From: Octopus vulgaris
Taxonomy: Eukaryota
Length of the DNA stretch: 64,000 nucleotides
NCBI GenBank assembly: GCA_951406725.2
Contig: OX597829.1
Location: 20,460,001-20,524,000, forward strand
Reading direction: 5' to 3'
A program made the position numbers and the translations under genes. Positions within the stretch are counted from its first letter, which is position 1. Each line of letters starts with the position of its first letter. The notes under the pieces are model-generated. The model ran no database searches and was not told the origin of the DNA. It saw only the letters and a program-made list of their open reading frames with translations. This document shows positions 1-64,000 of this stretch, in pieces.

Positions 1-1758
1 GTCCAGTCAGATCTGGCAGTGTTTCTACAGCTGGATGCCCTTCCTAACGCCAACCACTCCGAGAGTGTAGTGGGTGATTTTATGTGCCACCGACACAGGT
101 GCCAGACGAGGCTGGCAAACGGCCACGCTCGGATGGTGTTTTTTATGTGCCACCGACACAGGTGCCAGACGAGGCTGGCAGACGGCCACGCTCGGATGGT
201 GTTTTTATGTGCCACCGGCACAGGTGCCAGATGAGGCTGGCAAACGGCCACGATCGGATGGTGCTTGTTACGTGCCCACAGCACGGAGGCCAGTCGATGC
301 GGTACTGGCTACGGCCACGTTCGGATGGTTTTCTTGTGTGCCACGTGCCACCGGCACTGGTACCACAAAGATACAAATTCCATTGATGTTCATCTATTTT
401 GATTTGTTTTGATTTTCACTTGCCTCAACAGGTCTTCACAAGTGTCACAAGAAGGAAGGTATGCACAGGTGGACTGACTACGTCCCAGGTAGGGGCCATG
501 GGTTATGGCCTGACTAGTCTTGCCGGGTCTTCGGATGGTGTTTTTATGTGCCACCGACACAGGTGCTAGATGAGGCTGGCGAACGGCCACGATCGGATGG
601 TGTTTGTCATGTGCCCACCGCACTGACTACAGCACTGATGGATTTCTTGTGTGCCACAGGCACTGGTACCACAAGATACAAATTCCATTGATGTTCATCT
701 ATTTTGTCTATTTTGATTTGATTTGATTTGATTTTCACTTGCCTCAACCGGTCTTCACAAGTGTCACAAGAAGGAAGGTATGCACAGGTGGACTGACTAG
801 TCTTGCCAGGTCTTCGGAAGGTGTTTTTATGTGCCACCGACACAGGTGCCAGATGAGGCTGGCGAACGGCCATGATCGGATGGTGTTTGTCACGTGCCCA
901 CAGCACGGAGGCCGGTCGATGCGGAACTGGCTACGGCCACGTTCGCATGGTACTATTGAGTGCCACCGGCACTGGTACCACAAAGATACAGATTCCATTG
1001 ATGTTCATCTATTTTGATTTCTTTTGATTTTGATTTTCACTTGCCTCAACAGGTCTTCACAAGTGTCACAAGAAGGAAGGTATGCACAGGTGGACTGACT
1101 ACGTCCCAGGTAGGGGCCATAGTTTATGGCCTGACTAGTCTTGCCGGGTCTTCGGATGGTGTTTTTATGTGCCACCGACACAGGTGCTAGATGAGGCTGG
1201 CGAACGGCCACGATCGGATGGTGTTTGTCATGTGCCCACAGCACGGAGGCCAGTCGATGCGGTACTGGCTACGGCCACTTTCGGATGGTTTTCTCTTGTG
1301 TGCCACCGGCACTGGTACCACAAAGATACAAATTCCATTGATGTTCATCTATTTTGATTTGTTTTGATTTGATTTTGATTTTGATTTTCACTTGCCTCAA
1401 CAGGCCTTCACAAGTATCACAAGGAGGAAGGTATGCACAGGTGGACTGACTACGTCCCAGGTAGGGGCCATGGTTTATGGCCTGACTAGTCTTGCCGGGT
1501 CTTCGGATGGTGTTTTTATGTGCCACCGACACAGGTGCTAGATGAGGCTGGCGAACGGCCACGACCGGATGGTGTTTGTTATGTGCCCACAGCACGATGG
1601 CCAGTGATGCGGTACTGACTACGGCCATGTTCGGATGGATTCTTGTGTGCCACCGGCACTGGTACCACAAGCGGTACTGACTACTTTTTATGTGCCACCG
1701 ACACAGGTGCTAGATGAGGCTGGCGAACGGCCATGACCGGATGGTGTTTGTTATGTGC

Positions 1759-1760
<2 letters not shown>
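1..1760 (-). repeat. Tandem array (~300-360 bp units with ~60-bp sub-repeats) derived from an RTE LINE 3' UTR
   Basis: Recurrent TTTATGTGCCACCGACACAGGTGC and CACTTGCCTCAACAGGTC blocks; starts with CTGGATGCCCTTCCTAACGCCAACCACTCC, as in the RTE tail at 51323-51790. Confidence 0.8.
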
Positions 1761-1798
<38 letters not shown>

Positions 1799-2564
1799 GT
1801 GTGTGTGTATCTTTGTGCCTGTGTTTTCTGCCATCACTGCTTGACAACCAGTGCTGGTGTGTTTACATCCCTGTAACTTAGCAGTTCAGCAAAGTGAATG
1901 ATAGAATAAGTACCTGGCTTTTAGAGAAAAATAATAAGTATTGGGGGTCAGTTCATTCAACTAAAGATTCTTCAAGGACGTGCTCCAACATGGCCACAGT
2001 CTAATAATGAGTGAAATAAGAAAAAGTAAAAGGACTGAATAAATGTCTTAAATATTATCAAAGTAAGCAATTACAATATTTGTAATTAGTGTCTCCCTTG
2101 ATGTAAGTTTTACTCGTTAGTGTGTCTAATGAATTCATTTAGAGTTGCAGAAAAACGCTGTGTCAAATTACGCATGTACTAGCATTTATTTTCCTCTCTC
2201 AACATTCCAAGTCCAAATATTACTAGGGGTGTGTTTCCCTTTCATTCTTCCCTACTCCCTACTAGGCATCCGTAAAATTAGCAGCAGCAGCAGTGCTAGA
2301 AGAGAGCCTCTATTCAGTCTCAGATTATATTTGTCTAAAAATGTGCAGCCTTGTGCTACTATCAGGAATTATTGCATCATCAGCATCATCATCAGCATCC
2401 ATTAATGTCCATTTTCCATGTTGGCATCTGTCAGACCAGTACATTCTAATTAATGCATATCTAATTGATACGTATTTAATAATTACATATTTAATCAAAA
2501 CAAGTGTGGCATCTATATTGTTGCTTAAAGTACTAGAAATAGCAGCTATATATATTACTCTCTT

Positions 2565-2751
2565 TTACTCTTTTACTTGTTTCAGTCATTTGACTGTGGC
2601 CATGCTGGAGCACCGCCTTTAGTCGAGCAAATTGACCCCAGGACTTATTCTTTATAAGCCTAGTCTCTTATGCTGAACTGCTAACTTACGGGAATATAAA
2701 CACACCAGCATCGGTTGTCAAGCGATGTTGGGGTCGGGGACAAACACACAC

Positions 2752-2787
<36 letters not shown>

Positions 2788-2968
2788 TGAAATAGAAAGA
2801 TGAATAATCTTGTTGCAGATTAATCAAAAGTTTCTTCCTGAAGAGAAAGACACAATATGGTCTCCTTATTCAATCGGAATTTGGTAAACTGTGCCTTTCG
2901 AAACACATGTAGAATGCAATAAAACGATTTCTGTTCAATCTTCGTTCAACTCCATTTCTTCAATTCAC

Positions 2969-2999
<31 letters not shown>

Positions 3000-3178
3000 G
3001 CATACATATATACGACAGGCTTCTTTCAGTTTCCGTCTACCAAATCTACTCACAAGGCTTTGGTCAGCCCGAGGCTATAGTTGAAGACACTTGCTCAAGG
3101 TGCCACACAGTGGGGACTAAACCCAGAACCATGTGGTTGGTAAAGCAAGCTACTTACTACACAGCCACTCCTACGCCT
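2565..3178 (-). mobile_element. tRNA-derived SINE interrupted by (TA)n and a 190-bp insert
   Basis: Minus strand has a tRNA-like head, a CCTTGTGAG..GATTTGGTAGACGGAAACTGAAAGAAGCC body and a GGCGGTGCTCCAGCATGGCC tail; siblings at 16125-16575 and 29815-30060. Confidence 0.75.
2835..2914 (+). ncRNA. Minimal hammerhead ribozyme motif
   Basis: TTC-CTGAAGA-GAAAGACACA..35 nt..TGTGCCTTTC-GAAA-CACATG-TA-GAA. Confidence 0.7.
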
Positions 3179-3850
3179 ATATATATATTTGTATTTTCAA
3201 ATATTTATGAAATTCTTCAATACTGGTTCATGGCTGTGTTGTTATGAAGATTTACTTCACAACTACGTCTTTCCAAGTTCAAATCAACTGTGTGGCACCT
3301 TGGGAAAAGCTACCATAGCTTTAAGTCAGCTATGGTCTGGCAAGCGATATTCAGCACCTTAGGCACTCAGAGGAACCATTCTTGTTCTGGGACTGAGAAA
3401 CTGAAGCTGATGACTGATTTTGCACCATCAGCACCTGGTTCTTTGGTGTCTTTGACTGGGTCTGCTCTGCTGTAAACATTTTTAGTCTAGATTTTCAGTT
3501 TGAGAATAACTTCTTTCGACAAGTTTTGGGGACCCTGAAAAGGGACCAGAGTTTGCTATTGTTTCTCTTCTGACTATAAATATACGGAAATAGAAAAATT
3601 ATGACATATATTTTCAGTTTGAGCTAAATCACATTGGATAAATTTACTGTAACTTGAAGGGGTGGATTAACACTTGTAGAATGGATTTAACTTGTTAGAG
3701 GGGTGGATTTAGCAACTTGTGGGATGAATTTGATGGGGTAGATTTAACAACTTATAGGTATAAAGTTGACAATTTTTGGAGGTGGATTTGACAATAATTT
3801 GTTGGGAATGGATAAGGGATTTAATAACTACTGGTTGGATTTGGCAGCTT

Positions 3851-4511
3851 GTTGGATGAATGGCTTTAACAACTTATGGGATGGATTTGACAATTTGTTT
3901 GGTAGATTTAATATCTCACTGGATTTGTGGATTTGATAATCTGTGGAGTGTTTTTAAACTATAAACACACTTTAATCTGCTTACTGTTGGATGAATGGCT
4001 TTAACAACTTATGGGATGGATTTGACAATTTGTTTGGTAGATTTAATATCTCACTGGATTTGTGGATTTGATAATCTGTGGAGTGTTTTTAAACTATAAA
4101 CACACTTTAATCTGCTTACTGTTGGATGAATGGCTTTAACAACTTATGGGATGGATTTGACAATTTGTTTGGTAGATTTAATATCTCACTGGATTTGTGG
4201 ATTTAATAATCTGTGGAGTGTTTTTAAACTATAAACACACTTTAATCTGCTTACTGTTGGATGAATGGCTTTAACAACTTATGGGATGGATTTGACAATT
4301 TGTTTGGTAGATTTAATATCTCACTGGATTTGTGGATTTGATAATCTGTGGAGTGTTTTTAAACTATAAACACACTTTAATCTGCTTACTGTTGGATGAA
4401 TGGCTTTAACAACTTATGGGATGGATTTGACAATTTGTTTGGTAGATTTAATATCTCACTGGATTTGTGGATTTAATAATCTGTGGAGTGTTTTTAAACT
4501 ATAAACACACT

Positions 4512-4543
<32 letters not shown>

Positions 4544-7500
4544 TGTGTACAGTGCTCAGGTGCACTACAACTCATCTAAAGTGTATATATAATCAGGTGA
4601 AGTTTCGGCGGATTTCGGAAAGCATGAGGGCCTTAAAAGATGCAGTGTCATGGCAGTCAACAACTGACGCAGGCAGTTTATTCCATGCTTCAGCAACTCT
4701 GAGCGTGAAAAAATGTTTCCGAAAGTCATGGGAGCTGTATTGTTTTCTGACTTTGTAGGCATGTCCACGTGTGTTAGACACATGGAGATCAAAAAGGTGT
4801 TCAGTGTTGTTGTTGGTGAGGTGGTTGATAACTTTGTGGGTGTTTACCAAGTCCGTCGCCAAACGCCGGAGCTTCAGTGAATCCATGCCCAGGGAAACAA
4901 GGCGCTCAGAATATGGTAGGTGTCTGATGGAGGGTATGCGTTTGGTTGCACGTCTCTGGACAGATTCCAGGAGGTCAATGTTCTGTGCAAGATAGGGGTT
5001 CCAAACTGATGATGCGAATTCCAAGTGTGGTCGTACCATAGCTGTATACAGTTTTAAATAGATGGCTGGAGAGCGGCTAACAAAAGACCTGCTGAGTGAT
5101 GCCAAGACACCCTCGGCCTTCCTGACAATCTTAGAGATATGCTTTGACCAACGCAAATCACTGCTGACATCGATGCCTAGGTCACGCTCGCAAGAGGATT
5201 TCTTGATATCAGTGTTGTGGAGGGAGTATGTGAACGCAGGGTTTTTTCTCCCAAAATGCATGGTGGTACACTTGTCCACAGCCAGTTTCAGTTGCCAGTC
5301 TGTGATCCATTGCTGCATTGTGTCTAGGTCTGATTGCAGGAAAGAGTTGTAGACATCAGGATCTGTCCTCTTGATTTCAAGGTACAGCTTGATGTCGTCT
5401 GCATATTTCAATACTGTGGCATTCTCCAAATTGGCATCTATGTCGTTAATGTATGCCACAAACAAGAGGGGGCCAAGGACAGATCCCTGTGGTACACCCG
5501 ATGACATCTCATATGGTGTAGAGTGCTGTCCTAGAACTGTGACTACCTCCTTTCGGCTGAGGATGAAGGATTTCAACCAGTTAAAAGGTCATCCCCCACA
5601 CCCATTGCAGAGAGTTTCACCATAAGCCTTTTGTGTGGCACAGAGTTGAAAGCCTTAGCAAAGTCAAGGTAGACAACATCCACCCATGAGCCACTGTCAG
5701 TAATCTGAGTAATGTCCTCAAGGAACTCGACAAGCTGGTCACTGCAGCTGGAGTTAGGGACAAATCCATATTGTGAGGGTCGGATGAGACTGTGAGAGCT
5801 CCAGAAGTTCCAGAGTGTTTCTCTGACACACGATTCCATCAGTTTTGCAATACAGCTAGTGAGACTGACTGGGCGATAGTTGACAGGTGATGTGCGGTCG
5901 CCCTTTTGAACAGAGGAATGACACTGGCAGTTTTCCACTGCTCCGGAGTAGCACCATTGTTGAGACAGTACTGGAAGAAAATAGAAAGCTGGTGTAAAAG
6001 GAAGTGCCTGCCACGTTTGAGAAGCAGGTATGTAACTCCATCGAGACCAGGGGAGGCATAGTTGCGCTTATTTTGAAGGTGACGTCGCAGCATTGCAGGT
6101 GTAAATTCCATAGTTGTTATGGAGTTTGCTGTTAGTGATGGTGAAGATGGTACATTTTGACTTTCAACAGTGAATATGTTTGCATAGCACTCGGCAATGA
6201 GTTCTGCGCATTCCTTGGGGTCGTCAGTGATCTGGTTTGTGTGAGGGTTGCGAAGAGGGCCCACTGGAGAGTGAGGTCTCTGCTTTGAGTGCACATATTT
6301 CCAGAAAACCTTGCTGTCAGGATTGGCTGCTATGCACTGTTCAAATTCAAGCACTGCTTTTTTTGTCACTTGCTTGAGATGGTTGGAGGATTTATTCCGC
6401 TTCTTCCTGTTGGTGTCTGATTTATGCAACCTGTATTCCCGTTCAGCAGTCCGACGTTCCCTCCTGGCAAGTCGGACCGCTGAAGTTTCCCAAATTGCCC
6501 TTTTGGGGCGGTTCTTCTTTTTTGTTTACGTGGCACTGATGCTGCACATGCTGCCCATATTGAGTCCAGGATACTCTGGAGTATAGTATTCACATCTCCA
6601 GAGTTGTAGAATTCACGCCAGTTTGGGTGCTGTAGTTCAGTGTGGTACAGGTTCCAATCTGCTCTCTTCCAATCGAAGGAAGCAGATTGGAGATGGTTCA
6701 GGTTTTTGTTGCCCGCAAGAGCCAGATTGGCGATGATCATAGCATGATCAGAGTCACCTAGAGGTTCCTCTGTAGTGCAATTGATAACCGCTTCAGGAGT
6801 TGTGGTGAAGAGCAGGTCCAAGGTGTTGTCGCCTCTTGTTGGAGAGGTGACTACTTGTGACCAGTTTGAGTCCAGCACAAGCTCAACAAAATCGTTTGCA
6901 CTCTGTGGCCAATGGAAGGTCTCCCAATCGATCTCAGGATGATTGAAATCGCCTGCAATAAACACATAAGTGGCTGTTTTCCTGGCAGCAGCTCGGAGGA
7001 CATTGCAAAGCTGTGTGTCCCGATGGTAACTTGGGGGACGATAAACAACGCCAAGCAGGAGTGTTGACATGGTCATACGCACGTCACAGAAAAAAACTTC
7101 TTCTTGTGATTCGTTCAAATCGGCACAAGGAATTACCAAAAAATTTGAACGAACGTAGACCATCACACCACCACCACGGCGGTTAGTGCGGTCCTTACGG
7201 AAGAGGTTGTACCCCGTAATGTTGAAAACCCCATCACAGAGTAAGGAATGCGCCCATGTTTCCGTGACAGTGATGAAGTCAGGGTCAACACTTCTGACGT
7301 AGGCGTTGAACAAATGTATTTTGTTGCATAAACTGCGAGCATTTAAGGACAACAATTTGTACCCTGCTCGCAGTTTATGATGGTGTGTAGAGGATGGCAG
7401 GTTGTTCTGGCTTAGTTTCCCTGAGTTGCTGTAGTTTTTTTAGTTATTGTGGGTAGAGAGCACTCAGACCAGCTGGTATCTCTCTTCCACGTTTCAGCAG

Positions 7501-8407
7501 TCTTGACAAATCTCCAGATTTGTCCATCTTCCCGAAGACTGAAGCTTTCCTGTAGAGCTGAGTTCCTATTCAGGGAAGCCACTACACGTAGCTTTGGGCG
7601 TACATCGGACGGTAAGCCTGGGCGTGTTCGGAAGGTGGTCCGATTTTCCCGCCCAGCTTTAACTGAGGCCAGATGGTAAGAGGTTGCCTCAGTGGGGTCC
7701 GTAAAAGACAACTTGATGTAATCTGCTTACTGTTGGATGAATGGCTTTAACAACTTATGGGATGGATTTGACAATTTGTTTGGTAGATTTAATATCTCAC
7801 TGGATTTGTGGATTTGATAATCTGTGGAGTGTTTTTAAACTATAAACACACTTTAATCTGCTTACTGTTGGATGAATGGCTTTAACAACTTATGGGATGG
7901 ATTTGACAATTTGTTTGGTAGATTTAATATCTCACTGGATTTGTGGATTTGATAATCTGTGGAGTGTTTTTAAACTATAAACACACTTTAATCTGCTTAC
8001 TGTTGGATGAATGGCTTTAACAACTTATGGGATGGATTTGACAATTTGTTTGGTAGATTTAATATCTCACTGGATTTGTGGATTTGATAATCTGTGGAGT
8101 GTTTTTAAACTATAAACACACTTTAATCTGCTTACTGTTGGATGAATGGCTTTAACAACTTATGGGATGGATTTGACAATTTGTTTGGTAGATTTAATAT
8201 CTCACTGGATTTGTGGATTTGATAATCTGTGGAGTGTTTTTAAACTATAAACACACTTTAATCTGCTTACTGTTGGATGAATGGCTTTAACAACTTATGG
8301 GATGGATTTGACAATTTGTTTGGTAGATTTAATATCTCATTGGATTTGTGGATTTGATAATCTGGAGTGTTTTTAATCTATAAACATACTTTAATCTGCT
8401 TACTGTT
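3851..8407. repeat. 135-bp tandem repeat, ~10 units, split by a LINE insertion (4513-7718)
   Basis: GTTGGATGAATGGCTTTAAC at 3851, 3986, 4121, 4256, 4391, 7732, 7867, 8002, 8137 and 8272. Confidence 0.95.
4513..7718 (-). mobile_element. CR1/L2-group LINE, 5'-truncated, with APE endonuclease and RT split by frameshifts, (TTA)n tail
   Basis: ORFs 6366-7355 (LNARSL, VTETW, GDFN, SDH), 5839-6429, 5573-5938 (NYRPVSLTS, YLDFAKAF) and 4593-5576 (GVPQGSVLGP, YADD). Confidence 0.95.
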
Positions 8408-8416
8408 TCCTTGTAG

Positions 8417-8530
8417 TTGATCGTGACTGTGAAACTAATCCATGTGAAAATGGTGGCACATGTGTAATTGCAGCAAATGGAGTGTCTTGTATTTGTGCTC
8501 CTGGCTGGACTGGATCTTTGTGTGAAACTG
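8417..8530 (+). CDS. JAG: Jagged exon, single EGF repeat (114 nt, phase 1-1)
   Basis: ttgtag|TTGATCGT...GAAACTG|gtatgt; [37 protein letters not shown]. Confidence 0.92.
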
Positions 8531-11500
8531 GTATGTAAATAATATTATGAACTCACTTCATCTCATCACTAAATATGCTTTGTTGTTATTGTTATTGTTG
8601 TTTTGCTTGTTATTACGTATGGAGTGCAGGTTACATTCTCGAAGGGAAATAACCTTGTTTTGACCTTGGATTTACTGTAATCACAGGGAGTTAGCAAGAT
8701 GTATGAACATTTAATGTGGTTTTAGAGTCAAGTTTTGACTGCTATTTCCAGTGTGCTGGTGTCTCTTAGATACCCTAAATTATAATTTTGAATAATTATA
8801 TATATAATATGTATAATATATATATTATTTAAAGCAGCAGAAAATTCAACAAAACCTGTTACTCTGAGTTTCATGTTCCCGTTTGTCGGACGCTGCTTTA
8901 AATAAAGCATATTACTCTACCACTGGTATTTGAGTTCTCTTTTTTCCACCTTGTTTCACATTTATGTGTTTACTCCAGTATATATATATATTATACATAT
9001 TATATATGTGATGTGTGTGTATATGTAATATGCTGTATCCCTCTTCTCCAAGAGTGGGCCTTGTGTTTAGTTAAAAAAGAAATGAATATATTTATTGCAT
9101 TAATCTAAATTAACAGATATTGACGAGTGTGCATCAAACCCATGCATGAATAATGGCTGGTGTGAAGATCAAGTTAATGGATACAAATGCCATTGTCGTC
9201 CTGGCTGGCAAGGGGCTCAGTGCCAGCTAGATGTCGATGAATGCAAAGACAGCACCTGTGTGAATGCAATCTACTGTCGGAATCTTCAAGGTAGCTATGA
9301 ATGTCAGTGCCAGGCAGGTTGGACTGGGAAAAACTGTGATATGAGTAAGTATACATCTTGGACTGTTTCATCTTAGGAGTATTATCCAAAGCTAATAACC
9401 TTTTTTTTTTTTGTACACTTGTGTGTATGGGGGGGTACTTGCATGTGTGTACATGTGTGTGAGTATATTTATGTGTCCGTGTCTATTTGTGTGTGTGAGC
9501 ATGTGTGCATGCGAGTGTGTTTGTGCGTGTGCGACTGTATGTATGTGTGTGCATGAGTGTTTGTATACATGTGTGTGTGTAGTGTGAGAGAGAGAGAGGG
9601 AGGGAGAGAGGCTGACTATGAGAATGAAAGAGAGAGAGAAAGAGCAGTTGTACTTATGCACTGGAGTTGTACATACATAAGTATTTAAATACTTGTTTGT
9701 GAAAACAGAATCTTAATTAATTATTTAATCTGCATTTCTAATTAAGATTTTTGGTGGTAAATTAATCAATGTATTAGTTCCCATTATTTTCCAATGTTAC
9801 CTTATAAAGTATATTTCTAATAAATCTAAGTTGTTTTTTTTCGTTTTGCTTTTTTCTTTTTTCTTTCTTTTTTTTTGCTTGTGATGATGATGATGATGAT
9901 AATGATAAATTCTCTTCCGTTGTCATTTCTTGCTCTTTTAGGCCAGATGACCACATATGGAATAAGCTTTCTAATATTCTCTCACCTGTTTCTTCTCTTG
10001 CAGACATCATTGATTGTGTTGGTCAGTGTCACAATGGTGCTACATGCGTTGTGAGTTTACATCTTGGCATTTTTATTTTTTAAATTTAAAAAATTTTTTG
10101 TTTCATATTTAATGCTCAGCACAGTGACTGTGGCTGTCATTGGTGTTTGACTCAGGGTGGTCACCTAAACAGTCATGCATGATGTAAGGCTTTCCAACTG
10201 GGACTATTCTGTCAGGTTTTTTTTTTCTAGGGGCATCCAAGAGTAGGTTGAGATTTTGCTGCTGTTTCTAGCAGTTCAAGAAGCAACTGCATTGTGGCTT
10301 CTTCATTGCATCAATAACAGTGAGGCTTATTGGGCTGGACTGTTGACCACATGGGCATGAGTTCAAACCTCTTCTAATGCACCCTTCATGAATGAGTGTC
10401 AGTCTCTTTGTTCCAGTTTACCTGGCTAAACAAAATAAAAAAGTAAATAAATAGAAGCAGGTCCCACATTTCCTGTTTGACCATAAAGTGATAAGAAGGA
10501 CAGCTTATATATATATATATATATTGTTTTTGTATCTGGTTTGCAAGATTCTTCATGTAAATTCATGCATTGAAACAAATTTTGTTGCATCTGGGGAGAG
10601 TCATATTGTCTTAATGGCTTAAAACACACTCACTGGTTCCATTTCCACTCATTATATTTTTTCTTCCAAAATTTTCATTACTTTTCCATCCTTGTCAATG
10701 GATGTTGACTCTGTCCATTATTGAAGCTGCATTTACATATATATATATATATATATATAGATAGATATAGATAGATAGCTATATATTTATATATGATAAT
10801 GAAGGTGGCTAGGTGGCTATCTGCAATATAAAATCAAAAAGCAAAAATTCAATTGCCACTAATTGTATGTCTGTATGTATGTATATATGTATTTATAAAT
10901 GTATATATGTATCTATATGTGTAACGTTGTTGTTGTTTGTAGAACCTTGTGAATGATTACCGTTGTCAGTGCAGACCAGGCTTTACAGGGCGGCACTGTG
11001 ATGCAGCGATAAATGGGTGCCATAGCCTACCTTGTCTAAATGGAGGTGTATGTCACGACCTTAACGATGGCTTCAGGTGTGAGTGTCCCTCAGGCTATGT
11101 TGGTTTGCAGTGTCAGGTAGGTGCCATCTTCTAACTCTAGTCTACTCACAAACAATCTTCTTGTACCTTTATACACACAAGCGCTCAGCTATGAGTGATG
11201 GTGGTGGTCATGGCAGCAGCTGTTGTTGTTGTTTCATGGACATTCATCTTAGTTTGTGTCAAGCCTCACCAGAAATGTTCAATAAAGATCTCAATGAATT
11301 GTTAAAAGAAAGCATCTTGATTTTTGTATCTGGTTTGTAAGATCTGTTATTTGAATTCATGTATTGAAACAAATTTTATTGTGTCTAAGGGGAGCCATTT
11401 TGCCAATATAATTAACACAAACACTGGTTCAGTTTCATTCCTTCATTTGTCAATTGATTAAATAACCAACTAACTAATTGATTACTTAATTTGTTTTGTC

Positions 11501-12709
11501 TTTGTTTGTGAAAGAATCTTTCATTGCTACCTGCAACCTATTGAACAGGACCAGTGCATGTGTTAATTATATTTGCATAATGTCTCTCCGTAGACACAAC
11601 AAGAGGCATATCTTGATTTATTGAAGAAATTGAAGAATTGGAAGAATGGAAAATACGAAAGAGAGAGCTGGAGACTTGTGGGGATCTTAAATTAGAGGGA
11701 TCTAAAATAATGAAGATTGATAAGAATTTGCTTGAAAAAGATTATTACAGAAATCTGTCTAATTCACTTCATCATTAACTCTTTTGATATCGACCTGCTT
11801 GAGATCAGCTCTGTTTCTATGAGACAACATCCTTGTTTTAAAGTCATCTAAGTTAAAAGTTCCTTCTATCAAAATTTTGTCTTTAATTTATGTTCCAAAC
11901 ACCAACTTAATAATGACAAAGTTAATTTATAAAATTCTTCATTATTTTCATAATTAATTGAAATAATAATACAGTATTTCAACAAATATGGTAACAAAAG
12001 GCTTAAAGTGATCTAGATAAAAACCTATCAAAATATCATGTTATGTTCCAAACTCCAACTTGATAATAAGAAAGTTATTTTATTAAATTGTTTGTTATCT
12101 TCAAAATCAATTAAAATGAAAAGCAGTGTATTTCAATTGAAATATGGTAAAGATTAAGGATATAATTTTAGAATCTGTGGATATTTTTCTGTTGTAATGA
12201 GTGTCTTTGATTATTTACTTCTGTTTTTTTTTTATTTCTAAACCAAATAATGCTATTCTTTGTAAATATAAATTCTTTAAAAACCAAAATGAATTCATAC
12301 AATATTACTTTATTTCTATTACTAGATTGCTATCAATTTGTGCCAACAAAACCCTTGCAGATCTGGTTCTACATGTTATGATATGCGAGGAGATTTCTAC
12401 TGCCATTGTCAGCCTGGTTTTGAAGGAAAAACTTGTGAAAAAAAGAAGAAAATTTGTCCAAATGGTTCTTGTGAAGGTTAGCTTCAAGTTTGTCCATTTC
12501 TTCTACTTGCCATTATCTTCCATTCAGGTCATGGTTTCCCATTTAAAAGCCAACCATTTTTTTCCCCAAATATATTGTACTTCATATTCAAGGCTCTGAT
12601 GAAGCTATGATGCATTATTCAAACACTCGTCTAATCTTTCCACTGTAGTAGAAACAGCTGTAAGCTATTGTATTTCATAAGATTATCATTTATTCCTTTG
12701 TCATCTTTC

Positions 12710-12764
<55 letters not shown>

Positions 12765-15700
12765 TGTGTGTGAGTGAGTGAGTGAGTGTGTGTGTGTGTG
12801 TGTGTGTGTTAGGTTCAGAAAATTTTATAAAAATACTTAGTAACTTTGTGGTGTTGGTGGTGGCAGTAAGAAACATGGTGGTGCTGATTGATGGTTCAAA
12901 TAAAACTTTAAAAACCGGTCATTTCAAAAATTATTATTTCTTGTTCACCTGTTTATCAACAGTTATTGACCAATGTACCATAACTGTTCCGTCCAACCGA
13001 ACTAGTGGGGAGGTGCGTTCAATATCATCCAACATCTGTGGTAAACATGGAATTTGTCGAAGCCAGGCTGGAAGTCGTTTTGTATGTGAATGCCAGTCAG
13101 GCTACCAGGGAACATATTGTCATGAAAGTAAGACATCAGAATTTTTTAAATATTTCTTTTTTTTTTTTTTTTTCTTTATTTGCTGGTTTATGTCTTCACA
13201 TTGTTTGTTGCATAGATTTATATGTAATAGTTTATTTGTCCAAACAGTTGTTTTCCACAACTGAATGTTTTTGCTATGATTAAGCCATTTAGTGGTGAAG
13301 TAGCAAGATAAATCTTTGTCTTTCAAGCAGTCGGAGCTAACAGAGTTATGGGCCTTGTTCAGTGTGTATAACATGTGTAAATCTCAACAATGCAGCCTAT
13401 GGTTCAGTCCCACTACATGGTACCTTGGGCAAGTACCTTCTATAATAATCCTGAGCCAACCAAAGCCTTCTCAATGGATTTGGTACGTGGAAACTGAAAG
13501 AAACCTGACATGTGTGCAAGTTGTGTTTGTGAAGGCGGCAAGCTGAGTTCAAATTCCGCCGAGGTTGACTTTGCCTTTCATGGGTAGTGGTGGTGGTGGG
13601 GTCGATTAAATAAGTACCAGTTACACACTGGAGTCGATGTAATTGACTTAATCCCTTTGTCTGTCCTTGTTTGTGTGTATACATATACATATATATATAT
13701 ATATATATCTTTCTCTCCCCTCTCTCTTTCTCTCTCATTTTAAAGTAGTTTTTTTTTTTTTTTTGTCTTTTAACTAAAAATTGAATAATACGTTTATATA
13801 TTTGTTGTGCAAGATTTTTTATGTGAAATCGTGTGTTGAAACAGATATTGTTATATTTCGGAATGGTCATTTTGCCAGTTTAGCCAATAAAAACACACGC
13901 ACTATATATTTGGTGTTATTTTGCTTCAGTGATATTTATTTTTTACTTTAATCTTAATCTTATTTCGGTCAGAGTTCTTTCGTCACACTCCTGTGACCGC
14001 ATCACAGGAGTGTGACGAAAGAACTCTGGCCAAAATAAGATTAAGATTAATGTAAAAAATAAATAACACTGAAGCAAAGTAACACCAAATATATAGTGCG
14101 TGTGTTTTTATTGGCTAAACTGGCAAAATTTGCATTCCGAAATATAACAATAAAAATTGAATATTCATTGATAAGGAAGCCCTGTTCTGAAAAGTGGAGT
14201 TAGATTTCTTGCAAAACACTTTTTACCTGAGTCTTACCTAATGGCTTGACGAGACTTAAATAGGCTTTCAGGAAAAACTTGTGTTTGTGTGTATGCATGC
14301 ATGCTTTTGTGTGTGTGTGGTTTTGATTCCCAGACTGGGCAGCGCCTCTGTGTTCTTGAGGAGGGGGTATTTTTTTCGTTTTGTTTTGCAATTACTTTGA
14401 CATCTGACATGTGGCACACCACACCAAGCACCTGTACAAACAACACCAATTTGATTGAGGGGGATGGAGGGAAAGTGTGAACTTAATGTGCAGCACAAAT
14501 ATTGGAGCACTATTAGAAAATCACCTGTGCAGATTGTATTCAGCAAAAAATTTCAGAACCCACATCTGTTATCTACAAAAGGAAGGCCCACCTACCCAAC
14601 CATTCAAAATTCCAAACATTTCTCTATTTCCGTTTCTATTTTCTAATTTCAGACATAAATGACTGCTTGCAAAATCCATGTCGTAACCATGGGACTTGCA
14701 TTGATGGAGTACAATCTTACCGGTGTGTTTGTGCACCGGGATGGGAAGGTAGTAGCTGTAGCCGCAGTGAGTAACACTTTTTTTTTATGATTTATTATTT
14801 CTTATTTTTATATTATTTTTGGCTGGCAGAATCATTAGCATGCTGGGCAAAATGCTCAGTGGAATTTCATCCATCTTTACATTCTGAGTTCAAATTCTGC
14901 CGAGGTCAATTTTACCTTACATCCATCATTTTGGGGTTGATAAAATAAGAACCACTTAAACACTGGAGTTGAACAAAATTTCAGGCTTTGTGCCTTTAAT
15001 AGAAAGAATTATTTTTTAGAATAAAAAAGATTGGATTATCAGATAAATTAGTTACTTTTTTTTTTTTGTCCCATTTATCTTAATCCTTTCTTTCCAATGT
15101 TATTTGAATTAACACGAAAAATATTTTTATTGTTTTTTGTTTTTGTGGAGCTCTATTCTTCTACAACTTTTGGATAAAGTTTTACTTCTTTTCAAACTGA
15201 AGTACCAAATAGAAAGAAAGAAAGCAAATTTATCTGATAACTCAATAATTATAAAAATAATACAATTTTATAGACTAATCATAAAAATTAAGAATATAAA
15301 TTCATTATGTAAATCTAAATTTTAATAATTTGGATAAAACAAATTAAAACATTTGTAATAATGGCTGCCGTGTAACATCTAAAGTGTTGTTCTGCAGTTT
15401 AGAGGTTACGCTTAACCATGCAAACCCCTTCCAGTTTGAAAGAAGCTTTTCTGTGGTGTAAGAATCATATTTCTCTTTCAAGTCGATAAGGGAGTCACTA
15501 CATGCTACAAAAGTAGCATCCAAATTTCCTCAGATAACACATTACCATCTGAGAAAAAGGAAGGATAAGAAAAATTTCCAATTAAATCATCCGTCCAGCC
15601 ATCTGTTTTCTTCACCCACTATTACTGGATGGGTCATGGAAGTAGAGTCCTCAAGTACCTCTTTCTTCATAGGGTCCTATGAGAAGCAACCATCATTAGA

Positions 15701-15868
15701 CTCTCCAGCTGGATTCCCAAATGTGACTGATTGAGATTATGGACATTATCCAACCATCTCTTTCTTGTTCTACCCCACAAATCAGAGAAATAGTTGCTCA
15801 AACTGTAGATACTTGTAGACCTCTGAGTTATATGCACCTTGTCAAGTAACATTATTCCAAAATTTTAA

Positions 15869-15908
<40 letters not shown>

Positions 15909-17460
15909 TATTTATATATTTTTGTCTTGAGATATTTATTATAATATATTTATATATATGTTTTTGTCTTGAAATATTTCCAGACACCAATGATTGTAGT
16001 CCAAATCCTTGCCAAAATCATGGCATCTGCACTGACAGAATAAACGGTTTCTGCTGTGTGTCCCAAAGGATGGAAAGGGAAAACATGCAATTCAAGTAAG
16101 AGATTATTCTATTATTTTTTTGTTTCTTTTACTCATTTCAGTCATATGACTGCAACCATGCTGGAGCACCGCCTTAAAGGGTTTTAGTAATAGAAATTGA
16201 CCCCAGGACTTTTTTTTAAGCCTTGTACTTATTCTACTAGTCTCTGTTTTGCTGAACTGCGAAATTACGGGGCATGTAAGTATACCAACGCTGGGGTTAT
16301 CAAGCAGTGGTGGGGGACAAATGCAACCACAAAGATACAGACAGATATATACATACATACATACATACATACATACATACATACATACATACATACATAC
16401 ATACATACATACACACACACATACACACACACACACATATGTGATGGGCTTCTTTCAGTTTCCATCTACCAAATCCACTTACAAGGCTTTGGTCAGCCCG
16501 AGGCTATAGTAGAAAACACTTTCCCAAGGTGCCACATAGGACTGATCCCAGAACCATGTGGTTGGGAAGCAAGAACTAATTTAACATGGTTTAATTAGTT
16601 TAATGATTAATTAATAGATATTACTGTTCAATGTTGCAATCTCTACATGAGTTAGTAGCATTTAAATGAGTCATATCCAACCCAAATATTCTACTCGTTT
16701 TAAATTCAAACCAGCCAAATCTGACATCTCATACCATTCTTGCATTATCATTCTAAAAATAGTGGCTTTAGGTACAGACATGGCCATGCAGTAAGAAGCT
16801 TGCTTCCCAACCACTTGGTTCCAGTTTCAGTCCCACTGTGTGGCACCTTGGAGAAGAATCTTCTACAATACCTTTGGGCTGACTAAAGCCTTGTGAGTGG
16901 ATTTGGTAGATGGAAACTGAAAAAAACCTGTCGTGTGTGTCTTTATGCTTTTTGTTTGTATGTATGTGTGTATGTATATGTATATATATATTTATACACA
17001 CAGATACACACATACTGAAAAATGAAGGATTAAATATTTCTGAAGCCTGTGAGAAGAATCTATTTGTCTTTGATGCATAGAACTTTTTAGAAATAAAAGA
17101 TTTAAGAGATTTTCACAGAAATCTCATTAATGGTGCTTGTGCAAAGAGATGACTGTGATGGTCTTTGAGATATACTTCACTGCAAAAGGAAATAAAATGA
17201 AAACGGTACATGTCTTATATGGTGAAATTATACTCTTTTGCATTTGAAGTTTATGATTGTTATTAATTATTATTATTATTATTATTAGCGTGTCAGACAA
17301 AATGCTTGGCAGCATTTCATCCATTTTTGTGTTCTAAGTTCAAATTCTGCCGAGGTCAACTTTGCCATTCATTCTCTCAGGGTAGATGAAATAAGGGTCA
17401 GTGAAACACTGGCGTCCATGTAATCGACTAGTCCCCTTCTCCAACTGTTATTGTTGTTAT

Positions 17461-17527
<67 letters not shown>

Positions 17528-18002
17528 ACTACTACTACTACTATTGAATATTTTTGTTCTTTTTTTGTTATTTTACAGAAGTGAGTCTGTGATTGTTTTA
17601 CATGTTCCAACGGAGGAACTTGTCAGGATCGGGGCGCATCATTTCAATGTCTCTGTCCAGATGGATTCTATGGCGATACCTGTCAAATAGGTAATTAAGC
17701 AAATTGACATGACTGCAGTTTTTTTACTAATTCGTTGCATTACTGTAAAAAAAAAAAAAGTCAGAACATTTCACTCAAGAAGAAATACTTACACACACAT
17801 ATGCAGAAGTATATATACATACACATTTTTTTTTGTGTGTTTATGTATATATATATATATATATATATATAGAAGAAATAAGGTACTCAGAAATGTGGAT
17901 GGTTTTACATGTAAATGTAAAACCATCCAGATTTCTGAGTACCTTATTTCTTCTAATATATAATGCCTTTATATCACCTCCAAACCTTCTTATATATATA
18001 TA

Positions 18003-18078
<76 letters not shown>

Positions 18079-18717
18079 ATATATATAAATATACACATAC
18101 ATACATTTTTTAAATTTGTTTATGGGAAACATTTTGCACATGCATATAAAGCTCCCATTCCATTATGCCAGCCACAGTCAAATGATGCTGACTGGTGAAC
18201 TAGTTTTTCAAGGTTGCATCAAGTTGTATCAAGTTATAATGTGGGATACATGTAAATTATAATATCAAAAATAATCCTTGGACGAAATTTATAAACATTT
18301 ATTTATATCGCTACATGTGTTTTCACAAATTACATGTCTCTTAAGATCGTAGTCTGTAATCCTGCGATAATTACAGTGTAGTCTGTAGTATCCATGAACA
18401 TCCAGTTGATCATTGCCATTGGTTCATTTCTTCAGGTGGAATTTGTGGAAGCATATGTAGCGATGCATTAAATGTTTATAAATTCCACCCAAGGATTATT
18501 GTTATTATTAACATATATGAGAGAGATATGGTGATGAAAACAGGAAAAATAGAACTCAAAATATGAATATATTAATATTTTTAGCAGAAGCAAGAGAGTA
18601 ATTCAAGGTTTGTGAGTTTCGTGCATTTGATAAATGCTAATGCATGAAACACTCGGATCTTGAGTCATTCTGTTGCTTTTGCTAAATATTGATAAGAATC
18701 TATCTATCTATCTATCT

Positions 18718-18773
<56 letters not shown>

Positions 18774-19816
18774 ATGTATTTTTAACTAATTTGTAATATT
18801 TTCCTTGTTTCTAGTCACTATGATGTTGAAAATGATAAATTACATAAGGAAAGATTAATGTTAAAATACAAAATATTAATCTTGTGCATTATTTACAGAT
18901 TAGGTATTAATTGATATAAAAATTTATTCTGGTTTTTTTTGTATCCATTTTACCATACTAGCATTTGTTGGGGCATCACAGCCAGAAGCCCTTCCTGTTA
19001 CAAAACCCTTCACTGTTGTGAATATACAGTGTGTTCATCATTGATTGAAACAAAGACAGTGTATTTCAACAGAAATATGGTAACAGAAGAGTTAATTACT
19101 CCCATATAGGGTGTGTGGAGGCACATGGCCTAGTGGTTAGAGCAGTGGACTCATGGTCGAGGGATCATGGGTTCGAATCTCAGACTAGGTGATGTGTGTG
19201 TTTATGAGCGAAACACTTAAGTTCCATGTGGCTCTGGCAGAAAGTAACGGCAAACTTCTGCTGACTCTTCCGCTACAACTTTCTCTCATTTTTTCCTCCT
19301 GCATCTAGCAGCTCACCTGTGATAGATCGGTGTCCCATCCAGGTGGGGAACCTATATACCAATGAAACTGGGAAACCGGCCCTTATGAGCCAGGTATGGC
19401 TCAAGAAGGGACAAACAACAACAATGTAGGGTTGCAATTAATACTAATGAGATACTAGTTACTACAACAATAAGGAAAACTTTTTGGAAACTCTTTCTTA
19501 AGTTACTAAATCCCTTCCAAATTCTTGACTATTTAAGAAAATCTTTTGAAATAAATGAGCCATGCATATTTGTTAAAAATATAGACACAAAATGTTAAAC
19601 AATATTGAATTTTAATTTTTTGTTTTTGTTAAAAAATTATTTAAAATTTTCTTTCAAAGCTTCTTGGCACAGCTGTGATTCAAACCCTTGTCAGAATGGA
19701 GGAACCTGTGTCAATTCTGGCGACAGCTTCACTTGTTTTTGTAAGGAGGGATTTGAAGGCAATGTCTGTGAGCAGAACATTAATGATTGCTACCCGTTTC
19801 CTTGGTAACTATGCCA

Positions 19817-19853
<37 letters not shown>

Positions 19854-20462
19854 GAGTGAGAGAGCAGTGCATGCCATCTAAGTGACACTGGGGTAAAATA
19901 TACAAAGCCCAGAATACCCATCATGACTACCCATCCGATAAGGGTACACTAGGCACATGCATCACAACAATATGTGCACGACAGGGTGATCTCATATCAA
20001 GATAAACAGTGCATGACCTTGCAAGTGGGGCCCAGTTAGAATTTTCTTCTGGTCGAGTAACCCATCCCGCTCAAAAGGTCCCTGAATAAGAGTTGTTTAA
20101 GGATGTTGAACGAAACACCCATGTTTCCAGAGGTGAATTATTCAAACCCCAAAAAATTCCTCTCATCACATGGCTATGATGCTCCTCCACTACTTCTGCT
20201 TGTGATCAGAGATGCACATATTGTCAGCCATTAAGGGACATGCTCAACTGGTTAAGGTCAAACAACTGACAAGCAAATCTGTGGTATTGAGCAGAATATT
20301 TGCTGTAGCTCATCTTTTATACCAAGACAAAACAATGTACATGATAACACTTCCAATCAGTTAAGATCAGAAGCCACGAGAACCACTGCTTGGTACTGCA
20401 TCAGGGCATGCCATGAGAGCCACTGTCTGGTACTGAATCATTATTATTATTATTATTATTAA

Positions 20463-20493
<31 letters not shown>

Positions 20494-22288
20494 CAAATTC
20501 CACTGAGGTTGACTTTGCCTTTCATCCTTTCAGGATCATTGAAATAAGTACCAGTTGATCACTGGGGTTGATATAATTGACTTATCTTCTAAACTAAAAT
20601 TACTGGCTTTCTACCAAATTATTACCACTGCTAAGGTGGTGAACTGGCAGAATCATTGGCATGCCTGGTAAAATGCTTAACGGCATTTCATCCATTTTAT
20701 ATTCTGCGGTCAAATTCTGCCAAGGTCACCTTTTGCCTTTCATCCTTGATAAATTAAGTACTGGGATCAGTGTAATCAACTAGTCCCCTCCCTGCAAATT
20801 TCAGGCCTTGTGCCTTTAGTAGAAAGGATTATTATTATTATTATTGTTGTTGTTGTTTTTCCATTTCAGTTACAATGGTGCTCAGTGTATTGATGGTGTA
20901 AATTGGTACTTGTGTGACTGTAGCAAAGGCTTTGCTGGACCAGACTGCAGAATAAGTAAGCGTTTCATTCTACCAGCTGTTATTTCATCTTGCATAGGTT
21001 CTGTATTGGTTAATGATTCATATCACTTAATCAATGTATACCTGTGAGTATGTCTGTCTATATATTTGTGTTTATAAGGCGGCGAGCTGGCAGAAACATT
21101 AGCACACCAGGCGAAATGCATTGCCATATTTCGTCTGTCGTTACGTTCCTAGTTCAAGTTCTGCTGAGGTCAACTTTGCCTTTCATCCTTTCGGGGTCGA
21201 TAAATTAAGTACCAGTTACGCACTGGGGTCGATGTAATCGACTTAATCCGTTTGTCTGTCCTTGTTTGTCCCCTCTGTGTTTAACCCCTTGTGGGTAGTA
21301 AAGAAATATATATATTTGTGTTTATGTTTAGGTGTTAAAACCCTTTTGGTTCTAGCTTGCCAGAGAGTGCCCTTGGTTTTACAATACAGAATTTGTTTTA
21401 AGTGATCTAAATTAAAATTTCATGATGATTTATGTTCTAAACACCAGCCTAATAATAAAAAAGTTTATCTTACTGTACTCTACATTATTTTCAAATTTAG
21501 TTGTGAGAGAGAGAGAGAGAGGCAGGTTATGTCAACTGAAATATGGTAACAAAAAGGTTAAAGTGATCTAAATCAAATCCTTCTATCAAAATTTCATGTT
21601 AATTTTATATTCCAAACTAACACCAGCTCAATAATGATTGACAAAGTTATTTTATAAAATTCTTCACCATTTTCGAAATTAATTGAGACAAAGATAGCGT
21701 ATTTCAATAGAAATTTGGTAACAAATACAAGGCGTTGAGCTGGCAGAAACGTTAGCACGCTGGGTGAAATGCTTAGCAGTATTTCGTCTGCTACTACGTT
21801 TTGAGTTCAAATTCCGCTAAGGACGACTTTGCCCTTCATCTTTTGGGGTCAATTAAATAAGTACCAGTTACGCACTGGGATTGACATAATCGACTTAATC
21901 CGTTTGTCTGTCCTTGTTTGTCCCCTCTGTGTGTAGCCCCTTGTGGGCACTAAAGAAATAAGAAATTTGGTAACAATAAGGTAATTAAAGTGATCCAAAT
22001 TAAAATCTAGCATCAAAATTTCATGTTAATTTATGTTCTAATCACCAGCCTGATAATAACAGTTATTCTATTAAATTCTATTAAAATATGAAAAAATCAA
22101 CGAAAATACACATTGCAAATAAAAAAGGCTTTTTATGAAAGGTAATGACAGATATATACATTTAGATGGACTGAGGTAGTAATAAAAGTCATTATTATGA
22201 GATGATTATAAGATGATTATATAACCGTCCAACCCATGCTAGCATGGAAAACGGACGCTAAACGATGATGATGATGATGATGATGATG

Positions 22289-22356
<68 letters not shown>

Positions 22357-22644
22357 GTTTAAATATTTGTTGTGCAAGATTTTTTATGTGAAGTCGTGTG
22401 TTGAAACAGATATTGTTGTATTTAGGAATGGTCATTTTGCCAGTTTAGCCAATAAAAACACACGCACTATATATTTGGTGTTACTTTGCTTCAGTCTTAT
22501 TTATTTTTTACATTAATCTTAATCTTATTTCGGCCATAAGATTAAGATTAATGTATAAAATAAATAACACTGAAGCAAAGTAACACCAAATATATAGTGC
22601 GTGTGTTTTTATTGGCTAAACTGGCAAAATTACCATTCCTAAAT

Positions 22645-22713
<69 letters not shown>

Positions 22714-23001
22714 GTTAAATCTATGTCCAGTCATATAGTGACCAGACATAGACTTAACTACATAAATACATTACTACTTTATGTTTTAGAGTGTGCTGCT
22801 TTTTGGGTATATGATACATTGACAATATACTGACGAGCGAAAGCAAAACCTGTTGACAAACACAATACACTTTCACTTATAAAATATATTAAAACTATGT
22901 GAACTGTGTGCATTTTCCTTCTTCTATTTTATATATATTTTTTTGTATCACAACTCACCATGTGGAGGATAATTGAAATTCTTCTCCTCCCCTTTCGTTA
23001 C

Positions 23002-23040
<39 letters not shown>

Positions 23041-23691
23041 TTATATATATATATATGTTTATATATCAATAATGACAAAAGAACGAAAGTTACATAATTA
23101 ATCATTAAGCATAAGTATAATGAGTTCTCACAGTTGGTTCTTGGCATTTCCATAGCGCTAAGCCGAATTGTGATATATAATACACATACATGCACACGTA
23201 AATGTGCATGGGTGTGAGGTCCTCTTTGCATCGCTAACTAATCTCTGTTTGTTACACATCAATTTCGGCTTTTATGCACTTGAAGAGAGTTGAAGGAAAT
23301 TCGTGTGTGGTGTGTGTGTGTACCTGTATATCTATCTGTGGGAAATGTGTTGTCAGATGAAGTAAGAGCGTCTTACTTATTCCACCTGTTTGTCCTTGAC
23401 ACTAACCTAGTTTACGTCATTTGTACTGTTAGTTGTCTCCTCTTGATCATATTGTTCCCAGTTCTGACTTCTGGCTTGATCTGCCCCTCTCCTTCGCCAC
23501 CACCACCACCACCTATATGCTGCTGCTGGTGACTACTCTTTACCACAGTACTTCTGTCGGCCAAGTCAACCATGACTCCTATTCACATTTGCATGAGTGC
23601 ACACTGACACACACACACTGACACACACACACTACACTATTCTTATATACATTATGAAAGCTATATAAAATATATATATATATACACGCAT

Positions 23692-23722
<31 letters not shown>

Positions 23723-24070
23723 CATACACACATATATAACGGTAAGCTTTATGAAAATAGACAAAAGACGAAGGCAGGTTTACGGAAATAAACAAAAGAC
23801 GAAGGCAGGTGGAATACAGACAAACAATTGTATTAGTATGGCGCTCAGGAAATATAAATGAAACAAGTCTTTAACGTTCCGAGCCTACGCTCTTCAACAG
23901 AAAGATACACAGAGAAAAAAACACAGAAAGAAGGAGAGAAAAAATATGCGTGCAAAAGCTAGCGAATCAACATGGCGATCTGATTTCGGCCAGAAGTCAA
24001 AGATCAAACATGAGACGCAAGAGCGAAATTAGGGGAGATAATAGGGTTGAATGACACCCCGCTGAAACAT

Positions 24071-24102
<32 letters not shown>

Positions 24103-26207
24103 AGAGTGTGTGTGTGTGTACGAGAGAGTATTAGTGCGTATGAGAGGTCTAGACATGTGTATGTATATATGATGTGATGTGTAAAGTCGTATGGTATAGT
24201 GTAGAGAGAGGAGAAGAAGGGGGGAGGGGGGAGAAGGAAAGAGGAGAAGAGGGGGGAGGGGGAGAAGGAAGGAGGGAGGATAGAGGGAGAGGGGGAGAGA
24301 GCGAGAAGGGGAGCAGAGGGAAGGGGAAGAGGGAAGAAGGAGGGAGGGAGAAAGAGGGAAGAAGGGAAGAGAAGTAGGGGTGAAAGGATGAAGGACTGAA
24401 GAGAAGTAGGGGTCGGGGGGAGGTTAGATGAGGAGGGGGAGGGGGTTAGATGAGGAGGGGGGCGAGTTGAGACCAAATGGCATATAAGAGCGAAGAGAGA
24501 AGATTAATTCCTGTTCACGGCGCAAACGGGAATCCGGATGGCCTCTGTGTAAGGACAAACCGAACACAGACAGGTGTTGCAAGGAGTGACCGGTGGAGTG
24601 GAAATGGCGTGAGACTGGTGTGTCGTTCGCAAGGTGGATGTCACGAAGGTGTTCCGCGAACCGGTCAGCCAAGCGGCGTCCCGTTTGTCCAATGTACAGG
24701 GAATGGCAGAGAGAGCAAGAGACGCAATAGATAATATTGCTGGAGGTGCAAGTGAAGGAGTTGATGATGCGAAAGGGTCGATGATGGGTGCCAGTGAGGA
24801 GGGTGGTGTTGGAGAGGTAAGGGCAAGTGCGGCAACGTGGGCGGGAGCAGGGGAACGAGCCAGGTTGGGAGGTAGGGTCAGGGAAGGAGCTATGGACCAA
24901 AAGGTCTCGAAGGTTATGGGCTCGTTTGAAAGAGGGGAGGGGTCGGTTAGGGAAGAGGTGTGAAGTGGACGGGTCGGACTGGAGATGACGGAAAGCTCGA
25001 AGAATGGTGCGTTGGAGAGGTAGGGTCGTGGGGTGGTAAGTGAGGGGAAAAGGGAGGCGGGAGACTACAGGGCGGGTTCGGGGAGAGAGAACAGATACAC
25101 GGTCCACGGAACGTGCTCTGACAAGGGTGGTGTGGATAGTGGTGAGGGGGTATCCACGTAGGATGAAGTGGTGAACCATACGTTGAGACTGAGTCTCAAA
25201 GTCATGGTCGTCACTACAGAGCCTACGTAGACGGAGGAATTGGGAATAGGGGATGGAAAGCTTGGTGTGTTCTGGGTGGGAGGAAGAGAAGTTGAGGTAA
25301 GAGTGTGAGTCTGTGTGTTTGTAGTGAATGGAGGTGGTAAGAGTGGAGTGAAAAATGCTAACCGAAATGTCGAGGAAGGAGACAGAGGTGTAGGAGATAG
25401 TGGAAGTGAAGTGGAGGGCTGGATGGAAAGATTGAACAAAAGAGAGGAAGGAATCTAGATGTTCACGGGAGAGTGAGGTGGCACCGATAATGTCGTCAAT
25501 GTAACGACCATATAGTTCAGGAGTGGGACCAGTGAAATTAGAGAATATTTGGGCCTCAACATAGCCAACGAACAGGTTCGCATAGTTGGGGCCCATTCGC
25601 GTTCCCATGGCCACTTCCGAGACCTGATGGTAGAACTCGCCCGTGAACGAGAAGCAGTTAAGAGTAAGGACAAGTTCGGCCAGACGAATGAGTGTGGAGG
25701 TGTCAGGTTCAGGGTTGGAGCGGAGGTCAAGAAAGTGTTGAAGTGCCTGCAGTCCTTCGTGGTGAGGGATAACGGTATAGAGGCTCTGAATGTCCATAGT
25801 AAAAAGGATTTTGGAGGAGCCGGGAGGAAAGGAGAAAGAGTTGAAAAGCCAGAGAGCATGGTTGGTATCGTGGATGTGGGAGGGAAGAGATGCCACTAGG
25901 GGGCAAGGACACGGTCGAGGTATTTAGAGATGAGCTCCGTGGGGCAGTTACAGGCGGAGACGATGGGGTGGCCAGGGTTGTTGGGTTTGTGGATTTTGGG
26001 GAGGAAGTAAATGGTGGGGGTACGTGGGGTTCGCACAATTAGGTTGGATGCGGTGTGGGGGAGACGGGAGGACGAGATGAGGTCGCGGACAGTAGAGGAT
26101 ACCGTCTGTTGGTAGCTACGTGTGGGGTTAGAGGACAGAGGGGAGTAGAAGGAGGTGTCATTGAGTTGGCGGAAAGCCTCGGCCCTGTAGAGATGCATGT
26201 GTATCTC

Positions 26208-26238
<31 letters not shown>

Positions 26239-26249
26239 GCATATGTATC

Positions 26250-26294
<45 letters not shown>

Positions 26295-27581
26295 TTACAG
26301 GAATGTAAAAACGGTGCTGTATATAAAAAACATTTTAGAGTAACATAATAACTCATATTTTTGAAATTGCAGATATACAAGAATGTACTTCGAATCCATG
26401 TGCTTTTGGCAGTACTTGCATTGATGAAATTGGTAGCTATAAATGTATTTGTCCTCCCGGAAGAACTGGAAATCAATGTGAAAATGGTTAGTCATGTATC
26501 TATGTAAACTTGTTAATTAATCAAAATTAAATTTCTGTTGTATTTAAATCAATCCTTTAGCATTTAAACTGACCATATCTGGCCAAAAATATTCTACCTG
26601 TTTCGTGTTCCTACTGACCAGATTCAGCCTCTCACCAACCCCGTAATGTTCTTTTGAAACTAAACGACCACATCATTGAAATCTCAAAGCTATGAGATAA
26701 TGTATGATTAATTCAAAACAATATGAACAAATAAGCATTACATCTGACAGAATAATGTAAATGCTAAAGGCTAAAACATATACCTATATAAACAGGTTCT
26801 GGTGGGTCTAAGGATTAACATATCTTTTTGGTTACAAGAGCCTGTCTTAATTCCAATAAAACATTTGGTAATTCTTTCAGTTTTTTTCTTTTCTGTTATA
26901 TTTTCAGTTATTGGACATTTGCCTTCTCCTAATTCCTGTATTTTCAAACAACATGCCTACTCTGACAAAAGCTCATGGAAACATGAGTGCAATTCTTGTC
27001 ATTGCAACGACGGTCGCGTTCATTGTACAAAGGTAAGGAATTTATCCTGTAAACCCAGCAAGTTGTTGTTACATATTAGTTCTACTGCTGCTGTTGTTGT
27101 TGTTTAGCACCACAAGTCAATCCTGATCTTTGGTAAAAGACATTCCAGCCATGAACCTCCTATCTTTTTCCCTTGCTCATAGAGTACTCTAAACCAGTGC
27201 TTCTCAAACTATCTAATGTGGCATACTGGCAGGTTTTTTTTCCAATGTGCCAGCAACTGGTAATATTTCTTAGTAATATATTAATTTATACTGGAAACAA
27301 TATATATAACAACAACACTGAACACCTTTTTGATCTTCATGTGTCTAACACACGTGGACATGCCTACAAAGTCAGAAAACAACACAGCTCCCATGACTTT
27401 CGGAAACATTTTTTCACGCTCAGAGTTGCTGAAGCATGGAACAAACTGCCTGCGTCAGTTGTTGACTGCCATGACACTGCATCCTTTAAGGCCCTCATGC
27501 TTTCCGAAATCCGCCGAAACTACACCTGATTATACATACACTTTAGATGAGGTGTAGTGCACCTGAGCACTGTACACAATG

Positions 27582-27643
<62 letters not shown>

Positions 27644-29032
27644 ATGAATATAATAAAAATTGACAATTTTTAAAAATCCATGCCAAATCAGACTAGAGCC
27701 TGGTACAGCTTTCCAGCATGCCAGCCCAGTCAAACCATCCAACCCATGCATGGTCAACAGATGTTAAATGATGATAATGTATATATATAAAAGTTCCCCT
27801 TCAATCATGAATGACCATGGGATTGCACCTAGAAAGTTCCCTTCTGCGGCACAAAGTTTGTTTATGGAAGATCAGAAGTTGTCCATGCATACCAGCCTCC
27901 CTTCTCCATGCCACCAGTGTTATCCAAGAGAAAGGCAAAGGCCAATACAGCTTGGTACCAGTGACATCACAACTCATTTCTACAGCTGAGTGAACTGGAA
28001 GAACATGAAATAAAGTGTCTTGCTCAAGAACACAACACACAGCTCAATATATATATATATATATATCTGTGTCTGTTATCATTTCCTTGTGAGGACATAG
28101 CAAAATAAATTGCAAGCATTACCATTGTGTGAGCAGTGTCATTCATTTCCAGTCTTCTGCAAGGTCATGTCCAGCAATAGGAAACAAGTGAAAGTTGGTG
28201 ACAGGAAGAGCACCCAGTTGTGGAAAATCTCAACAAATTTCATCCAACCCTTGCAGGCATGGAAGAGAGGGAACATTAAAACAGTGATGATGATATAATT
28301 CATGCCATATTAATTGTAATTTAACTAGTATTGTGGCATTAATTATTATTATCATTAAAATATTTCTGGAATCATCCGGTCCATAATATTTTTTTCTTTT
28401 TCTTTTTTCTTTTGTTTTGTTTTGGTTTGTTTATGAATATTATCATTGGAATATTTCTATATTTGAAGGTTTGGTGCGGACCCAAAAACTGCTTGAGCCA
28501 TCCAAATGTTTCTGAGCCAGTCGATATATGTGCACATGATGAAACGTGTGTTGTAAAAACAACACAGACATGCTTTACACCACCCTGCTTGCCTTGGGGT
28601 CACTGTAAACATATATCAAAGATTGAAGATTCTGCTCCCAGAGATATACAAACCAACTGTATACCAAATGAAGCAAAAATCAGTAATAACTGTGCAAAAA
28701 TCAACCTTCTCTTTGACAAATCTCGGATGCCAAAAGTAAGTTGGAATTAAATTCTTCTCTGGGTAAAAATTCATATTACTCAATGACACTGCTGCCACTT
28801 CTGTTAGATTTTCATCTGTTGCTGATATTTCTGATATCATAACAGATGCTATCTCAGGATGAACACTGCAGTAAATTAAGATTTCACTAATATATCTGCT
28901 TTATGTATGATACACCTATTGCTATTTTAACCTAATACTCTTTCTGTTGCATGTTACAAATTATTATGGGGTTGATATAATTGACTAGTCTCCTTCTCTA
29001 AAATTTCAGGGCTTGTGCCTTTAGTAGAAAGG

Positions 29033-29096
<64 letters not shown>

Positions 29097-30780
29097 GGGT
29101 GTGTGGCCTAATGGTTAGGTTGTTGCATTCACAATTGTGAGATTATGGTATCAATTCCTAGACCAGGTGATATGTTGTGTTCTTGGACAAAACACTTTGT
29201 CTCATGTTGTTGCTTTGCAATCATTTTTAACACCTGACATGTGGTCCGCCATGCATTTGAGTGGGCAATGTTTATTTAATGGAGAGAGTGAGTTAATTAA
29301 TATACAGCACATACATTTGATTGCTATAAAACAAATCATTTGTGCCAGTCGTCAGGCAAAATATGAACACTTATACATCATCTTTGACTGGAGACTCCAT
29401 CATCGTTGTTATGGCATTTACAACATGGTTTCAAGCTGGTTTTCAGGAATTTAAACACATCAGTTTTCAACAGACTTTTGCAATAGCTGAAAAGTTCTTT
29501 GAAAATCATGGTGACCAAATTCCTGAAAACTAAGTAATAAGAGGCACCAAAGGAAAATATGAAACTTTACAAAGAAATGTTAAAATTCACATGTTGAATC
29601 TGAGTTTAGTAATTGCCAGTCTGTAGACCTGACTATTACAATTGATTCTTTTATTTTACAGGGTGTATCTGTTGGCAATATCTGCAGTTCTCTTCGAGCC
29701 TTCCCCAAAGTGCAAGCTTATGCCAAGAAAGAAACGATTATTATTCTATGTGCTATCCAACTTCGAAGAGCTGACTCCATTGAAATCACACTGGTAAGTT
29801 AACTTTTGTTCCTATCTTTTATTTGTTTCGGTTAGTAGACTGTGCCCATGCTGGGGCACTGCCTTGAAGAATTTTTAGTCAAACGACTTAACTTCCTGGT
29901 ACTTATTCTATTAGTCTCTTTTACTGAATCACTTAGTTATGGGTATGTGAACGCATCAACATTGGTTGTCAAGCAACAGTGACACACATACACACATACA
30001 ATGAGCTTCTTACTGTTTTCATCTACCAATTCCACTCAGAAGGATTTGCTGGCCTGGGCAAGATCTTTTTGTTTTATTTTATTTATTCATTTATTCATTT
30101 TTGTAATGGAAAACTAGCTGTTATGAACTGAATTTGCCCAAGTGGAAATGAAACAGTTTAGCGCTAGCATTGTTGATGCAGGTGAACTCAAAATATAAGG
30201 AACTGGAATGAACACAACATTGCACTTTGTGCTGCATTCTAACAGCTCTGGCAATCGTATGCTTGGTAATTACAATTGTTTGCAGGCGTGTTTATATCTG
30301 TGTGTGTGCCAAAAGTCATGTACCAAAACATGTGACATTCCTTATTACATTTATTATTATCATTCATTTTGTTCATCATGTACTTGAATACACATTACAT
30401 GTGTATTCATCATAATTTTATTTATTTTATTCAATTTTTAGAAAAATTGAACCTTGTCTTTCATAATTCCAAATCATATTGAATTTATTTGGCTCATGAC
30501 TTTGGGCCCACTCCATATATCAAAATATCTGAGCAGTAGAGAGTGCACACTGTGAAATATATTATTGTCTGCATAATATTAATTGCATTCTCTTTTCTTT
30601 AACGTTTCAGTCACTGGATATGAAGCACAATGATAATTCAGGAACCCTGATTTCTACCTTAAAAGATCTTGTTGAAGAAACGGCTAATGCTGTCAGTCAA
30701 AAACTTGTCAATAGCAGTGCCTTAAAAGCTGTCATCGATGTCCAGGTACAAACTAATATCATCCCCAAAAAAACCTTCAG
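8417..30780 (+). CDS. JAG: Jagged/Serrate-family Notch ligand, partial gene model (16 internal exons; 5' DSL exons and TM/cytoplasmic exon not in window)
   Basis: GT-AG exons encode tandem EGF repeats, the Jagged-type interrupted EGF ([35 protein letters not shown]), a VWC-like Cys-rich region ([28 protein letters not shown]) and [16 protein letters not shown]. Phases are compatible except at the two 112-nt exons. Confidence 0.95.
9117..9344 (+). CDS. JAG: Jagged exon, two Ca-binding EGF repeats (228 nt)
   Basis: taacag|ATATTGAC...GATATGA|gtaagt; [16 protein letters not shown]...[10 protein letters not shown]...GKNCDM. Confidence 0.95.
10004..10050 (+). CDS. JAG: Jagged micro-exon (47 nt), first half of an EGF repeat
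   Basis: ttgcag|ACATCATT...TGCGTT|gtgagt; [16 protein letters not shown]. Confidence 0.9.
10943..11116 (+). CDS. JAG: Jagged exon, EGF (174 nt)
   Basis: ttgtag|AACCTTGTG...TGTCAG|gtaggt; [19 protein letters not shown]...GYVGLQCQ. Confidence 0.95.
12326..12476 (+). CDS. JAG: Jagged exon, EGF (151 nt)
   Basis: actag|ATTGCT...TGTGAAG|gttagc; [50 protein letters not shown]. Confidence 0.93.
12963..13127 (+). CDS. JAG: Jagged exon, interrupted EGF diagnostic of Jagged/Serrate (165 nt)
   Basis: aacag|TTATTGAC...CATGAAA|gtaag; [55 protein letters not shown]. Confidence 0.96.
13788..14150. mobile_element. Fold-back non-autonomous derivative of the PLE at 33650-39248, with a 13-bp flanking duplication
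   Basis: Inverted arms ~13846-13996 and 14002-14152; TAAAAATTGAATA at 13775-13787 and 14151-14163. Confidence 0.85.
14653..14766 (+). CDS. JAG: Jagged exon, EGF (114 nt)
   Basis: tttcag|ACATAAAT...AGCCGCA|gtgagt; [38 protein letters not shown]. Confidence 0.94.
15984..16095 (+). CDS. JAG: Jagged EGF exon with apparent 2-nt deletion frameshift (112 nt)
   Basis: ttccag|ACACC...TTCAA|gtaag; [25 protein letters not shown] is in one frame and [12 protein letters not shown] in another; the shift falls in the TG run at 16055-16061. Confidence 0.85.
17579..17690 (+). CDS. JAG: Jagged EGF exon with apparent 2-nt deletion frameshift (112 nt)
   Basis: ttacag|AAGTGAGTCTGTGAT...CAAATAG|gtaatt; [34 protein letters not shown] is out of frame with a phase-1 start. 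Confidence 0.83.
19113..19425 (+). mobile_element. tRNA-derived SINE
   Basis: A box TGGCCTAGTGG and B box GGTTCGAATC, then an unrelated body and an (ACA)n tail. Confidence 0.7.
19660..19804 (+). CDS. JAG: Jagged exon, EGF (145 nt)
   Basis: tcaaag|CTTCTTGG...CCTTG|gtaact; [47 protein letters not shown]. Confidence 0.94.
20870..20955 (+). CDS. JAG: Jagged exon, EGF (86 nt)
   Basis: tttcag|TTACAAT...AGAATAA|gtaagc; [29 protein letters not shown]. Confidence 0.95.
21077..21306 (+). mobile_element. SINE of the GGCGGCGAGCTGGCAGAA family (other copies or fragments ~13534, 14820, 17286, 20493, 20634, 21730)
   Basis: Shared AGTTCAA.TTC.GC.GAGGT..ACTTTGCCTTTCATCC...TAAGTACCAG motif across many dispersed copies. 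Confidence 0.8.
22353..22652. mobile_element. Fold-back non-autonomous derivative of the same PLE, flanked by (TA)n
   Basis: Inverted arms centred near 22533; same sequence as 33650-33830. Confidence 0.85.
23738..26190 (-). mobile_element. Penelope-like element (Neptune-type), 5'-truncated, RT plus GIY-YIG, disrupted
   Basis: [69 protein letters not shown]; break at 25896; pyrimidine-rich 3' UTR. Confidence 0.92.
26373..26486 (+). CDS. JAG: Jagged exon, last EGF repeat (114 nt)
   Basis: ttgcag|ATATACAA...GAAAATG|gttagt; [38 protein letters not shown]. Confidence 0.94.
26908..27032 (+). CDS. JAG: Jagged exon, start of cysteine-rich/VWC domain (125 nt)
   Basis: tttcag|TTATTGGA...ACAAAG|gtaagg; [42 protein letters not shown]. 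Confidence 0.93.
27307..27642 (+). mobile_element. 3' fragment of the CR1/L2-group LINE at 4513-7718, with (TTA)n tail
   Basis: [18 protein letters not shown]...EIRRNYT is near-identical to the C-terminus of ORF 4593-5576. Confidence 0.92.
28469..28735 (+). CDS. JAG: Jagged exon, cysteine-rich domain (267 nt)
   Basis: ttgaag|GTTTGG...CCAAAA|gtaagt; [12 protein letters not shown]...[12 protein letters not shown]...[17 protein letters not shown]. Confidence 0.95.
29662..29793 (+). CDS. JAG: Jagged exon, juxtamembrane region (132 nt)
   Basis: ttacag|GGTGTA...ACACTG|gtaagt; [44 protein letters not shown]. Confidence 0.9.
30611..30780 (+). CDS. JAG: Jagged exon, juxtamembrane region (170 nt), last exon seen
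   Basis: tttcag|TCACTGGAT...CCTTCAG|gtaatt; [56 protein letters not shown]. Confidence 0.85.
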
Positions 30781-31504
30781 GTAATTTCAAAGGAATTTTC
30801 ACCTTTGTTCTTATGTTATAAATTCTTATGTGAGTGGATATTTTGAGTTTATTGATGCCTGCTATTCTAATACTTAAAGAATAAAAAGTTTTGAATGGTA
30901 CAACAATGTACTATAATATAGACAATGGGCTATTTACCTGTTGTAATTTAGTTATCCATGGTCTGATACGATGTTTCAGAATTACATTCCTTCTTCAGAT
31001 ATTCTTAAATAAGAATTATCTGTATTATAGTGCATTGTTGTACCATTCAAAACTTTTTATTCTTTACAAACAATACACAATGCTTCAAGCCAACTACAAT
31101 ACTCTCCTATCTAATACTTAGGCATTTAAACCAGCCATATCTGGCCATTTTTCAGCCTCTCACGCCTACCCTGCGATGTCATACTAAAAATGATGCAAGC
31201 ACATCATCAAAATCTCAATGTAAAAACAAATAAAGCATGATTAATTCAAAACAATGCGCATTCATAAGGATAAAATTTAATTTAATAAATATATTCTCAG
31301 ACGAATTCATATTTCAACAAAATTGCATCAACAGTTATTTCCCCCTGTTTATTGTTTATGCCTATGTAACAAAGAAAAATGACATCTTGATTCACCCATC
31401 CGCCTGTTTTGAAGATAATCAAACCATAATAATGAGTTCGAGCCACTCACCCAATGAGTATTTCTGCCAAATTTGGTGAAAATCCATTCAGCCGTTTTCC
31501 AGTA

Positions 31505-31536
<32 letters not shown>

Positions 31537-31569
31537 TAAATATATATATAAATTCCCTCTCCACACACA

Positions 31570-33568
31570 CAAATGCAAATAGAATCTCCGCAGAGGAGAA
31601 AAACAAGCCTTACAAAAACTGAAAAATGATAAGTCAATCATTATAAAAGAAGCTGACAAAGGTGGAGCAATAGTAATTATGGATACAGATTACTACAAAG
31701 AAAAGATACTGGAGTTACTGAACAACCAGACATACTATAAAGAGGAACCAACACCACCGGAGAAAGCAACAATAAAAAAAATTAGAACTTTAGTCAATTA
31801 ATACCAGAACTCCTTTACAGATAAGTAGAAAGAGTGTCTATGCAACTCAAGAACCAAAGAAAGCAATTTTTATGGATTACCTAAAATTCATAAAAGCTCT
31901 GAAATACAGAGAGCCATAAAGGAACAGAGGAACCACTATATAAGAATACAAAGGCCTGCAGACCTCACAATGAGACCAATAGTGGCAGGACTCCAGGCAC
32001 CAACACAACAACTAAGCCACTTCATAGATATACTCCTCAAACCTTTATGCCCACAGATACCAAGCTACATAAGGGATGACATAGACTTCCTCACACACAA
32101 TCCAAATACAGTCCCGAAAAACACCATACTTGCAAGCTTTGATGTCACAAATCTATGCACAAACATACCACACACCCTAGGTCTAGAAGCAATAAAACAA
32201 TCGATAGAAAAATACAGAGAACTTATAGACGAACGCTTTAAGACAAACTTTATCACCCAAGCCACCCAATTAATACTCGAAGAAAATACATTCTCATTCA
32301 ACAACAAGACATACCGACAGATAAAAGGCACGGCTATGGGTACAAAATTCGCACCTTCATATGCCAACCTGGTGATGGGTTTCCTGGAGAACAAACTATA
32401 CGATGAAATAGGGAAAGTCTTCGAACAAGACTTCAGAGAAGACATCAAGAAAAAGTGGAAACGCTACCTCGATGACTGCTTCATCTTTTGGAACAGATCA
32501 GAGGAAGACCTACGAACATTCCACAACATCCTCAATACGCTGCACCCATCTATCAACTTCACAATAGATACCAGCCACAACGAACTTCCCTTCCTAGACA
32601 TCAACATCAAAATACACAACTCCATCGTCACAACAGACACCCACTACAAAAAAACTGACATACACCATTATTTAAATTTCCACTCATGCCACCCATCCCA
32701 CACAAAAAGAAACATCCCATATAGTATGGCAAGACGAATATGTAGCATAGTAACTGATTCACAAATACGATTAATAAGACTAGATGAACTCAAAAACTTC
32801 GTCCTAGAGCAAAAATACCCCCTTAAACTAATAGAAAATGGAATCACAAGAGCATTAAAACTAGACATCGCACATCTCAGGACACCCAAAACAAAAATCA
32901 AAGAAAACATTATCCCTTTTATAAACACGCACAACCCTGGAGTTACCAACATCTTCCAAACTATACATTCAAACCTACCAATAGCCTTACAAAGCCCCAA
33001 AATGAAAAACATATTAAACAAATATAGCATAAAAAACAGTAGACGACAGGACAAAAACCTAAAGAAACACCTAACAAGAGCGAAATTCTCTTCAGAAAGT
33101 AAAACGGAATTCTTTGCAAAAGAGTGCGGAGATGGTAGATGTGGGATCTGCAGCAACCCCACCAACAAATACATAGAGGGAAACAGAGAGATGAGATTTA
33201 AAAGTGGTTACGTATTCAAAGTAAATGCAGATATGAACTGCAAGATGCAGAACGTTATATACTGCATAACCTGCCCCGCGTGCAAGGAGAATTCTTTGTG
33301 CCAGCGAGCCAGGATTCACCGACAACATATTCGGCTGGAAGAACTACGCAAAATACCACTAAGTACACACCTAGCTACGTGTGGAGAAGGAAAATTTAAG
33401 ATCTTTCCCTTCTACAAAGGTCCGAAGAACGACACCTCTTTCAGGAGGAATATGGAAAAATATTTCATAGCTAAGTTCTCCCCCAAATTAAATGGCTGAA
33501 ATTTTACTCGTCATACATTGAAGGACAAATCTTTCGATTTACAATATAATATAGTAGAACATTTAATA

Positions 33569-33578
<10 letters not shown>
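31570..33578 (+). mobile_element. Penelope-like element (Neptune-type), degenerate
   Basis: IIIKEADKGGAIVIMD and FYGLPKIHK upstream with stops; ORF 31970-33499 has SFDVTNL, GTAMGTKFAPSYANL and RYLDD; the endonuclease keeps VIYCITCPAC but lacks the YIG segment. Confidence 0.92.
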
Positions 33579-33651
<73 letters not shown>

Positions 33652-34390
33652 GTTTAAATATTTGTTGCGCAAGATTTTTTATGTGAAGTCATGTGTTGAA
33701 ACAGATATTGTTATATTTCGGAATGGTCATATTGCCAGTTTAGCCAATAAAAACACACGCACTATATATTTGGTGTTATTTTGCTTCAGTGATATTTATT
33801 TTTTACATTAATCTTAATCTTATTTCGGCCAAAGTTCTTTCGTCACACTCCTGTGACCGCATCAGTGGTCCTTTGTTTTCTTCTCACTTACTTGTGTCTC
33901 TCCTTACTAACCGTCAGCCATTTTGTATTTCTATTGTATGTCTTCATTTGCGCATGCTTATATCTCTATGTGCGTCTATGTTTATTTAGTGTGTGGGGGG
34001 GGATGTCTGTAATATTTGTATCTTCTGGTTATATACATTCTTGTAATTTGTATTTTGTTTTTGTTGTTGTTGCTTTTGTTCTAATTTTGTTCATGTGTTT
34101 ACATCCACCCATTATTATCATTACATATGCTTGTATGTATGTATAACAACAATATTAGTAATAATAATAATAAATCTAATCGAGAAAAAAAAAAAAAAAA
34201 AAAAAGAATATACATATACATATATATATATATATACATACACATACATATACATATATATATATACATATATACACACATATATACACATATACATATA
34301 CATATATATACACATATACATACACATAGATATTCATTTCTATTTCTTTAATTACCTGTGTATTTATTATGTTTGCAGGATCCACTATTG

Positions 34391-36793
34391 TCATATGTTG
34401 TGGTGTGCGCTATTGCTCCATTCTAGTTTTCTATTCAGGCTAGGTTTATTTTCTATTATATGTGTAGCTTCTGTAATTTGTCTAATTGTTGCATCTGTTC
34501 TATGTGTGGACAATATCTTAATCTCTATGTTATTGATTGATCCCCCGTGTTCTTGTTCGGCGTGTTGGTACAGAATCGATGAGCTTTTACCTTCCTTGAG
34601 TTGTCTCCAATGTTCATTCACCCGCTCACCAATGCTTCTTGCAGTTTCCCCTACGTATGTTACTGTCTTGTTACTGCATCGTCCCTCTATACATCTTATA
34701 CTATAGACCACATTTCTGGCTTTACAGTTCGTTTGTGGGCTAAATCTACATACAGTGCAATAGTTATCCGTACAGAGAGTTCTACTAAAAGGATAGGTTC
34801 TACCAATTATAGATCTGATAGGGTTGCCTGGCTTTTCAACAACCTTAATTCTTAGTTTAAGTTTATCTAGGGTCCTTCTAAAGCGGTACGCTAGTTCACC
34901 TCCAGGGGTGGTGTCAACGAACATGACACTCTGGTATTTATGGCTATCATACCAAGAGTTGGCCTTCCTTATTTTCTTTTTTGTCCTTTCTATAGTGTTC
35001 CATGACTTGTTCCTATAGAGTGGGCAAATCCCATTCCTATCATTACATAATATATTATCAAATTTCTTCATGGCTCCTTTGTATACTCTGATCCTTTCTT
35101 TATGGCTGTAACCTGAGAACTGCATGCGGTGAATGAAATACTGTATGTGTCTCTTTAATTCTGTAGGCTCGCACATGCGTGACACATTTCTCATTATTCT
35201 GACGAGGTCTGCCATCAAAATATTGAATTTGGCATTGCCCGCAATGGCTGAGTTCCGGTGGATCAGGTATTTTGAGGCCATAGGTTTTGCATAGTATGAA
35301 TGAAGGATTTGGGTTTTATTTTTCACAATTTCTAGCCAGAGTTCAGTGTCTAGTACTGGTAGTCTATGGTTGGGGTGTTTAGTGGGGTAGTCTATTGTGA
35401 CCTTAATACTCTGGTGGATGGAGTTAGCTATTTGCTGGATGCTCTCCATAGTATTAGTTTCTATTACTATATCAACCGTACTCTCTTGTGCGGGTGCCTT
35501 TACTACTATATTGATATCATCAACATAGCGAGAGTACATGTTTACGAGTATGGATTTCTGCAGTAGGCATTCTTTAAGCCTTCTGTCCCACCATACCATG
35601 AAGAGGTTGGCCACATCACCAGCGATACTAACACCGATGGCTGCCCCCTCGTCCTGGGCATATATTTTATTATTAAATTTAAATGTGTGGCCTTTTAGGG
35701 TAACTCTTATACTAGCTCCTAGTGCATGTGCGATCATTTTCTTTACCTGATGGACATTTGCGGGGCTCCGTATGGCTCTGGTCCATCCACGCCATCTTTC
35801 TATATGTGTCTTCCTAGCCATAGAAGTAATTGTAGGCGGTCTACCTCTTAAACATCTACTGGGGCAGAAACTACTAAGATTATGTTTATCTAAGTATTCA
35901 CTATTATATGTCAGTCTAAGTAGGAGGCCCAGTTCTTCTGTGTCGACATTACAGAACTCCACCTGGCTCTCGTTGATCATCTCCACGCACTTCTCCACTG
36001 CAAAATCTACGTCAATCGATGGGTATAGGGATACCACATCCATGCTACCTACTATACATCCTGTCAAGTCACAAGTTTTGTTACAGTCACTGATCCTGCT
36101 TAGGAGATCTTCTGTGCTGTCACATACATCAGGTGACATCCTGATTATAGGGCGTATGATCATTGAGAGGAAGTAGGAGATTCTGTAATTGCTAGCGATA
36201 TTCGCTCCACAGACTGGTCTTGTTGGTGGTCCTGCTATAGGGTCAGTAAAACCTTTATGGTCCTTGCGAAGTCCATACAGTGCCGGGATATCATTGTTCC
36301 AGGCTTGGAAATTCTTTGCAGTACGTTTCTGAGGTCCCAGAACAATTGTCCACATCATCATGTGGGCATTGAGGACCTTTTCTCTCTCCTCATGCGCCTG
36401 TACAGTTGTTACTTTTGTATTGGCGATATGAGGTTGCATTGCCTGGATGTAGTTCGGTAAGCTGTCTATTGACATCCTGCCTGACTTATCCGTGGGAAGG
36501 CATATCACCTCTCCGTTCCTCGTGCGCTGAATGAGCTTCTGTAGGCCACATGCAGGTTTAATCCCTAGTTGTTGGGCATCTGTCTTATTCTGTCTCTGTC
36601 TCTTAATGTATAAACCTAAAATCTGTCTAAGTTTGGTCCTAGCTATTGTGAACTGTGCTTCCATGTGGTCATTAGTACGTCTTGGGATGTATACCCTTTT
36701 GTTGAAGGGTAATGTTGTTGGATAAATTCGGTTCATGCAGTAAGTTTTGTCGCATACGTTGAAGAATTGAGTGTCAAAGGGATGGGTATACAT
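34391..36793 (-). CDS. PLE reverse transcriptase plus GIY-YIG endonuclease (800 aa from first Met; frame open to ~37021)
   Basis: [55 protein letters not shown]...[16 protein letters not shown]...EA...PSLN. Confidence 0.93.
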
Positions 36794-37026
36794 GTCAATG
36801 GTCTCTCTAGGGTTATCTTCATTATCGTTACTGTTTCCAACATCAGCCTTCCTATTATTATTATCACCATTACCACTACTACTACTACTACTAGTATTCC
36901 TATTACCACCACAACTATCACTACTATCCTCATTACTACTTCTACTGTTACCATCACCACTACTACTACCACTATTATTGTTATTACCTATATTCCTACC
37001 ATTGCCATTATTACTATTACATTATG

Positions 37027-38563
37027 CCTCCTACTTAGACTGACATATAATAGTGAATACTTAGATAAACATAATCTTAGTAGTTTCTGCCCCAGTAGAT
37101 GTTTAAGAGGTAGACCGCCTACAATTACTTCTATGGCTAGGAAGACACATATAGAAAGATGGCGTGGATGGACCAGAGCCATACGGAGCCCCGCAAATGT
37201 CCATCAGGTAAAGAAAATGATCGCACATGCACTAGGAGCTAGTATAAGAGTTACCCTAAAAGGCCACACATTTAAATTTAATAATAAAATATATGCCCAG
37301 GACGAGGGGGCAGCCATCGGTGTTAGTATCGCTGGTGATGTGGCCAACCTCTTCATGGTATGGTGGGACAGAAGGCTTAAAGAATGCCTACTGCAGAAAT
37401 CCATACTCGTAAACATGTACTCTCGCTATGTTGATGATATCAATATAGTAGTAAAGGCACCCGCACAAGAGAGTACGGTTGATATAGTAATAGAAACTAA
37501 TACTATGGAGAGCATCCAGCAAATAGCTAACTCCATCCACCAGAGTATTAAGGTCACAATAGACTACCCCACTAAACACCCCAACCATAGACTACCAGTA
37601 CTAGACACTGAACTCTGGCTAGAAATTGTGAAAAATAAAACCCAAATCCTTCATTCATACTATGCAAAACCTATGGCCTCAAAATACCTGATCCACCGGA
37701 ACTCAGCCATTGCGGGCAATGCCAAATTCAATATTTTGATGGCAGACCTCGTCAGAATAATGAGAAATGTGTCACGCATGTGCGAGCCTACAGAATTAAA
37801 GAGACACATACAGTATTTCATTCACCGCATGCAGTTCTCAGGTTACAGCCATAAAGAAAGGATCAGAGTATACAAAGGAGCCATGAAGAAATTTGATAAT
37901 ATATTATGTAATGATAGGAATGGGATTTGCCCACTCTATAGGAACAAGTCATGGAACACTATAGAAAGGACAAAAAAGAAAATAAGGAAGGCCAACTCTT
38001 GGTATGATAGCCATAAATACCAGAGTGTCATGTTCGTTGACACCACCCCTGGAGGTGAACTAGCGTACCGCTTTAGAAGGACCCTAGATAAACTTAAACT
38101 AAGAATTAAGGTTGTTGAAAAGCCAGGCAACCCTATCAGATCTATAATTGGTAGAACCTATCCTTTTAGTAGAACTCTCTGTACGGATAACTATTGCACT
38201 GTATGTAGATTTAGCCCACAAACGAACTGTAAAGCCAGAAATGTGGTCTATAGTATAAGATGTATAGAGGGACGATGCAGTAACAAGACAGTAACATACG
38301 TAGGGGAAACTGCAAGAAGCATTGGTGAGCGGGTGAATGAACATTGGAGACAACTCAAGGAAGGTAAAAGCTCATCGATTCTGTACCAACACGCCGAACA
38401 AGAACACGGGGGATCAATCAATAACATAGAGATTAAGATATTGTCCACACATAGAACAGATGCAACAATTAGACAAATTACAGAAGCTACACATATAATA
38501 GAAAATAAACCTAGCCTGAATAGAAAACTAGAATGGAGCAATAGCGCACACCACAACATATGA
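37027..38563 (+). pseudogene. Inverted 5'-truncated duplicate of the PLE ORF (C-terminal part)
   Basis: From [11 protein letters not shown] to SAHHNI the translation is identical to the minus-strand ORF. Confidence 0.9.
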
Positions 38564-39081
38564 CAATAGTGGATCCTGCAAACATAATAAATACACAGGT
38601 AATTAAAGAAATAGAAATGAATATCTATGTGTATGTATATGTGTATATATATGTATATGTATATGTGTATATATGTGTGTATATATGTATATATATATAT
38701 GTATATGTATGTGTATGTATATATATATATATATGTATATGTATATTCTTTTTTTTTTTTTTTTTTTTTCTCGATTAGATTTATTATTATTATTACTAAT
38801 ATTGTTGTTATACATACATACAAGCATATGTAATGATAATAATGGGTGGATGTAAACACATGAACAAAATTAGAACAAAAGCAACAACAACAAAAACAAA
38901 ATACAAATTACAAGAATGTATATAACCAGAAGATACAAATATTACAGACATCCCCCCCACACACTAAATAAACATAGACGCACATAGAGATATAAGCATG
39001 TGCAAATGAAGACATACAATAGAAATACAAAATGGCTGACGGTTAGTAAGGAGAGACACAAGTAAGTGAGAAGAAAACAAA

Positions 39082-39126
39082 GGACCACTGATGCGGTCAC
39101 AGGAGTGTGACGAAAGAACTTTGGCC
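39082..39126 (+). ncRNA. Hammerhead-like variant in PLE 3' UTR (also 33827-33871 minus, 61586-61630 plus)
   Basis: GGACCA-CTGATGCG-GTCAC-AGGAGT-GTGAC-GAAA-GAAC-TT-TGGCC; non-canonical core. Confidence 0.45.
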
Positions 39127-39240
39127 GAAATAAGATTAAGATTAATGTAAAAAATAAATATCACTGAAGCAAAATAACACCAAATATATAGTGCGTGTGT
39201 TTTTATTGGCTAAACTGGCAATATGACCATTCCGAAATAT

Positions 39241-39284
<44 letters not shown>

Positions 39285-39553
39285 TCATCATCATCATCAT
39301 CATCGTTTAGCGTCCGTTTTCCATGCCAGCATGGGTTGGACAGTTCTACTGGGGTCTGTGAAGCCAGAAGGCTTCATCAGGCCCAGTCAAATCTGGCAGT
39401 ATTTCTACGGCTGGATGCCCTTCCTAACGCCAACCACTCCGAGAGTGTAGTGGGTGCTTTTTACGTGCCACCCGCACAGGTGCCAGACAGAGCTGGCAAA
39501 CGGCCACGAACGGATGGTGCTTTTTATGTGCCACCGGCACATATATGTATGTA

Positions 39554-39608
<55 letters not shown>

Positions 39609-40190
39609 TACCTGTTATATACATTATATTATTTTTGTAAAATTTACTTCATCTTTACGTGCCAATTGTCATTTTAATTTTAACCTTCCTATGATATGCA
39701 ATTTTCAAGATGGTGTAATTTGATTGTTCATCATTTTGAATCGATAAAAGGTGTTTTTTTTCTAATATTTCATGTATAAGCATGTATATATATATACTGA
39801 CATTGAAGGACACATCTTTTGATTTACAATTTAATATAGTAGAACATTTAGTATATGTGTGTATATGTATATATATATGTGTGTATATATATATTGCCTG
39901 TTATATACATTATATTATTTTTGAAAATTTACTTCATCTTTACTTTTTAATTGTCACTTTAATTTTAACCTTCCTATGATATACAATTTTCAAGATGGTG
40001 TAATTTAGTTGTTCATTTTGAATCGATAAAAGGTGTTTTTTTTCCTAATATTTCATGTATAAGCATGTATATATATGTAGTGGTATAAATATCAACACAA
40101 TTTTTTCCCCTTCCTCCCTTATCTTTCTTTTTCTTTTTTTCTCTCTTCCTGTCTCCAAATACACAGACACATGCACACGCACACATACGC

Positions 40191-40223
<33 letters not shown>

Positions 40224-41443
40224 GACACATATACACACCTCCACAAAACGATCATAAAAAGTGGAAAGAATTCTTAAACCCAAAAAAAGCATTTGACCAT
40301 TCTCACAATGATAAAAGGAAATATAATTTATGGCCTGCCTCCCCGCCACCACACACTCAGTGACACTGTGAAGTGGTTAAAGCTGAAATTCTTTTTTTTT
40401 CCTAAGGCCTTAGAACCCCCTTGGAGTCAATATTCCGTCCAGCACAGACCAAAAAAGAAATTCTTTCCTTCATCTTCCCTCTCCCTTCACCTCTTTCTCT
40501 TTAGCACTCACCTCAGATACAAACATACACACACACACACACACACATACACACATGTTCTCTCTCTCACTTTCACCTCATCCATCATCCTCTTGTACTG
40601 TCTTATATTCCTCCCCACCACTACGAAACTCTATAAAATGATCAAAATTCCCCACACAGGAACTTAGTTTGATTTGAAAACCCCACTAGAATGGGAGAAA
40701 GCGCTAATGATCTAAGTGATATGATATTATAAAAATAGTTACGTGATCCTATTCTTAATAATATATTTTACTGTGTATATTTTACATGCAGCGGCAATAC
40801 ACATAAGTTTGGAATGACAACAAGGTTTCTTTTTAAGATATATACATTATTTATTTTACATATTTTACAATCATGTTTGATGTTGGGAGTTTGTGTTCGT
40901 TAGGCGTAAAAAGGTACTGACCCGTGAAATGACGATGGGATTTGATTCACAGTTAATGTTGTTGGTATCGGCTTGGCAACAGGTAATAACAGATGGCTTA
41001 AGGTAGTTCTTAGAAGAAACTAGAACCCAAGAACAGATAATTGATTTACCGTTTATGAGGTACACTGTAAGAGTCCCATATCAAGATATTGCATGTCACA
41101 GTTGAGATTAATTGAATCACTCGTTGTGTTTATCTTTCTCTTGATATGAATATACTTCCAGACATGTTTCTGTAGCCGTTTTCTTTGTGGCGAGAATTTC
41201 ACCTAACCGCTATAGTTGAATCTGTAGTTGTCTCGTGTACAATTTAAATCTTCGATGTTTGTCGACTGGTTCTTGCTGCTTCTTCATTATATGTTCTGCT
41301 TGGTTATTTTTCTCTAGTTATAGATATCTTGTAACCGTTTTCTTCATGGTGATTTTTCACACTAACAGTATGAGAGGTATCTGTAACATCTTGTATTAAT
41401 GGTGGTCGCCTGCCTCGAAACTGGAACTTGGTCGAGTATTCTC

Positions 41444-41640
41444 TGTGTGGTCAGAGACTTAGCTCTTAAAAGAACTAAAAGCCTAAGACGAGCTGTGTGG
41501 TCAGAGGTTTAGCTCTGAGAAGAACTAAAAACCTAAGACGTTTTGTGTGGTCAGAGGTTCGCCCTGAGAAGGACTGGAAACCTAAGACGAGCTGTGTGGT
41601 CAGAGGTTCGCCCTGAGAAGGACTGGAAACCTAAGACGAA
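41444..41640. repeat. Four tandem 49-50 bp repeats
   Basis: TGTGTGGTCAGAG...CCTAAGACG at 41444, 41494, 41544 and 41593. Confidence 0.9.
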
Positions 41641-42018
41641 TATTTTTCTGAGAAACCTTGTTTTATAATCTTTACATGGCTCCCAGTGAACTTCAGAAAT
41701 GGAAAGCTGTGATTGGCTGCTTGGAACTATGGCGCGAAAATAAGTCGAGACATTTTGCGCCAAGTTATAACCAGCGGTGCGAGCGTAGTAGAGACCAACG
41801 TGTCAGCCAATCGAATTAGTGTTTACATCAATGTTGAACTAGCCAAAGCTGTTTGTAATCTCGACCGAGGTCATTCTATATACTCTTCTCAAACAGTGAA
41901 GATAGCACTGAGAGACGATATTGCTACAATATATATATATAAAAAATGTAATATATAAATAAATATCTGTAAATATAAACCATCCGATCTTCTGAGTACC
42001 TCATTTCTTCTAATATAG

Positions 42019-42099
<81 letters not shown>

Positions 42100-43077
42100 A
42101 AATAGATGAGTGTATTTTTACCTTGTTAACAATTAACACGGAAAAAATAAATAAATAGTTACCAGGGCAGCAAAAATCTCACAAGTAAAGGTGTTGTAAC
42201 TCCTTGTTTATAAAGGTAGAAACTTCGTGTTTACGTTGAATATTTTGAATAATATGAATTTAAAAAATGGAGTTAACGCAGGCGTAATCAAATATTTTTA
42301 CTTCGACACATGTTTCGAAAATTCCACTGATACTATTTAAAAGAATAAATGGTATAAACAGTGCAATCTTCTCAGGAAAGTAAAAAAATCGGAACTCGTC
42401 AATAAGACATTTTAGCAAAAAATGATGGATTTGTATAGCAATAGACAGAACGCTATTAATATTGTTTAAAAAAACGTTATATGATATAACGTCATAAGTA
42501 GCTAACAGAAACAGTAGGGATATTAATAGTGAATGTTAAATATAATGGAAATTAAAGTTTAAATTATATATAATGATAGAGACTACTTATATGCACTAAA
42601 TGTATGTTTTTGTCAATGCTTACATCTGTATGCTCGCTCTATAACCGTGTTTACTAGAGTATTTTTAGAAAAAATAATGAAAAATAGCTCAGAATTGCAG
42701 AGAAGACAGAATTTCTTGCCTTTGTCATATGGTATCGAAATTGAGAGAATCAACCATTCTAAATGAAATTGTTCATTGTGGTCTTTTAAATCTCAAATCA
42801 GTTTGCTGAGACCGGTACTATTCCGTTTATTTCAGCAAACTGATTTGGGATTTAAAAGACCACAATGAACAATTTCATTTAGAATGGTTAATTCTCTCAA
42901 TTTCGATACCATATGACAAAGGCAAGAAATTCTGTCTTCTCTGCAATTCTGAGCTATTTTTCATTATTTTTTCTAAAAATACCCTAGTAAACACGGTTAT
43001 AGAGCGAGCATACAGATGTAAGCATTGGCAAAAACATACATTTAGTGCATATAAGTAGTCTCTATCATTATATATAA

Positions 43078-45552
43078 CTAGCAGTATCGCCCGGCGTTGC
43101 TCGGGTTTGTAAGGGAAATAACTATATAAGCATTTTTAGAGAGTTATAGCCAAAAAATAGCAAAAAAATGCATTAAAAATGGAATAAAAAATTATGGTAA
43201 TTTTTTTTAAATCGTTGACTCATCGTAGACATTTTTAGAGAGTTACTTCCCTTATTTAATAGCGAAAAAATGCATTAAAATGGAAAAAAATTATGGTAAT
43301 ATTTTTTTAAAAATCGTAGACTCATCGTAGACGCGCGCTAATACCCAGAAGGGCTCGATATGAATCACGACTATAAGATACCCGGTTTTGGTTAAACTGC
43401 ACCGTTAAATGTGGGAGTAGTTAGGAATATAAATCGTAGGAGACAGACACACAACCTTACTTTTATATATAAAGATTTGTGCAACAACTAAAACATTCGG
43501 TTGTGCAAATTGTTTGCACAGGAAACCTGCCCTGTGTGGCGTTTTTTGCCGTTTTTGTGGATCTGTTTCAGCTTTTTTAGCGATTTCTGTTTTGGCGACT
43601 TCAAGCCATGAAGTCGTTGTTCTAAAAGAACGCTGGTCTCCTTGACAACGCTTTACGACGTTGATTTCCATACCCTGCCTTCCCCACAGCTTCACAAGGG
43701 ATGGAAGAAGGGGAGGAGCTACACAGTTGCAGGTGCGAGCATGAACGCCAACGCCGCCACCGACACACGAAAAAATTGGAAGAACCCAGACGACAGCTTC
43801 AGCCACCACCACCACCACCAACACAATCACCACTACCACCATGAGCACCACCACCACTACGCCCATGACCATCACCACCACCATCACGAAGACCACCACG
43901 ACCACCACGACCACCACCATCATCACCACGACCCCCACCATCACCCCCACCACCACCAACAACAACAACAACAACACCACCACCACAAACACGACGACCA
44001 CCACGACCACGACCACCATCACCACTACCAGCACCACCGCCACAACTGCTGCCACTACCACCGCCTCCACCACCACCATACTATGCCTCTGCTCTCTCCT
44101 TTTGGCTACTAAATCCATTACCATATTTCACAAGTACCATCGCCATACAATATTGCCTTCAAAAGTTTGTGTTTGGATAATATTTTTTAAGTAAAAGTTG
44201 TGCAACAACTAAAACATTCGGTTGTGCAAATTATTTGCACGGGAAACCTTCCCTGTGTGGCGTGTTTCCCGATTTTGTAGAATTTGCTTTCGGGCTTTCT
44301 TAGCCATTTCTGTTTTGGTGTCTTCAAGCCATGAAGTCGTTGTTCTAAAAGAACGCTGGTCTCCTTGACAACGCTTTACGATGTTGATTTCCTTACACTC
44401 CCTTCCCCACAGCCTTTAAAAAATATGCGTTAAAATGGAAAAAAATTATGGTAAATTATTTTTAAAATCGTAGACTCATCGTAGACGCGCGCTAATACCC
44501 AGACGGGCTCGATATGAATCACGACTATAAGATACCTGAATTTGGTGAAACTGGACCGCAAAATGTGGGAGTAGTTAGGAATCAAAATCGTAGGAGACAG
44601 ACACTCACACAACTTCACTTTTATATATATAGACTAGCAGTATCGCCCGGCGTTGCTCGGGTTTGTCAGGGAAATAACTATATAAGCATTTTTAGAGAGT
44701 TATAGCAAAAAAATGCATTAAAAATGGAATAAAAAATGATGGTAAATTTTTTTTTAAATCGTTGACTCATCGTAGACATTTTTAGAGAGTTACTTCTCTT
44801 ATATAATAGCGAAAAAATGCATTAAAATGGAAAAAATGATGGTAAATTTTTTTAAAATCGTAGACTCATCGTAGACGCGCGCTAAAACCCAGAAGGGCTC
44901 GATATGAATCACGACTATAAGATACCCGGTTTTGGTTACACTGCACCGCAAAATGTGTGAGTAGTTAGGAATCTAAATCGTAGGAGACAGACACACAACT
45001 TGACTTTTATATATAAAGATTTGTGCAACAACTAAAACATTCGGTTGTGCAAATTGTTTGCACAGGAAACCTGCCTTGTGTGGCGTGTTTCCCGATTTTG
45101 TAGAATTTGCTTTCGGGCTTTCTTAGCCATTTCTGTTTTGGTGTTTTCAAGCCATGAAGTCGTTGTTCTAAAAGAACGCTGGTCTCCTTGACAACGCTTT
45201 ACGACGTTGATTTCCTTACACTCCCTTCCCCACAGCTTCACGAGGGAGGGAAGAAAGGGGAGAAGCAACACAGGTGCAGGTGTGAGCATGGACGCCAATT
45301 CCGCCGCCATCGACACACGAAAAAGTTGGAAGAACCCAAAAAATATGCTTTAAAATGGAAAAAAATATGATAAATTATTTTTAAAATCGTAGACTCATCG
45401 TAGACGCGCGCTATTACCCAGAAAGGCTCGATATGAATGACGACTATAAGATACCCGGTTTTGGTTAAACTGCACCGCAAAATGTGGGAGTAGTTAGGAA
45501 TCTAAATCGTAGGAGACAGACACTCACACAACTTCACTTTTATATATATACA
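43078..45552 (-). mobile_element. Two head-to-tail non-autonomous Helitrons (43078-44633, 44634-45552)
   Basis: Minus strand: 5' TCTATATATATAAAAG, 3' hairpin CCCGAGCAACGCCGGG and CTAG end; inserted between A43077 and T45553 with no TSD. Confidence 0.85.
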
Positions 45553-45734
45553 TTTAAACTTTAATTTCCATTATATTTAACATTCACTATTAATATCCCT
45601 ACTGTTTCTGTTAGCTACTTATGACGTTATATCATATAACGTTTTTTTAAACAATATTAATAGCGTTCTGTCTATCGCTATACAAATCCATCATTTTTTG
45701 CTAAAATGTCTTATTGACGAGTTCCAATTTTTTC

Positions 45735-45820
45735 ACTTTCCTGAGGAGAAGATTGCATTGTTTATACCATTTATTCTTTTAAATAGTATCAGTGGAATTT
45801 TCGAAACATGTGTCGAAAGT
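45735..45820 (+). ncRNA. Hammerhead ribozyme, canonical core
   Basis: ACTTTC-CTGAGGA-GAAGATT..41 nt..AATTTTC-GAAA-CATGTG-TC-GAAAGT. Confidence 0.82.
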
Positions 45821-45899
45821 ATAAATATTTAATTACACCTGCGTTAACTCCATTTTTTTAATTCATATATATATATAAATATTTTATTTTATTTTATTT

Positions 45900-48708
45900 T
45901 GTCTAGTTTCAGCTCAAGAGCTGTGGCCATGCTGGGGCACCGCCATTTGTTGTGGCTACATGATTTTACTTCATGAATGCTTTTTAGCAATTGCCATTTG
46001 GTGCATGAGAGAGTTCGATGCAGCTGCCCTCATCTGCACCTCCAGCCGTGAAGTTGGTTCATCTGGGACACCTGACAGGAAGAGATCCAGTTTTATTTTA
46101 AAGACATCTTCATCCACCCCATGCAGGTCCCTCAGGTTCTTCGGGAAGATATTGAAGAGCTGTGGGCCTCTGAAGCCCAGGCTATCACAGTATCTTGTCC
46201 TACATCTTGATGGCAAATTTGGAGTCCTTGGCACCATGCAGTGGCGCCCAGTTCTAGCATTTGTGTAACTCTCGATGCCCAAGTTTGGGACAAGTCCTTC
46301 TAGGATCTCCCAGATGTATATTATGGCATATCTTTCTCGCCTACGCTCTATGGAATAGAGTCTTAATCTCTTGAGTCTTTCCCAGTAGCTTATATGCTGC
46401 ACAGAGGCTATCTTCTTCGTTGGATCGCCTCAAGTTCTGTGATTAACTTGACACTGGATGGTGGCCATAGCTGAGAGCAATAGTCAAAGTGGCTTAGGAC
46501 AAGTGTCCTCCAGAGGACCATCATGGTTTCCTGGCCTCTTGTTCTAAAGGTTCTAAGAATCCATCAGGTCAGCCGCCTACATTTCATTGCCAATTTAGCA
46601 ACATGCACATGAAAGGTTGCATCATCACTCATGTAAATACCCAGGTCTCGCACTGATTGTGCCTCTGGGATTGCAATCCCTCCAGGTCCAGTATATTTAT
46701 TGGGTATTGCATTTAGTTTTGCATGCTGATAGCATAAAGCTTGAAACTTTTCAGCATTGAACTGAATGCTATTCTTTTCAGCCCACTTGTATATTTTGTC
46801 CAGCTCACATTGCAGGTGCTTAGTGTCTTCAGGGTTCTGTATTGCCTGTGAAACTTTTGTATCATCTGCATAACTTGTGATCGTGGCTCTCTGCGTGGCT
46901 GAGGGCATGTCTGAGAGGGCCATTATGAACAGTAGTGGTCCCAAAACAATGCCTTGCGGAACACCGCTCACTATTTGCATTGGCTACTAACACCTGACTT
47001 CTATCCTTCAGAAAGTCATGAAGCCATTCTCCCAATTTTCCAACTATGCCAAGATCACGCAGTTTGTGACGTATCATTCCATGATCGACTTTATCAAAGG
47101 CCTTTGCAAAGTCGAGATATGTGACTTCCACATTTGAGTGGTTGAGCAGTCGTTTCAGCACCCAGTCATAGTGATGTAGGAGCTGAGTTAAGCAGCTTCT
47201 TCCTGGTCGGAAACCATGTTGGGTGTCAGGCAGCAAGTCATTTTCTTCAAGGAATGTGATTAGTTTCCTTCTGACTATTCGTTCCATGACCTTCCTGATG
47301 TGTGAGGTCATAGAGATAGGTCTGTAGTTCTTGGCTTCCGCTCTGCTACCACCTTTATGAATAGGGCATATTTTACCTTCCTTCAGTTTTCTTGGAAGTT
47401 TGCCAGTTGCACGGAAGCTCTGAAAAAGGAACTGCAGTGGTCTTGCTAGGACTCTCTTACATACTTTTAGAAGGATTGCTGGGAATCCATCGGGGCCAGT
47501 TGCTGAGTTTGTTTTCATTTCATCTATAGCCTTTATTACATCGTCTTCCTTTATATTGATGTAATCAATCATCGCTGCCTCTGATTTTATATCTGCAGTG
47601 GTAAAGACGTTAGTTGGATTGCTGACTTGAAAATGCCCTTGGGGTAGAGTGAAAATACTCTTGAATTGCTCATTTAGTATTTCACTTATCCTCATTGGAT
47701 TTCCTGTGAGTGTGCCACCCTTTTCAAGGAGTAGCCCTATCCTACAGTGCACCGTAACTGTTTCTTTGGCATACCTGTAGAAAGCTCTGGGGTTAGTTTT
47801 TATGTTGTCTATAGCCCAGGCTTCTTTGTCTGCTCTTTCCTTTTCATGGGAGAGTTGCAGACATTTTTCAATTTCCAACAGTTTTATTTTCAGACGGGAC
47901 TTTTCACTGCTTTCAATTTGTTTGTTTAGGCGATTTGAAACTTTTGTACGTCGTCTCGTTAGAATTTTCCTCTCTCTGGGGATTTTGTTCTTGTGTACAG
48001 TGGCCTTTCTCTCTGGAACACTTTTATAGCATATGGCTTGCATTACAGACATGAAGTTTCATGTCGATGTTTGGCGAGGAGAGACATTCAGGCCAGTTTT
48101 GTTTGAGGATCTCTTTCTCAATTTGTTTCCAGTTTGCCTTATGGAAGTTCAAGCTGAAAAGATTCTGAGAGTTTCTTGTAGGCTGCATGTCCATGCTTTC
48201 CTTTGGCCCGTACATGGTCAGCTCTATCATGTTGTGATCCGAGAGTAGTGTCGGTGTCACTTTCACATTATGGATGAGATCCATATTATTTGTGAAGCAG
48301 AGATCCAGTATGTTACATGCCCTGGTTGATTGGAGTATTACTTGCTCCATGTACAGAGTGTTGATAAGGTTCAGGGGGGAACTCGCCTGTCCTCGTTCAC
48401 ATCTTGTCATTCCTGGGAGAGAAAGGACCTCGGGCCATCTGACATTGGGTAGATTGAAGTCTCCCATAAGAAGAACACTTATGTGTTGTTCTAATGTGAT
48501 TAGAAATTCTATTTTCATAAGGCAGTCTTCAAACTTGCCTACATGGCTTGGGGCATCTGGAGGGCGATATGTAGCACACACAACTACATCAAGTTGCCTT
48601 ATGTGTACAATTAGTGTGTCACACACCGAGTTTGAGTATGACAAAAGGACTTGGGGTGTGAGGTCCTCACGGATGTACATAGCAACTCCTCCAAGACTCC
48701 TTTCTATA
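45900..48708 (-). mobile_element. CR1/L2-group LINE (second family), disrupted APE plus RT
   Basis: YRPP, GDFNLP, SDH; NYRPISMTS, QHGFRPGRSC, YLDFAKAFDKVDH, GVPQG, YADD, SIERRRERY; 3' end GGCGGTGCCCCAGCATGGCC. Confidence 0.92.
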
Positions 48709-48833
<125 letters not shown>

Positions 48834-48836
48834 ATA

Positions 48837-48902
<66 letters not shown>

Positions 48903-48912
48903 ATTTTTTTCT

Positions 48913-49612
48913 CTAGTTTCAGCTCAGAGCTGCGGCCATGCTGATGCACCGCCGTTTTGTGCTACACTATTATTACGAAGAACCTCCTCTAATATGTGGC
49001 ACTTGGTGAAGAATGGAGTTTGATATAGCTACTCTCATTTGCACCTCTTGCCGTGAGGTAGGTTCATCTGGGACTTTTGACAGGAAGATGTCCAGCTTTG
49101 ATTTAAAAACCGCTACATCTACTTAGTGCAAGTTCCTCAGACTCTTTGGGGGAATATTAAAAAGCTGTGGGCCCTTGAAATCCAGGCTGTTGCAGAACCT
49201 GGTCGTGAAGCATGATGGCATTGCTGGGATCTTTGGCACTATGCAGTGTCGTCCCGTTCTAGCATTGGTGTAGCTTACAATGCCAAAATTTGGCACAATT
49301 CCTTCCAGGATCTTCCAGACATATATTACTGCATACATCTCTCGTCTTCTCTCCAGGGAGTAGAGTCTTAGCTGTTTCAACCTTTCCCAGTAGCTGAGCT
49401 GTTGCAAAGAGACGATCTTCATTATGAATCTTCTCTGGATTGCTTCAAAGTCCGCTGTTAATTTTACACTGGTGGGTGACCATAGCTGTGAGCAGTAATC
49501 CAGGCGGCTGAGGACGAATGTCCGCCAGAGGAACATCATGGTTTCCTTATCTCTGGTTCTGAATGTTCTTAGGATCCACCCAGCCAGTCGTCTGCACTTT
49601 GTCGCCATCCTG
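48913..49612 (-). mobile_element. 3' fragment of a related LINE subfamily
   Basis: GWILRTFRTRD...LDYCSQLWSP...SLERRREMY; same 3' terminal motif. Confidence 0.88.
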
Positions 49613-49637
49613 ATAATATATATATATATATATATAC

Positions 49638-50100
49638 ATAATAGAAATATTAAAATTACTAACTCTCTCTAAAGGAGATTACGGCAGCGTTACTGGATAT
49701 TAATAGTTATCGCCATACTAATATGGCAGTCTATAAATAAGACTAAAGCTGTCGCTGATTAGCTGCAAGAGGCCATCGCCTCTAGCTAGCTATATGACAC
49801 ACGAACCTGCGTCCATTACAACCTTCGAACAGGAGAGGTCAACCGCTTCACCTTGCTAGTCAGACATCTGCAGACATGTTTCAGGGTTGTTGCCCTTTAT
49901 CAATGCAGCGTAGTCAGAACCAGCAGGTGTCGCTACTGACCGTCTGTTCGAAGATTTTTTTTACTGACCTCCCCTGCTTGAAGGTTGTAATGGACGCAGG
50001 TTCGTGTGTCATATTGCTAGCTAGAGGCGATGGCCTCTTGGAGCTAATCAGCGACAGCTTTAGTCTTATTTGTAGACTGCCATATTAGTATGGCGATAAC

Positions 50101-50101
<1 letters not shown>
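49638..50101. mobile_element. Small fold-back element with hammerhead, (TA)n-flanked
   Basis: 49703-49825 is mirrored at 49980-50101; related to 52870-53672. Confidence 0.8.
49868..49908 (-). ncRNA. Minimal hammerhead ribozyme, U3-A8 variant
   Basis: Minus strand: CTGCA-TTGATAA-AGGG-CAACAA-CCCT-GAAA-CATG-TC-TGCAG. Confidence 0.78.
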
Positions 50102-50192
<91 letters not shown>

Positions 50193-50195
<3 letters not shown>

Positions 50196-51210
50196 GGGCG
50201 TTCAATAAGTAATGCCCCTGACCCACTTACCATTGCAGTAGGGCAACGAAACTTAGCACAGTTATTAGTATTTTTCTACATAGGAAGCACCCAGAGTTAC
50301 GCATTTCTCCCATCGTTTGATGCAGCTCTGAAGACCGTTTTTGTAGAAGACTCCCAGCTTGTTCCTCCAACCACGACGTGACTTCAGAAATCAAGGCTGC
50401 ATCATCTGTGAAACGCTTTCCTTTCAGAAACAACTTCATGGCTGGGAAGAGGTGAAAATCAGAGGGTTCAACGTCAGGAGAGTAGGGGGGATGGTGAGGA
50501 GTTCATAGCCGCACGCCTGTGCTTCTGATCTGGCGACACGCGAGTTGTGGACCGGAGCGTTGTCCTGCAGGAGGAGAATGCCTTTGCTGATCTTGCCCGC
50601 CTCTTGATTTTGATAGCTTCTCTTAATTTCCTCAAAAGTGAAGCATAATAGGCTCCTGTAATTGTGGTACCCTTTGCCGGGAAATCTGTCATCACTACTC
50701 CGTCCTGTTCCCAGAAGACTGTGAGCATGTCCTTGCCAGCGAAGGGCTGCACCCTTGCCTTGGATCATAGTGATGCACCCTGGATCATAGTGATGGACCC
50801 AGGTTTCATCCTGTGTAATCAGTCTTTTGAAAAATTTTAACTCATCTTCTTGGCACATCTCCAAATTCATCCTTGAGCACTCGACGCGTTCTTGCTTCTG
50901 GAAAAGTGTGAGCAACCTGGGAATCCATCTGGCAGACACCTTTTGCATATGCAAATGGTCATGAATGATAGTTTCCACAGACCCGGTACTAATCTTGACC
51001 TGATGGGCTATTTGGCGAATTGTTATGCGTCGATCTTCCAAAATGGCAGCCTCAACTTGACGGACAGATGCCTCATCAATGGCAGAAGGGGGGTGACCGG
51101 ATCTGGGAGCTGTTTCCACAGAGTTCCGACCATGTTTGTTCCGACAAGAGTTCACGATGCCAGGGTTTTACAAGGTCATATGATGAGGCATCATCACCAT
51201 AAGCTTCAGT
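50193..51210 (-). mobile_element. Mariner transposon remnant (frameshifted transposase, one TIR)
   Basis: SARWIPRLL, ITQDETWVHHYDP, LLQDNAPVH; TA-GAGGGGCGTTCAATAAGTAAT terminus. Confidence 0.88.
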
Positions 51211-51261
51211 AACACCCACCCCCAGTGGCTAGCCACATTCAGATGGCTAGTGCATTTTGTG

Positions 51262-51322
<61 letters not shown>

Positions 51323-51324
<2 letters not shown>

Positions 51325-52725
51325 CATCATCATCATCATCATCATCATCGTTTAAACGTCCGTTTTCCGCGCTAGCACGGGTTGGACGGTTCGACCGGGG
51401 TCTGGGAAGCCAGGGGCCGCTCCAGGCTCCAGTCTGATCTGGCAGAGTTTCTACGGCTGGATGCCCTTCCTAACGCCAACCACTCCGCGAGTGGAGTGCT
51501 TTTTACGTGCCACCTGCACAGGGGCCGGGGGGGGGGGTCCGGCATCGGTCACGATCGGTTCGAGCTTTTAACGTGCCAGCGGCACGGGAGCCAGCCAAGG
51601 CGGCGCTGGCAACGTTCGGATGGTCTTACCGGCACAGAGGCCAGTCGGGGCAGCGCTGGCATCGGCCACGTTCGGATAGTACTTTTTATGTGCCACCGGC
51701 ACAGGCATCATAACTCCTATTTCCATTGATATTTATTTCGACGTTCATGTTCATGTACTTGACTCAGCAGGTCTCCTCAGGCACAGCAGGACGATCTGGG
51801 ATCTGGGGTACTTTGAATGGGCAGGGGCTATGTGGAACTGATGCAGGAAGCAGCCCGGGTCTTTGCAGTCACAGCATATCTCCAGAGATCTCGGTCCTTC
51901 GCCATTGCATCAGTGAGGCCCAATGCTCTGAGGTCATGCTTGACTACCTCATCCCATGTCTTTCTGGGTCTACCTCTCCCCCTGATACCTTCAACTGTTT
52001 GGGAGTGGCACTTCTTCACACATCTCTCTTTATCCATCCGCAGCACATGACCATACCATCGCAAGCGTCACTCTTGCACACCACATCTGATGCTTCTTAT
52101 ATCCAGCATTTCTCTCAGGATGCTTACACTCTGTCGTGCGTGCACACTGACACTACACATCCAGCGGATCATGCTAGCTTCATTTCTTTCGTCTACGCAT
52201 GTCCTCTGCAGTCACAGCCCATGTTTCATTACCGTGAAGCATGGCAGTTCGCACACATGCATCATACAATCTACCTTTCATTCTGAGGGAGAGACCCTTT
52301 GTCGCCAGTAGGGGTAGGAGCTTTCTGAACTTTGCCCAGGCTATTCGTATTCTAGTGGTGATACTCTCTGTGCATCCACCTCCGCTACTAACTTAGTCGC
52401 CCAGGTAGCGGAAACTATCAACTACTTCTAGTTTCTCTCCCTGGAGTGTGATGGAATCTGTTTTCTGAGTGTCTGTTGTGTCTATTGCCCCTGTGCATCT
52501 GCCGCACATGAAAGCTATCTTATCTGTTAATTTCCCTTTAATGTTGCTGCACCTCTTATGCGTCCATAGCTTACATTGGGTGCATCTTATGGAGTTTCTA
52601 CCTGTACCTTTCCTACAGATTGAGCAGGGCCACCTACGTGTGTGTGCTGAGTACGCCTTGCTGCTTACTATTACTTTTGGTTTTTGCTACATTTACTCTA
52701 AGGCCCTTTGATTCTAACACTTGCT
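51323..52725 (-). mobile_element. RTE-clade LINE 3' fragment with PHD-like finger, 3' UTR and (GAT)n tail
   Basis: RWYGHVLRM...RGRGRPRKTW...AKDRDLWR; CSICRKG...[12 protein letters not shown]...CGRC; short tail copies at ~22225, 39282 and 53955. Confidence 0.88.
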
Positions 52726-52727
52726 TC

Positions 52728-52868
<141 letters not shown>

Positions 52869-52869
52869 A

Positions 52870-53672
52870 ATAAATTGTTATCGCCATATTAATATGGCAT
52901 TCTTATAGATATAAGAATAATCGTGCCGCTGGTCAGCTCCGTGAGGCCACCGCCATCAAGATAGCTATTGATACACGATCTGTATCCATTATAACCTTCG
53001 AACAAGGGAGGTCAGCCGCTTCACACTGCCAGTCCGACAGCTACAGACGCGTTTCGGGGTATTGCCCCTTGTCAATGTAGCGCAGTCAGACCTGCAGGTG
53101 TCGCCACTGACGTCTCTGTTCGAAGGTTTCTATTTACCTAGTTTCAGTGGAATACATCCACTTGTTTTCAATAATAGAAATATTAAAATTACTAAATCTC
53201 TATAAAAGAGATTACGGCAGCGTTTACTGGAAATTAATTGTTATCGCCATATTAATATGGCATTCTTATAGATATAAGAATAATCGTTGCCGCTGGTCAG
53301 CTCCATGAGGCCACCGCCATCAAGATAGCTATTGAAACTAGGTAAGTAGAAACCTTCGAACAGAGACGTCAGTGGCGACACCTGCGGGTCTGACTGCGCT
53401 ACATTGACAAGGGGCAATACCCCAAAACGCGTCTGTAGCTATCGGACTGGCAGTGTGAAGCGGCTGACCTCCCTTGTTCGAAGGTTATAATGGATACAGA
53501 TCGTGTATCAAGAGCCATCTTGATGGCGGTGGCCTCATGGAGCTGACCAGCGGCAGCGATTATTCTTATATCTATAAGAATGGCATATTAATATGGCAAT
53601 AACAATTAATTTCCAGTAAACGCTGCCGTAATTTCTTTTATAGAGACTTAGTAATTTTAATATTTTTATTAT
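52870..53672. mobile_element. Fold-back element with a hammerhead in each arm, (TA)n-flanked
   Basis: 52872-53145 is mirrored by 53335-53607; extra partial copy at ~53170-53335. Confidence 0.82.
53040..53081 (-). ncRNA. Minimal hammerhead ribozyme, U3-A8 variant (mirror copy 53398-53439 plus has GAAA>AAAA)
   Basis: Minus strand: GCTACA-TTGACAA-GGGG-CAATA-CCCC-GAAA-CGCG-TC-TGTAGC. Confidence 0.8.
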
Positions 53673-53704
53673 ATATTTATATATATTTATATATTTATAT
53701 ATAT

Positions 53705-53738
<34 letters not shown>

Positions 53739-53771
53739 TTATATATTTATATATATATTTATATATTTATA

Positions 53772-53855
<84 letters not shown>

Positions 53856-53888
53856 ATATATTTACATATTTATATTAATATGTATGTA

Positions 53889-55090
53889 CTAGCTGAAGGT
53901 GACCCGCTCTACGCGCGGGTAAGAGTGTGGGTGTTACTTTCTGTTGCTTCCTTTCAGCACGTAAAAAGCACCATCCGAACGTGGCCGATTGCAGCACCGC
54001 CTTGACTTGCTTCTGTGCTGGTGGCACGTAAAAAGCACCAACCGATCGTTGCCACTGCGAGCCCCCCTGGCACCAGTGCCGTCGGCACAAAAAAAACACT
54101 CACTACACTCACAGTGTGGTTGGCGTTAGGAAGGTCATCCACCTGTAGAAACACTGCCAGATCAGACTGGAGCCTGGTGCAGCCTCCTGGCTTCCGAGAC
54201 CCGGTCACACTCCCAACCCGTGCTAGCACGGAAAACGGACGTTAAACGATGATGATGATGATGATTCTCCGTATTTGTTTCTCTCTCCTTTCTCTCTCAC
54301 TTTCCCACTCTCTTACTTTTCTTTTCTCTCGGACTCTCCCTCGCTTTCTCTTACTCTCTATCTTTATCTATCTCTCTCCCATTTATAAACAACAGAAGAT
54401 CTTGAGTAAGTTGAGAAATAAAATATTTAGAAAGATCAATCAGAAATATGAGGCAGTGGCAATGGAAAGGTCTGCTTCAAGGCAGACAGCAAAACGCTAA
54501 CATTCAAAAGGGACAGACGAACTTGCGAGCTGAATAAAAATAATAAAATATTGGAAACCAAAGTTTGAAGGGATAGAATCTGAGGATAGTAGAGTCACCA
54601 TGGCTGGCATTTGTTAACGACGGACAGCAACGTAGTGACAGTTTAACGGCTGGCGTAAAATTTTGAACTTGATGTAAAAGAAAATTCGTAAACACCAAGT
54701 TTTGAAGTGATTCTTTCTCACGACAGTAGACTCACCATGGCAAGCATTCAAAACTTCTTTATCATGGACGGCAACACATTGACGATTAAAAGGCTGGTGC
54801 AAATTTTTTAGCTTGATGCAACAGAGAATTCCTAAACACCCGCTCTTTGAAATTTTAATCCCCTTCCAGCCCCATTTAGACCCCTTTTCACATTTTGGTT
54901 AATATAACCCGATTTCATTCGGGTCTACTGGGGCCACATTTTATAAGATGAGGAATTTTGTCCTAGAGGTGACGCCTTTCATTTGAGGAACAAAATAGTT
55001 GTGATGCAAACTTGTCAGCACCTTTAACATAGGTGTGCATATTTTCAGGTGAATCGACAGACTACGTAATGCACACATTATATATATATA
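53889..55090 (-). mobile_element. Probable non-autonomous Helitron (second family) containing an RTE-tail insertion
   Basis: CTAG at 53889 followed by hairpin ACCCGC-TCTACGC-GCGGGT; distal end approximate. Confidence 0.55.
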
Positions 55091-55265
55091 TGTGTGTATA
55101 TATATATGTGTGTGTGTGTGTGCACGCATTATATATACAAATGTATACAAATGAGATATATATCTGTATAAATTAAATTAGAGATAAAACCACTAATAGG
55201 CAAATCAAACAGTGAAAAACCAAAAACAAAAACATAAAAAAAGAAAATATAACATAGAAAATATA

Positions 55266-56283
55266 TCTATATATATAAAACTGTAGTTGTGTGAGTGTCT
55301 GTCCCCTTCGATTTAGATTCCTAACTACTCCCAAATTTTGCGGTGCAGTTTAACCACATTCGGGTATCTTATAGTCGTCATTCATATCGAGCCCGTCTGG
55401 GTATTAGCGCGTGTGTACGATGAGTGTACGATTTTAAAAATAATTTAACATCATTTTTTATTCCATTTTAATGCATATTTTTTCGTGTGTCGATGGCGGC
55501 GGAGTTGGCGTCCACGCTCACGCCTGCACCTGTGTTGGTTCTCCCCCTTCTTCCCTCCCTCGTGAAGCTGTGGGGAAGGGAGTGTAAGGAAATCAACGTC
55601 GTAATGCGTTGTGAAGGAGACCAGCGTTATTTTAGAACAACGACTTCATGGCTTGAAGTCGCCAAAACAGAAATCGCTAAAAAAGCTGAAACAGATCCAC
55701 AAAAACGGCAATTACCGCCACACAGGGCAGGTTTCCTGTGCAAACAATTTGCACAACCGAATGTTTTAGTTGTTGCACAAATCTTTATATATAAAAGTAA
55801 GGTTGTGTATCTGTCTGCTACGATTTAGATTCCTAACTACTCCCACATTTTGCGGTGCAGTGTAACCAAAACCGGGTATCTTATAGTCGTGATTCATATC
55901 GATCCCTTCTGGGTATTAGCGCGCGTCTACGATGAGTCTACGATTTTTAAAAAAATTTACCATCATTTTTTAATCCATTTTAATGCATTTTTCGCTATTA
56001 TATAAGGGAAGTAACTCTCTAAAAATGTCTACGATGAGTCAACGATTAAAAAAAAAATTTACCATCATTTTTTTATTCCATTTTAATGCATTTTTCGCAA
56101 TTATATAAGGGAAGTAACTCTCTAAAAATGTCTACGATGAGTCAACGATTTAAAAAAGAAATTACTATCATTTTTTATTCCATCTTTAATGCATTTTTTG
56201 CTATTTTTTTTGCTATAACTCACTAAAAATGCTTATATAGTTATTTCCCTTACAAACCCGAGCAACGCCGGCGATACTGCTAG
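55266..56283 (+). mobile_element. Non-autonomous Helitron, same family as 43078-45552
   Basis: A|TCTATATATATAAAAC...CCCGAGCAACGCCGG-CGATACTG-CTAG|T; internal second 5' end near 55782. Confidence 0.87.
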
Positions 56284-56435
56284 TAAAATATAAAATTGAA
56301 AACTTTAAATTATTTAAATTGAAAATAAAAATTATGAAATTATATTTATAATTTGTTTAAAAATATATATAACTATGAAAAAGTATGAAAAAGTTTAATA
56401 TACATAAATACAGATATATACACTTTGTATATATA

Positions 56436-56670
56436 CATTATATATACATATTTATATATAGAACACACACACACACATACATTATATATACATATTTATA
56501 TATAGAACACACACACACACATACATTATATATACATATTTATATATAGAACACACACACACACATACATTATATATACATATTTATATATAGAACACAC
56601 ACACACACACATACATTATATATACATATATATATATATATATAGAACACACACACACACACACACACAT
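56436..56670. repeat. ~43-bp compound TA/CA minisatellite
   Basis: Repeated ATTATATATACATATTTATATATAGAACACACAC...CATAC. Confidence 0.85.
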
Positions 56671-57351
56671 ATAAATGAACGCAAGAATATCTGATACATA
56701 ATATTTGTTCTCATGCTCGTGTGTTGATTGTTGGTGACAGACATATACTTAAAAGAACGTCGTCGAAGTGATAGGAAGGTAGGAAACAGAGTCAGTGAAA
56801 AAGAAAGGAAATAGCGATAGTGACAGATACTTTAAATAACCGTAGTGGACTTCTGAAAGTTATGAAGAGGAGTAAGAGAGGGAAAGGAGGAAATAGGGTG
56901 AGGTAGGAAGATGGCCCCTAGCAACCACACCTTTTAAGATAGGGATTTCTAAGGTAGCCCACGCGCATCGTCACCTCATTCTACATGTCCGTGTAAATTT
57001 TGGAGCGAATCGGACGGGATGTAGTCGCATTGAAAGCGATCTAAGCGGTAAAAACGCAATTCAGTTTTATATATAGAGAAGAGATATATATTAATTTACT
57101 TTATTAAACCACAACATAAGAGACTGCAGGGTTAAATATAAAAGCAGAACAAAACAGTGTACATTCCTTTATGTACACTGTTTTGTTCTGCTTGTATATT
57201 TAACCCTACAGTCTCTTATGTAGTGGTTTAATAAAGTATGTAATTGAATATTATCTGGTAATTGATATTTGATTTAGATGTATTTCTCCATTTTCTTATC
57301 TTGTATTAATATATATATATATATATTTTATTTTATTTCATTTTATTTTAT

Positions 57352-59690
57352 CCAGTTTCGGCTCACTAGCTGTGGCCATGCTGGGGCACCGCCATTTGGT
57401 GTTGCTACATGATTTTACTTCACGAATGCTTTTTAGAAATTGCCATTTAGTGCATGAGAGAGTTCAATGAAGCTGCCCTCATCTGCACCTCCTGCCGTGA
57501 AGTTGGTTCATCTGGGACACCTGACAGGAAGAGATCCAGTTTTATTTTAAAGACATCTGCATGCTGGTCCCTCAGGTTCTTCGGAGGATATTGAAGAGCT
57601 GTGTGCCTCTGAAGCCCAGGCTATCACAGTATCTTGTCCTACATCTTGATGGCAAATTTGGTGTCCTTGGCACCATGCAGTGGCGCCCAGTTCGTGCATT
57701 TGTGTAACTCTCGATGCCAAAGTTTGGGACAAGTCCTTCTAGGATCTTCCAGATGTATATTATGGCATATCTTTCTCGCCTACGCTCTATGGAATAGAGT
57801 CTTAATCTCTTGAGTCTTTCCCAGTAGTTTATATGCTGCTCAGAGGCTATCTTCTTCGTGTAGCTTCGTTGGATCGCCTCAAGTTCTGTGATTAACTTGA
57901 CACTGGATGGTGACCATAGCTGAGAGCAATAGTCAAAGTGGCTTAGGACAAGTATCCTCCAGAGGACCATCATGGTTTCCTGGTCTCTTGTTCTAAAGGT
58001 TCTAAGAATCCATCCGATCAGCCGCCTACATTTCATTGCCAATTTAGCAACATGCACATGGAAGGTTGCATCATCACTCATGTAAATAACTAGGTCTCGC
58101 ACTGATTGTGCCTCTGGGATTGCAATCCCTCCAGGTCCTGTGTATTTATTGGGTATTGCATTTAGTTTTGCATGCTGATAGCATAAAGCTTGAAACTTTT
58201 CAGCATTGAACTGCATGCTATTCTTTTCAGCCCACTTGTATATTTTGTCCAGCTCACATTGCAGGTGCTTAGTGTCTTCAGGGTTCTGTATTGCCTGTGA
58301 AACTTTTGTATCATCTGCATAACTTGTGATCGTGACTCTCTGCGTGGCTGAGGGCATGTCTGAGAGGGCCATTATGAACAGTAGTGGTCCCAAAACAGTA
58401 CCTTGCGGAACACCGCTCACTATTTGCGTGTTAATGGAAGTAGCCCCACCTGACTTCTATCCTTCAGAAAGTCATGAAGCCATTCTCCCAATTTTCCAAC
58501 TATGCCAAGATCTCGCAGTTTGTGACATTTCATTCTATGATCGACTTTATCAAAGGCCTTTGCAAGGTCGAGATATATGACTTCCACATTTGAGTGGTTG
58601 AGCAGTCGTTTCAGCACCCAGTCATAGTGTTGTAGGAGCTGAGTTAAGCAGCTTCTTCCTGGTCGGAAACCATGTTGGGTGTCAGGCAGCAAGTCATTTT
58701 CTTCAAGGAAGGTGATTAGTTTCCTTCTGACTATTCGTTCCATGACCTTGCTGATGTGTGAGGTCATAGAGATAGGTCTGTAGTTCTTGGCCTCCGCTCT
58801 GCTACCTCCTTTATGAATAGGGCATATTTTACTTTCCTTCAGTTTTCTTGGAAGTTTGCCAGTTGTAAGGAAGCTCTGAAAGAGGAACTGCAGTGGTCTT
58901 GCTAGGACTCTCTTACATACTTTTAGAAGGATTGCCGGGAATCCATCGGGGTCAGTAGCTGACTTTGTTTTCATTTCATCTATAGCATTTATTACATCGT
59001 CTTCCTTTATATTGATGTAATCAATCATCGCTGCCTCTGATTTTATAACTGCAGTGGTAAAGACGTTAGTTGGATTTCTGACTTGAAAATGCCCTTAGGG
59101 TGGAGTGAAAATACTCTTGAATTGTTCATTTAGTATTTCACTTATCCTCATTGGATTTCCTGTGAGTGTGCCACCCTTTTAGAGGAGTGGCCCTTTCCTA
59201 CAGTGCACCGTAGATGTTTCTTTGGCATACCTGTAGAAAGCTCTGGGGTTAGATTTTATGTTGTCTATAGCCCAGGCTTCTTTGTCTGCTCTTTCCTTTT
59301 CATGGGAGAGTTGCAGACAGTGTTCAGTTTCCAACAGTTTTATTTTCAGACGGGACTTGTCATTGCTTTCAATTTGTTTGTTTAGGCGATTTGAGATTTT
59401 TGTGCGCCGTCTCATTAGAATTTTCCTCTCTCTGGGGATTTTGTTCTTGTGTACAGTGGCCTTTCTCTCTGGGACACTTTTCTTGTTGGTAGTGGGTGTG
59501 TGGTCCTTGTGATTTGCATAGGTGGTTGCTGATAGCTCGTTGGATCTCCTGGCTTAGGTCGGCCTTCATATTTTCTAGGTAAGTCAGTAAAAAAGAGTTA
59601 CCTTTTTGGTTTGCCACTTGGTCGGAGGATACATATTTCATGTTCGTGTGCCATAGTTTATAATTTTCTTTGTGACATAAATACACCATT
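57352..59690 (-). mobile_element. CR1/L2-group LINE, second copy of the 45900-48708 family, internally deleted and frameshifted
   Basis: ORFs 57572-58420, 58420-59028 and 59179-59415 are highly similar to those at 45971-48052. Confidence 0.92.
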
Positions 59691-60282
59691 ATTTCAGAAA
59701 TAATTACGGATCTAGCGCTAAATTATGATTGGTCTGTGGGTTTGACTTACAAATGTACATCTTTGGATTTAATGTAGTATTAACAGAATGCTGGTACCTC
59801 TTATTTCGTATGTATATGCGGATATATAACACTTTGCACGGTTTTGTAATAATATTGTGACTATATTGTTAATAATGAATTTATGTATTGTTTCTCTAGT
59901 ATTAGCGTTATTGATAATAATATGAACGATGATATTGCTAGCATTAGTAGTAACGATAATGATAATGATGCTAGCATTAATGACATTTTGTAAATTAATA
60001 AGAACTAATAGAAAGTAACCCTGACTCTCTATATCTGCATTTAGATATTAATATGTGTATGTTGTTTCTTCTACATTGTAATTATCACAACATTAAGTTG
60101 GAAAACTGTAACGTTGAATGTGGAGCAAATGTATGTTTATTAATTTTTATTATTTATATCATTATGTATATTTATATTTATATGTATATGAGTATGAGTA
60201 TATGCACTCATATGTATATGTATATGTTTTATTATGGGTATATACCCACACCTTTATAAGTATATATGTAATCTAATTTGTA

Positions 60283-60409
60283 ATCTCCGAAGAGGTCTTA
60301 GGATGTTTTTGTAAATGTCTCATTTATAACTACATATTGACCTACAACAAATGGCTAATATGAGTTGAATGAGACATACTTATCTACATGGCCGAAACAG
60401 CTGTAAGAT
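60283..60409 (+). ncRNA. Hammerhead motif, CCGAAGA core with long stem-II insert
   Basis: ATCT-CCGAAGA-GGTC..92 nt..GGCC-GAAA-CAGCTG-TA-AGAT. Confidence 0.6.
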
Positions 60410-60811
60410 ATAATCTATATTTATATTTATGTGTACTTACATTTATGTTCTATTATTCGTATTCTTCTTATTGTATAACATTACTATTTTATGTACACTC
60501 CTTCATGTACACTGCTTTAACCTGCATTATTATGTTTAACCTTATAGTTTCTTATGTTGTGGTTTAATAAAGTATGTGATTGAGTATTATCTGGTAATTG
60601 ATAAATGATTTCGATGTATTTCTCCATTTTCTTATTTTGTATTATGAATTTGTGGTAAAACATTTTACCTTTGCCCATATAATACAATAAATGAATTTAT
60701 TGTATCGCAATTCTTAACATTTATGTATTAACTTTGTTGGGTACCTCACTAGCAGTATATTGGATATATGTTATCCCATGGTGGGTTGCATTTACAACCC
60801 CTATCTCAATT

Positions 60812-60847
<36 letters not shown>

Positions 60848-60848
<1 letters not shown>

Positions 60849-61492
60849 CGGGAAGGTTTACGAAAATAAACAAAAGACGAAGGCAGGTGGAGTATAAGCA
60901 AACAATGTATTAGTATGGCGCTCAGGAATAGAAATAAAACAAGTCTTTTACGTTTCGAACCTACGCTCTTCGACAGAAAGATACAAGGAAAAGAAACAAG
61001 GAGTGAAAAAAATTGCGTGTAAGGGCTAACAATCCAACATGGTGTTCTGATTTCAGGAGAAGTCAGAGATCGGGGTTCAAACGTTAGAGGTCAGACGTTA
61101 GACGCTAGAGGGATAGTAAGGGAGATAACAGGGTCAAGTGACCTCGCCCCAACATGAAGGTACGTGTGTGCAGACGAGAGAATGTATGTGCATGTGAAAG
61201 AGGGCTGGTGGTCTGGACGTGTGTATGTATGTATGATGTGATGTGTAATGTTGTATGGTGTAGTGTGGTGTGGGAGAGAGAAGAGAGAGGAGGGGGGAGG
61301 GAGAGGAGAAGGAAGGGGGAAGGGGAGAAAGGAGGGGAAAGGAGGAGGGGAGGGGGAGAAGGGGAGTGAGGGAGCAGAGAGAAAAAGAGAGGGGGAAGAG
61401 GGAAGACGGAAAAAGAGGGAAGAGGAGGGAAAGACAGTAGGGGTGAAAAGATGAAGGACTGAAGAGAAGTAGGAGTCAAGGGGGAGGTTAGA
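60848..61492 (-). mobile_element. Solo 3' UTR fragment of the PLE family at 23738-26190
   Basis: Shares AAACAAAAGACGAAGGCAGG, TATTAGTATGGCGCTCAGGAA and GATGAAGGACTGAAGAGAAGTAGG. Confidence 0.85.
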
Positions 61493-61509
61493 CATATATA
61501 TATATATAC

Positions 61510-61804
61510 ATGAAGACATACAATAGAAATACAAAATGGCTGACGGTTAGTAAGGAGAGACACAAGTAAGTGAGAAGAAAACAAAGGACCACTGATGCGG
61601 TCACAGGAGTGTGACGAAAGAACTTTGGCCGAAATAAGATTAAGATTAATGTAAAAAATAAATATCACTGAAGCAAAAAAACACCAAATATATAGTGCGT
61701 GTGTTTTTATTGGCTAAACTGGCAATATGACCATTCCGAAATATAACAATATCTGTTTCAACACACGACTTCACATAAAAAATCTCACAACAAATATTTA
61801 AATG

Positions 61805-61805
<1 letters not shown>
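61510..61805 (+). mobile_element. 3' UTR fragment of the PLE at 33650-39248
   Basis: Matches 39006-39248 and extends to the long terminus CAAATATTTAAATGTA. Confidence 0.88.
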
Positions 61806-61836
<31 letters not shown>

Positions 61837-61840
61837 TATA

Positions 61841-61897
<57 letters not shown>

Positions 61898-61899
<2 letters not shown>

Positions 61900-62326
61900 G
61901 CTGAAAAGAATAGCATGCAGTTCAATGCTGAAAAGTTTCAAGCTTTATGCTATCAGCATGCAAAACTATATGCAATACCCAATAAATACACTGGACCTGG
62001 AGAGATTGCAATCCCAGTGGCACAATCAGTCCGAGACCTGGGTATTTACATGAGTGATGATGCAACCTTTCATGTGCATGTTGCTAAATCGGTAATGAAA
62101 TCTAGGCGACTGACCGGATGGATTCTTAGAACCTTTAGAACAAGAGACCAGGAAACCATGATGGTCATCTGGAGGACACTTGTTCTAAGCCACTTTGACT
62201 ATTGCTCTCAGCTATGGTCACCATCCAGTGTCAAGTTAATCACAGAACTTGAGGCGATCCAACGAAGCTACCCGAAGAAAATAGCCTCTGTGCAGCATAT
62301 AAGCTACTGGGAATGACTCAAGAGAG
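61898..62326 (+). mobile_element. Internal fragment of the second CR1/L2-group LINE family
   Basis: MQFNAEKFQALCYQHAKL...FDYCSQLWSPSS. Confidence 0.88.
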
Positions 62327-63179
62327 TGTGGTTCTTTCCACCGTTGATTTGTTGTCTGCTAAAGGGTTTTTGGTTGTTCCAGATTCTGAGTTGTTGGTGT
62401 GTCCTACTGGAAGAGTTTTGGTTATTCCAGGGTCTGGGTTGTTCGTACTGGGTGCAATGTTGGTTCTGTAGTGACGCTATACAGCGGCACATGCGCGAAG
62501 CCCCGGAAGAAGAACCCTTTTGCCTACGTAGCAGTTAGCCGAGGCAAGGGGATCATAGAACGTTTGACCACTAGCAGCAGTCAGCAGCGACTTGAGACAT
62601 GGCTATCGAAGGTACAACACGTATATTCTCTCTGTCCGTATTTGATAGCAGTCGGCCGAAGATTTTAACCAAATTGTTGCCGACCACATCATCTTCCCTG
62701 TTCCGGACGCCATCTTTGACCAGTGTCGTTTTGCATTTGAACACTTTCTTATTTTACAGCGATAAGGTTCAGCTGAGACACAACTATACCAAAGGGATGC
62801 CAGATACACCAATTATCTGTTACCACATAAGAGAATAAAGTAGATATATATTATTTACGTTTGCGTCTTGTTGTTTCTGACGGGTAGAGAATCTGGATTA
62901 TTAAAGCAACGGAAAGTGATTGCTTCTCGCACCCCCAAAAGGTCCAGAGAAGACACTCACAAGTTCGTAACAGTTCCTTAGAGTGGGTTGGAAACCACAG
63001 TCATGGTTTAGAGTTAAATACTTATATGTTGGGAGGGAACTCTGAGTTTTGAACGGTTTGGGTTGGGATCTACAATCATAGTTCAGAGGTAGGTTTCTAA
63101 GTGATGGGTAGGATCTCCGATTCTGGAATGGTTCTTGTGTGCGTTGGGGTCTACATTGTCTATCAAACACATGATTGAC

Positions 63180-63990
63180 AAACGGGCACACATATACACA
63201 CACCATCCTACCAAATTTCTAAAAAAACACACACTTATATTTATACCACAATGGACCCTGGGACCATTCAAAAGCAGCCCACACACAAACACATGTATAC
63301 ATATACACACACAAAGACACATACACTCACACCATATATACGCACACACACAAACACATACTCAATACCAACACACACAAAACGTATACACACACACACG
63401 CCACACAGATACACCCAACAGACATGGACACATATACACACTAATGCACACGCAACACACTAACAAACATTAACCACACACATACACACACAAACGAGCA
63501 CAGATATACACACACCATCCCACCAAAATTTAAAAAACACACATCTCTTTACACCACAATGGACCCTGGGACCAATCAAAAACAGCCTCCCCCTCACACA
63601 CACAAACACATGTATACACATATATACACACACACTCACACCATATATACGCACACACACAAACACATACGCAATACCAACAAATACAAAACGTATATAC
63701 ACACACACACGCCACACAGATACACCCAACTGACATGGACACACATACGAACAAACACATACACACTAATGCACACACAACACACTAGCAAACATTAACC
63801 ACACATATACACACACACAAACGGGCACACATATACACACACCATCGAACCAAATTTTTAAAAACACATCTATTTACACCACAGTGGACCCTGGGACCAA
63901 TCAAAAACAGCCCCCCCCATACACACACACACAAACACATGTATACATATATATACACACACACAAAGGCACACACACACTCACACCATT
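63180..63990. repeat. CA-rich tandem repeat, ~310-325 bp units, about three copies
   Basis: GGACCCTGGGACCA at ~63253, 63561 and 63886 with shared flanks. Confidence 0.82.
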
Positions 63991-64000
63991 CTGACCTCCA

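What the first reader, a model, noticed from the sequence alone, without database searches (positions are those of the whole stretch)
45735..45820. Canonical hammerhead with GUC site in one arm, inactivated twin in the other
Seen: 6-bp stem I (ACTTTC/GAAAGT), CUGAGGA, 7-bp stem II, GAAA, CAUGUG and GUC. The mirror copy at 42300-42381 (minus) has lost 3 nt at the core/stem II junction and 1 nt of stem I. This is the best candidate for an active ribozyme here, and it is sense to Jagged.
Basis: partly seen in the sequence, partly recalled or inferred. Interest (0 to 1): 0.7.

Follow-up and report, generated by a model that had tools for sequence, protein, structure and literature searches.

The report
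Penelope retroelement hammerhead in octopus intron
This is a self-cleaving-type RNA motif (hammerhead) carried at the end of a broken, high-copy Penelope-like jumping gene on the sense strand of, and likely inside an intron of, an octopus Jagged gene; such motifs are standard for these elements, and this copy is predicted to be mostly unable to cut in the cell.

Summary
Observation confirmed: 45735-45820 is a type I hammerhead with an intact core and a GUC site at C45814 (Rfam RF00163 25.6 bits, below the cut-off of 34). The mirror copy lacks 3 core and 1 stem I nucleotides, and both losses are private to it. The motif lies about 210 nt downstream of a GIY-YIG C-terminal remnant with the CxxC-E-N-CxH signature of Hydra-clade Penelope-like elements (PLEs). 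The two copies are the known 'main copy plus inverted 5'-truncated copy', later split by a 2.5-kb insert. It is not a canonical monomer: helix III is 2 bp with a self-complementary loop, so it likely needs a dimer. Helix II is unusually long. In Jagged-sense RNA the mirror arm is its antisense partner (predicted duplex -460 kcal/mol), and local flanks favour a misfold. Intactness fits chance (P about 0.34). Verdict: a new member of a known kind, probably a passenger. The modest surprises are the long helix II and a common U4C core variant in the family.

The parts
45735..45820 (+). Type I hammerhead motif with intact core; predicted cleavage after C45814
45748..45802 (+). Extended helix II: 7 bp plus 41 nt folding into further 5-, 4- and 5-bp helices
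   Evidence: family allele G45781 adds an apical C-G pair
45806..45813 (+). Helix III / loop III, ACAUGUGU: 2 bp as a monomer, 8 bp (2 G-U) between two copies
42300..42381 (-). Mirror hammerhead with a 3-nt core/stem II deletion and a 1-nt stem I deletion; predicted inactive
42110..42831 (-). Main 5'-truncated PLE copy (longer at both ends): endonuclease C-terminal remnant with two stops, 3' UTR, hammerhead, 3' end next to (TA)n
42832..43077 (+). Inverted 5'-truncated copy, first part: open GIY-YIG C-terminal remnant with CxxC, E, N, CxH
   Evidence: compared by eye with Craig 2021 Fig. S7
45552..45868 (+). Inverted copy, second part: 3' UTR with the intact hammerhead; ends at a short TA tract
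43078..45551 (.). Later 2.5-kb repeat insert splitting the right arm at a TA tract; internally repeated, another copy at 55262-56300; Helitron/Helentron-like by recalled resemblance only
42020..42099 (.). (TA)n microsatellite at the 3' end of the main copy, the likely insertion target
45879..48058 (-). LINE (RT, PF00078) whose 3' tail abuts the right arm
8413..30781 (+). Jagged coding exons; the last (transmembrane and cytoplasmic) exon is not in the window

Best explanation
The motif is the 3'-end (pLTR) type I hammerhead of a dead, 5'-truncated Penelope-like retroelement, likely of the Hydra clade, and it likely sits as a neutral passenger in the last intron of an octopus Jagged gene, where it is predicted to be mostly silent. 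Shown: the element remnant, the inverted-repeat layout, the high-copy family, the twin's private deletions. Inferred: one insertion at (TA)n laid down a main copy (- strand) with an inverted 5'-truncated copy (+ strand); a 2.5-kb repeat and a LINE came later; both arms then decayed. Predicted chemistry: in the element's own tandem transcripts two motifs would pair through ACAUGUGU into a double hammerhead and cut after C17. Here there is no same-strand partner nearby, and in + strand RNA the left arm would zip up the right arm as a long duplex before the ribozyme could fold.
For: Upstream frame reads NSTGLSKLI.DLKDHNEQFHLEW...CLLCNSE...N...CKH, matching by eye the Hydra endonuclease ends in Craig 2021 Fig. 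S7 and its stated CxxC/E/N/CxH and (TA)n traits; Atlas look-alikes score 0.94-0.95, one named GIY-YIG fragment. The inverted 5'-truncated copy is a described PLE layout (Penelope-13_HM). 1,888-3,003 contigs per run lay on the 721-nt arm in 4 of 4 runs. Family keeps the A the twin lost (majority of depth in 3 of 4 runs) and no 3-nt deletion is listed at 3%. No variant at 3% or more is listed at C3, G5, A6, G8, A9, G12-A15.1, U16.1 or the palindrome; variants fall at N7 (G>A) and C17 (>A, still NUH). Double-hammerhead fold -44.2 kcal/mol against 2 x -18.0 for monomers. Arm-arm duplex -459.7 against -51.6 and -46.6 for the arms alone; probability of stems I+II with an open core falls from 0.05 (86 nt) to 2e-5 to 6e-4 with longer native flanks. 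Arms differ by 14 events in 558 nt, so zero in one 86-nt motif has P = 0.34. Dimer dependence and low activity of metazoan PLE hammerheads: PMC4209133.
Against: No RT or full ORF of this family was recovered: Pfam, two protein searches and PDB gave nothing for the 72-76 aa remnant, so the clade rests on motif likeness. Rfam score is below the family cut-off. U4C is common in the family (30-79% of contig depth in 4 of 4 runs), which weakens the case for strict selection on catalysis. Placement of variants at tolerant sites is post hoc: 4 of 6, p = 0.008 in the family register but 3 of 6, p = 0.05 in this copy's register, and p = 0.08 against the flank. The left arm holds more private changes than the right (about 9 against 3 by my reading), a mild tilt toward the right arm being spared. 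Folding energies ignore tertiary contacts, kinetics and proteins. The intron position is inferred, as the last Jagged exon is outside the window.
Confidence: 0.85

Rival explanations
1. The + strand copy is an active intronic ribozyme kept by the host: it cuts Jagged pre-mRNA co-transcriptionally, as a monomer or paired with transcripts of other family copies, and tunes splicing of the last intron.
For: Core intact and on the Jagged strand; the 86-nt motif alone forms stems I and II (mean pair probability 0.79 and 0.93); the right arm has fewer private changes than the left; intronic ribozymes that affect host expression are described (CPEB3, PMC10919898, search listing only).
Against: Intactness is expected by chance (P = 0.34); right-arm alleles absent from the family (A45726, T45822) strengthen a competing hairpin and shorten stem I; 2-bp helix III; antisense arm upstream in the same RNA; no read ends were found at the cut site even for an active PLE hammerhead (PMC11167929).
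Confidence: 0.07
2. The hammerhead belongs to a non-autonomous derivative (a retrozyme-like or hairpin element) that is amplified as a unit and not as a truncation product of an autonomous PLE.
For: At least five near-fixed differences from the family majority are shared by both arms (42338, 42389, 42392, 42512, 42546), so the source was a minor lineage or the inversion arose after insertion; animal retrozymes derive from pLTRs (bioRxiv 10.64898/2026.07.22.740005).
Against: No head-to-tail array; it carries an ORF remnant; no contig joint reproduces the inversion centre near 42810-42831 (table 5); the laid runs may be other octopus species, which would explain shared differences.
Confidence: 0.06
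3. The motif is a chance match or a relic that never cleaves in any form.
For: Below Rfam gathering; common U4C variant; hammerhead mutants do not impair PLE insertion in vitro (PMC11167929).
Against: 0.05 loose hits expected per shuffled window; position matches that of Hydra hammerheads; invariant core and palindrome across hundreds of family contigs.
Confidence: 0.05

Closest known systems
Hydra-clade PLE hammerheads (Craig et al. 2021, PMC8557442, File S2; includes Hydra-1_Obim of Octopus bimaculoides)
   Same: Canonical CUGANGA/GAAA core in the 3' UTR near the element's end, self-complementary AC..GU helix III, CxxC-E-N-CxH endonuclease end, (TA)n target, inverted 5'-truncated copy (Penelope-13_HM).
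   Different: Loop II is 3-10 nt in 26 of 26 listed Hydra rows against 41 structured nt here; helix III spans 8 nt against 9-10; protein end and hammerhead sequence differ from Hydra-1_Obim, so it is another family.
Metazoan PLE minimal hammerheads (Cervera and De la Pena 2014, PMC4209133)
   Same: Type I, long helix II (7-8 bp), G10.1-C11.1, palindromic helix III, dimer requirement, pairs of motifs on opposite strands 100-700 bp apart (here about 870 bp once the insert is removed).
   Different: No extra nucleotide between A9 and G10.1; 6-bp stem I; much longer loop II.
Rfam RF00163 Hammerhead_1
   Same: Full-model match over 45735-45820.
   Different: 25.6 bits against a gathering score of 34, with a long insertion in helix II.
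Non-LTR retrozymes (bioRxiv 10.64898/2026.07.22.740005)
   Same: Type I hammerhead of pLTR origin that needs a second copy.
   Different: No tandem array here, and an ORF remnant is present.

Membership tests
Type I hammerhead ribozyme | Conserved core C3 U4 G5 A6 N7 G8 A9 / G12 A13 A14 A15.1 / U16.1 H17 | tested here: met
Type I hammerhead ribozyme | Three helices, helix I open-ended | tested here: met
   6-bp I, 7-bp II, 2-bp III (8 bp as dimer)
Type I hammerhead ribozyme | Rfam RF00163 gathering score | tested here: not met
   25.6 < 34 bits; the model penalises the long helix II insertion
Type I hammerhead ribozyme | Site-specific self-cleavage | not testable with these tools
   needs an in vitro assay
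Canonical monomer-active hammerhead | Stable helix III and short helix II placed for loop I-loop II contacts | tested here: not met
   helix III hairpin +2.4 kcal/mol, pairing about 0.03; loop II is 41 nt
Penelope-like element, EN+ | C-terminal GIY-YIG endonuclease | tested here: inconclusive
   Only the last 76-82 aa remain; Atlas GIY-YIG-named clusters at 0.94 and 0.88; Pfam no match; motif match by eye
Penelope-like element, EN+ | PLE-type reverse transcriptase in the same ORF | not testable with these tools
   5'-truncated; no genome held; no homologue retrieved
Penelope-like element, EN+ | 5' truncation with inverted or tandem pLTR copies, hammerhead in the pLTR | tested here: met
   layout described
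Hydra clade | CxxC and CxH flanking the conserved E and N | tested here: met
   CLLC-E-N-CKH
Hydra clade | Insertion into (TA)n | tested here: met
   TA tracts at 42020-42099 and 45865-45877
Hydra clade | RWK, DKT, CxCX5C motifs, no CCHH, RT phylogeny | not testable with these tools
   those regions are not in the window
Non-LTR retrozyme | Head-to-tail tandem non-coding units, each with a hammerhead | tested here: not met
   only an inverted pair; self-BLAST

The most novel reading that the evidence does not exclude
An undescribed, very high-copy octopus Hydra-clade PLE family uses a new hammerhead architecture, a 55-nt multi-bulged helix II facing a bulged, extended stem I, and has amplified in two core versions, canonical CUGA and weakened CCGA (U4C). 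Comparing their cleavage rates with their copy number and age would test directly whether hammerhead cleavage matters for Penelope transposition in vivo.
Probability: 0.3. Interest if true: 0.5.

Novelty: new member of a known kind. Interest (0 to 1): 0.22.

Why it matters
As a single copy it matters little: hammerheads are reported in all Hydra-clade and other canonical PLEs, in thousands of copies per genome. The family has some value, because the role of PLE hammerheads is unsettled (catalytic mutants do not impair insertion in vitro, PMC11167929) and this family shows a long helix II and a frequent U4C variant. The locus also predicts a duplex of about 560 bp in Jagged pre-mRNA, a plausible A-to-I editing substrate (heavy editing in octopus is recalled, not tested).

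Tried and rejected
No genome held, so no copy census, full-length element or last Jagged exon. Rfam microRNA matches at 42760-42886 are just the palindrome centre, all far below cut-off. Protein searches with the remnant: none among longer proteins (16 candidates), none among near-length proteins, none in PDB; the all-representatives search never ran. Metagenome DNA pattern: 0 hits. L001 (phage contig) and L002-L004 are chance 17-46 aa matches with no PLE context. Sequencing runs: no RNA holder listed; X11 and X18 are only guessed RNA and hold family contigs, so they say nothing on expression of this copy. Earlier scan findings: nothing in 3 look-ups. Hydra-1_Obim considered and rejected as the same family. 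CpG decay as the source of the U at position 4 considered: no matching G>A at 45743 is listed. Blocking the three non-family flank bases raised the hammerhead-fold probability from 6e-4 to 3e-2 in the 116-nt context but only to 3-4e-4 in longer ones, so they explain part of the misfold only. Rfam gave no match for the 53-kb motif. Luense et al. 2017 on dimer cleavage of PLE hammerheads is recalled only; it is not held.

Full report
Observation. A canonical-core descriptor finds this motif alone on both strands of 64 kb; 100 shuffles give 0.05 loose and 0 strict hits on average. Rfam misses it at gathering level and on a 4.2-kb stretch, but on 161 nt RF00163 aligns over exactly 45735-45820 at 25.6 bits, E 1.6e-4, under the cut-off of 34. 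The mirror copy gives no hammerhead match. It lacks three nucleotides at the core/stem II junction, which puts A at position 8 against C3, and one A of stem I.

Context. The two motifs are the outer parts of one inverted repeat of about 560 bp centred near 42820. A 2.5-kb internally repeated insert splits the right arm at a TA tract (43078-45551), and the tail of a LINE abuts it at about 45879. Both arms begin with a reading frame ending in W..K....F.L.W......PY....K.CLLC.SE.......N...E....CKH. On the minus strand it runs through the 22-nt spacer as NSTGLSKLI, so the minus copy (42831 to about 42110) is the longer one at both ends and the plus copy is the inverted 5'-truncated partner. Craig et al. 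2021 (PMC8557442; I read passages, section 11, and parts 1-2 plus searched passages of the supplement) define the Hydra clade of C-terminal-endonuclease PLEs by CxxC and CxH motifs around the conserved E and N, (TA)n targets and canonical hammerheads. Their Fig. S7 C-termini match this remnant position by position by eye. Atlas look-alikes score 0.94-0.95, one named GIY-YIG fragment. Pfam, two protein searches and PDB found nothing for so short a piece, so the clade is likely, not proven. The listed octopus family Hydra-1_Obim has a different protein end and hammerhead.

Host gene. One exon-encoded peptide is 100% identical to an Octopus bimaculoides EGF-repeat protein and 75% to Argonauta jagged-1b-like. 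Exons run on the + strand from 8413 to 30781; the transmembrane and cytoplasmic exon is not in the window. The motif is thus on the Jagged strand and likely within the last intron.

Family. 1,888 to 3,003 contigs per run lay on the 721-nt left arm in 4 of 4 DNA-like runs; depths are not copy numbers and the runs are from three coded organisms, none shown to be this one. The A lost by the twin is present in 62-79% of depth in three runs and 4% in the fourth, where loose ends show it instead; no 1- or 3-nt deletion is listed on the right arm at 3%. Within 45735-45820, seven variant positions are listed: A45781G is near-fixed (this locus is the odd one; G adds an apical pair), and the others are 45736 (at 3% or more in one run only), U4C (41, 79, 76, 30% of depth), N7 G>A (54-81%), 45769, 45795 and C17>A (3-19%). 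A loose end shows the CCGAAGA core directly. Leaving out 45781, four of six variants fall on the 15 unconstrained positions in the family register (p = 0.008), but three of six in this copy's register (p = 0.05) and p = 0.08 against the flank; these tests are post hoc and suggestive only. Perreault et al. 2011 (PMC3088659, passages) say U4C lowers activity considerably in vitro yet allows viroid infectivity.

Mechanism. Helix III is two base pairs closing AUGU (+2.4 kcal/mol, pairing about 0.03), while ACAUGUGU pairs with itself over 8 bp. A double hammerhead of two copies evaluates at -44.2 kcal/mol against -36.0 for two monomers, and the dimer optimum (-46.4) keeps the same scaffold with a shifted helix III. 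This fits Cervera and De la Pena 2014 (PMC4209133; I read parts 1-2 of 4, covering results and discussion): single metazoan PLE motifs did not cleave, dimers cleaved weakly, and opposite-strand pairs occur. Frangieh et al. 2024 (PMC11167929; part 1 of 4 and passages) found an Anolis PLE hammerhead active in vitro but dispensable for insertion, with no RNA ends at the cut site. For this copy three things argue against cleavage in the cell, all predicted: no intact same-strand partner in the window; native flanks favour two competing hairpins, dropping the probability of stems I+II with an open core from 0.05 to 6e-4 or less, helped by alleles absent from the family (45724, 45726, 45727, 45822); and a + strand transcript makes the left arm first, which pairs with the right arm at -460 kcal/mol against about -98 for the arms folded alone, with about 180 nt of the right arm emerging before the ribozyme. 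The arms differ by 14 events in 558 nt, so an untouched 86-nt motif in one arm has P = 0.34; the left arm carries more of the private changes (about 9 against 3 by my reading), which I note against my reading.

Comparison and novelty. It works like, and is most likely a member of, the PLE pLTR hammerheads, Hydra clade. What differs from the 26 Hydra rows of File S2 is loop II: 3-10 nt there, 41 structured nt here; long loops occur in the PLE-X rows of the same file, marked as deviating, and the descriptor used there may have limited loop length. I found no paper on this family's hammerhead: searches; the 2026 Octopus vulgaris repeat annotation (PMC13282606, passages) counts 31 young Penelope-like families and has no occurrence of 'ribozyme' or 'Hydra' in its main text. 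Its supplements and repeat libraries such as Repbase or Dfam were not checked and may hold the family. The retrozyme preprint was read in part 1 of 5.

Verdict. A real hammerhead motif, ordinary in kind: a passenger of a dead retroelement copy, probably silent at this locus. Interest 0.22; the family-level long helix II and U4C variant are the only leads worth a bench test.

Noticed in passing
window 53040-53081 (-) and 49868-49908 (-): Two compact hammerhead-like motifs with the covariant U3-A8 core (UUGACAA, UUGAUAA), 4-bp stem II and palindromic helix III, in short palindromic elements next to (TA)n; a relaxed descriptor finds 3 motifs in the window against 0.1 in shuffles. No Rfam match for the first.
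   Followed up: partly
window about 53405-53446 (+): Mirror copy of the 53040-53081 motif with G12 changed to A; here the Jagged-sense copy is the damaged one, the opposite of the main finding.
   Followed up: partly
window 33705-35928 / 37026-39248: A 2.2-kb inverted duplication, 99.9% identical, of an RT plus GIY-YIG-like ORF: a young Penelope-like insertion; no hammerhead found near it by my descriptors.
   Followed up: no
window 31829-33499 (+) and 24424-25923 (-): Two more Penelope-like RT/endonuclease ORFs within Jagged introns.
   Followed up: no
window 43078-45551 and 55262-56300: Internally repeated non-coding element with a short terminal palindrome, inserted at TA tracts, with a CAC/CAA-rich low-complexity stretch at 43800-44120; Helitron/Helentron-like by recalled resemblance.
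   Followed up: no
window 42252-45868: The arms predict a duplex of about 560 bp in + strand RNA, a candidate A-to-I editing substrate.
   Followed up: no
window 45742 (family variant): U4C core (CCGAAGA) makes up 30-79% of contig depth in 4 of 4 runs.
   Followed up: partly
window 50436-51167 (-): Mariner-like transposase remnant (HTH match; family name by recalled resemblance).
   Followed up: no
window 41500-41640: Short tandem repeat of about 49 nt.
   Followed up: no
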